A stretch of DNA of 64,000 nucleotides from an uncultured delta proteobacterium (GTDB lineage: Bacteria; Desulfobacterota; Desulfobaccia; Desulfobaccales; 0-14-0-80-60-11): contig CAWETI010000003.1 of the NCBI GenBank assembly GCA_963812015.1, positions 1,088,001-1,152,000 of the forward strand, written 5' to 3'. Below, piece by piece: positions 1-64,000 of this stretch. Position 1 is the first letter of the stretch. Every line of letters begins with the position of its first letter. The translations under genes and the position numbers were made by a program. The notes under the pieces are model-generated. The model had not been told where the DNA came from, did no database searches, and saw only the letters and a program-made list of their open reading frames with translations.

Positions 1-1638
1 CAATTCCATCTCCTGGTGGGCCAGATGCTGCTGGGAGGCCTCCACCTGGGCCAGGAGGCGGTAGGCCCTGAGCTCGTCCTGGTTGAGATAGCCTTCGGCC
101 ATCGTGAGGATCTCCGGGTCCAGACCCATCTCCCGGGCGAGCTTCAAGGCGTTGGAGGCCCCCACCACCCCGTAGGCCAGGCGATAGGTGGGCCGCCGGG
201 TCGTCTCGTTGAACACCACCGCCACATTCTCAAATCCATCGGTTTTTTGGGCAAAACTCTTGAGGATGGGCAGGTGGGTGGTGGCGGCCCCATACGCCCC
301 CCGCTGGTAGAAGGCCTGGAGCAGGGCCAGGGCCAGGGCGCCGCCCTCGGTGGGGTCGGTGGCCGTGCCCAGCTCATCCAGGAGGATGAGGGCTTTTTCC
401 GGCAGATCGGCGAGCATGGTCAGGGCCCGCTTCAGGTGGGCCGAAAAGGTGCTGAGGCTCTGCCGCAGGTTCTGGGGGTCGCCGATATCGGCGAAGACCG
501 CGGCGAAGGGGCAGAACTCGCTGCCTTCGTCCACGGGGATGGGGATGCCGCTCTGGACCATGAGGCTCAAAAGCCCCAGGGTCTTCAGGGCTACGGTCTT
601 GCCCCCGGCGTTGGCCCCGGAGATGATGAGAAAGCGGCGTTCGGGGCTGAGCTCCAGATCAATGGGGACCACGTCCGGGGCCCCGGCATCGTCTCGCCGG
701 TTTTTCACCAGGAGGGGATGGCGGGCCTGGCGGAAATCGACGCCGCCCTTGGTCCGCCAGATGGGTTCCCGGGCCCGGAACTCTTCGGCAAACCTGACCT
801 TGGCCTGGATGGCGTCCAGTTCGGCCAGGGTCATTAGGGTCAGGCGAATTTCGTCCAGATGATTGCGCACCAGGTCGGTAAGCCTTCTCAGCACCGCCTC
901 TTCCTCCCGCTTTTCCCGGTTGTGGAGGAGGTTGAGGGTGTTGTTGTGCTCCACGATGGCCAAAGGTTCCAGGTAGAGGGTGGCCTTGGTCTGGGACTGG
1001 TCGTGGATGATGCCGGGAATAACGCCCTTGTGGTCGGCCTTGATGGGAATGACGTAGCGGCCGTGGCGCTGGGAAATGAGGGGACTCTGGAGGACGTCCT
1101 GGTAGGCCGGTTGGAAAAAGGCCTGCTTGATCTGGCGGTTGACCTGTTCCCGGGTGTCGGTCAGCTCCCGGCGCACCTGGGCCAGGCCGGGACTGGCCTG
1201 ATCCAGGATAAAGTTGTGGGGGCTGATGCACTGGGAAATGGTTTCCGCCAGCGGGTTCAGGTCCTTGAGATCGACGGCCAGGGCGGCCAGCCGCGGGGTC
1301 AGATCGCCCCCTAAGCCGACGTAGTGTCTGAGGTGCCGGGCCAGGCGCAGCACCTGCAAGACGTCGTTAAAGGCTTCGGGAAGCAGTAAGCTGCCCCGGA
1401 CGGTGGCCTTGCTCAGCCAGGTAGTCAGCTGGGGAAAATCGGTGAAGGGCAGGGGGCCCTCCCGGTACTGGAGTTCCCGGAGTTCCTGGATTTGCCTGAA
1501 TGGCGCCTGGATTTGGTGGAGATCGGCGAGGGGAGCCAGCGCACCCAGAAAATCCCGCCCCGAGTCAGAGAGGGCGTAAGTCTGAACCACCAGGAGAAGC
1601 TCAGGAAACTCCAGGGCGGTCAAAGTTGGCTCTGGCAT
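1..1638 (-). CDS. mutS2: Endonuclease MutS2 (C-terminal part runs off the window start)
   Basis: Not in the ORF track (no stop in window). Manual translation from ATG 1638: MPEPTLTALEFPELL...HDQSQTKATLYLEP...ARHPLL...IISGANAGGKTVALKTLGL...FADIGDPQNLRQSLSTFSAH; Walker A and typical MutS2 motifs. Confidence 0.92.
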   Translation of the reverse strand, partial: MPEPTLTALEFPELLLVVQTYALSDSGRDFLGALAPLADLHQIQAPFRQIQELRELQYREGPLPFTDFPQLTTWLSKATVRGSLLLPEAFNDVLQVLRLARHLRHYVGLGGDLTPRLAALAVDLKDLNPLAETISQCISPHNFILDQASPGLAQVRRELTDTREQVNRQIKQAFFQPAYQDVLQSPLISQRHGRYVIPIKADHKGVIPGIIHDQSQTKATLYLEPLAIVEHNNTLNLLHNREKREEEAVLRRLTDLVRNHLDEIRLTLMTLAELDAIQAKVRFAEEFRAREPIWRTKGGVDFRQARHPLLVKNRRDDAGAPDVVPIDLELSPERRFLIISGANAGGKTVALKTLGLLSLMVQSGIPIPVDEGSEFCPFAAVFADIGDPQNLRQSLSTFSAHLKRALTMLADLPEKALILLDELGTATDPTEGGALALALLQAFYQRGAYGAATTHLPILKSFAQKTDGFENVAVVFNETTRRPTYRLAYGVVGASNALKLAREMGLDPEILTMAEGYLNQDELRAYRLLAQVEASQQHLAHQEMEL

Positions 1639-1671
1639 GGCACTCCAGGTTGTGGTTTGAGGGTGGAAGGT

Positions 1672-2118
1672 CTAAGAACTCAGACGCTGCCGCACGATCT
1701 CTTGGATCACCTTGCCATCAGCCCGGCCGGCGAGGCGGGCCATGACGTTTTTCATTACTTTTCCCAGGTCTTTGGGGCCGGTGGCCCCCAGTTCGGAAAT
1801 GACTCCGGATACTTCGGCTGCCAATTCTTCGGGGTTCAGTTGCGGTGGCAAAAAAGAGAGGAGGACACTAAGTTCCTCCTCTTCCTGTTTGGCAAGTTCG
1901 GGGCGGTTAGCCTTGGTGTACTCGGCTATGGCCTCCCGGCGCTGCTTGGCCTGGGTGTTAATGCAGGCTTGCAGCTCGTCTTCGGTGAGCTGGCGCCGCA
2001 CCTCCACCTCGCGGTAGCGGATAGCACTTTTCAACAGCCGCAAGGTGGAAGCCGCCACCGGTTGTTGGTTTTTGATGGCCTCTTTGAAGGCCTGATCCAG
2101 CCGCTGATAAAGGGTCAT
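1672..2118 (-). CDS. yqeY: GatB/YqeY domain protein
   Basis: 148 aa; KQRREAIAEY..ANRPELA..EEEEL, DLGKVM; classic position downstream of rpsU. Confidence 0.92.
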   Translation of the reverse strand: MTLYQRLDQAFKEAIKNQQPVAASTLRLLKSAIRYREVEVRRQLTEDELQACINTQAKQRREAIAEYTKANRPELAKQEEEELSVLLSFLPPQLNPEELAAEVSGVISELGATGPKDLGKVMKNVMARLAGRADGKVIQEIVRQRLSS

Positions 2119-2318
2119 TATGAGCCCTCAATTTTCCGCAGCTTCTTCAAAGCCCGCTTTTTGGCCGCCAAAATTTTCTTCTTTCGCTTAATGCTGGGCT
2201 TTTCGTAATGTTCCCGTTTGCGAATTTCAGAGAGAATCCCGGCCTTTTCGCACTGCTTTTTAAAGCGCTTTAAGGCGACCTCGAAAGGTTCGTTGGGTTT
2301 TACCCTGACGCCGGGCAT
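2118..2318 (-). CDS. rpsU: 30S ribosomal protein S21
   Basis: [28 protein letters not shown]. Confidence 0.98.
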
Positions 2319-2585
2319 CCATTTCGCCTCCCCCCGTAGTCAGATGGCACCTATCGTCCCTGCCCCCCTGGTCCGTTTACTTGTCAGGCCAAAAGGTGGG
2401 CAGGCCAATATGGTGATCGTTCTTGAAACGTTTATTGTTTATCATCTATTTCAAAACTGTCAAGAGGATTTCGCGAAGAAAGTTATGTTTACAGGAATCT
2501 CCCGCCTTCGAGAGAATTTTTTTGCCGCAGGACCCCTCCTTAGCGTATCATAGGGGCGCGAGAGAATGCACCTTGAGGGAGGGGT

Positions 2586-3524
2586 ATGTGGCGCACAAAA
2601 ATTAGCTGCCTGGGCTTATTGGCGGTCTGGCTGATGTTAGCGGCGGGCTGCGTTACCGTCAAGGTGAGCCTGTTTGAAGAGCCGGCCCCTTTGAAGGAGA
2701 AAACCATCTCGGGCTATGGCCGGGATAAGATCCTGCTCATGGAGGTCTCCGGGGTCATCCTGGAAGGGCCGCACCGCCTCCTGGGGCTGATGCAGGGGGC
2801 GACTTCCCCCAGCCGGATCAAGGAAGAACTGGAAAAGGCAGCCAAAGATGACCACATCAAGGCGGTGGTCTTGAAGATCAATTCCCCGGGGGGCACGGTG
2901 AGCGCCGCGGATGTCATTCTCCACGAACTCAAGGCCTTCAAGGCGAGCAAAGGCGTGCCGGTGGTGGTCTGCTTCCAGGGCCTGGCCGCCTCCGGGGGTT
3001 ACTACCTGGGCCAGGCGGGGGATACGATCATTGCCTACCCCACCTGCATCACCGGTTCCATCGGGGTCATCGCCATGAAGTTCAATTTCCGGGGTTTGAT
3101 GGACAAGGTGGGAGTTGATGATGACGTCGTCAAGAGCGGCAAATGGAAAGATTTCTGGTCCCCCTTCCGGCCCGCCACCCCCCAAGAAAAGGAGATGATG
3201 CAGCAGGTCATCGACGACTTCTACCGGAGGTTTGTGGACGTGGTGGCCCAGGGGCGGCATTTGAGCCTGAAAAAGACCCGGGAGGTAGCCGACGGCCGGA
3301 TCTTTACCGCTTCCCAGGCCCTGGACCTGGGTCTGGTGGATCAGTTGGGGTATCTGGACGATGCCCTGGAGTTGGCCAGGGTCAAGGCGGGCCTGGAAGA
3401 AGGCGCCAGGGTCATCACCTATCACCGCCCCGGCAGCTATAAGCCGACGATTTACTCGATGATGCCTGATCTGGACATGGTGGGGCCCCAGTTCTTATAT
3501 CTGTGGTGGGGGGGAGGCGCCTGA
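2586..3524 (+). CDS. sppA: Signal peptide peptidase SppA (36K type, S49), lipoprotein-like N-terminus
   Basis: INSPGG, AASGGYY, TGSIGV, KSGKWKD, DGRIFT motifs; LAAGC lipobox. Confidence 0.93.
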   Translation: MWRTKISCLGLLAVWLMLAAGCVTVKVSLFEEPAPLKEKTISGYGRDKILLMEVSGVILEGPHRLLGLMQGATSPSRIKEELEKAAKDDHIKAVVLKINSPGGTVSAADVILHELKAFKASKGVPVVVCFQGLAASGGYYLGQAGDTIIAYPTCITGSIGVIAMKFNFRGLMDKVGVDDDVVKSGKWKDFWSPFRPATPQEKEMMQQVIDDFYRRFVDVVAQGRHLSLKKTREVADGRIFTASQALDLGLVDQLGYLDDALELARVKAGLEEGARVITYHRPGSYKPTIYSMMPDLDMVGPQFLYLWWGGGA

Positions 3525-3833
3525 GGTTAGAGGCGCGGGCGCACCCCGACTTTTTTTCGAGGTCTACGTCCCGGGACCGATAAGGAAAACAAGTACAGGT
3601 GAGCTTCCCGGGTAGGAGGCGAAGGTTACCGGCAGGCAACCTTTCAGACCCGGCGGCGCTTTACTTCGGCACATAACAATATTATATTATTTTATAATAT
3701 TCTGATAGGCTGATTGAGCCGGGTAAAAAGCAGGCGCACGATCTTTACTATGGCTTTCGACTTTCCAGCACCTGGCGCAGCAGGTCTGAAGAGGCAATGG
3801 ACGGACCAGCCGGCAGGTTGCAGGTAAATCAAG

Positions 3834-4133
3834 ATGAGCAAACCTCGGAATAAGGTTCCCGGCACCGGGTCGCGGCCGCCCGGCAAGAATGGCAAGGGCC
3901 TCGCTGACCCAGCGTCGTTGCAGGCCCGTCCGGCCCCGGCAGCCGACCCCAGCAGGAATGACCCAGTGATTGAGAAGGTTCGCCAGATTATCGCGGAGAC
4001 CCCGGAGATTCGACCGGAGAGAGTCGGTCCGCTGCAAGAGGCCGTGGAGCAGGGCGCCTACGAGATCGATGCCCGGAAGGTGGCCAATAGCCTCATTACC
4101 AAACTGATCCAGGACCCTGATACCCCGGTCTAA
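3834..4133 (+). CDS. flgM: FlgM-like anti-sigma-28 factor
   Basis: C-terminal PEIRPERV..LQEAVEQGAYEIDARKVANSLI resembles the FlgM C-terminal motif. Confidence 0.7.
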   Translation: MSKPRNKVPGTGSRPPGKNGKGLADPASLQARPAPAADPSRNDPVIEKVRQIIAETPEIRPERVGPLQEAVEQGAYEIDARKVANSLITKLIQDPDTPV

Positions 4134-4211
4134 ACCCACGAGTCCGCCTGTCTGCAAGCTCGCCCCTCTGGGTAATGCCCTCCGACCCTCAATCCCCGGC
4201 AATCCGCCAGC

Positions 4212-5348
4212 TTAGGTCTCGATCACGCCCCGGGGCAGGGTGCGCAGGCCCTGGAGCAGCATTGAGGCGGCCACCTCCACGTCGGCCCGGGTGGTGGGCC
4301 AGCCGACGCTGAAGCGCACCGCCCCCCGGGCCAGGCTCACGGGCACCCCCATGGCCGCCAGCACCGGGGAGATGGCCTCCCGACCGGCGTGGCAGGCCGA
4401 GCCCAGGGAGGCCGCCAACTCCGGCAGCCCCGCCATCAGCTCGCCCCCCGAGCGCCCCGGAAAAGAGACGTTCAGGGTGTTGGGGAGGCGTTCCAGCTCC
4501 GGGCCGTTGAGCACCAGGCCGGGGACCCCGGCGCCGAGAAGCTCATGGAGACGATCCCGGAGGCTTTGCAGGTGCGCGGTTACACCGGGGAGGCGCTCCC
4601 GGGCCAGGCGGCAGGCTTTTCCTAAGGCCACCATATAGGGGACGTTTTCGGTGCCGGCCCGGCGGCCCCCTTCCTGGGAAGCCCCGTGGAGCAGGGAGGT
4701 AAGGGCGGCTCCGGCCCGCACGTACAAGGCCCCGACGCCTTTGGGGGCGTAAAACTTGTGTCCCGCCACCGTCAGAAAATCCACCCCCAGATCGTCCACG
4801 TCCACGGGGATCTTACCTACGCTTTGGGCCGCATCGGTGTGAAATTTTACCCCCGCTTCCCGGGCCAAGTCGGCGATCTCTTTGAGGGGCTGGAGGGCGC
4901 CGGTCTCGTTGTTGGCATGCATGACGCTGATCAGGATGGTGTCCGGGGCCAGGGCCCGGCGCACCGCATCGGGGTCCAGCCGGCCGGTGGCATCCACCGG
5001 CAGAATGGTCAGCCGAAACCCCTGGGACTGCAAATAACGGCAGGGGGCCAGGACCGCCGGGTGCTCCGTGGCCGCGGTGATGATCTGCCCCCGGCCGTGA
5101 TGCGCGGCCACGCCCTTGAGGACGGTATTGTTGGCTTCGGTGGCGCCGCTGGTGAAAACAATTTCCTGGGGGCCGCAGCCCAGCAGGGCCGCGACTTCCC
5201 CCCGGGCCTGCTGCACGGCGTCCCGGGCCGCAAGACCCAGGGGATAATCGCAGCTGGGATTGCCGAATTCCCCTTCAAGATAAGGCTGCATGGCCCGGTA
5301 GACTTCCGGGGCCACGGGAGTGGTGGCATTGTAATCCAGATAGATCAT
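4212..5348 (-). CDS. Cysteine desulfurase (NifS/IscS family, class V PLP)
   Basis: Start MIYLDYNATTP (ATG 5348); FTSGATEAN, HTDAAQ, GHKFYAPKG, GSACH catalytic Cys. Confidence 0.93.
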   Translation of the reverse strand: MIYLDYNATTPVAPEVYRAMQPYLEGEFGNPSCDYPLGLAARDAVQQARGEVAALLGCGPQEIVFTSGATEANNTVLKGVAAHHGRGQIITAATEHPAVLAPCRYLQSQGFRLTILPVDATGRLDPDAVRRALAPDTILISVMHANNETGALQPLKEIADLAREAGVKFHTDAAQSVGKIPVDVDDLGVDFLTVAGHKFYAPKGVGALYVRAGAALTSLLHGASQEGGRRAGTENVPYMVALGKACRLARERLPGVTAHLQSLRDRLHELLGAGVPGLVLNGPELERLPNTLNVSFPGRSGGELMAGLPELAASLGSACHAGREAISPVLAAMGVPVSLARGAVRFSVGWPTTRADVEVAASMLLQGLRTLPRGVIET

Positions 5349-5536
5349 GGCCGGTTCCTCCTGGCAGTGGTAGGCCTGACCCTGGACTTTTCCCGGCTGG
5401 GCCCGATTGACACCTGAATTCGACCTCTGATATTGTAACCCGAAAGGTGGAATTTGGGTCGAAAGAGTTGCCGTGCAGGAGCGAGCCTCACAGGCTCGAA
5501 ACCCTGACCCGCTCCCGATGCCCGCAAATTGATCCC

Positions 5537-6166
5537 ATGAGCCGCTCTCTATCCCCAACCTCTTACCGCCTGGGCCGCTGGCTTTGCCGGCAGACCGTGG
5601 GACGCTATTGCTCACTGGAAGTTCAGGGCCTGGAGCACCTGCCGGCCCGGGGTCCCGCCATCATCTGCCCCAAGCACCAGCGCTGGGAAGACATCCCCCT
5701 CATCGGTATGGCCCTGCCGCCGCTGCTCCATTATATCGCCAAGGTGGAGCTGTTCCAGCAGCCGGTGGTGCGAGAGGTGCTGGGAGCCTGGGGCGGGGTG
5801 CCGGTAGACCGGAGAAACCCCCGGGCCACCCTGTCGTCCTTCAAGCGCCTGCTGCCCCTTTTGAGAAAGGGGGCGTTCCTCGTGCTGTTCCCCGAGGGCA
5901 CTTACGTCCCGGGCCGGGTCGGCCCCGGCAAACATCGCCTGATTCAACTGCTCCTCAAGTTGCAAGGGCAAGAGGGCTTGGGGTTCCTGCCGTTTGTGCC
6001 TGTGGGGGTGGCCTATGAGCCCCGGGCCTGGGGCTGGACGGTGCACGTCAAGCTGGGCCCGCCGCTCCTGGCCCCCGGCCCCCGCCAGGCTCCAGCCCTG
6101 ACCGACGCCCTCATGGCCCGCATCGCCCGGCTGTCGGGATTTCCAGAGACCTCCAAGGCCGGGTAA
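5537..6166 (+). CDS. Lysophospholipid acyltransferase (PlsC family)
   Basis: KHQRWED (HxxxxD), AKVELF, FPEGT; start taken at ATG 5537. Confidence 0.85.
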   Translation: MSRSLSPTSYRLGRWLCRQTVGRYCSLEVQGLEHLPARGPAIICPKHQRWEDIPLIGMALPPLLHYIAKVELFQQPVVREVLGAWGGVPVDRRNPRATLSSFKRLLPLLRKGAFLVLFPEGTYVPGRVGPGKHRLIQLLLKLQGQEGLGFLPFVPVGVAYEPRAWGWTVHVKLGPPLLAPGPRQAPALTDALMARIARLSGFPETSKAG

Positions 6167-6440
6167 TCCTGAGTCGCCATCGCAGCGGTATTGGTTGCAG
6201 GCGCCTGCTTTGGTCTGCACAGATGGGCGCGCCCCACGCGCCACTTTCTGGTGCGTAAAACGCATCCTGCATTTCCTCAATCCAGGTAATTATTTTTTCG
6301 TAAAAAGAGGGCTCGGAGGGGTGATTTCTCTAAAAAGAGTATTAATTTCAAAAAAAAGTGAATAGTTAACCGCCGCTGGCGGGTTAAGTGGCCTTGGCGG
6401 CAAGCTGATAGCTGGCGGCTGCGATCTCAGAGGTGAGCCC

Positions 6441-6551
6441 ATGAGAACAGGGTGGCAATTTCTGTCATGGCGATGGTGGGTCGTTCATTTCCTGGGGTTC
6501 GCCCTGATCTACACCGCAGGGCGCTTGACCGCCACGTTATTGAAAAGGTAA
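6441..6551 (+). CDS. Small single-TM membrane peptide, cytochrome b559 alpha (PsbE)-like
   Basis: 36 aa MRTGWQFLSWRWWVVHFLGFALIYTAGRLTATLLKR; GAGGTG RBS; below the ORF-track length cutoff. Confidence 0.7.
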   Translation: MRTGWQFLSWRWWVVHFLGFALIYTAGRLTATLLKR

Positions 6552-6554
6552 ACG

Positions 6555-6662
6555 ATGAACCGGTGGCTCCCCCACGTGATGTTTCCCCGGCCCGGCTGGT
6601 TTATCCTCCACGCCACCGTCATCGCCCTGATATTTTCCCTGGGCTATAGCGTGAAGTTTTAG
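6555..6662 (+). CDS. Small single-TM membrane peptide, cytochrome b559 beta (PsbF)-like
   Basis: 35 aa MNRWLPHVMFPRPGWFILHATVIALIFSLGYSVKF; 3 nt after the previous stop and 1 nt before the next ATG. Confidence 0.7.
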   Translation: MNRWLPHVMFPRPGWFILHATVIALIFSLGYSVKF

Positions 6663-6663
6663 G

Positions 6664-7068
6664 ATGGCCCCCATGTCAAGCCAACGCTGGCAACTCTGGG
6701 CGGCCCTGGTGGCTCTGGCCGTGGGCGCCACTATGCTGCATTATCGGATTCACACTCCGGGGGAGGACCCCACCGACCTGTGGCCCAATCTCTTTTCCCT
6801 GATCGACCTGGTCCTGGTGAGCGCCCTGTTCCTGTTCCGGCCCACGGCGCTGTTGGGGCTCTTGCTTAATAGCTTTCTGGCCTTCCTGGGGATCATCATG
6901 ATGGCGGATTTCTCCCTTGCCGCCACCCTGGCGGGCCAGGTGAAGGTCATGCCGGGCCAGAACTTCATCGGCTGGCTGCTGGCCACCACCTTCCCGGATA
7001 TCATGATCGCCCTGGCCGACTTCCTGACGGGCCTGGCCCTCTACCGGGCCATATTGGCAGAGAAGTAG
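6664..7068 (+). CDS. Hypothetical integral membrane protein (~4 TM, LHYRIH motif)
   Basis: 134 aa hydrophobic ORF, tightly coupled to the two peptides. Confidence 0.75.
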   Translation: MAPMSSQRWQLWAALVALAVGATMLHYRIHTPGEDPTDLWPNLFSLIDLVLVSALFLFRPTALLGLLLNSFLAFLGIIMMADFSLAATLAGQVKVMPGQNFIGWLLATTFPDIMIALADFLTGLALYRAILAEK

Positions 7069-7074
7069 ATTTTT

Positions 7075-7204
7075 TGGGGGAGGGGGCTAAGGGCGAGAGC
7101 CCTTACCCCCTCCCCCAAGCCCTCTCCCCCAATCCCTTACAGGGGGTTGGGAGGGGAGTTTGAGGGGAGGGCGGGGGACTTTTCGTCCCCCGGGCCTCCC
7201 CTCA
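7075..7204 (+). repeat. G/C-rich interspersed palindromic repeat (REP/MITE-like), full copy
   Basis: GGGGAGGGGGCTAAGGGC..CCTTACCCCCTCCC..CCCTTACAGGGGGTTGGGAGGGGAGTTTGAGGGGAGGGCGGGG; near-identical inverted copy at 26508-26652. Confidence 0.85.
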
Positions 7205-7206
7205 TC

Positions 7207-8562
7207 TTATTTTAACCTGCCTCCCGCCAACAGGGCGTACTTCAGGGCCAGGGCTTTTTCGGCCACGGACATGGGGGTAGGTCCCAGGATGCGAATCATG
7301 GGTTCCTTGCCAAACTCTCCCCGGTCGTAGATCAGGTCCGGGGGCGGATCTCCGGGTTTGAGGACCGAGGCCACGCCCCAGGCCAGGGTGCTCCCTTCCC
7401 GGGCCTTGATCCCCGGGGGTTCGGCGCTCCGGTCGAAGCCGGCCACCCGCAGGTGGAGGAGGGGGGCCAGGGCATCCACGCCCTGGAAAAATTTCACGTT
7501 CATGGCGCTCCTCAGCTCAGGATGGGTGGCCATGGCGGTGAGGATGATGGCGGCGATGTGGCGGGATGCGCCGAAGGCCGGCGCTTCGGAAATCAGCAGG
7601 CCCTGGGGGCTGCGCCGGATGCGCCCGGGGAAGGCGGCCACGTCCTGGGGTCCTTCCGGATACGGGGTGGCATAACCAAAATTGGTCATGACTTCCGGGA
7701 TGAGGGGTTCGATGCCCTCTTTCTTGAGGCGGGCCGCGGCGGTTTGCAGTGCGGCCAGGACTTCCGGGCGGGCCAGGTCCCGGGCGAACGGGGCGTAGGG
7801 GTTCACGGGGCCGGCGCCCCGCCCCAGGGGCAGACCGTACTTGAGGGCCTGGGCCGTGAGGCTCCGGGCCCGGTTCACCGCCTCCGGCAAGGACAACCCC
7901 TGGGCCAGGCCGGCGGCGGCGGCCGAGGCCAGGAGGCAGCCCCCGCCGTGGTGATTGGGGGCGTCCAGACGCACGCCGGGCAGGTGGTAGGCGTTCTGGC
8001 CGTCGGTGAGCACGTCCACAGGCTCCCCCGGCAGGTGGCCGCCTTTGGCCAGGACCCAGCGGGGACCCAGGGCTTGGAGGCGGCGGGCCGCCTCTTCCAG
8101 GTCTTCAGGGGTTTGAACTTCCAAGCCGGTGAGCCGAGCGGCCTCCGGGGCGTTGGGGGTGAGGAGGTGGGCCAGGAGGAACAGCTCTTCCTTGAGGGCC
8201 TTGATGCCGTCTGTCGTGAGCAGCGGGAAGCCGCCACCCGCGGCCAGCACCGGGTCGAGCACCAGGGGCACGCCATCCAGGTCCTTTAACCGGTCGGCCA
8301 CGGTGCGGACAATCGACGGCGTGGCCAGCATCCCCACCTTGACCGCATCCACGGGAAAATCGCTCAGCACCGCGTCCAGTTGCGCGGCTACCACCTCCGG
8401 GGCCACCGGGTGGACGGCCAGGACTCCCTGGCTGTTCTGGATGGTGAGGGCCGTGACCACCGTGAGGCCGTAGGTCCCCAACAGGGTGGCCACTTTCAGA
8501 TCCTGTTGCAAGCCCGCGCCGGCGCCCGGGTCGGAGCCGGCAATAATCAGCAGGGTTTTCAT
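7207..8562 (-). CDS. thiD: Bifunctional HMP/HMP-P kinase ThiD fused to a ThiN-type C-terminal domain
   Basis: IAGSDPGAGAGLQQDLK, VKVGML, LTPN, KGGH, HGGGC; C-terminal LIPEVMTN, FGASRHIA, GKEPMIRILG (ThiN). Confidence 0.9.
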   Translation of the reverse strand: MKTLLIIAGSDPGAGAGLQQDLKVATLLGTYGLTVVTALTIQNSQGVLAVHPVAPEVVAAQLDAVLSDFPVDAVKVGMLATPSIVRTVADRLKDLDGVPLVLDPVLAAGGGFPLLTTDGIKALKEELFLLAHLLTPNAPEAARLTGLEVQTPEDLEEAARRLQALGPRWVLAKGGHLPGEPVDVLTDGQNAYHLPGVRLDAPNHHGGGCLLASAAAAGLAQGLSLPEAVNRARSLTAQALKYGLPLGRGAGPVNPYAPFARDLARPEVLAALQTAAARLKKEGIEPLIPEVMTNFGYATPYPEGPQDVAAFPGRIRRSPQGLLISEAPAFGASRHIAAIILTAMATHPELRSAMNVKFFQGVDALAPLLHLRVAGFDRSAEPPGIKAREGSTLAWGVASVLKPGDPPPDLIYDRGEFGKEPMIRILGPTPMSVAEKALALKYALLAGGRLK

Positions 8563-8655
8563 GAGTTATGCCATTTGTCCTTGCACATCCAACCAACCAG
8601 TAACGTATTGATAGTTTAATTTATTTTAACCGAAAACCGAAGACTGAAAACCTTC

Positions 8656-9651
8656 TTATAGCTTCCGCCCGTGGGCCAGGCAGCGCCGGGCTTCGGCTAT
8701 CAGTTCCCGGCGGTAGTTCCGGGTGAGATAGAGGTTTCGGGCGATGCGCAACTCCGCCAGGGCCATGTAAAAGGGGTTGAGGCCATAGACGCGGCGAGTC
8801 AAAGCGGGGTCAAGGTCCATGGCCGTCAGGTAGGCCCGGAGAAATTGCCGGATGCCTTCTTCGGCCCCATGGAAATTTGAGGTTCGCCAGCCCCAGGCAT
8901 GTTTCAGTTCCCCGGCCACCCAGGACAGGTCCCAGAGGCGGTCGGCGGCGCGCAGCCGCTCCAGGTCCAGGGCCACGGCCCGGCCGTCGGGGAAGAGAAA
9001 GTTGGTGGGGGTGGCGTCGCCGTGAATCAGCACCTGCCGGTCGGGAAAATCCCGGAAGCGTTCCTCCCAAGCGCCGCGCTCGTGGGCCAGGGCCCGGCAG
9101 TCATCCCGGCTCAACAGGCCCGCCGCCTCTAACTGCCCCATCACCTTGTCCAGATAGGCCAGGGCGGGGTCGAGCAAAACCGGGCTGACCGGCACCGGCC
9201 GGGAGTGAAAAAAGGCCAGCAGGTGGGCCAGTTTTTCCAGACCCCGGGAGAGGGGCGCCGGGTCCCCGCCGACACTGGCCTTGAGCACGAGATGATCCAG
9301 GTCCGGGCCGGGTACGGCCTCCAGCAAGAGGCCCAGGGACCTCTCTGGCCAGCGGCCCAGGAGCCGGGGTACCAGGCGGCGGCCGTTGCCGAGGCCCAGG
9401 GCGGGGAGTTCCATATAGTTGGCATATTCCCGGGCCAGGCTTACATCCGAGGCAAGCTGGGGGGGATAGGCGGAAAAAAATTTCCCCACCACCGCGTAGT
9501 CGCCTTCCGGGAAGGTGAAGCGCAGCACCCGGCGGGAGGACCGCAGCGGTTCGACATACACCTCCCCGGCCGGGGGGTGAGAATCAGCTTCAGGCCCCAA
9601 GAGTTGCCGGAGGGCCCGGGCCAGGGGATCAGCGGCGGGTAACCGGGTCAT
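8656..9651 (-). CDS. Aminoglycoside/choline kinase-like phosphotransferase (APH family)
   Basis: LIHGDATPTNF, ALDLE; true start ATG 9651 overlaps the upstream stop (ATGA). Confidence 0.8.
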   Translation of the reverse strand: MTRLPAADPLARALRQLLGPEADSHPPAGEVYVEPLRSSRRVLRFTFPEGDYAVVGKFFSAYPPQLASDVSLAREYANYMELPALGLGNGRRLVPRLLGRWPERSLGLLLEAVPGPDLDHLVLKASVGGDPAPLSRGLEKLAHLLAFFHSRPVPVSPVLLDPALAYLDKVMGQLEAAGLLSRDDCRALAHERGAWEERFRDFPDRQVLIHGDATPTNFLFPDGRAVALDLERLRAADRLWDLSWVAGELKHAWGWRTSNFHGAEEGIRQFLRAYLTAMDLDPALTRRVYGLNPFYMALAELRIARNLYLTRNYRRELIAEARRCLAHGRKL

Positions 9652-10619
9652 GGCTGTTCCCGGGCCGCTTCCAGGGCGCAGCCCAAGGCGCCGTTGAATT
9701 GGGGGTGGGGCGGCACCACCACCTGATAATCGCCAAGGTCTCCCAACAGTTTCACCACGGCCCGGTTTTTGGCCACGCCCCCCACAAAGACCAGAGTGGG
9801 GCAGCGGTAGCGGCGTACCATGGCCAGGGCCCGGCGGGCCACGGAGGCGTTGACCCCGGCGGCGATGCGGGCGGGCGCCATCCCCTCCAGGAGGTGGCCC
9901 ACCAGTTCGGTTTCCCCAAAAATGGCGCAGGTCTGGGAGATGTCCGCCGGGTCCCGCCAGTGCCCCGCAAATTCCGTCAGGGGCATCTTGAGGAACCGGG
10001 CCATGTTTTCCAGGTAGCGCCCGGTGCCCGCGGCGCAACGGTCGTTGGTGAGAAAATCGAAGACCCGGCCCTCCCGGATATAGAGGACCTTGGTGTCCTG
10101 GCCCCCCATCTCCAACAGGATGAAGTGGTCCAGGCCCGTGACCCACCGGGCCCCCAGGAAATGGGCCCGGATTTCGGTGATGGTGGGGAAATGGGCCTTG
10201 AGGAGGTCCTTGCCATACCCCGTGGCCACCAGGGCCTCAGGGGGGGCCAGCCCCAGCCGGTCCCAATCGATGGACAACTGCCCTGCGGCCCGGACCAGAT
10301 AATCCCGGTAAAAGATGATGCTGTCCAGCTTCCGCCGCCCCCAAGCGCCCCGCCCCCGGGAATAGACCAACTTCACCGCCCGGCTGCCAAAGTCCAGGCC
10401 ATAGGTGAGCTTTTGAGAAGTGCGGGGGGAGGGGGCCAGGGGCGGACAGCCCCCTCCCCCGAGCCCCCTCCCCCAACCCCTTAAGGTTAGGCTTGAGCCG
10501 GAGAAGTCGGAGCCGACTTCTCCGGCGACCTTAAGCGGGTTGGGAGGGGGGATTGGGGGGAGGGGAGGGACCCCCGGTCCCTGGCCCTCCCCCCAAACTC
10601 TCTTAAGGCCGCAGGACAT
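9648..10619 (-). CDS. 2-hydroxyacyl-CoA dehydratase activase (BadF/BcrAD ATPase family), with a repeat-derived N-terminal insert
   Basis: GLDFGSR, ATGYG, EIRAH, GGQDTK, NDRCAAGTGRYLE, CAIFGE, GGVAKN. Confidence 0.88.
   Translation of the reverse strand: MSCGLKRVWGEGQGPGVPPLPPIPPPNPLKVAGEVGSDFSGSSLTLRGWGRGLGGGGCPPLAPSPRTSQKLTYGLDFGSRAVKLVYSRGRGAWGRRKLDSIIFYRDYLVRAAGQLSIDWDRLGLAPPEALVATGYGKDLLKAHFPTITEIRAHFLGARWVTGLDHFILLEMGGQDTKVLYIREGRVFDFLTNDRCAAGTGRYLENMARFLKMPLTEFAGHWRDPADISQTCAIFGETELVGHLLEGMAPARIAAGVNASVARRALAMVRRYRCPTLVFVGGVAKNRAVVKLLGDLGDYQVVVPPHPQFNGALGCALEAAREQP
10423..10600. repeat. Composite palindromic G/C-rich repeat inside the activase ORF
   Basis: Two inverted GGGGGAGGGG/CCCCTCCCCC arms with central hairpin GCCGGAGAAGTCGG-AG-CCGACTTCTCCGGC. 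Confidence 0.75.
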
Positions 10620-11610
10620 CGACGAAGGCCTCCAGGCGCATACGGGTGCGGGAATCGAGGGGGGTAGGGCGGTCCCCTTCGATGGTCAGGATAGGGAGGG
10701 GCAGTTGGTCCCTGAGGATCTGGTCGAACATCTGGCGGAAGCAGAAGCTCTGGGTGTAGTGCACCAGGCCGTCCAGGCGGCGGGTGGCCGCAGCCTCCCG
10801 GAGGTCCGCCAGGCGGCCCCAGATATCGTAGGGATAGGTATAGCGCAGGTATTGGTCCACCAGGTCGGCAGTCTCATAGGGCATGCTGAATTGCCGGGGA
10901 AATTCATGGAAGACCACGGCGGCGCCCAGTTCTTCCAGGTAGGCCCACAGGTCGGTGAAGATGGGCGGGATGCCGGCAAACCCCAGGCGCACCCGGCCAT
11001 TGGCCGGCGGCCGGCGCTCCGCCTCCTGGAGAAAAGCCGTAAGCTGTTGCTCGTAGGCGGTAAGGTCCGAGGCAAAATCCGAGGTGGCGATGAGCCACTG
11101 AAAATTCTCCCGGCCGCTTACCTGGCCGGTCTCCCAGGTGAGGCGGTCCAGGCGGCGCAGCTGCCGGCGCAGCGGCGCCAGGCGGGCCTGCACCCGGGCC
11201 ACCGCGTCGGGGGTGGCGCCAAGGCGGGCCATCAGGGTGGTGATTTCCCGGGCCAGTTGCTCCCGGTCCCGGGGATAGGGGAACTTGAAGTGGATGACCT
11301 CGATGGCCTCGGCCGTGAGGATTTCTCCCAAGGCCTGGGTATTGGAGCAGTCCCCCTGGCAGGCGGCGATGACCGCCCGGATCTCCGGGTGGGCCTTGAG
11401 AGCGGCATAGATCCCCTTGATCCAGGCGCAGAGGGTGCGGGGCAAGCCGGCGGCCTCGGCCTGGCTCACCCGGGCCAGGGCCGCAGGATCGGCAATGAAC
11501 AGGTTGTTCAGATCCACCGGGGTCAGGCCCGCGGCCAGCACCACCTCCACCGGGATAGTAGTGGTCAGGCCCAGCCGGGCGCCGGGAACGAAAGGCGAGG
11601 ATTGGCGCAT
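10603..11610 (-). CDS. 2-hydroxyacyl-CoA dehydratase subunit (HgdB/FldC D-component family)
   Basis: TTTIPVEV, LCAWIKG, GDCSNT, YTQSFCFR, IEGD, RLEAF. Confidence 0.88.
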   Translation of the reverse strand: MRQSSPFVPGARLGLTTTIPVEVVLAAGLTPVDLNNLFIADPAALARVSQAEAAGLPRTLCAWIKGIYAALKAHPEIRAVIAACQGDCSNTQALGEILTAEAIEVIHFKFPYPRDREQLAREITTLMARLGATPDAVARVQARLAPLRRQLRRLDRLTWETGQVSGRENFQWLIATSDFASDLTAYEQQLTAFLQEAERRPPANGRVRLGFAGIPPIFTDLWAYLEELGAAVVFHEFPRQFSMPYETADLVDQYLRYTYPYDIWGRLADLREAAATRRLDGLVHYTQSFCFRQMFDQILRDQLPLPILTIEGDRPTPLDSRTRMRLEAFVDVLRP

Positions 11611-11622
11611 GACGTCACTCTA

Positions 11623-12327
11623 TCAAGGCACTTCGCCTTCCTGCAAGTTAACTTCCTGCAAGCCTCCGGTTTCGGAGAGGCTGCGGATCACCTGCTTGAA
11701 AATTATCGTATCCTTGCTCTGCAGGTGTATGCGATAGGTCGTCAGGTTACTGGGCGGCTCCAGGGTATAGTTGATGAACTGGATGCTGATGCGATAGCTT
11801 TTGAGGATCTGCCTGATCCGGTCCAGGGGGTCCTCCACCCCGTGATATTTCAAGGTCAGGATGGTGAACAGATCGTGGGCGAAGATCTTTTTAATGAGGC
11901 GCAGGGCGTATAGGATAATTATGCTGATCATTGCGGCAAACAGGGCCGGGATGAGATACCCGGCGCCGATGGCCAGGCCGAGACCGGTGACCAGCCAGAG
12001 GCCCGCGGCGGTGGTCAGGCCCCGCACCGAGCCTTTGCCGGTGATGATGGCGCCGGCCCCGAGAAAACCCATGCTGGCGATGGCATAGGAGGCGATCCGG
12101 GCCGGGTCCAGCCGCACCACCGATTGGTCCACGGCCAGGTGCCGATGGATTTCCTCCATTTCCAGGGACAGCATCATCATGAGGCAGGAGCCCACGGCGA
12201 CCAGGATGAAGGTCCTGAGCCCCGCGGCCTGGCCATGGGCCTCCCGTTCAAAGCCGATGGCCGCTCCGACGAGAGCGGCGATGATCAGCCTGGCCAACTC
12301 CCAGGTAACATGGTTCAAGTCCCACAT
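11623..12327 (-). CDS. MgtC/SapB family membrane protein
   Basis: IGFERE, AGLRT, DPARIA, GFLGAG, GLTTAAGLW. Confidence 0.92.
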   Translation of the reverse strand: MWDLNHVTWELARLIIAALVGAAIGFEREAHGQAAGLRTFILVAVGSCLMMMLSLEMEEIHRHLAVDQSVVRLDPARIASYAIASMGFLGAGAIITGKGSVRGLTTAAGLWLVTGLGLAIGAGYLIPALFAAMISIIILYALRLIKKIFAHDLFTILTLKYHGVEDPLDRIRQILKSYRISIQFINYTLEPPSNLTTYRIHLQSKDTIIFKQVIRSLSETGGLQEVNLQEGEVP

Positions 12328-12449
12328 AATCCACTCCTTGGCGTGCCATTGACATTAATCCCCGGAAGGGGAGGTAAAGGCGCAGGCGGGCAAAAAGGGG
12401 CGGCCGGGGTATTGATCCGAAGAGGGCAGGAAAGGGTTTTAAGCCGCAT

Positions 12450-13679
12450 TCAGATAAAACTCCGGCTACAGCAGCGGGCGCATCCGGGGAAGAGACGGCG
12501 GACAATGATCTGCCGGAAGCTGCGCATCTTGGGACCATTCCAAATCTCCTGAAACGGTTGGGTCGCGATATTGCCGGCCGCCAGGTGGAGGCAAGGCGAG
12601 ACGGTGCCGTCAGGCAAAATCCGTGAGCCCTTCCACGGGGCGCTGCACACCTGGGGGAAGGGATGGGTCAGGTCCAGGTAATAGGGTTCCAGGAGTTCCA
12701 GGGGCAGGTTCGGCAAAAAGAGGAGCTTCACCCGGCCTTTGGCCAGTCGCCGGACCTCCTGGAGCTTGTCCAGCAATTGTGGCAGGTCGGTGGGGGTGAT
12801 TGCGCTCTCATAGTATTCGCCTTCGGGGATGGAGGGGGGGGTCAGGTCCAGTCCCTGGCTGGCCGCAAACTCAGGGGACAGCGCCCGGTTGTGACGCTGG
12901 ACGTTGGCGGCGGTATTGAAGATGGTGTGCTGAATCTGGAGGATATCCGCCCCCAACTCGTGGGCCAGGGGGACCATCTGATCCAGGGTGGCCAGGCTGG
13001 CTTTGGAAATGACACAATTGACCCCGATGATGGGACCGGGGGAGCGCTGCCGGTTCCGGGCGGCCACCAAGGCCTTGATGCCGGCGCAGGTTTTCCGGAA
13101 GACCCCCTCCTGTCCCCGGATGGCGTCATGGACCTCGGGGGGGCCGTCCAGGGAGACCGTCACCAACTCCACGCCCTGGGACACCAGGGTGTCGGCCACC
13201 CGGTCCAGCAAGGTGCCGTTGGTCTGGAGCTGCACCACAAAGCCCCGCTGTTTGGCTGCCTTGATGAATTCAGGGAAATGGGGGTACAAGGTGGGTTCGC
13301 CGCCGGTGAGATAGAGCCGGGGCCGGAAGGCAGCCACCTGATCCAGGAGGTTGAGCCAGATGGAGAGGGGCAGCTCCTGGCGGGGGTCATACCAGCTCAG
13401 CCCGGTGGGGCCGGGAGTGTGGCGGTGCTGCTCGCACATGACGCATTTCAGGTTGCAGCGCCGGGTGAGGTGGAGGTTGAGATTCGCCGGCGGGCCGCTC
13501 CATCCATTTCGGAAGCGGCGGTCCAGGGCAATGCCGAAGTTACGGCGGTAGGCCTCCCTCAGCAGGTTGTAAACCCAGCGGGGGTTTTGCCACATGAGCT
13601 GCAAGGCCCGGGTGGACAGAGAGTGCCTGGGGGAAGCCGGGGCGGTTTGACGCCCCGGGTCTAATGGCCGAGTCGGCAT
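12450..13679 (-). CDS. Radical SAM protein with SPASM/twitch domain
   Basis: CNLKCVMC, TGGEP, QTNGT, SLDG; C-terminal CSAPW..GTVSPC..CARCC. Confidence 0.9.
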   Translation of the reverse strand: MPTRPLDPGRQTAPASPRHSLSTRALQLMWQNPRWVYNLLREAYRRNFGIALDRRFRNGWSGPPANLNLHLTRRCNLKCVMCEQHRHTPGPTGLSWYDPRQELPLSIWLNLLDQVAAFRPRLYLTGGEPTLYPHFPEFIKAAKQRGFVVQLQTNGTLLDRVADTLVSQGVELVTVSLDGPPEVHDAIRGQEGVFRKTCAGIKALVAARNRQRSPGPIIGVNCVISKASLATLDQMVPLAHELGADILQIQHTIFNTAANVQRHNRALSPEFAASQGLDLTPPSIPEGEYYESAITPTDLPQLLDKLQEVRRLAKGRVKLLFLPNLPLELLEPYYLDLTHPFPQVCSAPWKGSRILPDGTVSPCLHLAAGNIATQPFQEIWNGPKMRSFRQIIVRRLFPGCARCCSRSFI

Positions 13680-13832
13680 CGGTTATCTCACCTCAATACC
13701 ACAAGTCATGGCCCGGGGGCCACAACCAAAGATGCAGCGATCTGGTGGCGGGCCCGGAAGCCCACCCCACCCTTAAAGGGCGGTATTCGCCGTGGAGACG
13801 GGCGTCCCTGGCCCCCATCCATCTGGAAAGCC

Positions 13833-14516
13833 TCACTGCCGCCGGCCGAAGATGGCGGTGCCCACCCGGACCAGGGTGGCCCCTTCTTCCACCGCGACCG
13901 CGAAATCGCCGGACATGCCCATGGAGAGTTCCGGCAGGGGCAGGCCGCTCAGGCCCCGCAGCCGGTCCCGCAGTTCCCGCAAGCTCCGGAAGTAAGGGCG
14001 CGCCGCCTCCGGATCGGAAAACCACGGCGGCATGGTCATCAGGCCTAAAAGACGCAGGTGGGGGAGCCGGGCGACCTCCTGGACCAGTTCCCTTGCTGCT
14101 TCCGGCGCCACCCCGGATTTCGTGTCTTCGCCCCCCTGATTGACCTGGATGAGGACGTCCTGGACCTTGCCCAGCCGGGCCGCGGCGCTATCCAGGGCCC
14201 GGGCCAGTTTGCCCCGGTCCACCCCGTGGATCAGGTCGAAGAGTTCCACGGCGGGTTTGGCCTTGTTGGTTTGCAGATGGCCCACCAGATGCCAGCCCAC
14301 CTGCCGCCCCAGGATGTCGATCTTGTCCTTGGCCTCCTGAAGATAGTTCTCCCCAAAAAGGTTTTGGCCCGCGTCAATGGCGGCCCGAATCCGGTCCAGG
14401 TCCACGGTCTTGCTCACCGCTACCAGGCGCACCTCGCCGGGGTCCCGGCCGGCTCGCCGGCAGGCCTCGGTTATGGCGTTCCGAACTTCTGCCAGATTTT
14501 GGGCGATTTGGGTCAC
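13833..14516 (-). CDS. yggS: PLP homeostasis protein YggS
   Basis: VAVSKT, GENYLQE, GHLQTNK, LSMGMSGD, VRVGTAIFG. Confidence 0.95.
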   Translation of the reverse strand: MTQIAQNLAEVRNAITEACRRAGRDPGEVRLVAVSKTVDLDRIRAAIDAGQNLFGENYLQEAKDKIDILGRQVGWHLVGHLQTNKAKPAVELFDLIHGVDRGKLARALDSAAARLGKVQDVLIQVNQGGEDTKSGVAPEAARELVQEVARLPHLRLLGLMTMPPWFSDPEAARPYFRSLRELRDRLRGLSGLPLPELSMGMSGDFAVAVEEGATLVRVGTAIFGRRQ

Positions 14517-14603
14517 GGCAGTTCCGGCTCTTATCGTTCAGCCAAAAAGGATAGAAAATTGGCTAAGCGGTGGGGGGTCAGCTGAAATGACTTGCTAATG
14601 CAT

Positions 14604-15188
14604 CTACAAAATATAGGTATTTCCAAATTCATAGCCAATGAAATTAGAACCTCCATCGTGTTTTTCACCGACATGTAAAAGGCGCGGAGTCGGGAATAAC
14701 TCTCCTTCTTCAGCTTTTTCTTTGTAAAGATAAAGAACCATAATGAATAATCCGCTTACCGCATTAAGAGCATTTTTTAGATTGGCCTGATGATATTCAG
14801 CGTCCCTGTGATGTTTTATTTTGTTATAGGCAGTCCACCAGTCAGGTGGATTATTTGGCACATTCCAATTACTCCATGGGGCTAGCGTTAGGCCATATCT
14901 CGGCAGCAAAACTTTAAAATCAGGAATAGTAGGGTAAGATGCCAGGATTTCATTCTGGTAGGGGTGTATCCGGTCTGCAGAGGACCTTGGATTCAGTTTT
15001 TTACAGATTTGTTTGCACACAACGTCGACTTCTGCCCCCGATGTCAGTAAAATTCTTGAAATTTCTATTGAAAAACAGTCGAAGTTCCTTTCGTCAAACT
15101 CAATAAATCTGGATAAACGTCCCAAGTCACCTTCGATTGCAAGAAGGTAGTTCCAATGAGTTTCGATCTTTTTAAATGTGATAGCCAT
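14604..15188 (-). CDS. Hypothetical protein (AT-rich gene)
   Basis: 194 aa ORF in visibly AT-rich DNA; WWTAYNKIKH motif. Confidence 0.7.
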   Translation of the reverse strand: MAITFKKIETHWNYLLAIEGDLGRLSRFIEFDERNFDCFSIEISRILLTSGAEVDVVCKQICKKLNPRSSADRIHPYQNEILASYPTIPDFKVLLPRYGLTLAPWSNWNVPNNPPDWWTAYNKIKHHRDAEYHQANLKNALNAVSGLFIMVLYLYKEKAEEGELFPTPRLLHVGEKHDGGSNFIGYEFGNTYIL

Positions 15189-15207
15189 GATTTAAACTGC
15201 TCACATA

Positions 15208-15278
15208 ATGTAGGGTGGGCATCGCCCAACAATAATTGAAGACAGATTAATCTATGGCGGGCAGTGCCCGCCCTACAT
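15208..15278. repeat. GTAG-type REP pair (inverted)
   Basis: ATGTAGGGTGGGCATCGCCCA ... GGCGGGCAGTGCCCGCCCTACAT; related single copy GTAGGGGCGGTTCGCGAACCGCCCCT at 28458-28483. Confidence 0.7.
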
Positions 15279-16074
15279 ATTCCTCTAAAACTTCTTCCTC
15301 TGTCAACCCGAAGACCGCCAGGGTATTCTCCCAGGTCTGAGCCGCCACCTCCTCCAGGGTCAGGCCCCGGATATCGGCCAGCTTCTGGGCCGTGGCCACC
15401 ACATAGGCCGGTTCATTCCGCTTGCCCCGCCAGGGTTGGGGAGTCAGATAGGGACAGTCGGTCTCCACCAGGATCCGGTCCAGGGGGACTTTCTGAGCCA
15501 CCTGGCGCAAAGGGTCGGCCTTGGGGTAGGTCAGAGGTCCGGCAAAGGAGAGGTAAAAACCCAGGTCCAGAAAGGCGTGGGCCTCCGTCAGACTCCCCCC
15601 GAAACAGTGCATGACGCCGCCGGCCAGGCGGCCTCGGTAATCCTGGAGGATCGACAGGGTGACGGGGGTGGCCTCCCGGGTGTGGATAACCACGACTTTT
15701 TTATGGGCGATGGCGAACTCCAATTGCTGGCGGAACCAGTACTGCTGGACCTCTTCCGGCGAGCGGCGCCGATAGAAATCCAGCCCGATCTCCCCGATGG
15801 CAACGACTTTGGGGTCCGCAACCAGGGGGACCAGGGCCTCCAGGTCCGCCTGGGTCATGGCGCCGGCGCCGTGGGGATGGACCCCGATGACGGCGACGAT
15901 GCCGGGAGACTGCTGTGCAGTGGCGATAACCTGGGGGGCGTCGGCCAGACCGATGGCCACGTTGATCACCAGGCGCACCCCGGCCTGCCGGGCCCGGCGC
16001 AGGACCGCGGCTTGGTCGGGAAAGTGATCCTCCAGATCCAAATGTGCGTGAGAGTCAGCCAGGCGGATAGTCAT
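15247..16074 (-). CDS. tatD: TatD family hydrolase
   Basis: DSHAH, GVHPH, GEIGLD, IHTRE, VMHCF, ETDCPY; start taken at ATG 16074. Confidence 0.93.
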   Translation of the reverse strand: MTIRLADSHAHLDLEDHFPDQAAVLRRARQAGVRLVINVAIGLADAPQVIATAQQSPGIVAVIGVHPHGAGAMTQADLEALVPLVADPKVVAIGEIGLDFYRRRSPEEVQQYWFRQQLEFAIAHKKVVVIHTREATPVTLSILQDYRGRLAGGVMHCFGGSLTEAHAFLDLGFYLSFAGPLTYPKADPLRQVAQKVPLDRILVETDCPYLTPQPWRGKRNEPAYVVATAQKLADIRGLTLEEVAAQTWENTLAVFGLTEEEVLEEYVGRALPAID

Positions 16075-16148
16075 ATCTTCAAGCTTGTGGACAATTTCCC
16101 TCTGCATGGTAAAATATACGAAATTTCTCCGGGCTGCAAGGAGAGGTA

Positions 16149-16985
16149 GTGGCCGCCAGGGTTTTTGCTCTTGTTGTTGTCGGATGGCTCGTGTTAGGGG
16201 CAGCTCTGTCAGCGGGGGCGGCGGGTTTGACGCATACCCCCGTTCAATGGCAGGCAATCGGCCGGGGGCTTAACCTTACCCAGGTGGAGGTCCTCCAGGA
16301 TGGTGAGGTGGTATCCGGCCTGGCGGTGGTAAAGATCGACCCCGCTTCCAATTCGTTCCGGGTGTTTCACGGCTCGCCCCGGCCCATAACCAAGTGGCAG
16401 GAGGGGATCCAGGCCCCCATCGTGTTTAATGCCAGCTATTATAAAGGCGACGGCCAGCCCTGCGGCCTCATGATTGCGGACGGCAAGCCCATCGGCCCTT
16501 CCCGCAACCCGCAGATGCGGGGGATGTTCGTGGCGGAACCCCAGGGCATGTCCCCGGACCTGCCCCGGGCCACTATCCTGGATTTGCTCACCACCCCGAT
16601 TGACCCGAAAAAATTACCCTGGACCCAAGGAGTGCAATCCTTTCCGTTGTTGCTGGACTATAAAGGGAAGATCAGGGTAAGAAACAGCGAGAAAAGGTCC
16701 CACCGCACGGTGATCGCCACGGACCGCAACGGTAATATCCTGGTGTTCAACACCTCCAACAGATTTTTTACCTTGTATGAGTTTGCCGAGTTCCTGAAGG
16801 GGAGCGCCTTCGCTATTGATTCCGCCCTGAACCTGGATGGCGGCACGGAAGCGCAACTCCTGATCAAAACCAAGGATTTTGAGTTTTATTCTCCCCCAAC
16901 CTGGGAAAAATCCATCGGCAACCTCATCGATGAGCAGAAGTTCTGGTTGCCCAGTGTAGTGGGGGTGTTTCCGCACCCGGATTGA
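16149..16985 (+). CDS. Phosphodiester glycosidase (NAGPA/DUF2233) family exported protein
   Basis: Signal peptide, FNASYY, RTVIA, ALNLDGG. Confidence 0.8.
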   Translation: MAARVFALVVVGWLVLGAALSAGAAGLTHTPVQWQAIGRGLNLTQVEVLQDGEVVSGLAVVKIDPASNSFRVFHGSPRPITKWQEGIQAPIVFNASYYKGDGQPCGLMIADGKPIGPSRNPQMRGMFVAEPQGMSPDLPRATILDLLTTPIDPKKLPWTQGVQSFPLLLDYKGKIRVRNSEKRSHRTVIATDRNGNILVFNTSNRFFTLYEFAEFLKGSAFAIDSALNLDGGTEAQLLIKTKDFEFYSPPTWEKSIGNLIDEQKFWLPSVVGVFPHPD

Positions 16986-17650
16986 TCCCCATGGCCAACT
17001 ACCTTATTCTGGGGGCCGGAAAATTTGGCCGGCTGGCCCTCGAACGCCTGACCCGGCTGGATACCGCCGGCAGTTTCCTGGTGGTGGATCGCGACCCGGG
17101 GGTTGGGGTTGACGGCGGTCCGGGCCGGCAGTGGGTGCAGGCAGAGGCCATCGCCTTTCTGGTGCAGCATCTGGGAACCGACTGCCGGTGGGACTGGATC
17201 ATCCCCATGGTGCCGGTGCATGTGGCCTATGGTTGGCTCATGGCGGGCCCCCTGGCCGGGTCGGCCTGGCGGCCGGCGGCGGTGCCGGAGGCATTGGCGG
17301 GTTTGGTTCCCGGGGCCCGGCGCGGTCCGGCAGGTGAGCTTTTTCTGAGCCGGGCCCAACACCTGTGCCCGGATGACTGCGCCGAACCGGAGGTCTGTCC
17401 CGTTACCGGGGAATCCCGGGAACCCTCGCTTCACCAGGAACTGGCCTCTCTCAATCTGGCCGGCTGGGAGATCAGGGTGATTCCCAGCCGGCAACTGGCC
17501 CCGGGGGTGGGGGGGTATCCCCCAGGGCGGTTGTTGGAACTAGCCCGGGATGTGGCCGCCCTTGAGGACAAAGTTTTGATCGCCACGGCCTGCCGCTGTC
17601 ACGGGGTCATACAGGGTCTGGCCAAGAGGTCTTATAGGAAGAATGTTTAA
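16982..17650 (+). CDS. Rossmann (TrkA-N-like) protein with Cys-rich C-terminus
   Basis: [19 protein letters not shown] and TACRCHG. Confidence 0.65.
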
Positions 17651-18590
17651 CTTTTCCGGTATCTTAGGGTCATCGCCGCGTATCCGGGAGATTTTCCAGC
17701 TCCTGGAGATGGTGGCCCCTTCTGAGGCCACGGTGCTGCTCCTGGGAGAAACCGGGACCGGCAAAGAGTTGGTGGCCCAGGCCATCCACCGGAATAGTCC
17801 CCGGGCGGCGGGTCCCTTCGTGGCGGTCAACTGCGCCGCCTTGCCCGAAACTCTGCTGGAGAGCGAACTCTTCGGCCATGAACGGGGGGCCTTCACCGGG
17901 GCCACCAGCCGCAAAGACGGACGCTTCCTCCTGGCGAACCGCGGCACTTTGTTTCTGGATGAAATCGCTGAACTCAGCCTGCCCATCCAGGCCAAGATCC
18001 TCAGGGTCTTGCAGGCCCGGGAGTTCGAACCCCTGGGGAGCAATCGCACCCTGAAGGTGGAGGTGCGTATCATCGCGGCCACCAACCGGGACCTGGAAAA
18101 AATGGTCCGGGAGGGCCGGTTCCGGGACGACCTCTATTATCGTCTCAATGTGTTCCCCGTGGTGATGCCGCCTCTGCGGAAGCGCCTGGATGACCTGCCC
18201 GCCCTGGCGGAATTCTTCCTCAAGAAATACGGCGAGAAGAACCGACGGAAAGTTATCTCCCTGGCGCCAGAGGTGCTTGAGGCGTTCCGGCGCTTCCCCT
18301 GGCCGGGAAACATCCGGGAGTTGGAAAACGTCATTGAACGAGGCGTGATCGTCTGCCAGGGGGACGTCCTCACCCTGGAGGATTTGCCCCCGGCCTTGCA
18401 GCAACAGGGCGGTTGGCCGGCGGCGGACGACGAAACCGAGCCGGGATTGCCCGAACTGGAACGGCAATTGATCAGCCGCACCCTGGAGCGGGTGGCCGGC
18501 CAGCGCCGGCGGGCCGCTGAAATCCTGGGAATCTCCCTGGATGAATTGAACCTCAAGATCAGGTCCTATGGGCTGCAGGAGCGAGGCTAA
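17643..18590 (+). CDS. Sigma-54-dependent transcriptional activator (AAA+ and Fis HTH, no sensor domain)
   Basis: [42 protein letters not shown]-terminal AAEILGIS. Confidence 0.92.
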
Positions 18591-18598
18591 ACCCGGCA

Positions 18599-19270
18599 AT
18601 GTTTTTTCCTCCGTTAATCTTCTTGCTGATGGTGGCTTTTTTCCTGGTGGCCCTGATCATGCTTCCTTTCTTGATGGTGGGGCTGATCGGCGAGGCCTTC
18701 ATGCGTCTGGGAATTTCCCCCGGCCAGATGTTCTGGCTCCTTATTCTGACCCTGGTGGGCAGCCTGGTCAACATCCCCATTTACACATTTGAGAACCGGG
18801 CGGTAGTGGGAGAGCAGGTGGTCTCCTATTTTGGCATGCGCTTTAAGGTGCCCCGGATGGAGCGGCCCCAGGTGACCGTGCTGGCGGTAAATGTGGGCGG
18901 GGCCTTGATCCCGATAGCCCTGTCGTTGTATCTTATGTCCAAAGGAAATTTCGGCGTCGGCCTGCCGATCCTGTTGGTGGTGGTGACCGTGGTGGTGAAC
19001 CGCCTGGCCCGCCCGGTGCGAGGCATGGGGATCGGGGTGCCGGGTCTGGTGCCCCCCCTGGTGGCGGCCCTGGGAGCTTACCTCTTGTGTCCTCCGGAGC
19101 TTCGGGCTCCCTGCGCCTATATCGCCAGCACCATGGGCATCTTGATCGGGGCGGATCTCCTGAACCTGGGGCAGATCCGGCAGTTAGGGGCGCCGGTGGC
19201 CTCCATCGGCGGGGCCGGCACCTTTGACGCCATCTTTCTCAGCGGGATTATTGCGGTGCTGCTCAGCTAA
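18599..19270 (+). CDS. DUF1614 family membrane protein
   Basis: GSLVNIP, AVNVGGALIP, IGADLLNL, SIGGAGTFD. Confidence 0.85.
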   Translation: MFFPPLIFLLMVAFFLVALIMLPFLMVGLIGEAFMRLGISPGQMFWLLILTLVGSLVNIPIYTFENRAVVGEQVVSYFGMRFKVPRMERPQVTVLAVNVGGALIPIALSLYLMSKGNFGVGLPILLVVVTVVVNRLARPVRGMGIGVPGLVPPLVAALGAYLLCPPELRAPCAYIASTMGILIGADLLNLGQIRQLGAPVASIGGAGTFDAIFLSGIIAVLLS

Positions 19271-19324
19271 GGGCGGGCCGCCAGTCGCCGTGCGATAGTG
19301 CTATAAAAGGGAGGTAGACAGGCT

Positions 19325-19810
19325 ATGTATCAAGCAAAGATGAGTCAGGAACTTCATCCGGTCAAGGGTGGGCGCTCGGCCCGCCGCAGCTGGGGCCGGA
19401 TCGCAATGGTCCTCCTGGTCCTGCTGTTGCCGGGGCTCCTGGGCGCCTGGAAAATCATCAGCGGCGACACCATTGATAGCCGCCACGTGGAACGCATCAT
19501 AGACGGCCAGACGACCAAAAATGAAGTCCTCTTGCTGTTTGGCGATCCCCAGGAAATCGACCGCACCCCGGAGGGCGTCAACTATTTATATAAAAGCTTC
19601 AAGGATGCGCCGGCTTTGCCTTATAAGCCGGAAGAGCGCAAGATCAACCCCCAGTCCGACCAGCTTTACGTCATTGATGACTCAAAAGACACAAAGCAGA
19701 TTAAGAAAGCGCCGTTGAAGACCGAAGGCAAGATTTTAAAGAGCACCCTGCTCATTCGCTTCAAACCCGGCGGAGACACGGTGATGAGCCACGAATACAA
19801 AGAGTTCTAA
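19325..19810 (+). CDS. Hypothetical exported protein, BamE/SmpA-like motif
   Basis: Hydrophobic N-terminus then IIDGQTTKNEVLLLFGDP. Confidence 0.6.
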   Translation: MYQAKMSQELHPVKGGRSARRSWGRIAMVLLVLLLPGLLGAWKIISGDTIDSRHVERIIDGQTTKNEVLLLFGDPQEIDRTPEGVNYLYKSFKDAPALPYKPEERKINPQSDQLYVIDDSKDTKQIKKAPLKTEGKILKSTLLIRFKPGGDTVMSHEYKEF

Positions 19811-19821
19811 CGGGAGCCCGC

Positions 19822-21102
19822 ATGACGGCGTTTGCCGATTTGGCCCAGGCTACGGCCTGGGTCTTTGATTTACAGAAGTTCGGGATCAAGTTCGGCCTGT
19901 CCTCTACCCTGAGCCTGTTGGCCCGGCTGGGGCTGAACTACCAGGAGGGCCGCTATATCCACATTGCCGGCACCAACGGCAAGGGGTCGGTGGCGGCCAT
20001 GCTCAGCGCCATGTTGAGCCGGGCCGGCTATCCCGTGGGCCTGTTCACCTCGCCGCACCTGGTGAGCTTTAACGAGCGCTACCGCCTCGGAGACCAGGAG
20101 GTGTCGCCCGACCAGCTGCTGGCCTTGATCAGCGAAGTACGGGCCGCGGTGGACGACGCCGAACCCCCCACCTTCTTCGAGTTTGCCACGGCCATGGCCT
20201 TTCTCTACTTCCTGAAGGCCGGGGCCGCCCCCATTATCCTGGAGACCGGTATGGGGGGGCGCCTGGACGCCACCAATATCGTCCAGCCGCTGGTTTCAGT
20301 GATCACCAACATCTCCCGGGACCACCAGGAACATCTGGGCGAGGGGCTCTTGGCCATCGCCGGAGAAAAGGCGGGGGTCATCAAACCCGGGGCGCCGCTG
20401 GTCACCTACGCCCGGCAAAAACAGGTGCTCCACCTGTTCCGCAACCGCTGCCGGGAAGTGGAAGCCCCCCTCTACCAGGGCGGGATAGACTTTAAAACCA
20501 GGGGAAAATCCGGGGGGTCTTTCGATTATGCCGGCCTCCACCACCAGTTTTCCGGCCTGACCCTTAGCCTCAAGGGCCGGCACCAATATGGCAATGCTGC
20601 GGTGGCCCTGGCGGTGGTGGAATTGCTCGACCGGAACGGTTTCCCCGTGCCCGAGGCGGCCATTCGGGAAGGCTTGAAGACGTCCCGCTGGCCGGGCCGC
20701 CTGGAACAGTTGCCCCAGGACCCCCGGGTCCTGCTGGACGGGGCCCACAACCCTTCCGCCGCCTTGACCCTGGCCCAGAATCTGAAGCAGATCCACAAAA
20801 CCGGCCGTCTCATCCTGGTGATGGGAGTCATGGCCGACAAGGACGTGGACGCCATCTTGGCCCGGCTGCTGCCCCTGGCCCAGATGGTCATTTTTACCCA
20901 ACCGCAGTACTTCCGGGCCGCCACCCCCAGGGACCTGGCCCGACGGGCCCAACCCTACGGCCTGGAAATCCTCCAGACCCCCCGGGTGGCCGCGGCTGTC
21001 CAACAGGCCCAGTCCCTGGCCGGCCCCGAGGACCGCATCGTCATCACCGGCTCTTTGTATACGGTGGGAGAAGCGAAAGAGTATTTTGGGGGAGGGGGCT
21101 AA
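19822..21102 (+). CDS. folC: Folylpolyglutamate synthase/dihydrofolate synthase
   Basis: HIAGTNGKGS, FTSPHL, ETGMGGRLDATN, WPGRLE, LDGAHN, GSLY. Confidence 0.96.
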   Translation: MTAFADLAQATAWVFDLQKFGIKFGLSSTLSLLARLGLNYQEGRYIHIAGTNGKGSVAAMLSAMLSRAGYPVGLFTSPHLVSFNERYRLGDQEVSPDQLLALISEVRAAVDDAEPPTFFEFATAMAFLYFLKAGAAPIILETGMGGRLDATNIVQPLVSVITNISRDHQEHLGEGLLAIAGEKAGVIKPGAPLVTYARQKQVLHLFRNRCREVEAPLYQGGIDFKTRGKSGGSFDYAGLHHQFSGLTLSLKGRHQYGNAAVALAVVELLDRNGFPVPEAAIREGLKTSRWPGRLEQLPQDPRVLLDGAHNPSAALTLAQNLKQIHKTGRLILVMGVMADKDVDAILARLLPLAQMVIFTQPQYFRAATPRDLARRAQPYGLEILQTPRVAAAVQQAQSLAGPEDRIVITGSLYTVGEAKEYFGGGG

Positions 21103-21138
21103 GGGCTTTTTCATAAGTGCCCTTACCCCCTCCCCCCA
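21086..21138 (+). repeat. Partial copy of the G/C-rich interspersed repeat (supplies the folC stop)
   Basis: GGGGAGGGGGCTAAGGGC...GCCCTTACCCCCTCCCCC; another partial copy at ~35337-35390. Confidence 0.7.
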
Positions 21139-21168
21139 CACCATCACGAGAAATCTTAAGAGGCACCC

Positions 21169-22119
21169 ATGCACATTTTTGTTTCCGGGTCATTGGCATT
21201 TGATCGGATCATGGATTTTCCCGGCCGGTTTGTGGATCACATCCTGCCGGAGAAGATTCACATCCTCAACGTCTGTTTCATGGTCAACGGGTTAACCGAG
21301 CGGTTCGGCGGCACTGCGGGCAATATCGCTTATAATCTGGCGTTGTTGGGGGAGAGCCCCTCTATTCTGGCCACCGCCGGGCGGGATTTCGGGCCTTACC
21401 GGGAGCGGCTGGGGGAGTTGGGTTTGCCCCTCACGGGCATCAAGGAGATTCCCCAGGAGTTTACGGCCGGGGCGTATATCACCACGGATTTATCCGACAA
21501 CCAGATTACCGGATTCAATCCCGGGGCCATGAAGTATGCGTCGGAATACCGCTTCGACAGTTTGGACCCGGCGGCCGCCCTGGCCATCGTGGCGCCGGGG
21601 AATCTGGAAGACATGCTGGCTTACACCCGGTTCTACAAGGGTGCGGGGGTGCGTTACATTTTCGACCCGGGGCAGAGCATCCCGGCCTGGGGGGGTGAAG
21701 AGCTCCGGGAGATGGCGGACGGCGCCCTGGCCCTCATCGTCAACGACTACGAGTTGGAGATGTTCCGGCAGAAGACCGGCCGGGAAGCCGCCGACCTCCT
21801 CAAGCTCACCCCTCATCTGCTCACCACCCGGGGAGAGCAGGGCTCCCTGGTACAGACTGACCGGGGCGTAGATGAGATCCCGGCGGTGCCGGCCAGCCAG
21901 GTGCTGGACCCCACCGGGGCCGGGGACGCCTACCGGGCCGGTCTCCTCAAGGGCCTGGCTCTGGGGCTGGGCTGGCCCGAAGCCGCGCGCATGGGGGCGG
22001 TGCTGGCCAGTTTCTGCGTGGAACAGCAGGGCACCCAGGAACACCGGCTGGAAGTTTCGGAGTTCTGGGGGCGCTTTGCCGAGAATTTCGGGCCTCCCCC
22101 GGAGGCGGCCGGTCGATAA
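21169..22119 (+). CDS. PfkB family carbohydrate/nucleoside kinase
   Basis: GSLAFD, FGGTAGNIAY, DPTGAGDAYRAG. Confidence 0.9.
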   Translation: MHIFVSGSLAFDRIMDFPGRFVDHILPEKIHILNVCFMVNGLTERFGGTAGNIAYNLALLGESPSILATAGRDFGPYRERLGELGLPLTGIKEIPQEFTAGAYITTDLSDNQITGFNPGAMKYASEYRFDSLDPAAALAIVAPGNLEDMLAYTRFYKGAGVRYIFDPGQSIPAWGGEELREMADGALALIVNDYELEMFRQKTGREAADLLKLTPHLLTTRGEQGSLVQTDRGVDEIPAVPASQVLDPTGAGDAYRAGLLKGLALGLGWPEAARMGAVLASFCVEQQGTQEHRLEVSEFWGRFAENFGPPPEAAGR

Positions 22120-22128
22120 CGCCCCGAG

Positions 22129-22542
22129 GTGGCGGCCGAGCTGCTGATGACGAACTCATTCCCAAGTCTGAAGGAGCATCATGAGGCGATGACTGCTGTC
22201 GACCGTAGTGCGAAAGATTCCCCGGCGGAGCTGCTGCGCCGAATCCAGGCGATGTTTCGAGATCGGGGCATCTTCGCATCCACCGTGACCCTGGCTTACC
22301 GGGGGGAGAACTATCTGGTGCGCTGCGATACCCACACCTTCGCGGTGTATCGCCTGGTGGAGTATGGTCATGTGCCTCCCGGCCGCCCCGGCTGGCCCGT
22401 CTGCCTGGTCACCGCCGAGGCCGTCGTGGATGAAGCCAGCCCGCCCCATCTGCCGGAAGACGAATTCGCTTCCGGGCTGGGCCTGGAAGAATGGTTGGAA
22501 TACATCAAGTCCCTTTACCCTCCCACCACATCGATCAGTTAA
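22129..22542 (+). CDS. Hypothetical protein
   Basis: 137 aa ORF continuing the operon; start uncertain. Confidence 0.55.
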   Translation: MAAELLMTNSFPSLKEHHEAMTAVDRSAKDSPAELLRRIQAMFRDRGIFASTVTLAYRGENYLVRCDTHTFAVYRLVEYGHVPPGRPGWPVCLVTAEAVVDEASPPHLPEDEFASGLGLEEWLEYIKSLYPPTTSIS

Positions 22543-22840
22543 CCTCTCCGGCTGTAAACCGAAAACGAAAATCCCAAACAATCTCATCCCTTGAGGGGGA
22601 CAAAAGGCATTGCGCCTTCATGGGCATGATGAATTATATCTACAAGAGCGCAATGAAAAATCAGCTAGCGTTGCGTCCCAGGGCAGTGTATCAGTTTAAT
22701 TTTAATAAAGATATAAGGAGGTTATGTGCAAATGACTGAATCAACAGGTAAACAGGGTCATCTTGACAAAGAGGCTCTACCATGGGAGGGTAAAATAACG
22801 CGCTTTGGGAGTCTACTTTCCCAGACAGGAGCTTTAATTT

Positions 22841-23326
22841 ATGGACCATTGGGATTTTTGGGGTTGGATTGCTTATAGCTGTTTAGGCATCACGGCCATC
22901 GGTTTGGCAATCATGAGATTTTTGAAAGATTATTTGGTCATGTTTGAAAAGCTCCCTACCTTTCTTAAGAGCGGGAAATGGGCGTATGTGCCAGCGGCAC
23001 TATTTATTATTGCCACGATAACCCTCATTGCCCGACCTATGGTTAGTAAGTTTCCTTCCATCGTCGAATTAGAGCATGTCGCCAATCAAACATTTCGTAA
23101 CACGACAGTTGTACTTGATGGAAAATATTATGATAATTGTGTATTTGAGAATGTGACTATCCGGTGGGATGGTGGGGGTTATATGGTTGTTGGTGTGCAA
23201 GTAAATGGAGCAATCCTTCAAACAGCTAATAAAACAGTTATAAATACGGTTGATCTTTTGAAGGCCCTAAACTTGCTAAAACCAGAATTTAGTTCTGCCT
23301 GGAAAAAACATCAAGAAGCAAGATAG
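22841..23326 (+). CDS. Hypothetical membrane protein (AT-rich gene)
   Basis: Two N-terminal TM segments; LDGKYYDNCVFENVT beta-type motif; AGGAG RBS. Confidence 0.65.
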   Translation: MDHWDFWGWIAYSCLGITAIGLAIMRFLKDYLVMFEKLPTFLKSGKWAYVPAALFIIATITLIARPMVSKFPSIVELEHVANQTFRNTTVVLDGKYYDNCVFENVTIRWDGGGYMVVGVQVNGAILQTANKTVINTVDLLKALNLLKPEFSSAWKKHQEAR

Positions 23327-23458
23327 AATTAATCCGCCAAAGCCGCAATTTCCTCCAAGCTCCATGCATGGTCTGTAACCCCCGGGCCAGAGTGGGTAAA
23401 GGCGGGTCCACTCCGGCCCTCGATCCCGGGACGGCGGATTACCGCAGGCTGCCGCTGG

Positions 23459-25312
23459 CTATGCGGCCCGTTGCTCCTGGGGTCGCCGGAAATACCGGAT
23501 GTCGAACTCGAATTGGGGAAACAGCCGGGGCAGGCGCATCAGGTTGAAGACCATGACCCCTACGGAGATCCGGTCCAGCCAGGAAGACAGGGGCCAGCCG
23601 AAGTGGACCACCACCTGGCGGTCCGCCAGTTCATATTCCAGCACTTTGAGAAGATTGACGATGCGGTGATAGAGACTGATCTTGGTGAGAGGAAAGCGAA
23701 AATGATTGGGGGCATTTTTGGGGGGTATGCCGCCGACCCGGGGAGAATAGAAGGTGATGTAAGCTTCATTATCTTTGGGAACCGTCTGTTCCCGTTCCTC
23801 GGACCGGCGGAAATAAAGGTGGATCTCCGGGGCCTCGGCCTCGGCGAGATAAAGGACCATTTCCATTTCCGTGTCGGCCTGCTCGATATGCTTTAACTCC
23901 GGAGCCCGTTTCCGGGCCACCAGGAAACCCGAAATGAGCATCAGACCGGTTACCCCACCCCAGAGCATGGTGGCGTGAGGCTTATCTATGGCCAGAAAGA
24001 CAAAGCAGCTTACCAGGATGATCCAAAGTATGAGGGTGCCCAGGCGGCTGGTATAATACGTCATGCCTTCGGCAGTACCCTTGAAATACCGATAAATAAT
24101 CAGAGAACCCATGTTGATGCAGAAAGAAGCGACCAGCCCTAAGGCATACATGTTGGCCAATTCTTCCTGGCTGCCCATGGTGAGCACCACAATGATGGAG
24201 AAGAAGAAGGCGCTGGACAGGTGGATGCGATAGAGGGAATGGCGGCGGTTGACGGCGATGAACCAATGAAAACCATAGCGGTGGGCCACCCGTTCCAGCA
24301 GTTCGCTGGAGGCCACAAACGCGGTATTCACTGCCATGGTCAGGGTGAAACTGGCCAGGGCCGCTACGGCAATACCAAAAGCAACCCCGTTTAATAGGGT
24401 GGCGAAATGGGTGATGAGGTCCCCTTCGTGGGCCTTGAAATCGATGTTGGCCGATAATACCAGAGTGGCCATCAACGGGGTCACCAGGCCCACGGTGAGG
24501 GCCAAAAACCAGTAGGCTTTGCGAATCTCCTTCCAACTCCGGACAAATCCCGCCGTTTGGATAACGGATTCCACCCCGGAATAGGCCAGGATACAAAAGG
24601 CGATACTGGAGATAAAGCTGCCGTAGTCTCCTAAAATTCCGCCGCCGCTCACGCGTTTAACGGTCTGAGTCGCCGCCTGGTGAATCTGCCCCAGGGCATA
24701 AGCATCCAGGTGGAGCAGGCCGGAGATGATGAGATTGAGCATGATGACGGCGGCGGCCACAAAGATCAGGAAGGTAAACCGGGCGTTTTCCCGAATCCCC
24801 AAAATATTCAGGCCGGCCACGCCCCAGATGATGGCCAGCACGGTGAGGATCAAAGCCGGTTTGGAAAGCGGGAAGAAGGAGGCGGCGTTGGACACCGCAC
24901 TGACCGCGGAGATGCAGGCGGTGAGGATATAGTCCACCATGATGGAGGACACCGCCACAAATGACACCAACGGCCCCAGGACCAGGTAGGAAAAGGAGTA
25001 AACCCCGCCGCCGATGAGTTGGTGATGCTCCAGGATTTCGGCGATCTCGGTGAGCCGGGTGCTGATGAAGCGCACCAGCAGGCTGGTGATGGCGATAAAG
25101 ATGATGGCGCTCAAACCGATGAAGCGGTAAGATTCGGCGGGGGCGTAAAAGACCGAGGTGAATTCATCCATCAAGGTGATGATGCCTACGGCCAGATAAG
25201 TAAGCCAGATGCGGCCGTCCTGGTGATAGGAGAGCAAGTTTTTCCGGCGGAACAGATAGATAAAGAAAACTGCCAGGCCCAGATTGAGTATGGTCAGGAT
25301 GATGGGTTTCAT
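23459..25312 (-). CDS. APC-superfamily permease, YdaO/KimA-like (K+ or amino-acid transporter)
   Basis: ~12 TM segments, GGGVYS, DYILTACIS, LAYSGVES, soluble C-terminal domain; preceded by a ydaO riboswitch. Confidence 0.8.
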   Translation of the reverse strand: MKPIILTILNLGLAVFFIYLFRRKNLLSYHQDGRIWLTYLAVGIITLMDEFTSVFYAPAESYRFIGLSAIIFIAITSLLVRFISTRLTEIAEILEHHQLIGGGVYSFSYLVLGPLVSFVAVSSIMVDYILTACISAVSAVSNAASFFPLSKPALILTVLAIIWGVAGLNILGIRENARFTFLIFVAAAVIMLNLIISGLLHLDAYALGQIHQAATQTVKRVSGGGILGDYGSFISSIAFCILAYSGVESVIQTAGFVRSWKEIRKAYWFLALTVGLVTPLMATLVLSANIDFKAHEGDLITHFATLLNGVAFGIAVAALASFTLTMAVNTAFVASSELLERVAHRYGFHWFIAVNRRHSLYRIHLSSAFFFSIIVVLTMGSQEELANMYALGLVASFCINMGSLIIYRYFKGTAEGMTYYTSRLGTLILWIILVSCFVFLAIDKPHATMLWGGVTGLMLISGFLVARKRAPELKHIEQADTEMEMVLYLAEAEAPEIHLYFRRSEEREQTVPKDNEAYITFYSPRVGGIPPKNAPNHFRFPLTKISLYHRIVNLLKVLEYELADRQVVVHFGWPLSSWLDRISVGVMVFNLMRLPRLFPQFEFDIRYFRRPQEQRAA

Positions 25313-25424
25313 GAAGGCTGATCCCTATAATGTCACAAAATAAAAAGGCTGGGGAAAACCGCAAGCTACCATAACCGGTATAAAGCTTAATCTGATGGGA
25401 GTATTATCCACTGCCGATGGGTGG

Positions 25425-25580
25425 TTAAGGAGCATGGGCGGTATGGGTGACGGCCCCCGGGGCGAAACCAGGCCCGCCGGAGGGTTGGCCTGTCTGAACC
25501 GGAGGTTGGTATGTTGCGGGAAGGCGCCCGTTAGGTTTAAAAGAATGCGCCTCGGGCGCATCTATGCAGATGTCCGGCAT
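25425..25580 (-). CDS. Candidate 51-aa ORF directly after the riboswitch
   Basis: GGAGGAGGAT-ATG; MPDICIDAPEAHSFKPNGRLPATYQPPVQTGQPSGGPGFAPGAVTHTAHAP. Confidence 0.35.
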   Translation of the reverse strand: MPDICIDAPEAHSFKPNGRLPATYQPPVQTGQPSGGPGFAPGAVTHTAHAP

Positions 25581-25584
25581 ATCC

Positions 25585-25725
25585 TCCTCCTGCCTGCGGG
25601 GTTAGCTGTCGGGCTCGGGCGGGAGGTTGCGTGCCCTACCGCATTTACGAAAAATGCGGATTCGCCCCAACAAAACGGGTCCCCCGCTTCTCCGATGGGG
25701 TATCGGAGAACTCGGCGGTCAGCCT
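25585..25725 (-). promoter_or_regulatory. c-di-AMP (ydaO/yuaA) riboswitch
   Basis: Minus strand: CCGCCGAG..GCGGGGGACCCG..TGGGGCGAATC..GTAGGG..CCCGAGCCCGACAGCTAACCCCGCAGGC, matching ydaO hallmark segments in order. Confidence 0.88.
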
Positions 25726-25910
25726 CGTGGTGATTTGACTAACAAATAATAATAGTAATCTTTTTTTCAGAGAGGTCAATGAAAATTGACCCGAACCCCA
25801 CGGGTGGGTTACGTTTAAGAAAACGAGAATTAGCCGACGTCGCGGGACAAGATCACCTGGGTGTTCAAAGGATTAGTTGAACCACCACCATCCCATGCGG
25901 AGAACGATCC

Positions 25911-26510
25911 ATGCACTTCTGGTTGCCGCTTCTGTCCCTGGTGGGGTTGGGGGTTGTCCTGGGGGCCGCCGCCCCCCCCGCCCCCCTGGCGGTCAGGCTT
26001 ATCCCCGTGGGGTCCCTGCCTCCGGTCATCCTGGGCTTTCTGGAGGAGGGCCTCAGTCGGGAACTGGGGGCCATCGTCCGGATGGGGAAGAACCTCCCCT
26101 TCCCGGAATCCTGCCCTGAAGGCCGGGGGCAGTATCCGGCGGACGCTTTTCTGGCGGCGCTGGTGGACGCCCGCCCCCCCGGGGAGGAGGTGATCCTGGG
26201 GGTTACCGGGGTGGACCTCACGGTGCCGGTGCTTAACTTCGTTTTTGGCCTGGCCGATCCCCGGAGTCGCTGCGCCCTCATCTCCCTGGCCCGCCTCTAC
26301 CCGGAATTTTACGGCCAACCCCGGGACCCCCGCCTATTCAAAGAACGGGCTTTTAAAGAGGCGGTCCACGAACTGGGGCACCTTTTGGGCCTGGGCCACT
26401 GCCCCGCCCCGGCCTGCATTATGTTCTTCTCCAACTCCCTGGCCGACACCGACCAGAAGGGGCCCGGGTTTTGTCAGCGTTGCCGGGAGTTGTGGCGGAA
26501 ACAAAATTGA
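25911..26510 (+). CDS. Archaemetzincin-family Zn metalloprotease
   Basis: LNFVFGLA, KEAVHELGHLLGLGHC..CIM.FSNS..D.K...FC..C. Confidence 0.9.
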   Translation: MHFWLPLLSLVGLGVVLGAAAPPAPLAVRLIPVGSLPPVILGFLEEGLSRELGAIVRMGKNLPFPESCPEGRGQYPADAFLAALVDARPPGEEVILGVTGVDLTVPVLNFVFGLADPRSRCALISLARLYPEFYGQPRDPRLFKERAFKEAVHELGHLLGLGHCPAPACIMFFSNSLADTDQKGPGFCQRCRELWRKQN

Positions 26511-26652
26511 GGGGAAGGCCGGGGGACGTTTTTCGCAAGGCTTCCCCCGCCCTCCCCTCAAACTCCCCTCCCAACCCCCTGTAAGGGTTTGGGAGAGGGG
26601 TTTCGGGAGGGGGTAAGGGCATCTTACGAAAAAGCCCTTAGCCCCCTCCCCA
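26508..26652 (-). repeat. G/C-rich interspersed repeat, full inverted copy
   Basis: Reverse complement matches 7075-7204; both copies lie between convergent genes. Confidence 0.85.
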
Positions 26653-26656
26653 TAAC

Positions 26657-28381
26657 CTATCCCTCCAAAACAGCCAAGGCCCGGGCGGCGAAGTCCAGGC
26701 TGGGGTCCAGTTCCAGGGCCTGTTTGAGCACGTAGGCGGCTTCCTTGACATGGCCCAGGCGCTGCAGGTTGATCCCCAGGTTGGCGTAGTCGATGGCCGA
26801 GCCCGGGTCCAGTTCGATGACCTTCTCGAAGCACTCCACCGCCCGCTGATACTCCTCCAGCTTAAAGCAGCAGAAACCCAGGAAGTGGTGGGCCTCCTTG
26901 AGGTGGGGGTCCAGGGCCAGGGCCTGGGTGAAGGACTCGGCGGCCTCGGTGAAATACCCCAGGTCCTTCTGGCAGGTCCCCAGATGCACGTAAATGCTGG
27001 GCAGTTCGTGGGCCGGGGGATCGAGGCTCAGCGCCCGGCGGAAGTGCTCCAAGGCCTCGCCGGCGCGGTCCTGGTTTTCCAGGGCCAGGCCCAGGAAGAA
27101 GTGGACATCGAAGCGGTGGGGAAAGGCGGCGTTGAGTTCCCCCAGGGCGGCCAGGCCCTCGAGGGGGTGGGCATACAAGGCCGCGGTCTTGGCCAGGTGA
27201 AAGATGGCGTTGGTGTTGCGGGTGCGGTCCAGGAAATGGGTGCCGGGGACCAGCACGTAAACCACGGGGAGGTCCAGGCGGGGGTGGGTGACATTCACCA
27301 CAAAAACCTCCAGCCCCAGGCGGCCCAGGGCCTCAAGGCACAGGCGGATCTCGTCCTTGAGGTTGGGCCGGGAGAGGTTGGGAAGGCTGTCCAGGGGTTT
27401 CATAAAGGGGCCGGGGGCCATGAGATAGGCCGCCTCCTCCAGGGTCTCATACTTGGGAAGCGTGGGCCGGTAGCTGGTGCGGCGGTGAAAATCCCCGGCC
27501 AGTTGGGCCACCTCGGTCAAGGCCCGGACCAGGGACTTGGTGGGGTCGGTGGTGGTGCCGGCGGCGAAGACGATTTCGCTGTCCTGGGGGAAGGTGGACG
27601 GGTCGTAGGCCAGGGCCGCCACCGTGGGGATGCCGGTGTCCAGGGAAAAATCCCGCAGATGGAGGACGATGCCGTTGCGCCGGAATTTCTCCAGCAGCTC
27701 CCGGGCGGCGGGGTCGGTGACCGAATCGGGGTCGATGGCCGGGGTCGGGCGGCGCTCATGGCTGATGACCGAGCCCACGTGGCGCTCCACCACTTCGCCC
27801 AGGCCCTGGAGCACGGCCTCCTCCAGGCAGTTGCCCGCGGCCGGGCCGTTGTATTCCTCGATAAGGTAAAACCAATGGATGGGCAGATAGACCGCCTCTC
27901 CCCGGGTCAAGTTGGTGGCGGGCACGAAATACAGGGGCCAATCCTCGTATAGCCGGGCCGCGGCCGCCACCGTGGGAGAAGTGTCGAACAGGGAGCGGGC
28001 CAGGTAAGAGAAGGGCAGGGCCTTGCCGGCCAGATCCCGGGGGCAGCCGTAGTCCAGGGGGCCTTCATCCAGATACGTAAAAAAGCTGAAGCGCTCCACC
28101 AACTCCATGAGGGCGGAGGCTTCGGCCTGGACCGGAGTGGCGCCTTTGCCCATCTGCTTGTGGGTGGGCACCACCCGGCGGGCGTCCACGCCCAGGATGC
28201 TGAGGTACACGGGGATATCCAGACGGCCCGAGTCGATGCGCAAGGTCTCCTGGAGGAGCTTGAGGTCCAGGCGCCCCAGGCGGTCGCGCACCCGGCGGAT
28301 GGTTTCCTCCGGGGTCAGGAGCTTGTCCTGGTCGTAGGTATAGCCCTTCAGGGCGTCGGTGAGGTGAAGGGTTGGCAGCAT
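26657..28381 (-). CDS. YcaO-family protein with C-terminal TPR repeats
   Basis: GKGAT..QAEASALMELVERFS, NGPAAGN..EEA.LQGL.EVVER, RALTEVAQ; TPR helices at the C-terminus. Confidence 0.88.
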   Translation of the reverse strand: MLPTLHLTDALKGYTYDQDKLLTPEETIRRVRDRLGRLDLKLLQETLRIDSGRLDIPVYLSILGVDARRVVPTHKQMGKGATPVQAEASALMELVERFSFFTYLDEGPLDYGCPRDLAGKALPFSYLARSLFDTSPTVAAAARLYEDWPLYFVPATNLTRGEAVYLPIHWFYLIEEYNGPAAGNCLEEAVLQGLGEVVERHVGSVISHERRPTPAIDPDSVTDPAARELLEKFRRNGIVLHLRDFSLDTGIPTVAALAYDPSTFPQDSEIVFAAGTTTDPTKSLVRALTEVAQLAGDFHRRTSYRPTLPKYETLEEAAYLMAPGPFMKPLDSLPNLSRPNLKDEIRLCLEALGRLGLEVFVVNVTHPRLDLPVVYVLVPGTHFLDRTRNTNAIFHLAKTAALYAHPLEGLAALGELNAAFPHRFDVHFFLGLALENQDRAGEALEHFRRALSLDPPAHELPSIYVHLGTCQKDLGYFTEAAESFTQALALDPHLKEAHHFLGFCCFKLEEYQRAVECFEKVIELDPGSAIDYANLGINLQRLGHVKEAAYVLKQALELDPSLDFAARALAVLEG

Positions 28382-28502
28382 GAGTCATAATCTCCTGGCG
28401 AGATTATGACCTCATCGCCGGATTTATGCAATCCGGGGCTAAAAGCAGGAGGTACCTGTAGGGGCGGTTCGCGAACCGCCCCTGCGGCCTAACCAGACCA
28501 TC

Positions 28503-29783
28503 TCAAATCTCCGGGGTGGGCACGTCTTTCCAGGCGGTGCTTTTGGCCACCGGCCGCACATGGATGATGCGGCCGTCCTTGGCGTCCAGATCGATGAAGC
28601 CCACCGGGGTCCGGGTAACATTGCCGGCCAGGAGGTTTTCCCCGGATACCGTGGTCCCCGGGGCCGGGGTCACTTCCACCAGGATCACCCGGCGGATGTT
28701 GCAGGTATCGCAGTCCATACCCGCCAGGTTCAGCTCCACCGGGCAATGGTGCCGCCGGGCCACCGCGGGGTCCACCCCATGCATGGCCGCCATGTGGGCC
28801 GACGGTGGCCGCCTCAGATGGGCAAAGGGATGGAAGACCCAGTCGGTGATCAGGGCCACGGTGTGGTGGTGCTTGAAGAGGTGGGCCCGGTCCCCGGTAT
28901 CGGCGATCATCCCCTGCATGATGTAATCGGCGGGCATGACGTAGCCCAGGTAGGACTTATCCCCCTTGAGGAAGGGCACCTCGCCGGCGGTGGCGGCGGC
29001 GAAAATTTCGGTCAGGACTTGAGCCTCCAGGCCGTAATCCTCCGGCAGAATGGGCACCAAAGTGAGGTTGCCCGAAGTCGCCAGGGGCAGGGAGCGCAAA
29101 GTGATCTGCCGGAGCAGGACCCCGCTACCCATGACCAGGGTGACGATGAGGACCGGAATGGCCAGGTATTTTACGGTGGTGGAGGGGAACAGCCGGCGTC
29201 CCAGGGCGGCGAAGGGGGCCTCCAGCCACCGGGGCAGGAACATGCCGGTGCGCTCCTGGTAGCGCCGGTAGGATTCGTCATGCAGGCTCAGCATCCGGCG
29301 CTCTTCGTCCTTGGCCAGGAAGTAATAGAGGACGAACATGAGGGAGAGGGTGGCCAGGACGATGAACCGAGGCCAGAGGATGGCCATGCCGATGCCCCAG
29401 AGGCCCAGGGCCAGGTACTGGGGGTGGCGGATACGCCGATAGAGCCCCTTATCGGCGATGCCCCACGTAAAGATTTTGCCCAAATAGACCTGGAGGGCGC
29501 AGACTGTGAAGCTGGCCAGACCCAAGAGGAACAAGACCGACCCGGCCACCCGCACGCCCTGTAAAAACAGGGTGGGGGGGAGGATCATGTGGGGCAGAAA
29601 GAACTGGGTGGTCCAGCGGGTGGCGGCGTGGGCGCCCAGGAAATTGAAGACCGGGCTGAACACCGAATAGAAGAAAAAGGCGAAGGGGCTGATCATGATC
29701 ATGACTTCGAAGGCCATGACGAAGAAAAAGAGGATGCCGCCGGCGGCGGCGATCTTCTTGGCCAGGGGGTGTTCACCGGACAT
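28503..29783 (-). CDS. ICMT/PEMT-type membrane methyltransferase-like protein with soluble C-terminal domain
   Basis: GLYRRIRHPQY, EERRM, Y..Y..RTGMFLP; start taken at ATG 29783. Confidence 0.75.
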   Translation of the reverse strand: MSGEHPLAKKIAAAGGILFFFVMAFEVMIMISPFAFFFYSVFSPVFNFLGAHAATRWTTQFFLPHMILPPTLFLQGVRVAGSVLFLLGLASFTVCALQVYLGKIFTWGIADKGLYRRIRHPQYLALGLWGIGMAILWPRFIVLATLSLMFVLYYFLAKDEERRMLSLHDESYRRYQERTGMFLPRWLEAPFAALGRRLFPSTTVKYLAIPVLIVTLVMGSGVLLRQITLRSLPLATSGNLTLVPILPEDYGLEAQVLTEIFAAATAGEVPFLKGDKSYLGYVMPADYIMQGMIADTGDRAHLFKHHHTVALITDWVFHPFAHLRRPPSAHMAAMHGVDPAVARRHHCPVELNLAGMDCDTCNIRRVILVEVTPAPGTTVSGENLLAGNVTRTPVGFIDLDAKDGRIIHVRPVAKSTAWKDVPTPEI

Positions 29784-30346
29784 GGCACCGTCCTCCTGAG
29801 ACCGGATTGGGGCAAAGATGAGGGCTCTTGTTATCAATAACCCCGGGGGCGGAAAAATCCGGCGAGGGAAAAACGGGATGACCAATTTTCCCCAGCTCCC
29901 AAGCTCTCGGGTGGGAACCCAATGGGAGGCGACGCCCTGATTTGTCAGGCATTTTCTTCCAACCCCTCGATTTTACCAAATCCCCCCTCCCATAACCCCT
30001 TGCGTTATAACGATCATATATGCAATTAGTTGGTATTGTAGATAGATCAACTGATAGTGGCAAGTTATGTAACATCCCCCTGAGACCATAACCAGTAATA
30101 GTCAGGCCTTCCATTGATTGGTGGATCAAACGCCTGATTCAAAGTGAGGGGGATGATATTTCGAAAATCTGGGAAAAATTTCTCTTTTGGCAAGATTTTG
30201 CTATTATGCCTCCCAAGAAAAAATTTGGCCACAAAAAGGGGCACCTTTCGGGGTTGAACTCCGGGAGAGATGTCTACCAATGGCATTTTTAGATTTCGGT
30301 AGCCAAGGCTGCCGCATAATCTCGGATCAAGAAAGGGAGGTGAAGG

Positions 30347-31129
30347 GTGAGCGCACTGGCAATTTCTTTGGTCGCCTTTGCCTGCATCTTCGGCGGCACG
30401 CTGTTCGGTATGTTGGTTCGCACTATTCTGCCCGAACATCATGTGAGCGATGAGTCAAAGGATGCGGTGAAGCTGGGGATCGGTATGATCGCGACGCTGG
30501 CTGCGTTGGTCCTCGGCCTGCTGATCGCCTCGGCAAAGGGTAATTTTGACACGATGAGCAGTGAGCTCAGGCAGGCTGGGTCGCGGGTCATACTGCTCGA
30601 CCGCGTCATGGCCCATTATGAACCGGAGACGAAAGAAGCCCGCGATCTGCTGCGCCGCAGCCTCGCCTCCACGATCAAGCGAATATGGCCGGAAGACAAG
30701 ATTGGGCAAGCGATTACCGAGGTCCCCGAGGGGAGGGTCGATATCGAAACTATCCAGGACCAACTTCGCCAACTATCCCCACGGAACGACGCCCAACGCT
30801 GGCTTCAGTCCCGTGCCTTACAGATCAGCAGTGATATTGCCGAAGGGCGCTGGCTCCTCATCGAGCAGTTAGGGCAGAGGTCGCTGCCGATGCCGTTCTT
30901 TGTGATGTTGGTCTTCTGGCTCACCTTCATTTTCGCCAGCTTTGGCCTGTTCTCCCCCCGCAACGCCACGGTAATGACCGTTTTGCTCGTCTGCGCCTTG
31001 TCGGCCGCGGGCTCACTCTTTCTGATCCTGGAGTTGGACACCCCGTACGAAGGGCTGATAAAGGTCTCCAGTGCGCCGCTGCGCAACGCCCTCGCGCATC
31101 TCGGTAATCTTGCGCCGCTCCCGAAGTAG
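30347..31129 (+). CDS. DUF4239-like membrane protein
   Basis: ATLAALVLGLLIASAK, LILELDTPYEGLIKVS. Confidence 0.7.
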   Translation: MSALAISLVAFACIFGGTLFGMLVRTILPEHHVSDESKDAVKLGIGMIATLAALVLGLLIASAKGNFDTMSSELRQAGSRVILLDRVMAHYEPETKEARDLLRRSLASTIKRIWPEDKIGQAITEVPEGRVDIETIQDQLRQLSPRNDAQRWLQSRALQISSDIAEGRWLLIEQLGQRSLPMPFFVMLVFWLTFIFASFGLFSPRNATVMTVLLVCALSAAGSLFLILELDTPYEGLIKVSSAPLRNALAHLGNLAPLPK

Positions 31130-31447
31130 CAGGGTGGAACAGCCCCGTATATCTGCGATGTATGAGCACCTTAAATAAAATATTTAGCTGTTTATATGGT
31201 TATCAGAGCTGAATCTCATACCCAATCGGATGGTAAATTTTTTCTGCTTTTCAAGTTCCCTCTGGGGGACCGGCTCGGAGAGAAGGCTCTGCTTTGCAAG
31301 ACTGATTCGGGATGAGAAGGAATTTCCTGGTTTATTACAGTAGGTTGCCCAAGCAGGGCCTATGCCGAAAATTTGCTCTTTCGAGCAGTAATTCATGAGT
31401 CCTTGGCTCCCCCGAAATTATGAAAAGTTCCTGAGGCGCATACCCCT

Positions 31448-31481
31448 AACCTTGAACTTTGAACTTTGAACCTGGAACTTT
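31448..31481 (+). repeat. Short heptamer tandem repeat (TTGAACT-like)
   Basis: AACCTTGAACTTTGAACTTTGAACCTGGAACTTT; other heptamer runs near 8628 and 33398. Confidence 0.55.
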
Positions 31482-31570
31482 TCGGAACAGGGGCTTGGGA
31501 AGAAGAGGGCAAAAGGGAAGCGGCTGGTGGCGTGGCGTGGTAGGGGTGGGGACCTTGGCTTGACGTGCTT

Positions 31571-32314
31571 TTATGCCAGGATCAAGGCCCCAGCCAGGAC
31601 CAGGATCTCCAGGACTTCGTTGGTGGCGCCCAGGACGTCGCCGGTGATGCCCCCCAGGCGGCGCTGGAAGTAGAGGCTCTCCAGCCAGACTATCGGGGCG
31701 GCGGCGCCGAAGAGCGCCAGCCCCGGGACGCCCAGGATCAGGAAGGCTAAAGCCCCGGCGCTGAGGCTGGCCCCGGCCAGGACCCGGGGGCTCACTCCCA
31801 GGGTCATGGCCTGCCCCAGGCCGCCTTCCGTCCGGGCGTAGGAGGAGAGATAAGCCAGGAGCACCATACCCCAACGGCTGACCACCGGGTAGAGCAGGAG
31901 GACTGGCGTTTTGCCGGGTTGGGCGGCCAGGGAGAGAAACAGGGAAAACTTCAGGATAAGCGCCAGGCTGAGGCTGATGACCCCAAAGGCCCCCACCCGG
32001 GAGTCCTTCATGATGCGGAGGGCGTCCACCGGGGTCCGGCCCCCGCCCAGGCCGTCGGCGGTGTCGGCCAGGCCGTCCAGGTGCAGCCCGCCATTGATCC
32101 ACACCGTAAACGTCAGGAGCAGGGCCGCGGCCGCGGGCGCCGGGAGGATTTTTTGTAAGCCCGCCCAGGCCCCCCAGAAACCCAAGCCCAGCAAGGCCCC
32201 GACCCAGGGAAACCAGAACAGGGAGCGGGCCAGGGCCGCCGAATCGGCGGGACCCCGCCAGGGCCAGGGCAGCTTGGTGAGGAAGGTGAGGGCCAGGGGG
32301 AGGGTGAAATTCAT
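31571..32314 (-). CDS. cobS: Adenosylcobinamide-GDP ribazoletransferase (cobalamin synthase)
   Basis: GGLHLDGLADTADG, IMKDSRVGAFG, GGITGDVLGA. Confidence 0.95.
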   Translation of the reverse strand: MNFTLPLALTFLTKLPWPWRGPADSAALARSLFWFPWVGALLGLGFWGAWAGLQKILPAPAAAALLLTFTVWINGGLHLDGLADTADGLGGGRTPVDALRIMKDSRVGAFGVISLSLALILKFSLFLSLAAQPGKTPVLLLYPVVSRWGMVLLAYLSSYARTEGGLGQAMTLGVSPRVLAGASLSAGALAFLILGVPGLALFGAAAPIVWLESLYFQRRLGGITGDVLGATNEVLEILVLAGALILA

Positions 32315-33372
32315 GCTTCCTGTTCGGCCACCCCGGCCTCGCCGAAGGTGGCCATCTCCCGGTAAATTCTGACCCCGGCTTCCAGCAGGGTGAGGCCCAG
32401 AGCGGCGCCGGTGCCTTCCCCCAGGCGCATCTGGAGGTTTAACAGGGGCTTGAGGCCCAGGGAATCCAGCATCAGCTGATGACCGGGCTCCACGGAGCGG
32501 TGGGCGGCGATGAGGTAATCGGTCACCGCGGGGGCCAGGGCCGCGGCCACCAGGGCCCCGGCGGTGGCGATGAAGCCGTCCAGCATCAGAGGCCGCCGGG
32601 CCGCGGCGGTTCCCAGGATGAGGCCGGCGATGCCGGCAATCTCCAGGCCGCCCACCGCGGCCAGGGCCCCCACGGGGTCTTCGGGGCTGGGCTTATGCAT
32701 GGCCAGGGCCCGGTTGATCACCGCCACCTTGTGGCGCCAGACGTCGTCCTCGATGCCAGTGCCCCGGCCGGTGACCGCGGCCACCGGCCGGCCGGTGAAG
32801 ACTGAGGCCAGGGCCGCAGCGGGAGTGGTGTTGCCGATCCCCATGTCCCCGGCGGCCAGGGCGTCCACCCCCGTGGCGGTGGCCTGTTCCGCCAACTCCA
32901 CCCCCACCAGGAGGGCCTTCAGGGCCTCATCTCGGGTCAGGGCCGGCTCCTGGGCCATATTGCGCGAGCCATAGGCCACCTTCCGGTCGATGAGTTCCGG
33001 GATGTGGCCGAAATCGTGGTTGACGCCGATATCCACCACCGCCACCCGGGCCCCGGCATGCCGGGCCAGGGCATTGATCCCGGCGCCCCCCCGGAGAAAG
33101 TTAAGGACCATCTGGTGGGTGACATCCTGGGGATAGGCGCTCACCCCTTCGGCCACGACCCCATGGTCCGCGGCGAAGACCACCACCCATTTCTTTTCCA
33201 GGACGGGCATCAACTCGCCGCGGATGCCCACATAGAGAGCCGCCAGTTCCTCCAGGCGGCCCAAACTGCCCCGGGGCTTGGTAAGGGAGTCCAGGCGCCC
33301 CCGGGCCTGTTCCAGCCAGGCAGGATTAACGGGTTCGATCTGGGAGATTATCTGGGATAATTCCGTCATCAT
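32311..33372 (-). CDS. cobT: Nicotinate-nucleotide-DMB phosphoribosyltransferase
   Basis: LTKPRGSLGRLE, FAADHGV, GDMGIGNTT, LDGFI, RLGEGTGA. Confidence 0.96.
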   Translation of the reverse strand: MMTELSQIISQIEPVNPAWLEQARGRLDSLTKPRGSLGRLEELAALYVGIRGELMPVLEKKWVVVFAADHGVVAEGVSAYPQDVTHQMVLNFLRGGAGINALARHAGARVAVVDIGVNHDFGHIPELIDRKVAYGSRNMAQEPALTRDEALKALLVGVELAEQATATGVDALAAGDMGIGNTTPAAALASVFTGRPVAAVTGRGTGIEDDVWRHKVAVINRALAMHKPSPEDPVGALAAVGGLEIAGIAGLILGTAAARRPLMLDGFIATAGALVAAALAPAVTDYLIAAHRSVEPGHQLMLDSLGLKPLLNLQMRLGEGTGAALGLTLLEAGVRIYREMATFGEAGVAEQEA

Positions 33373-33588
33373 AGCAACAGACCTCAATTCGTAAGATAGC
33401 TATCAGCAGTCAGCGGTCAGCTTTTAGAAAAAAAATCAGGATTGGCAAGACCAATCTATCCGGAGGGTGGGAGGGCCCACCCTGCCTTTATGCAAGTATG
33501 CCAGCCTAGCCGGGAGCGGCTAGCAGCCGGGCCGGACGCGTTGAGACGGTCCTGGCAAGGGATGGTTAATCATCCCCGGCCAGGGGGC

Positions 33589-34155
33589 TCAAGGCCGGGC
33601 CGGGGCCACAGGACCCGCCTTGACGAGCAGGGGCATTCCCGCCACCATCAGGACCACCAGGTCCGCCACCTGGGCCAGGCGCTGGTGCAGCCAGCCGGCC
33701 TGATCCCGAAACTCCCGGCCCATGGGATTGTCCGGCACAATCCCCCATCCCACTTCATTGCTGATGAGAACGGTGGGGGTGGCGGTCTTTGCCAAAGCCT
33801 CCACCAGGGATTCGCCGGCCGACTGGATGCTACCTGGGAGAGCGCCCTCCCGCAACAAGAGGTTGGTAACCCACATGGTGAGGCAGTCCACCAGGATGAC
33901 CCCATAGCCATGCTGGGCGCGGCTCAGGGCTGCCGCCAGTTCCACGGGGACCTCTTGGGTGGTCCAGTCCGAGCCCCGCTCGCGCTGGTGGGCTTCGATG
34001 CGGGCCTCCATTTCGGCATCCCGGGGTTCACAAGTGGCCACAAAGAGACGGGGCCCGGGGCAGTGGGCGGCCAGCCCCAGGCCGTAACGGCTCTTGCCGC
34101 TGCGAGCCCCTCCTAAAACCAGGGCCACCCGAAAAGCTGGCGGTGCGTTCTCCAT
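33589..34155 (-). CDS. cobU: Adenosylcobinamide kinase/guanylyltransferase
   Basis: GGARSGKS, EMEARIEAH, VDCLT, SNEVGWGIVP, FRD. Confidence 0.95.
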   Translation of the reverse strand: MENAPPAFRVALVLGGARSGKSRYGLGLAAHCPGPRLFVATCEPRDAEMEARIEAHQRERGSDWTTQEVPVELAAALSRAQHGYGVILVDCLTMWVTNLLLREGALPGSIQSAGESLVEALAKTATPTVLISNEVGWGIVPDNPMGREFRDQAGWLHQRLAQVADLVVLMVAGMPLLVKAGPVAPARP

Positions 34156-34210
34156 GGTGAAGCATTCCCGGCGCCCGAGTTATCAGCGCCCGGCTCTGGC
34201 AACCCCGGTA

Positions 34211-35116
34211 TCAGTAGGGGTTCGCCTTCATGAGCTGCAAAATTTCCTGTTGCAACTGCGGCACCCAGGCGTCAGTGAGGTAGTAGCGCGACACGTCCCG
34301 CTTCAGCGTATCCCAGGCCGTCTGGTCTTCCCGGGCATAGAGGTACAGGATGGTGCGCTTCACCAGTAGCTGCCCCAGATGGTCGGAGAAGGCCATGCCC
34401 TCAAAGCCCGGGGAAGAACCCGGTCTGAGAATGGCTTCGCATTTGCCATCCTGGGGGGTGGCCTCCTGGCAGATCTTCTGGTCCACCGCGGCCGCTTCCT
34501 TCATATACCCATCCTTAAAAGGGAGATTATCGACCGTGAGGGCGGTGGGGCTAAGATGGTAGTAAATCCGGGGCACGTTGGCCAGGAGGGAGTCGGCATG
34601 GCTGGCATGGAAATAGTCGAAACGGTTATCGTAACTCTCGAAGTAGAGCTGTCCCTGCCGGTAGGCGAATAACCCCGGAAAATCCCGGGGCCCGCCATTA
34701 TACCCCGCGGTCCGGCCCAGAAAACGCACCGGTTGGCCGGCCCCGGCCCGGGCCAGGAAGGCGAATTGACCGCAGCAATGGGCTCCTCCGGTGAACTCGG
34801 AGATGCCCCAAAAGGTGGCGGGACCTACATCCAGCCGGGCGCAGGCCATGAACCGGCCCCCCGCCAATTTCTCCAGGGTGGTGCCGTCAGCCCGGATACT
34901 CAGATCCTGCCGTATCCCCCCATCCACGGTGGCGAGATCGAGGCTGACGCCGCCGCCGGCATCTACAGTGGCGGTTGGCTTCCCTTCCAGGAGGTTCTCC
35001 AGGTTGATGACGGCCGCCAGGCGCGGCGCGGCGATTCCCTGGGACTGGACCGGTGTCACCGCCTGGGTCAGGAGCACCCAGGAAAGCAAGGCCACGGCAA
35101 GGGTTTGGCTCTTCAC
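34211..35116 (-). CDS. Hypothetical exported protein (GGAHCC motif)
   Basis: Signal peptide; FTGGAHCC, YDNRFDYF. Confidence 0.7.
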   Translation of the reverse strand: MKSQTLAVALLSWVLLTQAVTPVQSQGIAAPRLAAVINLENLLEGKPTATVDAGGGVSLDLATVDGGIRQDLSIRADGTTLEKLAGGRFMACARLDVGPATFWGISEFTGGAHCCGQFAFLARAGAGQPVRFLGRTAGYNGGPRDFPGLFAYRQGQLYFESYDNRFDYFHASHADSLLANVPRIYYHLSPTALTVDNLPFKDGYMKEAAAVDQKICQEATPQDGKCEAILRPGSSPGFEGMAFSDHLGQLLVKRTILYLYAREDQTAWDTLKRDVSRYYLTDAWVPQLQQEILQLMKANPY

Positions 35117-35426
35117 GTCAATACCTTCTTGGATTTTGTGTCTAACCTAAAAATGTATCTTAATTGCATCGAACTGCCAAGTTACGGGGTCAAAATAATC
35201 GGGGGCGCCGCGGCCGAACCCGCCTGGGTCGGTAATAGCCCGGGAGTGATCGGCCCGGCCCCGGGGAGTGCCTTGACCGGAACCGGCAAATTTGGGATGA
35301 TAGCCGAAAGGGTCGTGACCGGCGCCAGGTTTTTTGAGAGAGGGGGCTAAGGGCTTTTTCGTTTTTTCGTAAGGGCTTCCCCCGGCCCGCCCGGCTCCAT
35401 ACTTTACTTATTCCGCAAAAGGAAGC

Positions 35427-35969
35427 ATGATGACTGAGACGCGACTGACCCGGGGGCATATCCAGGTGTACACCGGGGACGGCAAGGGGAAGACCACCTG
35501 CGCCCTGGGCCTGGCCCTGCGGGCCGTGGGGCAGGGGTTCCAGGTCTACATGGTGCAGTTCATGAAGGGCCGGGAGACCGGGGAGATAAGGGCGGCGGCG
35601 GACCGCCTGGCCCCGGACCTGACCCTGCGGCCTTTCGGCCAGCCGGGCCTGGTCAATCTGCGGGCCCCCGCCCCGGAAGACCTGGCCCTGGTCCGGGAGG
35701 CCTGGGAGCTGGCCCGGCAGGTCATCCTGGCCGGGAAGCACGACCTGGTGATCCTGGATGAAATCAACCTGGCCCTGACCTTCAACCTCCTGGACCAAGA
35801 GGAGGTGTTCCAGGTGTTGCGGGACCGGCCCCCGTGGGTGGAGGTGGTCCTGACGGGCCGCCAGGCGCCCCCGGCACTGGTGGAACTGGCGGACCTGGTC
35901 ACGGAAATGCGGCCCGTGAAACACTATTACCAGGCTGGGGTGCGGGCCCGGCGCGGCATCGAATGGTAG
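35427..35969 (+). CDS. cobO: Cob(I)alamin adenosyltransferase (CobO/BtuR)
   Basis: YTGDGKGKTT, QFMKG, ILDEIN, LTGR, ADLVTEM..KH. Confidence 0.93.
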   Translation: MMTETRLTRGHIQVYTGDGKGKTTCALGLALRAVGQGFQVYMVQFMKGRETGEIRAAADRLAPDLTLRPFGQPGLVNLRAPAPEDLALVREAWELARQVILAGKHDLVILDEINLALTFNLLDQEEVFQVLRDRPPWVEVVLTGRQAPPALVELADLVTEMRPVKHYYQAGVRARRGIEW

Positions 35970-36048
35970 CGGGCTTTGAGCAAAGAGGGGCTATGAAGCC
36001 CCGGAGCGACCCCCTTCGGTCGCCAATTCCAAGGATGGAGGCATTAAG

Positions 36049-37296
36049 GTGGGAGCATTCAAGGCTCAACCGGAATCCCGGAACCGACTGTCCAGGTGGG
36101 CTCTCAACGCCGGGCTGATCGTTCTCAGTGTCATGGCGGTGATCGTTCTCCTGGAGACCGCCCTCCGCTTCACTCCCTATCGATGCCTGTTAACCCGGGA
36201 TCGCCATCTCCGCTATTATTACCAGTTCGACCCCGTGAAAGGCTTCGACATCAAGCCCAACGTCAAGGACATAACCCTGTCGGTGGACAATCGCATTGAA
36301 TATCGTATCTGGTCCAATGAACTGGGGTGCTTCGATGAGCCTTACCACGGAGAACAGGAATTTATCCTGCTTGCGGGCGACAGTTTTACGCACAGTTTTG
36401 CGCCCTTCCCGGAAAAGTGGGGGACGCAGATCGAAAAGTTGCTGCACTACCGGGTGCTGAAATGCGGGGTCAACGGGTACGGGACCTATCAGGAGCTGGA
36501 GAAGGCCAGAGAGATTATTAGCAAAATCAAGAAAAAACCCCAGTTGATCATCGTGGGTTATTTTTGGAATGACCTCAGCGACGATTACTCCTTCCCCGAT
36601 CTCACCGTGGTCGATGGATTTCTGGTGGAGTCCGCCAAATATAAGGACCCCAAGACTAATGAACTCCTAACGGAAAAATTGACCAAAAGATATACCCTGT
36701 GGGAGAAGCTGTTCAGTGGCGCCTACCCCTTAAGTTGGGGCGAAATGATCAGGTACTATCTGTCCCAGCATCTGATTATCATGAACCTGATCAATGACGC
36801 CACCGCCAGGATCTTCCCGGGGAAAAAAATCATCTACACCAACCCCAACAAGTTCCTGGCTTTCGAGGACGAGACCAAAAACGGCAAGATCTGGGAGCGG
36901 CACTTGCAGAATCTGTCGGCCTTCAAGGACCTGGCCACGGCCAATCAGGCCAATCTGCTGGTGGTGTTGATCCCCACCAACACCCAGGTCTATCCCTTCC
37001 TGGCGCCGCACCAGGGCCTTGATCTGGAAAGGCCCAACAAGATTTTGGGGCGGTTCCTGAAAGCCCAGGGCATCGATTATCTCGATTTGCTCCCCCTCAT
37101 GCGAAGCTATGCCGATCAAACCCCCTGCCCGTCCCTGGACCCGGACAAGGACCTGTACTGGCGGCACAATTCACACTGGAGCATCAGGGGCGAGCATCTG
37201 GTGGGTCTCTTGGTGTCCCGGTATATTCTCACGCACCGTCTGGTGCAGGCGCCGGACGGGGACGCCAGGCTCAAGGCGATTGAGGAAAAATTATAG
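36049..37296 (+). CDS. SGNH/GDSL-hydrolase-like membrane-anchored protein
   Basis: N-terminal TM, GDSFT, GVNGYG, WND, HWS..G. Confidence 0.75.
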   Translation: MGAFKAQPESRNRLSRWALNAGLIVLSVMAVIVLLETALRFTPYRCLLTRDRHLRYYYQFDPVKGFDIKPNVKDITLSVDNRIEYRIWSNELGCFDEPYHGEQEFILLAGDSFTHSFAPFPEKWGTQIEKLLHYRVLKCGVNGYGTYQELEKAREIISKIKKKPQLIIVGYFWNDLSDDYSFPDLTVVDGFLVESAKYKDPKTNELLTEKLTKRYTLWEKLFSGAYPLSWGEMIRYYLSQHLIIMNLINDATARIFPGKKIIYTNPNKFLAFEDETKNGKIWERHLQNLSAFKDLATANQANLLVVLIPTNTQVYPFLAPHQGLDLERPNKILGRFLKAQGIDYLDLLPLMRSYADQTPCPSLDPDKDLYWRHNSHWSIRGEHLVGLLVSRYILTHRLVQAPDGDARLKAIEEKL

Positions 37297-37392
37297 GACT
37301 GGCCTTAAGGGCGCGCTGAGGGCAGGGGAGGGGCCGGCGGCCCGGTTCCCCCCTCCCAGAGGCATGATGGTGGTCGGGGCGCCCCTGACGAA

Positions 37393-38406
37393 TTACTTCC
37401 AGACCCCGTCGATCTCGGCCTGGCACTTGGGACAGCGGCCGTCTTTGAGGTTGTAGCGCCGGATGGTATAAGCCTGGCGGTCGATGAGCAGTTCCTGGCA
37501 GGCATAGCAGTAGGTGTTCTCCCCGCCTTCCCCCGGGATATTGCCGACGTAGACATAGCGGAGTCCCGCCTTAAGGCCGATCTCCCGGGCCCGGCGCAGG
37601 GTGGTCGCCGGGGTGGCCGGCCGGTCCATCATCTTGAAGGTGGGGTGAAACGCGGTTACGTGCCAGGGGATGGTGGGGCTTACGCCTTTGATGAAGTTGG
37701 CGATCTCGGTGAGCTCGGCGTCGGAGTCGTTGTGCCCCGGGATGACCAGGGTGGTGACCTCCACCCAGACTCCCTTCTGCTTCAGCCGGATGATGGTGTC
37801 CAGCACCGGCTGCAGCCGGGCCTTGCACACCTTGCGGTAGAAATCGTCCTTGAAGCTTTTCAAATCCACGTTGTCGGCGTCAATGAACTCCGCCAGGGCG
37901 TCTGCCGACGCCTCGGTCATAAAGCCGTTGGACACAAAGACGTTGCGCAGGTTGTGTTCCCGGGCCAGGCGGGCCACGTCCTGGGCGTACTCGAAGAAGA
38001 TGGTGGGTTCGGTGTAGGTGTAGGAGATGCTGGCCGAATGAGACCCCAGGGCATAGGCCACAATGGCCTCCGGGTCGCGTTCGTCTCCCAGGATCTTGCC
38101 CCCGTGGACCCGGGGATACTGGGAGATGTCATAGTTCTGGCAGTGGAGGCACATGAAGTTGCAGCCCGTGGTGGCGATGGAGTAGGACCGGGTGCCCGGC
38201 AGGAAGTGAAACAGGGGCTTTTTCTCAATGGGGTCGATATGCTCGGCAACGACTTTAGCGTAGTTGAGGCTGTAGAGGGTGCCATCCTGGTTTTCCCGGA
38301 CGTAGCAGAGGCCCCGTTTGCCCGGATCGATCTTGCATTCGTGGGCGCATAAAAAGCACTGGACCTTCTGGTCCTCGGCGCTCTCCCAAAACCTGGCCTG
38401 GTACAT
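37393..38406 (-). CDS. amrS: AmmeMemoRadiSam-system radical SAM enzyme
   Basis: CFLCAHEC, DPIEKKPLFHF, GCNFMCLHCQN, YTYTEP, YVYVGN. Confidence 0.9.
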   Translation of the reverse strand: MYQARFWESAEDQKVQCFLCAHECKIDPGKRGLCYVRENQDGTLYSLNYAKVVAEHIDPIEKKPLFHFLPGTRSYSIATTGCNFMCLHCQNYDISQYPRVHGGKILGDERDPEAIVAYALGSHSASISYTYTEPTIFFEYAQDVARLAREHNLRNVFVSNGFMTEASADALAEFIDADNVDLKSFKDDFYRKVCKARLQPVLDTIIRLKQKGVWVEVTTLVIPGHNDSDAELTEIANFIKGVSPTIPWHVTAFHPTFKMMDRPATPATTLRRAREIGLKAGLRYVYVGNIPGEGGENTYCYACQELLIDRQAYTIRRYNLKDGRCPKCQAEIDGVWK

Positions 38407-38593
38407 AACTTCTCCTTAATCCATTATTAATATTAAATATATCCTAATGGGGGCCAATGTAAAGGCGTAAGGCCGCGTCCCGGCCGTGGGGGAAAATGGG
38501 GGGGGCGGGCCGAAAGACTTTTGCGGATTTGCCCCGGCCGTGGTTACCGCGCTCTTGCCAGGAGTCGATTCGTGTGTTAAAAACTAGGTTCAT

Positions 38594-38670
38594 GGTGGGC
38601 GTAGCTCAGTTGGCAGAGCACCGGGTTGTGGCCCCGGCGGTCGCGGGTTCAAGTCCCGTCGTTCACCCCA
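38594..38670 (+). tRNA. tRNA-His (GTG), with encoded G-1 and CCA
   Basis: G-GTGGGCG acceptor pairing with CGTTCAC; anticodon arm CCGGG-TTGTGGC-CCCGG; GGTTCAA T-loop; C discriminator then CCA. Confidence 0.97.
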
Positions 38671-38679
38671 ACAAATTCA

Positions 38680-38707
38680 AGGGGTTAGCTGATATTGGCT
38701 AACCCCT
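38680..38707 (+). terminator. Hairpin after tRNA-His/attL
   Basis: AGGGGTTAGC-N8-GCTAACCCCT followed by a T-rich tract; similar hairpin at 49672-49699. Confidence 0.65.
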
Positions 38708-39578
38708 CATTATTTTTCCCCAACACTATCCCCAACACCAAAGCCTAAAATCATCGAAAATCAGGGTTTAGGAGAGGTCCGCCAAGGGGGGAGTCGTCTG
38801 TCGAATCGAAGGTGATGTCGAAAGTGATATGCCGCCCCTCATCCCCAGCCACTCCGCCACGGCCAGCCCTGCCACGGTGGAGCCGCCGCTGGGCAAGGTC
38901 ACGGCCTGGCCGAAGCCCAACCTGAGGCTCTGAGAGCGCCGTCCTTAGGCGATTGGGCGCATCCTGGTGTTCTTTACCTTGGTCGCGCCCCGGCCCCTTC
39001 GGTCCCAAAGAGGGGTACTCTCAGCCCCAGCCCGAAATCGGAAACCCCCCGATGGGACTCCTACCCCCCCTGCCAAGTATGCACGATCCGGACCCGACCT
39101 CCATATTTTCGTCCATACCGTTTTTGTCCCCCGGAAAAATCCCTGCTCGAAACACCCCCCCCGGCCTCGATATTCCCAAAAAATTTTAAGCAAAAATCCG
39201 AGTGTGACGGGGCCTTCAAAGCTGATTCGGGGCTTCTTAGGGACTCCCCTTACCCCTTGCCCCCAACCCCTGATCGTGGCTTCCTGGCCCCCAGGATGAC
39301 TCTCAGCCCCGTGTCATTCACCCTCGTTCCATGAAGCGGGAGAGCCCTTTTGGGCTTTCCAAGAACCTTGGGAACTTCTCGCGCCGTTTTAAGACCATTT
39401 TAGTTTCTTGAAGCCCGGCCAAGACTGGAAACAGGAGATCGTGGCGGAACTTGCCTCAACTGGCTAAAATAAAACCCCCGTCCCTTACTCTTGGGAACGG
39501 GGTTTTATATATTTTCTTATAAATTAATTTGTGCTATCCTGGTTTCCACGGAAAACTTAATCAAACAAGGAGGCTACC

Positions 39579-40013
39579 ATGTATAGGAAAGTATTTTTTT
39601 TCAGCACTCTTTCATTGTTAATAATTATAGCCTGTATATCTTTTGGTTGCAGTTCTAAGGATCCAGCAAAAGAAATTATCGGTACATGGGTAGTTGTAAA
39701 GGAACAGCCGGGAGCAGTCAATACTAAAGCACTTCTTCCTGGACAATCTGTTCCGAAAAGTGAAGAAGATTTATTCAAGGGTGTTAGTATAGAGTTTTTT
39801 AGTGATAAAACTTACATCGCTAAAGGATCACTCTGGCAAGGTTTTGTTACTAATGGACAATGGACAATTTTAGATGATGGACGCATTAAACTACAAGATA
39901 TGGGTCATGATCCGTTTGTCGTAATAATAAAAGAAAATCAAATGATATTTGATATATCTATTGGTATATACTCAAGTTACAAAATTGTTCTTGAAAAGAA
40001 ACCCGCAAGATAG
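39579..40013 (+). CDS. Hypothetical lipoprotein (island cargo)
   Basis: ISFGC lipobox, IIGTW, GQWTI; AAGGAGG RBS; AT-rich. Confidence 0.75.
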   Translation: MYRKVFFFSTLSLLIIIACISFGCSSKDPAKEIIGTWVVVKEQPGAVNTKALLPGQSVPKSEEDLFKGVSIEFFSDKTYIAKGSLWQGFVTNGQWTILDDGRIKLQDMGHDPFVVIIKENQMIFDISIGIYSSYKIVLEKKPAR

Positions 40014-40411
40014 AAATAAATATTCTGTGGAGAGTTTATGAACTACCGTAATGGCTGGCAAGGAATCATTTAACCGGACCCGCCAGGGAACAGGCCAGAC
40101 AAAGGGTCTATACATTGAATCTCCCAACACCGCTGGCGCACCCGGCATCTGCCCCAGCCCGTGGAGCCCCCCCGGCCCTGCTCCTGCAACCCGGCTTGGT
40201 GACTGTCCTACTGTGATCCCTGCCCAGGGTTAAAGGCAAAAAGGGAAACCCCGGGGGTGGGTCCCATACCCCCCCTCCCTTTATGCTCCGTCCGGACACC
40301 AACTCAAATTTTTCGTTTATATCGCTTTCCCCGGATGGGATTGCCCCCCTATGAACCCCGGTCCCAAAAATTTTCAAACCAAAAATTCAGCCGGGCGACA
40401 CTTATTTAGAG

Positions 40412-41044
40412 CTATTGTTCCCAATGCCATTTTGTTATTTTTAGAGAAATGTCTTTTAGGCTGCGAAAGATGTTTATTAGCGCTTGATACAATAACTCAA
40501 AGTTTATATCTGGGACAGGTTTGCCATCAAATATTGTTTCGTCAAAGGTGAGGTTTGGTGTTGAAATATCATGGACCAACTCGCTTCTAACTCTTTCATA
40601 GGATATTACTGCCATTGTTCCTCTGAATAGATTATCATTAAGCCAGTCTAACTGTTTTTTATTTATTACAGGTGATAGTTTTTCAATGACAATCTCTTGC
40701 CTAATTAATTCATTTCCAAAGGCGTCAATTATTTGTTCAATATGTATAAAAGTCCCTTTGAAAAGTTTTTTGTTCAATAAAACATTTTTTAGCTGTTTTT
40801 TGTGGACAAGAGTGAATAGTTTATTACCGCTATGTTCCTCAAGTATCCGATAATAATTTTTCGCCTTCCTATCTGAATCATGGTATTGCCGATTTCCAAG
40901 CGCTTCAATATAACAGCAACACAACATTAGTGCTTCGTCCTCATGCCCTCCGTTATAGAGCTCTTTGAGAAAGGCTATTCGTTGTTCCAAGTCATCAAAG
41001 TAGGCCTGAAGCATAAAGACCTTATCTGTATCATTATCGGTCAA
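40412..41044 (-). CDS. Hypothetical protein, candidate HEPN-like RNase
   Basis: AT-rich; YIEALG helix and C-terminal R-S-E-L-V-H (Rx4H). Confidence 0.55.
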   Translation of the reverse strand: MTDNDTDKVFMLQAYFDDLEQRIAFLKELYNGGHEDEALMLCCCYIEALGNRQYHDSDRKAKNYYRILEEHSGNKLFTLVHKKQLKNVLLNKKLFKGTFIHIEQIIDAFGNELIRQEIVIEKLSPVINKKQLDWLNDNLFRGTMAVISYERVRSELVHDISTPNLTFDETIFDGKPVPDINFELLYQALINIFRSLKDISLKITKWHWEQ

Positions 41045-41157
41045 AACCTGTTCCTTTTTCTATATTGTCACCTAACGAAAATTATCAGGCGCCGGGGCAT
41101 ATCAGCAGGATTAAAACTGCTCGATGACCCTCTTAAAGTGGTTAGCGACGCTGGCGT

Positions 41158-44100
41158 TCAGCCAAGACCCAACTCTTGAATAGATAGATGAGGGGCGGCA
41201 AGCAACCTCTCTCCGAAATCGTTCAGGGCCGGGCGTAGATTCACCGTCTGCTCCACGGCCCATATAGTATCAAGCAACTGGCTCTGAATTTCCAGGGTTA
41301 GCGGCAGACCGATGCGGCGCTTCACCCATTGGCGCAGGACTTCATAGCCGCTCACCACATAGCCCCAGGCTTCCGGGGATACCGGTGCGGCGTAGGTTTC
41401 CGTCGCCAGGTACAGGTGGCGGCTTTGGGGGTCATAGTCCCCCTTCTCGATGGCGGTTGCTGGCCCCTGGATGGTGATTGAGCCGGCGGGGCAATACTCC
41501 TGGAAGCTGTGCCAGCTAACTATGCGTTGTCCCAACTCTGTGCCTTCATGGAACAGGACAAAATCTCGCGGAAACGGGACCCTGGGGAAACTCCGGGCCA
41601 GTTCCCGTGAAAAACGCAAACTGTACCCTTCCCAGGCCAGCACCCCATAGCAGTAGGCGAAAAGCTGTTCCGGCGTGATTTCCCGGCCCCAATGTGATGA
41701 TAGATTTTCCAACAGGCCGGGACGAAAGTTGTGGGTGCTTAATTGCCCGGCTGAATAGTCCCATAATGAAAAAATAGAGCCACCATTTCCAGCAAAAATA
41801 TTTCGGTCTGGAATGTTATATTGCAAGGTAACTGAAGGACCTCGACCATGCCTACAATGCTGCGACGACATCGAAATGTTAGTTCGTCCCCAAGAATTTT
41901 GTAGTTTCTCCCTTGGACGGTCAATATAGGCAGAAATGTTATAAAAATATTGGTTATCTAAGGGCCTGTAAGCATAGGGGGCAATTCTCGTTAAATCAAA
42001 TTGATATTTTAGGGCTCTATCAACAGTTCTCATCGAAGTTTCATGAAATAATTCTTTTTGTTGTTCTATGGTCCCTGAAATAAAGGATCTAATCATTTTT
42101 TCTAATTCTTGTTTTGTTGGAGAGGCAACCAATCTATCTCTTTTAGTTTCAATGCCGCTAAATTTCTTTAGGAATATTGTAGGCAAATCCGGCCAAACGG
42201 CAAAGTCAGCCCCCAGACCAGGGAAAAAAGGGTCCAGGCCGCTACCCGGAACTACCTCAAATCTATCCAGGGGCAACTCCGGAGGAAATAGTTTTAGCCA
42301 TTCTTCTTTCCCGGCCCTGGTCCCCCAATAGTCGCTATAAAAAACCTCCGCTTCAGCATCGCCCTGAGAGCCGTCGGCCACACACACCGCGATGGCTACT
42401 CCGACCTGGATGTCAAAGACATTCTGATCAGACGCAACACCAGCCGGCAAAGGGGAGCGACCGTCGCCGTGCAGATCCAGAAGATAAATCTGGTCGAAAT
42501 AGCGGCGGAACATTTGACGCATACCGCCAAAGGCCCCGCCGATGAGCCACCGAGAGTTGGTGATGAAACTCAGGATCCCCTGTCGGGGGGCGCCATCCTG
42601 CTCAAACAGCTTCCACAAAGCCCAGCGATAGAAATACGCATACCATTCAGCAAGGTTCTTCAAGTCCCCCCGATATTCCGGGGGCACCTCCCTCCGGAAG
42701 TCCTCCATCACCTCCCAAATCCAACCTGATTCGGCCTTGCCCCGACCGTAAGGGGGGTTGCCCAGTATCACCATAATGGGAACCTCGGACTTGACCCGAT
42801 CCGCCCCTTGGCGTTCTTCGGTGATGGGTGCGGACATAAAGCCGAAATGCGGCGTGACCTGGGGTTGACCATAGGAAGGCAGGAGAGTATCCGTCAGATA
42901 GATGGGCAAGCGCCCGGTGATGTGTCCACCATATTCCTGCACCGCGGTGGCCATGCGGTAATGGGCCACGGCGTAAGGTCCTACTTGAATTTCAAACCCG
43001 TGAAGATGGTTGCCCAAATGCGTGGCGGCCTGGGCGACCGCGGCCTCCCCCATGGCCCGGCGCATGTGACGACAGCCTTCCCCCATGGCCGAAACAAGGT
43101 AGGTGCCGGTGCCAACAGCCGGGTCGAGGATTTCAATACCTTCGTCCACCAAACCAAAGCGCCGCTGAAAAGCATCCACCAGCAAGCGGTTAATCACCCG
43201 TGTCTGAAAATTCACCACCGCCGGGGGTGTGTAATAGCTACCCCGTTTGCGCCGCAATTCCGGGTCATATTCCGCGAGGAAATCTTCATAGAAGTAAAGC
43301 AACGGATCATGGGATGGGTCTTCATATGCCAGTACTCCCGGGTCCACCTGGTTCACTATTTCCAGCAAGGATAATAGGCTCCACCCCACCATGTCGGTGA
43401 CCGGCGGCTGGGCCAGGAGGTTGAGGGTGGCGTTTAATAGACGGTGCCTTTCGGGACTGATGAAGGTATGGGCTGTAATAAGAGTTAGAGTCTGGCCGGT
43501 AGCCGCCTGTCGGGCCAACAGCAATCCATACGCCAGGGTTTGGGCGTAGGCATCAGCAAATTCCTTTTGTTCCAACTCGAAAAAGAGAATATCCCGAAAC
43601 TCTGAATAAATTTGCCCCAGGGGCGAATCTGGAGGGGCAACCTCCATGGCTTCTTCTACCGCGCCCCGCACCAGGCGCGCTGCCCGAGCCAGATATTGGC
43701 AAAGTTGCGCGGGTTTGGTGATGTAGGGGATGGAATAGGCGAAGAAACGCGTCAGCAAATCCAAGGCCGGAGTCGGGTCGTGAGCGGCGAGGGAGGCGGT
43801 ATAAGGGGCAGTGGGGTCCAGGCATGACCGCGGCACCAATATGGCTCGTTGGACTTCATTCTTTTCTTGAAAGAGTTTCAGGTCCCAAAAGTTGGAGTAA
43901 AGCAAATTGGGCAGTTCCAGGTACTTCTCCAACTGCTTCCGATCCTGCCCATGAAGGTTGTCCAAAGCCTTGTTTGGTTCCTTGGCCTCCAGGAATGACA
44001 AGGACCTTCCCGCTGGCTTGATACCATAATCCGGTGCGCCAATCTCTCCAGTAGAATATTGCTGAATTATGGTGAGATTGGTGTCAAGAATCGCGGCTAA

Positions 44101-44235
44101 CTCGTGGAGCAAAATTTCCAGAGGGGCATAAAGGGAGGTTTCGGGTTGATGGCCTGGGTCGTGACGGATTTGCCGGATTCTTTGACAATAGCGAGAGAGG
44201 GCTTCACGGGCTTGATTAAGCTGAACATCATTCAT
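41158..44235 (-). CDS. Single-chain restriction-modification enzyme (Type IIG / helicase-less Type ISP-like): nuclease, N6-adenine MTase and TRD
   Basis: N-terminal PD..(x)EAK, GSYYTP, LDPAVGTGT, GNPPY, YAYRPLD, FPRVPFP and GYEVL..W (ISP C-terminal-like). Confidence 0.85.
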   Translation of the reverse strand: MNDVQLNQAREALSRYCQRIRQIRHDPGHQPETSLYAPLEILLHELAAILDTNLTIIQQYSTGEIGAPDYGIKPAGRSLSFLEAKEPNKALDNLHGQDRKQLEKYLELPNLLYSNFWDLKLFQEKNEVQRAILVPRSCLDPTAPYTASLAAHDPTPALDLLTRFFAYSIPYITKPAQLCQYLARAARLVRGAVEEAMEVAPPDSPLGQIYSEFRDILFFELEQKEFADAYAQTLAYGLLLARQAATGQTLTLITAHTFISPERHRLLNATLNLLAQPPVTDMVGWSLLSLLEIVNQVDPGVLAYEDPSHDPLLYFYEDFLAEYDPELRRKRGSYYTPPAVVNFQTRVINRLLVDAFQRRFGLVDEGIEILDPAVGTGTYLVSAMGEGCRHMRRAMGEAAVAQAATHLGNHLHGFEIQVGPYAVAHYRMATAVQEYGGHITGRLPIYLTDTLLPSYGQPQVTPHFGFMSAPITEERQGADRVKSEVPIMVILGNPPYGRGKAESGWIWEVMEDFRREVPPEYRGDLKNLAEWYAYFYRWALWKLFEQDGAPRQGILSFITNSRWLIGGAFGGMRQMFRRYFDQIYLLDLHGDGRSPLPAGVASDQNVFDIQVGVAIAVCVADGSQGDAEAEVFYSDYWGTRAGKEEWLKLFPPELPLDRFEVVPGSGLDPFFPGLGADFAVWPDLPTIFLKKFSGIETKRDRLVASPTKQELEKMIRSFISGTIEQQKELFHETSMRTVDRALKYQFDLTRIAPYAYRPLDNQYFYNISAYIDRPREKLQNSWGRTNISMSSQHCRHGRGPSVTLQYNIPDRNIFAGNGGSIFSLWDYSAGQLSTHNFRPGLLENLSSHWGREITPEQLFAYCYGVLAWEGYSLRFSRELARSFPRVPFPRDFVLFHEGTELGQRIVSWHSFQEYCPAGSITIQGPATAIEKGDYDPQSRHLYLATETYAAPVSPEAWGYVVSGYEVLRQWVKRRIGLPLTLEIQSQLLDTIWAVEQTVNLRPALNDFGERLLAAPHLSIQELGLG

Positions 44236-44582
44236 GGGGGCATTATGCGTCAGGCGGTTATAGCTGGCAAGAGATTAGTTAACCAGGCTTTCCAGGGAAC
44301 GAGCCAAATAAAAAAGGGGCTGAAAAAATGCTATGTTATCGTAACCATCATAGTTACAGGGTAATTTGCGCATTTGGGTGAAAATCAGAAAAAGATTAGG
44401 AAAAATATGGGAAAAACATTGCAGAAAGGCGGAGGAAATTAAAAAAAATCATAAATAATTAATGGATGTGGATTAAGAAAATCGTTCAAGTCATTAAAAA
44501 CATTGAATATTAAGGATGATTAATTTAATTTAATTTTATTGCGTCAGATTTATTTTTAATAATCCAGACAACTTAACCGAAA

Positions 44583-44858
44583 TTATTGTTCGTTTTCTGC
44601 ATCTGCCAAAATGGCCTGGGCTATCGTTTCCCCTTCGGGCGTTAGGGTAATTGCTGTGGAGTAGTGGCTAAGAGTCCGCCAATATCGGACCAGCCCCCGG
44701 CGCCAAAGTCTGGTTAGGCTCCGGCTCATGCCAGCATGAGCCACATTGTAATTTCGCCCACTAAATACCTGGCGCAAAATGTCCTGACAGGTAAGAAATC
44801 TGCTTTCGAGGCATAGAAGCAAAATCTCTCTTTGTAGGTCAGATAATCTGCTACTCAT
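44583..44858 (-). CDS. Small winged-HTH-like protein
   Basis: MSRSLTRLWRRGLV...ITLTPEG (MarR-type wing). Confidence 0.6.
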   Translation of the reverse strand: MSSRLSDLQREILLLCLESRFLTCQDILRQVFSGRNYNVAHAGMSRSLTRLWRRGLVRYWRTLSHYSTAITLTPEGETIAQAILADAENEQ

Positions 44859-45082
44859 CGGTTAATTTCCCATGCTGAGGACTAAATTTTTTTGCGGTTA
44901 ATTTTTTCTGTGATTTGCCGGGAGGCATTTTCAATCCTCTCAGTCCTCCCGGTCAACCAGCCCCCACCAATTTGGAAATAGAAGTTATTTCTCATAAACT
45001 GGGCGGACTGTCTTTTGTATCAGGGATTTCTCAATCAAAATCAGGATTTCCCCGGTTTTCATCTTGAAATTGCTTTTCTATC

Positions 45083-45376
45083 CTATAAATACCAACCTGG
45101 TACGCAATCCGTTCCAAAAAGTTGACCGGCTCGGGCTTCGCATCCCTCAGTTCGGGCCGGTCTGCTTTTAATCCCTAAGACCTCCCATAAATTTGGCCGA
45201 ACCGGCTCCACCTGGAAGCCGTGGAGTTCGCCAAGGAAGGTGAAGTCGATCCTGGGCAGGGTCGGCGCCGGTCCTCGAGGCAGTACTGGACGCCGGCGCC
45301 CCGCAGGACTCCGATCAGAATGAGAGGGGTAAATCAAGGGGTAAAGATGGGCATGAGTGTTGATTCTAAGAACCAT
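45083..45376 (-). CDS. Hypothetical protein
   Basis: 97 aa, AAGGTGG RBS, downstream of the primase. Confidence 0.4.
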   Translation of the reverse strand: MVLRINTHAHLYPLIYPSHSDRSPAGRRRPVLPRGPAPTLPRIDFTFLGELHGFQVEPVRPNLWEVLGIKSRPARTEGCEARAGQLFGTDCVPGWYL

Positions 45377-45391
45377 TTTTCCACCTTTCCT

Positions 45392-45502
45392 TAGTGAAGG
45401 GTAGTGAAGGGTGTGAACCTTTTTTCTATAAAGTTCCTACACGAGGGGGATATATAGGAAGTTTATGGGAATAGCGTTCACCACTATTCAAACCCTTCAC
45501 TA
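45392..45502. other. Putative iteron-type replication origin of the element
   Basis: TAGTGAAGGG x2 direct, inverted CCCTTCACTA, central imperfect inverted repeat. Confidence 0.55.
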
Positions 45503-47853
45503 AAATCCCGCAACCCAATTCCCTGCCTGACAATTGCCCCCCCTGTACCTCTTTTCCCTTCAAGCCCACGCTCCGTAAGGATTATGCCAAATGCCGTTTG
45601 ACTTAACGGTTTCTTTTCGCCGTTTTCTTCCGCCCATTTGGTATAGGCCTTGTATAAGTTTGAGGCCGGGACCGAAGCCCCCGGCGCAATGATACAGCAC
45701 TCGGCCAGAAATTCTGCCAGGGTGTCCATTTCCTGTCGGTAGGTCTGAGTCGCCTCCTGGACGGCTTGGGGAGGATTCAACCCTTGATCTTGCCAGTTGG
45801 TGCACCCCTCGATAGCCCAATTCAGGATGCCGGGAAGTTCTGCCTTGAGTTTCTCGGCGAGTTCGCGATCTCGTTCTTCTTCTGGGATTTGGACTGTGAA
45901 AGGGATCAGATGAATCCGCCGCCAAATAGCGTTGTCGGTTCCCCGGATAACCGGTTTGTGGTTTGCCGCCAGGAAAATTTTGAACTCCGGATCAAATTCG
46001 AAATGTTCTGAATAGAGGAACCGGGCCTTGATTTTGTCGCCGCCGGTCATCTGCTTAACGAGCACTTCCGCCATGCGCCGGCCTGATTCGATTTCCACCG
46101 CGGCCACAAACCGCGCCCCCCTAAGATCAGCCACATCATTTGAAATAGGGTTACTGTTCCGCTTTACCATGAAAGTTTCGCTGGTAGTCTGAGTGGCATA
46201 ATCCCCCAGAAGGGCTTGAATGACTTTTATGAAGGTGCTCTTGCCGTTAGAGCCCAGGCCATAGAGAAAGAACAGGCATTGCTCCCAGGTGATCCCAGTA
46301 AGGGCGTACCCCACAGCTTTTTGAAGGAAAAGGATGAGTTCATAGTTCCTGTTAAAAATTCTTTCAAGAAACTTCCACCAGGTAGGACATTCGGCCTTGG
46401 CATCATATACAACCTGAGCCAGCTTGGTTATCAGGTCATTCCGCCGGTGTGCCCGGAGTTCCCCGGTTCTCAAATCAATGGTTCCATTGAGAACATTCAA
46501 AAGCCAGGGGTCCTGGTCAAATTCTGTGGGCATTATCGGTATGCGGGGCTCACTTGTGGCGCTGGCTATCATGGCCTTGCGCTTGGATTCGCTTTCCGAT
46601 CTCAAGGCGTGTTGCGCCAGGGCTTCCCGCAATTCTTTTGTCTGGGTAGCCGCGGCTTCTGCATAGATACCATGAACCGTTTCCTTGGCTCGACGGTCTA
46701 TTTCTCCGGTTTCGTCCTTAATCCACCGCGTGCCATCCCAGACCAGCCATTTGCTCCACGGGTAACAGTAGCGGATATTTTGACCATGCTTAGCCACCAG
46801 GCGCTGCGCATTTCCCATGTCGGTCAGGTTGTAGCCCATGGCCGGGCCTGGGCTGGGGGCCTCATTTGCCGCCTTGTTCACCGCCGCGGATTCAGCCGGC
46901 GTGATCCGGGTGCCGTTGATCCGGCTGGCGCCGCCCCCGTAGGTTTCAGTTGTGCCAGCCAGGGCTTTGTCAATGGTCTTAACCCCGTAAGTGCTCTTGG
47001 CTGTTGCCCTGTCCCACTTCTCCCGGTAAAGGCCGCTTGCCCGGAATATGCGATCAATCTGGCCTGGGTCCTGGGTCCAGAAAGCCAATACGGAACACAG
47101 GGCCATGTCCGCCTCACTTGCGGAAGGGTAGCCGGTGATGTCGCCCACCATGAGCCGGTCAAACTTGCCGCCGTTCTGCGCTGACTTGGCCTTGGCAATT
47201 ATTTCTAAATCGGTGAGGCCAAGAGGCATGGTAGACCTGGGGGACCCCTGAGCCTGTTCCTGAGGTTCTCCAAATACTTCCCGATGCAGGGCTTCAAGTT
47301 CGGTCTGCCGGGCTTCTATCGTGGTGGGGGTGACTTCCAGGTGGCGCCCGGTCATGGTGAAGTACCGGGCGGAGTCGTACATTTCAATCTTTCCCTTGCG
47401 ATTACCGCCTGGGGGAACGCTGGCCTTGATGATAATGTGAAGTCCGGTATCGCTGGGGCTGATTTCGGTGTAGGAATCAAGGTTTCTGACGATTTCCATG
47501 GCCCAGGGTTCGACCTCCCCTGTTTTCGGGTCCCTGCATTTGTCCAGGTCCACGCCGGTGAAAGGGTCATCAGGGGAAAATTCATAGCCAATCCCGGCAA
47601 TGCCATTACCCCTGTGCGCCTCCCAATGTCGCACCGCCTGGTCAAAGTCACCCCAGGTGTCCGGATCATCCGCCTTGGCGTTGTCGCCGGTCTTAGGGTT
47701 CACGGGAATCTTGTTCGACCGGTAGCACACCCATTGTGGCCGGTCCTTTAATTCCTGGGGTATTTTGTCAAGGTCAGGGGCCGCCGCCAGGCAACCGCCG
47801 CCAGTCACCCCCCGGTCTTGGGCAGGGGCGCCGCCAACTACACCGGGCCGCAT
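45484..47853 (-). CDS. Phage/plasmid primase-helicase, P4 family (AEP primpol, D5_N, SF3 helicase)
   Basis: GVDLDKC and EISPSDTGLH (primpol); TDMGNAQR, LNVLNGTIDLRTG, GLGSNGKST, KQMTGGD, AIWRR. Confidence 0.92.
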   Translation of the reverse strand: MRPGVVGGAPAQDRGVTGGGCLAAAPDLDKIPQELKDRPQWVCYRSNKIPVNPKTGDNAKADDPDTWGDFDQAVRHWEAHRGNGIAGIGYEFSPDDPFTGVDLDKCRDPKTGEVEPWAMEIVRNLDSYTEISPSDTGLHIIIKASVPPGGNRKGKIEMYDSARYFTMTGRHLEVTPTTIEARQTELEALHREVFGEPQEQAQGSPRSTMPLGLTDLEIIAKAKSAQNGGKFDRLMVGDITGYPSASEADMALCSVLAFWTQDPGQIDRIFRASGLYREKWDRATAKSTYGVKTIDKALAGTTETYGGGASRINGTRITPAESAAVNKAANEAPSPGPAMGYNLTDMGNAQRLVAKHGQNIRYCYPWSKWLVWDGTRWIKDETGEIDRRAKETVHGIYAEAAATQTKELREALAQHALRSESESKRKAMIASATSEPRIPIMPTEFDQDPWLLNVLNGTIDLRTGELRAHRRNDLITKLAQVVYDAKAECPTWWKFLERIFNRNYELILFLQKAVGYALTGITWEQCLFFLYGLGSNGKSTFIKVIQALLGDYATQTTSETFMVKRNSNPISNDVADLRGARFVAAVEIESGRRMAEVLVKQMTGGDKIKARFLYSEHFEFDPEFKIFLAANHKPVIRGTDNAIWRRIHLIPFTVQIPEEERDRELAEKLKAELPGILNWAIEGCTNWQDQGLNPPQAVQEATQTYRQEMDTLAEFLAECCIIAPGASVPASNLYKAYTKWAEENGEKKPLSQTAFGIILTERGLEGKRGTGGAIVRQGIGLRDFSEGFE

Positions 47854-47855
47854 GA

Positions 47856-48080
47856 TTAAAAACCCGGCGGCGTGACGCGGTTGGCTTCCATTATCGATAG
47901 AACTTCCGGGAGATAGTACCGGACGGATTTACCGATTTTTCGGTAAGGAAATCCGCAACCTTTGGACCGATCATTTCTGAGGGTTTGAACGGCGCGGCCG
48001 GTAAGGGCGGAAACTTCCTGTTCAGTGATGTAACGCTGGGATTTCAGGTCGGAGGGCAATTCTCTGATATTGGCGCTCAT
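47856..48080 (-). CDS. Excisionase/AlpA-like HTH protein
   Basis: ITEQEVSALTGRAVQTLRNDR..G.GFPYRKIGKSVRY. Confidence 0.85.
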   Translation of the reverse strand: MSANIRELPSDLKSQRYITEQEVSALTGRAVQTLRNDRSKGCGFPYRKIGKSVRYYLPEVLSIMEANRVTPPGF

Positions 48081-48324
48081 TTGACTTTCTCCTCGTGGAA
48101 AGTAGGATCATCGAGAGGTCCCTCCTTCTGGCCGTTTTGGCTGGCGTGGGCTCCCTACTCTACACACGAAGCAAAGTCAAACATTTTAGCGCCGGTGGGC
48201 GCATCCTGATTTCGGTTCAGGACGAAAACCGTAATACCAAGCTATTAACTTTTCTACCACATTGTACCCTTAAAGTCAAGTGGAAACAGGCGATACCCGT
48301 AACTTTCGCGCTGTCAATTAACCG

Positions 48325-49464
48325 TTATTTCTTTTTCCTTAAATTCGCCACCTGGGAGATACGGCTGTTCATGGCCTGGCCTATCAAGTCCCCCGCCAGA
48401 TCGGAGGCCCGGCGTAGGGTAGCATCGCGCAAATGAGCATAGCGCATCGTCATGGCGGCGCTCTTGTGTGTCAACAGCTTTTGCAGGGTGTAGAGGTCCA
48501 CTTCGCCCGATGATGCCAGCATCGAAGCGAAAGTATGCCGCAGACCGTGGAGGGGCCGGAAGCCATTGGGGAGTTCAGCCGCTTTTCGTATGCGGTCAAT
48601 AGGCCGTCTGATCTCAACTCTTTGGCCCCCGCCACGGCCAGGGAACACGAAAGGCGAGTCGGTTCTCGGATGATTCTCTAAAATATTTCTGGCCGATTGA
48701 TTTAATGGGATTGTCTGATCTTTGCCGCCCTTGGGGCTGATGATATGGATAAAGTTCTTCTCGAAATCAATATCATCCCATTTGAGTTTGAACAGTTCGC
48801 CCCTGCGCATACCAGTTACCAGGGCCATCTTCATAAAATTACCGGCATGGATGTCATGATCTTCATTAATGGCGGTCAAGAGGTTCGATAGCTGCTCCGG
48901 GGTTAAATCCTCAGTTCTGAGGTTATTTACTCGGGGAAATTCGATCTTAAACCCCAGGCCAGGGGCCAAACCTTTCTTGATTCCGAAATTAACAATCCGT
49001 TCAACTAATTCCAGAACATTCTTGACGGTCTTGGCGCTCAAGGTCTTGGATAAGTTAATCCTCAGCCGGTGTACCATGATTTGGGATAGGTCTTTGGGTT
49101 CTTTGGCCCCAAAAGTGGCTTGTAAGAATTTCTGATAGCGATAACGATCTGTTCTGAACCCCTTGGTATCGGGCTTAGGTCCGATGTACTCTTGCCAAAG
49201 CCGGTCAATGGTCCACTTGATAGCCGTCGCTTCTTCCCGGCGCTCCTTATTGCTGGCGGCACCTTCAATGCGTTTGGTTCGCTCCGCCGCCGCCCTTGCC
49301 GGGGTCATGTCGTTTTGATATTGCCGGCCAACTTTTTCCTCAATCAAGCGGCCATCACGGCGATACATGATGTAGTAAATCTTCTCTGGTCTGCCATTAC
49401 TGGCCTTTCCCATAATAAAATAGACCCCTGGATAATTCGTTTTCTCACGATCTGTCTTAGGCAT
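48325..49464 (-). CDS. Tyrosine recombinase (phage integrase)
   Basis: TGMRRGE, HGLRHTFAS, LLTHKS, TMRYAH catalytic set; adjacent to attR. Confidence 0.96.
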   Translation of the reverse strand: MPKTDREKTNYPGVYFIMGKASNGRPEKIYYIMYRRDGRLIEEKVGRQYQNDMTPARAAAERTKRIEGAASNKERREEATAIKWTIDRLWQEYIGPKPDTKGFRTDRYRYQKFLQATFGAKEPKDLSQIMVHRLRINLSKTLSAKTVKNVLELVERIVNFGIKKGLAPGLGFKIEFPRVNNLRTEDLTPEQLSNLLTAINEDHDIHAGNFMKMALVTGMRRGELFKLKWDDIDFEKNFIHIISPKGGKDQTIPLNQSARNILENHPRTDSPFVFPGRGGGQRVEIRRPIDRIRKAAELPNGFRPLHGLRHTFASMLASSGEVDLYTLQKLLTHKSAAMTMRYAHLRDATLRRASDLAGDLIGQAMNSRISQVANLRKKK

Positions 49465-49612
49465 AGCGTCCTCCAGCCCCCAACAATATCCCCAACATCT
49501 GAGTTAATTTTAGGCGTATTTTACGGTATGTCAAGGGAAAAGATAAATCGCTAAATGCTTTTAGATAAAGGAGTTTTAGATGGTCATGGTAAATGGTGGT
49601 AAATGTATAACC

Positions 49613-49662
49613 CCGGGTTGTGGCCCCGGCGGTCGCGGGTTCAAGTCCCGTCGTTCACCCCA
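49613..49662 (+). repeat. attR: duplicated 3' half of tRNA-His
   Basis: CCGGGTTGTGGCCCCGGCGGTCGCGGGTTCAAGTCCCGTCGTTCACCCCA identical to 38621-38670. Confidence 0.95.
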
Positions 49663-49814
49663 GAAAATTCAAGGGGTTAGGCTAACAAGCTTAACCCCTT
49701 CCTTTTATTTCCAACTCTATTTCCAACCTTGAGGCTCAAAACCGCCCCGGAAAGACAAGCTGTCTTATGCTGATGCCCCCTTCTCAATAATAGGCAACGC
49801 CATGATCGAGACGA

Positions 49815-50639
49815 TCAATGGGAGTCATCTGCTTCAAGAGGAGGGCTCCCCTGGGATGCCTTGCGCCTTTTCCAGAGCCAGCCGGCGATGGGAATGATGA
49901 TCCCGGCCCACAGCCACTGTCCGAACTTTTCCCAAAATTCCGTGACCTTCTGGCTCCAGGATACGTTTACTTCAATAATCTTATCAAAAGTGCGGATCGT
50001 TCTCGAGGTGGGCTGCCCTTGAACGGTAAACTTGGCGCTCAAAGTCAAATGGAGTTTTTGACGACCAGGCTTCAGGGGCTTGGCTTCCCAGGCCCATTTA
50101 GTCACGTCCTCGGAAGTTATTACCTGGGTTTCGGGGGTGACGGTTTGAATTTGAAAATGGGGGCCTGATAACCGAGCCTCCATTTGGTTGGCAACCTTGA
50201 TGCTCTCCCCTTGTTTCTCACCCTCGGCTTCGATCATCTGCTTCAATTCTTCGACCGGCTTGCTCAAGCTGAGGATAAGTTGAATCGAGGCCGTATCCTC
50301 GAGACCGATAGCAGTAGGGGCATTGAAAGCAATATTGCCCACCGGCAATTTTTCTAGAATGCGGTCAATAACTTTGAACTGGCCTAATTGGGCAGCAGGG
50401 CCCCCACGAGTCACATCTTCGTCGGGAGGCTCTGGAGGAGGCGTCACTGGCGGCCCTGGCTTGGCGCTGATTTTTGCCGGCGGTGGTTCAGAAGGTGGCC
50501 CGCACCCCAGATACAAAGCCGGTCCGGCCAGGAGCACTAACAGGATAACACCACCTATGCGGAACCAGGTTCCAACTCTCGGCTCTTTCCCAGTTTTCTT
50601 ATCCACGGATGCCCCCTTTACCAAACCTGAGGTTTGCAA
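49815..50639 (-). CDS. Hypothetical membrane-anchored protein (Pro-rich linker, beta-rich domain, C-terminal TM)
   Basis: N-terminal hydrophobic segment ending YLGC, PPEPP linker, C-terminal WLWAGIIIPIAGWLWKRRK. Confidence 0.7.
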   Translation of the reverse strand: MQTSGLVKGASVDKKTGKEPRVGTWFRIGGVILLVLLAGPALYLGCGPPSEPPPAKISAKPGPPVTPPPEPPDEDVTRGGPAAQLGQFKVIDRILEKLPVGNIAFNAPTAIGLEDTASIQLILSLSKPVEELKQMIEAEGEKQGESIKVANQMEARLSGPHFQIQTVTPETQVITSEDVTKWAWEAKPLKPGRQKLHLTLSAKFTVQGQPTSRTIRTFDKIIEVNVSWSQKVTEFWEKFGQWLWAGIIIPIAGWLWKRRKASQGSPPLEADDSH

Positions 50640-50759
50640 TCATCCCGTTGGCGCCGATAAAATTGTCTATTTTTCTCGCAGCAACCTCAGGGGTTTTATA
50701 GGCCCGTCTGAGCCAGCAGGTTAAATAAGCTCACCCGGTGCATCACCTGACGTCGGCAG

Positions 50760-53537
50760 TTATTGGCCATCGCCAAAAACCACCAGTGGGGCCCAATAGA
50801 ACGGATGGCGGTATTTATCGCCTTTCTCGCCCCGGAGCAGGGCCAGTTTGATTTCTCGCAGGGCAGCAGCCCGGCCTAATTTTTGGCTGAGATAGCGATA
50901 GGTGCCCACGTTTAGCTCTTTGGCGGATTGCGATTCAACCGACCACAGGGTGACGCAAACCGCCGGGGTTCCGGAATACATGAAGGCCCGGGTCAGGCCC
51001 ATCACCCCTTCGCCCTTGACTTCGACGCCCCGCCCGGTGTTGCAGGCGGACAGGGATACCAGATCGGCATTGAGCTGGAGACCAAAAACGTCCGCCATGG
51101 TCAGGTAGCCGTCTTTTTCCGGGTAAGACAGGACCAAGGCCGGTTGCACGATGCGATCCACTTCTCCCGGCAGGATACCATGGCAGGCGAAGACCAGATA
51201 CCGATAATCCCGAAGTTTAACCGCCTGGTTCAGACTGAGAACCGTGCTCCGGGAGGCGGCCTCTTTGACGAGCAGGGGGTTGCTTTGCTCCGGAGCATGG
51301 AGCAGCTCCTTGATGGCCTGGGCCTCGCCTTCGGTTTCCGGCAATTCCGGAAAAGTCCCCCCGGCGATCTCGCGATAGGCGCGAGTCTGCAAACCGCTGA
51401 TAGATTTATCATCCCCCTGGTTTTCGGGGCATTCCTCATAACGCGGGTTGGCAAAGGCCAAGAGGGGATAGGAAGGTCGGGCCTGCCTCCGGGCCTGGAC
51501 TTCCCGCAGAGTTTTGAGCAGCGAGGCTGAGGACAGGTAAGCGATGGGATAATCTTCCACCAGATAGCGGAGGGGCTGGCCGGGGGCTTGGGTTTCGAGG
51601 GCCTCAAAAGGGAGAGAATACAAGGGGCCCGTGGGAATGATATAGAGGGTGCTGCCGGGGGCCAGACTCGCTCGAATGGAGGCGGGAACGAGCAAGGGGT
51701 ACATCTCTTGCCGGAGTTTATCCCGCTCTTCCGGGCTGGCGCCCTGGCGCATCTTCCCTCCCTCATCTTTGGTTTTCAAAACCGTGCTCCGGTAGGCTGC
51801 AATCTTCCGGCTCAGGTCCTCCTCCCCGATGGGCAGCGTCTCCAGCCGGAAGACCTCTTTACCGATTACCCAGAGGCAGGTCTTATCTTGCATGACGCCA
51901 TAAATCAGCAGGACCTCCCCCGGTTGCAGCACCTGGGTCTGCAGTTCCTCCGGCTTGGCGGGTTGGGGATATTTCAGGGCATAGTAGTCGGGGTATTTGG
52001 TTTGGAGTTCGCCTTTCAGGGTCTGGAGGGCCTCTCTCGTCTGCTGTAATTCGGTTTCCAGGATTTGTAGGCGCTGCGGGTCCGGCTGGGGTTGCGACCG
52101 TTCTTTTACCAGGGTGACCTGGACCTCGTCCAGGCGATTTTCCAGCGCGGTTTCCTGGCTTTTCACCTGCTCGGGGAGGCCGGCGAATTCACGGGCGCCG
52201 CTCTGGCCCATCTCCTCCAGAAAGAGACGTCCTTGCTTGCGCTCAAAGATCTCGAGGGCATCCCGGTCATAGCCTTTCGTTGGATCCTGTTCATGCAAAG
52301 ACCTTAACAGCTCGATTAATTCGTCATAGACAAAAAGCTTATTCTTTATGTAGGTGGACTTGCTTTGCTTGTTGCCCAACCCGGCCCGCAGGCCTTCGAT
52401 GGTGCCCAGGGCCTGCCGGTAATGCTCGATGGCTTCGCCATAGCTTGCCAGATTAGCTTCGACCTGGCCCAGGGCACGCTGCACCCGCCAGAGGTTTTCC
52501 GGATGGCCTACCTCAAGGGAGATCTTCAGGCTCTCCTGCAAGGTCTTGAGGGCCTGGTCATGCTGACCTAACTTATCATAGAGCAAGCCCAGGCTGGTCA
52601 GATCCCCCCCCTCGTCAAGGCGATCCTTGATCTCCCGATAAATGGTCAGGGCTTGCTGGTGACATTCCAGGGCCCGTTCATACTGACATAAGGCATAGTA
52701 CACCTCGCCCAGGTCGGTCAGAGCCTGCCCCTGGCCCCGGCGAGTCTTGATCTTCCGGTGGATGGCCAGGGCCTGCTGGTAACATTCCAGGGCCCGTTCA
52801 TACTGACCCAGGTCATAGTAAACTTCCCCCAGGTTGATCAGTTCATTTCCCTCAAACCGGAGGTCCTTGGTCTGCCGGTGGATGTCCAGGGCCTGCTGAT
52901 GGCACTCCAGGGCCTGGTCATACTGACCTAAGCGATAATATTCAACACCCAGATTCCCCAGAGCCTGCCCCTGGCCCCGGCGATCCTTGGTCTGCCGGTG
53001 GGTGTCCAGGGCCTTCTGGTTAAACTCCAAAGCCTGATCATACTGACCTAAGTTCCAGGAGACCAGACCTAAGTTGCCCAGGGCATAGCCCTCACCCCGG
53101 AGGTCCTTGATTTCCCGGTAGATGTCCAGGGCCTGCTGGTGATGCTTTAGGGCCTGGTCATACTGATTTAGGTGACGATAGGCCACCCCCTGATTATTCC
53201 GATCATTGCCCTCGCCCCGGAGGTCCTTGATTTGCCGGTGGAGGTCCAGGGCCTGCTGGTGATACTCCAAAGCCCGGCCATACTGCCCTAAAGCATCATA
53301 GGCCAGCCCCAGGTTGCCTAAAAAATCGGCGCTGGCTTGCTGGTTTTTGGCTTTTTTAGCCAGATCCAATCCCTGTTGCCATTTGACCAGGGCCTGGTGA
53401 TAATTGGCGCCATCGTAGGCCCGTTGGCCTGCCTTCGCCAGCCGATTCATATCGGCCTTGTCAGCCCAAGCGACCTGACAAAAACCAAGCACGCAGACAA
53501 CCCAGAGTAACGCTCCTATAGTCCATCGTAAATCCAT
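50760..53537 (-). CDS. TPR-repeat and CHAT (caspase-like) domain protein with signal peptide
   Basis: FACHG and LSACNTG dyad, HPFYWAP; ~40-aa TPR repeats visible as a 120-bp DNA period at ~52540-53320; start ATG 53537 after GAGGG. Confidence 0.92.
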   Translation of the reverse strand: MDLRWTIGALLWVVCVLGFCQVAWADKADMNRLAKAGQRAYDGANYHQALVKWQQGLDLAKKAKNQQASADFLGNLGLAYDALGQYGRALEYHQQALDLHRQIKDLRGEGNDRNNQGVAYRHLNQYDQALKHHQQALDIYREIKDLRGEGYALGNLGLVSWNLGQYDQALEFNQKALDTHRQTKDRRGQGQALGNLGVEYYRLGQYDQALECHQQALDIHRQTKDLRFEGNELINLGEVYYDLGQYERALECYQQALAIHRKIKTRRGQGQALTDLGEVYYALCQYERALECHQQALTIYREIKDRLDEGGDLTSLGLLYDKLGQHDQALKTLQESLKISLEVGHPENLWRVQRALGQVEANLASYGEAIEHYRQALGTIEGLRAGLGNKQSKSTYIKNKLFVYDELIELLRSLHEQDPTKGYDRDALEIFERKQGRLFLEEMGQSGAREFAGLPEQVKSQETALENRLDEVQVTLVKERSQPQPDPQRLQILETELQQTREALQTLKGELQTKYPDYYALKYPQPAKPEELQTQVLQPGEVLLIYGVMQDKTCLWVIGKEVFRLETLPIGEEDLSRKIAAYRSTVLKTKDEGGKMRQGASPEERDKLRQEMYPLLVPASIRASLAPGSTLYIIPTGPLYSLPFEALETQAPGQPLRYLVEDYPIAYLSSASLLKTLREVQARRQARPSYPLLAFANPRYEECPENQGDDKSISGLQTRAYREIAGGTFPELPETEGEAQAIKELLHAPEQSNPLLVKEAASRSTVLSLNQAVKLRDYRYLVFACHGILPGEVDRIVQPALVLSYPEKDGYLTMADVFGLQLNADLVSLSACNTGRGVEVKGEGVMGLTRAFMYSGTPAVCVTLWSVESQSAKELNVGTYRYLSQKLGRAAALREIKLALLRGEKGDKYRHPFYWAPLVVFGDGQ

Positions 53538-53649
53538 GGTCATCCCTCGTGCATGGAACAGTAGCCCTAGGCCCCTCGACCGACAACCACGTACGGGTCC
53601 TCTTTCAGGAGACCTATGACGGCGTCGCGGATGGTTCCCCCAAACGCCT

Positions 53650-54771
53650 TCATGCAGAGTACGGCTCGGCTCGGACAATCCGTTGATTAATTATCGGTTC
53701 GAGGTATTTTTCGATTAACCCCTTCTTGGCCTGACACCATTCGCTCTTATGGCGGAACGATCCCCCGGCGAACCACCCATCCAAGGGGCAGCCGCCGTGG
53801 CAGATATCCCAGAAACGACATCCCTTGCACGCCGTTTCCGGAAGGACCACAAGGCGGCGCCGGAGGGCCTCCCTCTGGGGATCCGCAAAAATCTGAGAGA
53901 ACGATTTTTCGTGGATCGAGCCATAATCCAGCAGCCCACAATCGGCCGAGCGGCCGCAAAGGGACGCACTGCCATCCGGCAGCACCGCCAGATGGCTGTC
54001 CGCGCAGGCGCCCGCGTCGGTGCAGATCAAATACTTGCGATCCCCAACCAGGTTTTCTGTGAGAGAAAAAAACGGCTCGATGCGCCCGAACTCATGGCGA
54101 TGCCGCCACCACACGGGGAATATGGTCCCCAGGAACTCTGCATACTGGTTCGGCGTAATTTTGATGTGGTCCAGTCCGCAGCCGTGCACGAGGACCGGGT
54201 TAAACATGAGCCCTCGTTTGGGTGACAGATTGGTGAGGAAATTGAATATCTCCAACGGCTTCGCCAGAGATCGCTGCGTCACCACATAGATCACTCCCCA
54301 AGTAAACCCTTCGTCCTCCAGGAGGCAGATTGCGTCCAGGAAACGTTGATTATACGTTTTCCAATCCCGGTTTTTCCCCAGGCCGCGCGTGTTGCCGATG
54401 GGGTCGTAGCTCGTGCCGATGTGCGTGACCCCCAGTTTTCTCATGGGATCAAGGAATTCCCTGGAGAGCAGGGTGAGGTTACTCTGGATTGAGTGCCGGA
54501 TGCGGCTGACGGTGCCTGAGCAATGTTTTTCCTGATAGTGAAGAGCCCTGGCGAAATAGCGGGGGCCGAGGAGAAGAGGCTCCCCACCGTGCCAGATGAT
54601 CTCCAGGTCTTCCTGGGGCCGTTCGAGCAGGAACTCGTTGACGCGCCGGAACAATAATTCCAGGGTCTTGAAGGTCATGTGCTTCGGACCACGGGTCTTC
54701 TTCTTAACGACCTCGCAGTATATGCACCTCGAATTGCAGGCCTCCGTGGGTTTGAAGATCAAGGTTGCCAT
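53650..54771 (-). CDS. Radical SAM/SPASM maturase-like enzyme
   Basis: CNSRCIYC, WHGGEPLL, QSNLT; SPASM CKGCRFWDICHGGCP...C. Confidence 0.9.
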   Translation of the reverse strand: MATLIFKPTEACNSRCIYCEVVKKKTRGPKHMTFKTLELLFRRVNEFLLERPQEDLEIIWHGGEPLLLGPRYFARALHYQEKHCSGTVSRIRHSIQSNLTLLSREFLDPMRKLGVTHIGTSYDPIGNTRGLGKNRDWKTYNQRFLDAICLLEDEGFTWGVIYVVTQRSLAKPLEIFNFLTNLSPKRGLMFNPVLVHGCGLDHIKITPNQYAEFLGTIFPVWWRHRHEFGRIEPFFSLTENLVGDRKYLICTDAGACADSHLAVLPDGSASLCGRSADCGLLDYGSIHEKSFSQIFADPQREALRRRLVVLPETACKGCRFWDICHGGCPLDGWFAGGSFRHKSEWCQAKKGLIEKYLEPIINQRIVRAEPYSA

Positions 54772-55628
54772 ATACGGCGTTCCTCCTGGGCAACCTGCAA
54801 AGCCAGGCGCTGGCGAATCAGATCAATCAGGTCCATGAAAAATTCGGAACATCCGGGCTTCCGGGTGAGGTCATCCGAGAATTTCCCATGACAAATCTTC
54901 CAGCCGGCACAGGAGGCACAGGGATGGTTGTCGGCGAAGTAATGTTTCCACGATTGCAGCCGCTCCCGGATCGGCGGAAATTCCTCCGGCGTGCCGATTT
55001 CACTAAGGCGGTGGGCCACGAACCGCTTCTCGTCCAATTCCGCCTGGGAAAGGGCGACACGGCCAGCTTCGTCGAGATGCAGGAAATACCGGGGATCATC
55101 AAAGGTGACGCGGCCCCAGTCGATGTACTGGGAAGAATGGTAGTTTGCCGCCATGAAGACAAAAGGCTCGATGGCGGCGTGGGGCACCCGTCCCAGGAGA
55201 GCGTAGGTCGCTAAATCGGCCAGGGATTCCCAATCCGTCCTGCCAGGCCTGAAATCAGCGCAACAATGTATGCCTACTGACGACAAGATCCTTAAACTTG
55301 CAAGGTTGTCGGGGTGGTCGCAAGGGAGATAGACTCGTAGGCTGAGATTACGCAGCCTGTCAAGATGCTTCGCCAGGTGGCGGAAATGCCCTAGCGAAGG
55401 GGCCATGACCGCCAGGGGGATGCCTTGGCGGTGGTCATCGAGTTCAATGTCGGCCAGGGGACGATCCGATTCCACGATAACACCATTAAGGGTGTTGCCG
55501 GACTTCCAGACTTTTTCCACGCCTGGCCCGATGTGATCGCAACTCTTCAGCCTCAGGGTCACAGAGAACCCCGTGAAACTCTGCAGCAAACTATCGCTAC
55601 CTGGGCAGACGATGGTTGGAAATCCCAT
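54759..55628 (-). CDS. SPASM-like Cys-cluster protein lacking the radical SAM CxxxCxxC motif
   Basis: C-terminal CASCAGWKICHGKF...C; overlaps both neighbours. Confidence 0.7.
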   Translation of the reverse strand: MGFPTIVCPGSDSLLQSFTGFSVTLRLKSCDHIGPGVEKVWKSGNTLNGVIVESDRPLADIELDDHRQGIPLAVMAPSLGHFRHLAKHLDRLRNLSLRVYLPCDHPDNLASLRILSSVGIHCCADFRPGRTDWESLADLATYALLGRVPHAAIEPFVFMAANYHSSQYIDWGRVTFDDPRYFLHLDEAGRVALSQAELDEKRFVAHRLSEIGTPEEFPPIRERLQSWKHYFADNHPCASCAGWKICHGKFSDDLTRKPGCSEFFMDLIDLIRQRLALQVAQEERRIWQP

Positions 55629-56628
55629 CCTCGCCCCCCGCATGCCTTATGGGCGCCTCGTCGATGACGCCACCGACGATCTGGCACAACCCCCCGCCGC
55701 CGCACCCTCCATCCTCCTGGGAACGGCAGCCATCGCATTCTTCGAAGCTGCCGGCGATCTCCGCCTTGATTGCGTCGCGCAGCCGCGCAAAATGTCTGTC
55801 GATCTGCTCCATGGTATCGAACTCGAACAGGGACTTTCTTTGATAATCGGCGAGAGGCAGGCAGTGATACACGGTCATGTCCGGCGATATGGAGAGGGCC
55901 GGCCCGCACCCGAAAGGGGCATGACCCCTGGAGCGGTGTAGCCATCCGAGTTCTGCATCGCTGAACCTGCACAGGGGAAATCCGCAGCCGAGGCGCAAGC
56001 GGACGCGATGGGCATCGAAAAGATGACGGTGGGAATAGAGTCGCTCAACGACCCGCCTCATATCCTGGGCAGGGATGAACCCGTCCTGACTGCCGGGGAC
56101 AGGATGGGCTAGGCCGAGACGCATGTTCCGCTTCAGGTGGAAACGGCTTAGGTAATCGAACAGGAAATCAAGGGTAAAATCCAGCCGCTGGATGTCGAAG
56201 GCCGCTTGCGTCCATGGTCCCATGACCGTGAGGAAACCCTGCAATCTTGCCGTTGCTTGCGGCGCAGCCGGGGTTTGAACCGGGTCATTCAGGTTGCATA
56301 CCCAATTGAGCCGCTCGATGGGCACCTCAGCGAGATGACGCTCGAACGCTTCGAGGCGGGACGGGCTCAGCATCCCATCGGTGAAAACCGTCACGTCGAA
56401 ACCACGATGGAGCAGGTAGAGGATGAAGTCGATGCAGTGCGGGTGAACCGTCGACTCGCCTCCCGAGAGGGATACCCGCCGGTGGCCAGACGCCCAGAGA
56501 AAATCCGCAATGTAGATGAGATTCTCCCAGGACAACGACTGGCTGCCGGGGGCCACTGGCATCTCGTTCCTGGCGGAGCAAGGGGGGCAATAGCGGTGGC
56601 AGGGTGAGGTCAGCAGTATGTTCGCCAT
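55597..56628 (-). CDS. Radical SAM/SPASM protein, partly degenerate motifs
   Basis: CHRYCPPC, SGGES, FTDG, CGFPLC, CGPALSI...HCLP, CDGC...CGGGGLC; start ATG 56628 after GGAG. Confidence 0.8.
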   Translation of the reverse strand: MANILLTSPCHRYCPPCSARNEMPVAPGSQSLSWENLIYIADFLWASGHRRVSLSGGESTVHPHCIDFILYLLHRGFDVTVFTDGMLSPSRLEAFERHLAEVPIERLNWVCNLNDPVQTPAAPQATARLQGFLTVMGPWTQAAFDIQRLDFTLDFLFDYLSRFHLKRNMRLGLAHPVPGSQDGFIPAQDMRRVVERLYSHRHLFDAHRVRLRLGCGFPLCRFSDAELGWLHRSRGHAPFGCGPALSISPDMTVYHCLPLADYQRKSLFEFDTMEQIDRHFARLRDAIKAEIAGSFEECDGCRSQEDGGCGGGGLCQIVGGVIDEAPIRHAGGEDGISNHRLPR

Positions 56629-56758
56629 GGTCGTCGTCTCCGATGGCACACATCACCTTATTACGGGACGGCCAACGAGGCGTTCCCGACGGAGGAGCCG
56701 AACCATAACTACCTGCACTAGGAGGTATAGTGTTTCAGATACTGTAAGTGCTCTACTA

Positions 56759-56959
56759 TTACTTTGGCGCTGAATCGCCGTATTGCTCCTTTACTATATC
56801 GGAGTAGGGGCTCTTCTTCGCCGGGCAGATAATCCCTGCGACGACTACGATGCCTACACCCGCGAGACCGGCGGCGATCCGTTTCATGGCCGCACGCCTG
56901 GTCAGAAATTCATCCTGCGTGGCTGCCGGTGAATCTTTGCTGTGCTCTTTCTTGGACAT
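56759..56959 (-). CDS. Small peptide with twin-arginine-like leader and YxD motifs (candidate RiPP precursor)
   Basis: AAGGAGG RBS; LTRRAAMK, hydrophobic stretch, then YSD...YGD. Confidence 0.75.
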   Translation of the reverse strand: MSKKEHSKDSPAATQDEFLTRRAAMKRIAAGLAGVGIVVVAGIICPAKKSPYSDIVKEQYGDSAPK

Positions 56960-57508
56960 GGTTGTTCCTCCTTTTAGCTATCTCTGGAAGGCGGAATTCT
57001 TATGAGATGTTTGATAGCATAAGCTTTTTTGAAAATCAATAATTTACTTCCAAAGGAGGACACGGCCAGGTGGATGCGTCGGGCCCGGCCGGGTGTACAA
57101 GAGAAGCTGACCGGTCAGAGAGCTAAAGAATTTGATTACCAGGCCGCGGCCCGGGAAAGAACCCAAGGCCCGAGCCCGGACCAGGCGCAGCGCCTCAAAT
57201 CTTATCCTTTTTCGCATTAAGTCATTATCTCCATTATTTTTATTAGAGATGGATGCGGTTCCCGGTTAGCCAAGGCGGGTTTCATGGGCATGGGGGAATA
57301 TCGCCTCCCTAAGACCCTTAGGGGAACAAAATGGCGCCTCGGCGGACTCGGAAGGCGAAATTTAAATTAACCAATGTGCAATTCAGCGTTAATTGGTATA
57401 ATAACCTTATGTCAGGAATGTTTGATGAGAGAGGCGCGGGAGAAAAGCCTGGCGACCGGCGGTTTAGGGCATACTAGTTGAGATTAATAAAAAGTGAAGG
57501 TGTTAAGC

Positions 57509-57871
57509 ATGAACAGGATTGCCGTGACGAGTGAAGGTCCCTCACTGGACGATCAGGTCGACCCGCGCTTCGGCAGGGCCGCCGGCTTCGTGGTCGTGGA
57601 CCTGGAAACCATGGATACCCAATACATTGATAATGGCCAGTCCCAGGCGATGGCTCAGGGGGCCGGTATCCAGGCCACGGAGCTGGTGGCCCGGGCCGGT
57701 GTGAGCTGTCTGCTCACCGGTTACGTCGGTCCCAAGGCCTTTCAGGCCCTTTCTGCCGTCGGCATCAAGGTGGGGCAGAACCTGGAGGGGCTGACCGTAC
57801 GCGACGCCGTGGAGCGGTTCAAGCGCGACCAAGTCGAAATAGCTCAAGCAGCCAACCGGGCCGGACGATGA
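57509..57871 (+). CDS. NifB/NifX-family (FeMo-co biosynthesis domain) protein
   Basis: VDPRFGRAAGF, GAGIQA, GYVGPKAF. Confidence 0.88.
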   Translation: MNRIAVTSEGPSLDDQVDPRFGRAAGFVVVDLETMDTQYIDNGQSQAMAQGAGIQATELVARAGVSCLLTGYVGPKAFQALSAVGIKVGQNLEGLTVRDAVERFKRDQVEIAQAANRAGR

Positions 57872-58746
57872 TCGTTGCCGTGGCAAGTGGCAAGGGCGGC
57901 ACCGGCAAGACCACGGTGGCCGCTTCCCTGGCCGCTATTTGGGATGGACCGGTGACAGGCGTGGACCTTGATGTGGAAGAGCCCAACCTGCATCTCTTTC
58001 TCCATCCGGCCATTGCCGGGAGCGAAATGGCCCAGATGACGGTGCCGACGTTGGCAGAGTCAAAATGCACTTACTGCGGCGCCTGCTCGGAGCTTTGCCA
58101 GTTTAAGGCCATTAGTGTAATGGGCCGGCTGATTTTAATCTTTCCCGAGATGTGTCACGGCTGCGGGGGCTGTATCGCCGTGTGCCCTGAAAAGGCGCTC
58201 TCGGCCGGAAAGCGGGAGCTTGGAGAAATCAGCTGGGGCCGGGCCGGCGGCGCGGGTTTTCTTGCCGGACGGCTGCGCATCGGCGAGGCCATGAGCCCGC
58301 CCCTGATGCGCCGGGTGAAGGCCAGGCTGGATCAGATGCTGGCACATGGCGGGGATGCCATCATCGACGCGCCGCCGGGGGTGAGTTGCCCGGCGGTCAA
58401 TGCGGTGATGGACAGCGAGGTGATTCTTCTGGTTACCGAGCCCACTCCCTTCGGCGTCTATGACTTTAAGCTCGCCTGGGAAGCCTTTACGCCACTGGAA
58501 AAACCCATGGGGGCCGTGATAAATCGGGCCGGACTGGGCAATGATGCCATTTACCGGTTCTGTCAGGAGAAGGGGCTGCCGATTCTGGCCGAGATCCCTT
58601 ACGACCGGGCCATCGCCGAGGCCTATGCGCGGGGCAGGATCATCGCGGACCTAAGCCCCGGGTTCAAGGAGACCTTTGTCACTCTGCGGGATAAGATTCG
58701 CGGCCTGGCGAAACCCGGCCGGTCCCGGGAGGCCGCCCATGCGTGA
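57868..58746 (+). CDS. MinD-like P-loop ATPase with 4Fe-4S ferredoxin insert (COG1149)
   Basis: SGKGGTGKTT, DLDVEEPN, CTYCGAC..C, CHGCGGC..CP, DAPPG, EPTPFG. Confidence 0.88.
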   Translation: MIVAVASGKGGTGKTTVAASLAAIWDGPVTGVDLDVEEPNLHLFLHPAIAGSEMAQMTVPTLAESKCTYCGACSELCQFKAISVMGRLILIFPEMCHGCGGCIAVCPEKALSAGKRELGEISWGRAGGAGFLAGRLRIGEAMSPPLMRRVKARLDQMLAHGGDAIIDAPPGVSCPAVNAVMDSEVILLVTEPTPFGVYDFKLAWEAFTPLEKPMGAVINRAGLGNDAIYRFCQEKGLPILAEIPYDRAIAEAYARGRIIADLSPGFKETFVTLRDKIRGLAKPGRSREAAHA

Positions 58747-59617
58747 GATCATTATCATCAGCGGCAAGGGGGGCACGGGCAAGACCTCGCTGACCGGAGC
58801 CTTCGCCCATCTGGCCAGTAACAAGGTCATCTGCGATCTTGACGTGGACGCTCCGGATCTGCACCTGCTGGTCGAGCCGACGAAAGAACGCCTGGAGGAA
58901 TTCTTCTCGGGGCATGAGGCTCAGATCGATGGCGAAAAATGCGATGGTTGCGGTTTATGTGCCTCTCTCTGCCAGTATGGGGCGATTCGGGAGAATGGCG
59001 CAGGTTTTGCGGTTGACCCGGTGCGCTGCGAGGGCTGCAAGGTCTGCGTGGTATTTTGCCCGGCTGCGGCCATCGGGTTCCCCGAGAAACATTGTGGCCA
59101 ATGGTACGTCTCATCCACCCGCTTCGGCCCCCTGGTCCATGCCCAGCTCTTTCCGGGCGCCGAGAACTCGGGCAGGCTCGTTATGGTTCTTAAGCAACAA
59201 GCCCGGGAACTGGCCAAAGCCCGGGGCGCCGATCTGGTGTTGTGCGACGGCGCCCCAGGTATCGGCTGTGCGGTGATCAGCTCGCTGTCGGGGGCCCACC
59301 TGGCGGTGGCGGTCACGGAGCCCACGCCCTCGGGGCGACATGACCTGGAGCGGGTTGCGGCTCTCTGCCGACACTTTCAGACGGCCTTTGCGGTCATCAT
59401 TAATAAGTATGACCTCAATCCGGACGAGACCGCCCGGATCGAAGTCTTTTGCCATGGCGAGAGTTATCCGGTGCTGGCGCACCTGCCCCACGATTCGCTG
59501 GTTACCAAAGCCATGATCCAGGGTTTGGTGGTAACCGAGCTGCCCGAGTCGGATTTTAGCCGTGAGCTGGGCCAGGCCTGGAGCCGGATCGAGGCACTGG
59601 CCGGCCTGGGCCGGTAG
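58739..59617 (+). CDS. Second COG1149 P-loop ATPase/ferredoxin paralog
   Basis: SGKGGTGKT, DLDVDAPDL, CDGCGLC..C, CEGCKVC..CP, ENSGRLV, EPTPSG. Confidence 0.88.
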   Translation: MREIIIISGKGGTGKTSLTGAFAHLASNKVICDLDVDAPDLHLLVEPTKERLEEFFSGHEAQIDGEKCDGCGLCASLCQYGAIRENGAGFAVDPVRCEGCKVCVVFCPAAAIGFPEKHCGQWYVSSTRFGPLVHAQLFPGAENSGRLVMVLKQQARELAKARGADLVLCDGAPGIGCAVISSLSGAHLAVAVTEPTPSGRHDLERVAALCRHFQTAFAVIINKYDLNPDETARIEVFCHGESYPVLAHLPHDSLVTKAMIQGLVVTELPESDFSRELGQAWSRIEALAGLGR

Positions 59618-59728
59618 GGAAGGCCGCGGACAGAGAAGATTTTAGCAAGATAGCTTGAAGAGCTGCTGACGCCAGGTTTTGCACCATTAAGGCAGGATAC
59701 ATTTAAAAGCACCTTAAGGAGAATATCA

Positions 59729-60121
59729 ATGAAGAGTATGCTTGTTGCAATTCCCTCAACCCATCCCGGGGGACTTGAGGCTGCGATTGGAGCGCATTTC
59801 GGCCACTGTGACCTCTACACCCTGGTGAAAATCGCTGAAGGCCAAGTGCTGGAGGTCACCACCTTGCCCAATGTTCCACACCAGCAGGGGGGCTGCATGG
59901 CCCCGGTCAACCACCTGGCCCAAAACGGCGTGCAGGTCCTTATCGCCGGCGGCATGGGCATGCGGCCGCTCATGGGGTTCAATCAGGCGGGAATCGACGT
60001 CCTGTATGGTAACGGCGCCCAAACCGTGAGCCAGGCAGTGGAGGCGCTCTTGAACGGAACCTTGACGCGTTTTACCACCGAGTTCACCTGCGGCGGCGGT
60101 GGTGGGGCTTCACAGATGTGA
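59729..60121 (+). CDS. NifB/NifX-family protein
   Basis: AHFGHC, HQQGGC, GGMGMRP. Confidence 0.85.
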   Translation: MKSMLVAIPSTHPGGLEAAIGAHFGHCDLYTLVKIAEGQVLEVTTLPNVPHQQGGCMAPVNHLAQNGVQVLIAGGMGMRPLMGFNQAGIDVLYGNGAQTVSQAVEALLNGTLTRFTTEFTCGGGGGASQM

Positions 60122-60213
60122 AGGTCCTGGCGGACCTCGGGACTCGGAGCTCAAGGAGCCGATGGCGGCCTGGTTCCGGGTTCCGAGAGCCACGTTTGCT
60201 GAGAGGTGAATCC

Positions 60214-60588
60214 ATGCTGCACATCGTTCTCGCCACCGCTCGACCTAAAGCAATGCAGGCCTTCGCCGAAGCTCTATCCTCAAACCCGGAGGTGAACCTT
60301 CAGCAGGTCATCTCCGGTGCCGAGGCCCTGGAAGCGGCGCGCACCGCTGCCCCCCATCTCGTGATTATTGATGCTGATCTCCCGGACACCGCGCCTTTGG
60401 ATCTCGTCCAGAAGCTCCTCATGGTCAATGCCATGGTGAATACCGCAGTGGTCAGTTCACTTTCCGACGAGGAGTTCCACGAGGTGAGCGAAGGCCTCGG
60501 GATTCTTGGCCGGCTGCCAAACGATCCCAAGAGGAGCGATGCAGGCGAACTGCTCCACAAGCTCAGAACGGTGCTCGGGGTTGGATGA
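60214..60588 (+). CDS. CheY-like receiver-domain protein
   Basis: SGAEALE..PHLVIIDADLPD; GAGGTG RBS before ATG 60214. Confidence 0.7.
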   Translation: MLHIVLATARPKAMQAFAEALSSNPEVNLQQVISGAEALEAARTAAPHLVIIDADLPDTAPLDLVQKLLMVNAMVNTAVVSSLSDEEFHEVSEGLGILGRLPNDPKRSDAGELLHKLRTVLGVG

Positions 60589-60713
60589 TTGCAATGAGGC
60601 TCACAGTACCTGCTTACCGTGACGTTGCAGAAAAAATAGCTTATAGCTTGCCATATTGGGACGTTTGAAGCGGCAGGGTGAAGTGGCGATATGAAATGAA
60701 TGGGGAAGGATCG

Positions 60714-62123
60714 TTAGATTTTAATAGTCTGGTGCAGGGCCGGGACCATGACCCTCCGGTAACCCAAATCATCGCGCAGCCGGGTGGCCAGTACCTGGGC
60801 CGCGTCCGGCTCGCCGTGCACGACAAAGGTTTGCTCCGGGCGCTTCTTGAAGGCCTGCGCCCAACTCAAGAGGCCCGGCTGATCGGCATGGCTGCTGAAG
60901 CCATTCAGCGTAACCACTTCAGCTTCCAGGTGGTATTCCATCCCAAAGATCCTCACCACCGGCGCATGTTCCACGAGGCGGCGGCCCAAGGTATTGGGGG
61001 CCTGCCAGCCGACAATCAAGACCGTGTTGCGGGGGTCCTCGATATTGTTTTTTAGATGGTGTTGGACCCGCCCGGCCTCCGCCATGCCGGAAGCGCTGAT
61101 AATCACGCAGGGGCCTCTGAGGGTGTGAAGTTTCTTGGACTGTTCCACGTCCTGGATGTATCGCAACCGCTTGAAGCCGAAAATATCGCCATCCTGGTCT
61201 AGCTGCCGCAGATAGTCCCGGGTTTCGTCATCGAAATATTCCGGATGCCGGCGAAAAATGCCAGTCACGTTGACCGCCAAAGGACTGTCCACATAGATAG
61301 GGATGTCAGGCAGGTCGCCCTGGTGGTAAAGCTGGTTCAGGAGGTATACAAGAAGCTGCGTGCGTTCGACGGCAAAGGCTGGAATGATGACCTTGCCCCC
61401 CCGGGCGCTGGTGCGTCTGATCGTCTGATTGAGAACTGCCGCCGACTCCTCCAGGGGTGGGTGGGTCCGGTTGCCATAAGTGCTCTCGATGAGCAGGATG
61501 TCGGCGGCCGTAAGAATGGTGGGGTCGCGCAAAATTGGCAGGTGAGGCCGGCCCAGGTCGCCGGTAAAGACCAAGCGCTGGTTGGGCCCGCCATGCCCCA
61601 TCGGGAAATCGAGGACGACGATGGCCGAGCCCAGCATATGCCCGGCATCGTATAGGGTTAACGTGACGCCCGGTCCCAGACGATATGGCCTCTCATATTC
61701 AATCCCCTCAAAATACTGCAGTGCCTCAGTCGCGTCTTCCTGGGTGTAGATGGGCTCGACCGGAGGCTCGCCATGCTTCCGCCGCTGCCGGTTGACATAC
61801 TCCACGTCTTCTTCTTGAATATGGCCGCTATCGAGGAGCATGGCGCCGCAGAGGTCAGCCGTAGCCGTGGTGCAAACAATCTTGCCCCTGAAGCCTTGTT
61901 TCACCAAGTTAGGGATATTACCCGAATGATCAATGTGCGCGTGAGACAGCACCACCACATCAACGGCCGCGGCATCGAAGGGGAACTCCCGGTTCCGTCT
62001 CCGGGCCTCCTCGCGCTTCCCCTGATACAGGCCGCAGTCGAGAAGAATATTCTGCCCGTTCACCGCGAGCAAATGCTGAGAACCGGTTACCGTCTGGGCT
62101 GCCCCGTGAAAACTGATCTGCAT
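60714..62123 (-). CDS. MBL-fold beta-CASP ribonuclease (YSH1/COG1236-like)
   Basis: VTGS, SHAHIDHSG, AGHMLGS, ESTYG, PAFAVERTQ, FSSHAD, VHGE. Confidence 0.92.
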   Translation of the reverse strand: MQISFHGAAQTVTGSQHLLAVNGQNILLDCGLYQGKREEARRRNREFPFDAAAVDVVVLSHAHIDHSGNIPNLVKQGFRGKIVCTTATADLCGAMLLDSGHIQEEDVEYVNRQRRKHGEPPVEPIYTQEDATEALQYFEGIEYERPYRLGPGVTLTLYDAGHMLGSAIVVLDFPMGHGGPNQRLVFTGDLGRPHLPILRDPTILTAADILLIESTYGNRTHPPLEESAAVLNQTIRRTSARGGKVIIPAFAVERTQLLVYLLNQLYHQGDLPDIPIYVDSPLAVNVTGIFRRHPEYFDDETRDYLRQLDQDGDIFGFKRLRYIQDVEQSKKLHTLRGPCVIISASGMAEAGRVQHHLKNNIEDPRNTVLIVGWQAPNTLGRRLVEHAPVVRIFGMEYHLEAEVVTLNGFSSHADQPGLLSWAQAFKKRPEQTFVVHGEPDAAQVLATRLRDDLGYRRVMVPALHQTIKI

Positions 62124-62230
62124 AAAGTAAGCTCAAGCTGCTATTTTGCTGGACCCCCGCTAACGGGGGCTGCCAAGGATCTCACTGCTCCTTGATGCCT
62201 AACTGTCCCGGAAATTTAGATTGCAGAGAT

Positions 62231-63100
62231 TTATTTTCTGGTAAAGATAAGATTTTTAAAACCAGCGCCCTCTTCTGCCAATCTGCGTTCATAGGCAATG
62301 ATAAACCCCGCCCGGTGGAAGAAATCGGTGATGGCCGGCTCCGATTGGCCGCTCACCTCGATCACCACAGAGCGTAATCGTGCATTCCGCACGGTTTTCG
62401 TCATCCCGGCGATGATATTTTGTTCGGCGCCGTCAACATCGATTTTCAGGTAATCAGGAAAAATATTAATCATATCAATGAATTGATCCATTGAAATCGA
62501 TATGGTCTTATAGGATACGAAATCGTATTTCTCTCTATTTTCCACAAAGTAGTATTGAGTCGGCTCAGAAAATGTATGGGTTTTAAGTCCGTCGGACAAT
62601 GCTAAGTAATATTGATCAACATTACTGATATTATTCAAGCTAAGATTGTAGGCCAGATTAAATGAAGATTGCAAAGCTAAGTCAAAGGCAATGATTTTTT
62701 TGGGGCCATTTTTTTTAAGAGCGGCATATAATGTTTCAGTGCCGAAAGATGCTCCGACATCAAAAAAATTACAATCTTTTTCAAAGCTATCGATCCAATC
62801 CAGGACTTCAGGTTCTCTTTCTTCCCATTGCTTAAAAGTATTATAAACTCCAACTTCATTCAATGGCATAATAACTTTTATCGGGACCCCTCTAACGATT
62901 GTTTTAGGAATGGGGAGGATTCGCCCAAAAAAATCAAACAATCTTTTTGAGAAACCAGTCTTTTCGACGAATAAGTTCAGGAGAGTATTGATCGTACCGA
63001 AAACTATATTTTCCACCGTTCCCGAGAACCGCCATTTTTTCACCGCTGTCATGAGATAATTCCTTTCGCTCAAGACGCTTGAGAATTTTCCCCAAACCAT
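62231..63100 (-). CDS. FkbM family methyltransferase (AT-rich gene; start may be 63052)
   Basis: FDVGASFG, LKIDVDGAE. Confidence 0.8.
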   Translation of the reverse strand: MVWGKFSSVLSERNYLMTAVKKWRFSGTVENIVFGTINTLLNLFVEKTGFSKRLFDFFGRILPIPKTIVRGVPIKVIMPLNEVGVYNTFKQWEEREPEVLDWIDSFEKDCNFFDVGASFGTETLYAALKKNGPKKIIAFDLALQSSFNLAYNLSLNNISNVDQYYLALSDGLKTHTFSEPTQYYFVENREKYDFVSYKTISISMDQFIDMINIFPDYLKIDVDGAEQNIIAGMTKTVRNARLRSVVIEVSGQSEPAITDFFHRAGFIIAYERRLAEEGAGFKNLIFTRK

Positions 63101-63700
63101 TCCGGTCTGTCAAGATTAAACCAGCTTTGGCCCAATTCCTCAGTGGTTATATAAGGAAGGGAGGCAGGGATTCCCCTTTATCTTCATTTACCATAAAAAA
63201 ATCCTAAAAGCTCACCATCACCCTATCCTTAATACCCGGCTGGCACTGTAGCCCGGGCGGCGAGGCGGCCGGCGCTTGCGGTTGCCTCGGATGCGCCAAG
63301 GCTTTCCAACGCCCCGGCTGCCAGGTTTCCTGCCTCAAAAAATTGGCGCCAGCCGGGTTCACCGACCGACGCCATAAGCGCGGCGGCAATCATGACCTTG
63401 GGTTCAGGGCAAAAATTTATTCAGAAAGGCAACAGGTGTCCCCCCTGGCTCCTGGTGTCCCCCCGGTAGGCCGGGAGAGCCTTTTAGGGCCAAGGTTTCC
63501 GGGCCCCGCGGTGCAAGATGGGCCGCGCCATCCGGGCGGATTTCCAGCTCACTGAACTGAGGCACCAGCGGCTCCGGTGACCTGGGGGGCGGAATTTTTC
63601 TTCATCGCAACGAAAAATTCATTATTGCTTAACTTTAATTTAATTTATGCCCGATAAACTCATCATCTAATAGCCTCCAAACCTGTGAAAGGGAGTACCT

Positions 63701-64000
63701 ATGCTGAACTACAATCTCCACCTTGATGCCGCCACCCCGGTGGATCAGCGGCAACCCACCGTCCCGGCTCCCCAGGCCGAACCGCTGAACGACCGGCTTT
63801 TTCCCGGCCAGTTTCTGGCTCCCTTAGGCCACGTCATCGACTTTCTGGATCGCCGCACCCACCAAGGCGGCAGCCAGGTGATCATCCGCTTCAAAAACGA
63901 CTATGGGGCGATCATTTCGGAATACCGGTTGCTGGAAGGAATTTATGAGATCGCGCCCCTCCGGTTTCAGGGTCCCGGGCGGGATGACTATGAGTTCTAT
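63701..64000 (+). CDS. Hypothetical protein, truncated by the window end
   Basis: GGGAG RBS, ATG 63701, open to the end: MLNYNLHLD...IRFKNDYGAIISEY...YEIAPL. Confidence 0.55.
   Translation, partial: MLNYNLHLDAATPVDQRQPTVPAPQAEPLNDRLFPGQFLAPLGHVIDFLDRRTHQGGSQVIIRFKNDYGAIISEYRLLEGIYEIAPLRFQGPGRDDYEFY

Follow-up and report, generated by a model that had tools for sequence, protein, structure and literature searches.

The closest described relatives of the locus analysed here are peptide-modification systems built around radical-SAM (rSAM) enzymes with SPASM domains. Triceptides are defined by an aromatic-X-X pattern (PMC11499958); their cores include Y-x-D, their synthases (YxdB, YhhB, ChlB, XyeB, GrrM/OscB, FxsB/MscB) are RRE-less rSAM/SPASM enzymes, some with TPR genes nearby, and YxdB forms a C3(Tyr)–C-beta(Asp) bond (PMC11002830). 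In the HXS system (HxsA–D; PMC13128918), a protein with repeated motifs is matured in the cytoplasm by two rSAM enzymes together with a helper and then passes to the periplasm; a stable HxsB–HxsC association was not detected. Dynobactin and darobactin enzymes (DynA, DarE, DarW) and anSME provide the best-scoring models for one enzyme of our locus, and lasso clusters share genes with hybrids found within its family. Bacteroidales pseudo-rSAM clusters, which we take to be those of TIGR04148/TIGR04150, use a double-Gly leader. They encode the pseudo-rSAM protein (IPR026418) beside active rSAM enzymes, a precursor and sometimes a glycosyltransferase, and PMC10352776 presents a partnership between pseudo-rSAMs and RiPP enzymes as hypothesised, not shown.

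We analysed a window of 64,000 nt, the whole stretch of DNA considered here, in which a precursor peptide is encoded together with three rSAM-fold proteins, A, B and C. Compared with triceptide clusters, this cassette adds two rSAM-fold proteins, a leader with twin Arg and a hydrophobic stretch and an ancestral GT9 glycosyltransferase, while the window operon has no ABC exporter and C scores under all synthase cut-offs. It differs from HXS in that C reaches 59 bits against HxsB (cut-off 370) and A at most 21 bits against HxsC, in that the motifs contain Tyr, not His, and in that the helper is a whole pseudo-rSAM protein, not a small HxsD. Unlike the Bacteroidales clusters, it has another leader, a GT9-type glycosyltransferase in the family and a protein B that matches no pseudo-rSAM model. 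The DynA, DarE, DarW and anSME models have cut-offs far above the scores of C, there is no W-x-W or sulfatase substrate motif, the Asp277 of anSME is absent, and the window carries no lasso genes itself. With moderate confidence, we favour the reading that the locus represents a reduced form of an apparently undescribed rSAM peptide-modification family, in which A and B form a non-catalytic pair and C performs the cross-linking.

All genes lie on the minus strand. An AGGAGG Shine–Dalgarno sequence (56967..56972) stands 7 nt upstream of the ATG of the 66-aa precursor (56759..56959), which is followed by protein A (343 aa, 55597..56628, ORF 55597–56649), protein B (289 aa, 54759..55628, ORF 54759–55643), protein C (373 aa, 53650..54771) and a TPR-CHAT protease (50760..53537, ORF 50760–53678; Pfam CHAT E 1e-64). 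A 274-aa ORF that is membrane- or lipoprotein-like (49815..50639) is possibly the last gene of the operon. The gene pairs A/B and B/C overlap, and the starts at 56628 for A and 55628 for B, set by comparison with relatives, are likely the true ones. The first-pass annotation had described this arrangement from the letters alone, and its four ORFs, the strong ribosome-binding site of the peptide and the downstream protease on the same strand are all in place. The sequence between 49700 and 57200 matches contigs of run X1 except for one intergenic base, where X1 is possibly the source sample and not an independent one. The operon is not contained in the neighbouring integrated element, a scan upstream of the peptide found no promoter-like site, with counts at the level of shuffled sequence, and PADLOC returned generic viperin and TPR matches only, none of them system-specific. 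The precursor is the only copy in the genome. A search of genome contigs with a single protein returned 1 locus.

Sequence comparison places the peptide-A-B-C cassette in a family that is widespread and fits none of the named models. Homologues of B form 316 clusters at 50% identity, and the 87 non-redundant loci show a fixed gene order, with B behind A in 76/77 and C next in 76/79; within the order of the host, 5/83 genomes carry the cassette. The proposal of a Tyr-directed, undescribed modification system with a conserved upstream peptide survives the comparison: homologous trios keep the peptide beside them, the trio belongs to no named NCBIfam family, and the cores are rich in Y-x-[DN]. 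Among the papers listed by full-text literature searches, whose coverage leaves out most subscription journals, none described the cassette, and the terms heptosyltransferase, GT9, CHAT domain and Desulfobacterota did not occur in the listed matches. The family could lie unnamed in the supplementary networks of earlier rSAM surveys (Sugiyama 2022; the Clark and Seyedsayamdost atlas). Its usual fourth gene encodes a GT9 glycosyltransferase (39/47 long loci). The window copy is part of a derived clade, in which the TPR-CHAT protease stands in the place of GT9 and the cores are reduced to Y-x-D.

The precursor, for which we found 80 homologues but no Pfam or NCBIfam family, consists of an N-region, an RRxA[LIM]KR[IM]A leader motif (residues 20–29, 56873..56902), a Gly-rich hydrophobic stretch (Kyte–Doolittle mean 2.59) and a short polar core. 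The leader pattern, as defined within this analysis, fits 77/82 leader matches. Tat substrates carry S/T-R-R-x-F-L-K followed by a hydrophobic region; the leader here has the twin Arg with Ala at the +2 position, where Tat signals usually have Phe. The host genome encodes TatC, and the precursor matched none of the Pfam or NCBIfam Tat models. Three lasso-type hybrids in the family retain the RRxAxKRI leader without the hydrophobic stretch, together with A and a B-GT9, and lack C; in L030 the hybrid precursor, A and B-GT9 are accompanied by an ABC transporter, PqqD with Transglut_core3 and Asn_synthase, and L070 carries the same three additional genes. Because these hybrids keep the leader but not the hydrophobic part, it probably serves for recognition by the enzymes besides being a Tat-like signal. 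The earlier description of a Tat leader is therefore right as to the Tat-like motif and the hydrophobic stretch, and too narrow if export is taken as the leader's sole role. Two other readings of the peptide were rejected: it is not a read-through or truncation product, as an 86% identical relative also has 66 aa and the spacing from A is close to that in L001, and it is not a lipoprotein, because the residue behind the hydrophobic stretch, Cys in some members of the clade, is G, S or R in others.

The core in the window contains Y-x-D twice, as Y52-S53-D54 (56798..56806) and as Y60-G61-D62 (56774..56782), the clade's most conserved site, and it contains no His; both motifs had been pointed out before, and alignment of the upstream peptides now places them in a pattern. 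Across 80 related clade peptides, the position +2 from Tyr is Asp for 152/183 tyrosines, and Y-x-[DN] occurs at 161/183 against 24.7 ± 4.5 (maximum 39) in 2000 shuffles, a count for which the search profile itself held YGD and the 80 peptides are mutually related. In the rest of the family, examined in 50 non-redundant cores, S, N or D follows at +2 in 562/888 cases versus 280 ± 11 in shuffled sequences, and a Tyr–Tyr spacing of 3 is enriched (388 versus 240); this corresponds to the aromatic-X-X pattern of triceptides. Lasso-type hybrids, which lack C, also have no Y-x-[SDN] in the core. Splicease-type (Tyr-Gly) and Y-x-x-Y biaryl readings were discarded, as neither motif is universal among the cores.

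Protein C is the second rSAM/SPASM enzyme of the earlier description, and it bears this out: CxxxCxYC and GGEP are present, the motif being intact in 63/63 full-length family members, and so are eight conserved SPASM Cys. By analogy with triceptide synthases, C is probably a catalyst of Tyr-to-Asp cross-linking. Its best NCBIfam models are DynA (135 bits, cut-off 450), anSME (132, cut-off 349), DarW (111, cut-off 650) and DarE (101, cut-off 650); the triceptide-synthase models AmcB, YhhB, FxsB, GrrM and XyeB give 43–90 bits against cut-offs of 310–450, and 4 family members likewise stay below these. C is far below the DynA cut-off and nearly equally close to anSME; therefore, the reaction type is extrapolated. 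In anSME, Asp277, after the AuxI Cys, is the catalytic base. The best PDB match of C is anSME (E 3e-14, compared with 1.3e-10 for ChlB), and anSME is the second NCBIfam model, so that C might instead be a formylglycine-forming enzyme acting on Ser, as in YGDS, or on a sulfatase. Ser does follow at +3 from Tyr at 70 positions in the clade, but Ala or Lys stands there equally often, the anSME score is far short of its cut-off, and the Asp277 position is a conserved Gly (Gly273). DarE, which is also closest to anSME, cross-links (PMC10288494), and we regard an anSME-type reaction as very improbable.

A more serious alternative, although one we still think unlikely, is that C acts on Y-x-D with a chemistry other than a C–C cyclophane: a Tyr-O/Asp-C-beta ether, a Tyr-Gly site that is oxidised or excised, or the addition of carbon as in the +8 Da change of the HXS system. 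HXS maturation, too, was once assumed to be triceptide-like. It gave +8 Da instead (PMC13128918), and DarE/DarW and DynA, the nearest models of C, also produce C–O and C–N links (PMC10288494). YG is moreover the commonest Tyr context in the clade (117/183). Against this, variation throughout the family is much more restricted at +2 than at +1, cores without any YG exist (e.g. L013, L067), and at the Y52 site F or C stands for Y in three close relatives, with Phe in two, which an O-link would not tolerate.

The assignment of protein A as a first rSAM/SPASM enzyme holds for its fold and SPASM Cys but apparently not for a canonical SAM site. A matches Pfam Radical_SAM above cut-off (E 1.2e-8), has a Z of 21.2 to anSME and keeps all SPASM Cys. 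It reads CHRYCPPC/GGES/TDG where the family has CNRSCPYC/GGEP/T[NS]G: three Cys remain in CxxxCxxC register and GGE is kept, whereas the aromatic residue before the third Cys has become Pro, and GGEP has become GGES, with Ser replacing a Pro present in 120/120 canonical members. Asp84 is a trait of its clade and occurs in 0/120 canonical members. In this clade (tree support 0.979, 0 canonical motifs), CxxxCxxC is lost and the SPASM Cys are retained in 30/30 scorable relatives, and conservation of the SAM loop is 0.56 compared with 0.85 outside. The dN/dS of the SAM loop is 0.96, a value from 18 codons and 10 non-independent pairs set beside an intact group with saturated dS, versus 0.36–0.39 for the rest of A. 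The Cys register and the Pfam match would also fit an A that is still active, as the earlier description took it to be, and adds a second modification; given the lost aromatic residue, the Pro-to-Ser exchange, Asp84 and the state of the clade, we consider this improbable. A in the window is thus, as a probable reading of sequence and model, a recent pseudo-enzyme and partner of B, and since it sits in a clade without SAM catalysis, only C of the three related enzymes is probably catalytic in this copy. Four GT9-less loci (L039, L042, L046, L078) keep A intact, and therefore loss of GT9 alone does not explain the decay of A.

Protein B was initially described as SPASM-like without a SAM-cluster motif, which is confirmed by CxxxCxxC being present in 0/46 aligned rows. 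B has a full rSAM/SPASM fold in its predicted model (pLDDT 89), with matches to ChlB (Z 13.4), anSME (Z 13.3) and CteB (Z 12.4), and four invariant C-terminal Cys in one CxxC-x5-C-x13-C cluster motif. It has no Pfam or NCBIfam match, and none of the 46 B sequences matched the NCBIfam pseudo-rSAM models at E up to 1. Sequence and model together indicate that B is an ancient pseudo-rSAM protein. The predicted A–B complex scores 0.83, compared with 0.00 for the best of 3 controls; runs share at least 97% of contacts, the partners have pLDDT of at least 83, and the score mark applied is attained by 116/157 solved pairs and 2/215 mismatched pairs. The predicted interface of A (W34, D42, F43, D67, L70, Y71, R75) is 100% conserved in the dead clade. 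A and B are thus predicted to bind as a heterodimer, a specific case of the rSAM/pseudo-rSAM partnership hypothesised in PMC10352776.

Loss of GT9 and of the A motif, the short core and patchy presence across the order might also describe a decaying remnant of a GT9-type cassette that makes no modified product. In the clade, dN/dS is raised for B (0.34 versus 0.22) and C (0.23 versus 0.14) as well, which could be general relaxation. However, all frames are intact, dN/dS stays at 0.23–0.39 over a dS of about 0.5, and Y-x-D, the C motif and the predicted A–B interface are kept, so that we judge a mere remnant more improbable still than an active A.

For our preferred reading, comparison shows that the ancestral cassette combined a Tyr-rich precursor with rSAM A, pseudo-rSAM B, rSAM C and GT9. 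In the clade, a secreted TPR-CHAT protease took the place of GT9, the core shrank to Y-x-D, and A lost its SAM site to decay but kept its other parts. The predicted A–B heterodimer would recognise the RRxAxKRI leader in the cytoplasm, as a non-catalytic scaffold or an electron relay. C would then abstract the Asp C-beta hydrogen and couple Asp to the Tyr ring in each Y-x-D, giving a three-residue cyclophane with −2 Da per site at up to two sites here, and the modified peptide would leave via Tat, either anchored by its hydrophobic stretch or released. If Tat export holds, this would link rSAM cross-linking to envelope-displayed peptides, as in HXS for phage defence. More speculatively, and in our view rather doubtfully, the family as a whole may produce widespread glyco-cyclophane envelope peptides through two modules, (i) C acting on Tyr-x-[S/N/D/R] and (ii) A-B-GT9 performing a radical step coupled to glycosylation, with the clade's A–B left as a dead Fe-S scaffold that reads the leader for C and a Y-x-D product that controls, or is released by, a periplasmic CHAT protease. 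In that case a pseudo-enzyme would be caught forming, with intact, partly and fully decayed copies to compare. The full GT9 cassette, the C-less lasso hybrid, GT9-less loci with intact A and those with dead A form a natural variant series that separates the modules, each step of which is directly testable in E. coli; the 66-aa precursor, which has two Y-x-D sites and a single probable catalyst, offers the simplest way into this family of at least 316 clusters.

The earlier reading had not registered that GT9, the family's normal fourth gene, is absent from the window copy. Searches for GT9 elsewhere in genomes G000, G412 and G428, the latter two 70% and 75% complete, gave only weak matches (best E about 1e-9). 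The His/Cys motifs of the protease are intact, its N-terminus carries a signal-like segment, and the HaaT and FxSxx TPR models match its TPR repeats only. CHAT directly follows C in 6 non-redundant clade loci, and orthologues 63–67% identical occur in 3 genomes without the cassette and with no RiPP genes nearby. It is quite possibly, if short of an even chance, a passenger; that it releases the core is a somewhat weaker possibility, and that it binds the core as a ligand is doubtful. The 274-aa ORF has no family match in Pfam or NCBIfam; a 67% identical homologue follows CHAT in L004/L101 but does not do so in L001 or L006.

The peptide-A-B-C cassette of the window is real and conserved. The four open reading frames and the downstream TPR-CHAT protease gene were all found where the first-pass annotation had placed them, and the features it had read from the 66-aa peptide were borne out (an AGGAGG site, the leader TRRAAMKRIA, a 17-residue hydrophobic stretch and YSD/YGD). 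Its view that the architecture belongs to no named class also stands, as none of the parts passes a named NCBIfam family model; the sole NCBIfam model passed is the generic SPASM domain, by C. A full-text literature search found no description of the cassette, which is apparently an undescribed system of radical-SAM peptide maturation.

We used B as the family marker and obtained 106 homologues at 90% clustering and 316 clusters of relatives at 50% identity (E up to 0.001). The best 80 of 136 metagenome loci were examined together with loci from genome searches, and the resulting 113 loci were collapsed to 87 non-redundant ones for gene-order counts. A lies directly 5′ of B in 76 of 77 loci with sufficient flank, and C directly 3′ of B in 76 of 79. 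Downstream sequence of 2.2 kb or more was available for 47 loci, of which 39 carry a GT9 glycosyltransferase domain, 4 CHAT and 4 neither; GT9 (Pfam PF01075) is fused to C, encoded separately after C or fused to B. B is present in 15/401 genomes of the phylum, 5/83 of the order and 2/18 of the genus, the window genome included, and the cassette is therefore accessory. Source labels of close relatives are Desulfobaccales, those of distant relatives Armatimonadetes or Syntrophorhabdus. L106 (G194:C26), a distant variant, has A followed directly by C, with a weak B match further downstream. L059 and L107 carry a second, divergent C copy between C and GT9, giving four consecutive rSAM-fold genes, and second C-like matches also occur in L043, L077, L080 and L089. 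The long-contig assembly L001/L103 has a frameshift near the C-terminus in both B and C, which may be sequencing error.

A leader profile across the loci gave 82 matches. We analysed 50 non-redundant cores, leaving out the derived clade of the window copy (CHAT in place of GT9, Y-x-D cores, decayed A), the lasso hybrids L030, L070 and L105, one doubtful match and two matches not fitting the core-cutting pattern. These cores contain 26% Tyr and 19% Ser, S, N or D occupies the position +2 to Tyr in 562 of 888 instances versus 280 ± 11 in 500 shuffles, and the most enriched Tyr-Tyr spacings are 3 and 6. For the window's clade, a six-row profile retrieved 80 peptides among the 8000 best candidates scored, with Y-x-[DN] in 76/80 cores and Y-x-D at 152/183 Tyr, a significance that is overstated because YGD was part of the profile and the peptides are related to one another. 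The four peptides retrieved without Y-x-[DN] indicate that the leader alone could recover a peptide. In the window genome, one gene only has the leader motif. Elsewhere, L109 (2078-5140), L110 and L111 encode as many as five precursors in one array, some with cores of 80-110 residues that are almost pure Y-Y-R/Y-S-R/Y-Y-N triplet repeats, and P0450 and P0451 join the same leader to Cys/Pro-rich cores without Tyr.

The motif of C is intact in 63/63 full-length members. Its best models are DynA (135 bits), anSME (132), DarW (111) and DarE (101), with triceptide synthases at ≤90, all far below cut-off, and where anSME has Asp277, C has a conserved Gly with a conserved Arg right after it. DarE is reported to be likewise closest to anSME and yet to cross-link (PMC10288494), and YxdB to make a Tyr to Asp C-beta cyclophane (PMC11002830). 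From this precedent and the aromatic-X-X cores, we infer as the best assignment that C would form a Tyr to Asp C-beta cyclophane. In chemistry the cassette would most resemble triceptide pathways, and in logic it resembles HXS systems, but by model it belongs to neither. Elsewhere in the window genome (G000:C3:1996807-1999009), two other rSAM/SPASM genes in tandem share 31% and 24% identity with C.

B had been described as a SPASM-like protein lacking the SAM-cluster motif, and the motif is indeed absent from 46/46 aligned rows. Its AlphaFold2 model (pLDDT 89) has the rSAM/SPASM enzyme fold along the full length, matching ChlB (Z 13.4, rmsd 4.2, 265 aligned) and anSME (Z 13.3, rmsd 3.8, 261 aligned), in agreement with Foldseek. 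B is an ancient pseudo-enzyme, and its four invariant Cys (242, 245, 251, 265) suggest that it probably retains one auxiliary cluster.

The reading of A as an rSAM/SPASM protein is borne out in its SPASM half, where eight SPASM Cys are kept in 31-32 of 32 clade members. In the SAM motif, window A has three Cys without the aromatic residue. Contigs of a sequencing run (possibly of the source sample) are identical to the operon region except for one intergenic base, so the unusual residues of A are unlikely to be consensus errors. Among 153 A sequences (192 minus 21 N-truncated gene calls and 18 duplicates), the motif is canonical in 120, absent in 32 and of the three-Cys type in the window alone. 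In a FastTree phylogeny of residues 33-334 (Cys loop excluded, GGE and TNG sites included), window A belongs to a clade of 32 sequences, supported at 0.979, that lacks any canonical member: besides the window it holds 30 scorable losses and a single truncated gene call. One loss (P0346) lies outside. Losses vary by branch, with 0 to 3 Cys remaining, which is what release from selection would predict. In a small and non-independent sample of the clade, pairwise dN/dS values are 0.96 (A loop), 0.36-0.39 (remainder of A), 0.34 (B) and 0.23 (C). The sister locus L004/L101 has CHAT, no adjacent GT9 and an intact A, which suggests that the exchange of GT9 for CHAT preceded the decay of A. Intact A in four other GT9-less loci counts against a simple link between GT9 loss and decay. 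No family-type GT9 was found in the window's genome.

Prediction of an A-B complex scored 0.83 (best control 0.00), with runs sharing ≥97% of contacts and partner pLDDT ≥83. The mark is reached by 116/157 solved complexes and 2/215 mismatched pairs, rates only approximate for A-B as our own alignments were supplied. The score may stem from the predictor's memory of rSAM dimers; interface positions are conserved at 0.87 versus 0.75 elsewhere in A of the dead clade, and at 0.74 versus 0.64 in B. The modelling supports binding of A to B, which together with the conserved interface offers a possible reason for the retention of dead A.

L030 (1187-8815), L070 and L105, close relatives that count as one event, are the three loci without C: lasso clusters into which A and a B-GT9 fusion have been incorporated. 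Their chimeric precursors continue from RRxAxKRI into what we take to be a lasso-type leader, not a hydrophobic stretch (mean hydropathy 0.06-0.08 versus 2.2-2.6 in the window's clade), and the core lacks Y-x-[SDN]. L030 encodes ABC, PqqD/Transglut_core3 and Asn_synthase, a set shared by L070. Since A and B-GT9 are retained without the hydrophobic stretch, A, B and GT9 may form one module reading the leader motif independently of export; since C and Y-x-[SDN] are missing together, C would be a module requiring Y-x-[SDN]. The products are candidates for glycosylated, rSAM-tailored lasso peptides.

The best PDB match of GT9 is ADP-heptose LPS heptosyltransferase II (E 1e-4). Four invariant C-terminal Cys in the family alignment (250, 256, 269, 276) suggest a metal site, a parallel to the iron-binding Aah/TibC heptosyltransferases. 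At one locus, GT9 adjoins a gene combining PfkB and cytidylyltransferase (HldE-like ADP-heptose synthase, L036:9968-11665). L008 (4689-5879), L009, L010, L015, L016, L018, L024, L033 and L104 carry an extra 400-aa gene that separates the precursor from A and has a conserved DDD/DDY motif; a Pfam search gave no match, and an Atlas lead points to a cluster with Glycos_transf_2 in 32%, possibly making it a second glycosyltransferase.

Although Tat-like, the leader carries Ala at +2 from the twin Arg, and Arg is conserved at +4, a finding that is partly circular as the defining pattern required both; TatC is present in the window genome. Inspected by eye, many distant precursors have AxA or lipobox-like sites, and the window peptide lacks both. 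The N-terminus of CHAT is signal-like and its His/Cys motifs are intact; the gene directly follows C in 6/6 non-redundant clade loci reaching that far, at differing chromosomal sites. Stand-alone orthologues (63-67% identity) occur in genomes G244, G409 and G446 (completeness 99, 98 and 81), where B was not found. We regard CHAT as a recruited protease with a putative link to the peptide. Contig C2 of the window genome encodes three further TPR-CHAT paralogues (~28%).

The operon sits just outside an 11 kb element (38595-49662) between two tRNA-His copies (38595-38670, 49589-49662), with genes for type ISP/IIG restriction-modification (41158-44235), a P4-type primase (45484-47853) and a tyrosine integrase (48325-49464). 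Upstream of the operon, on the opposite strand (57494-62123), lie ORFs named by eye as NifB/NifX-like, MinD-type 4Fe-4S ATPase-like (two), response-regulator-like and metallo-beta-lactamase-fold.
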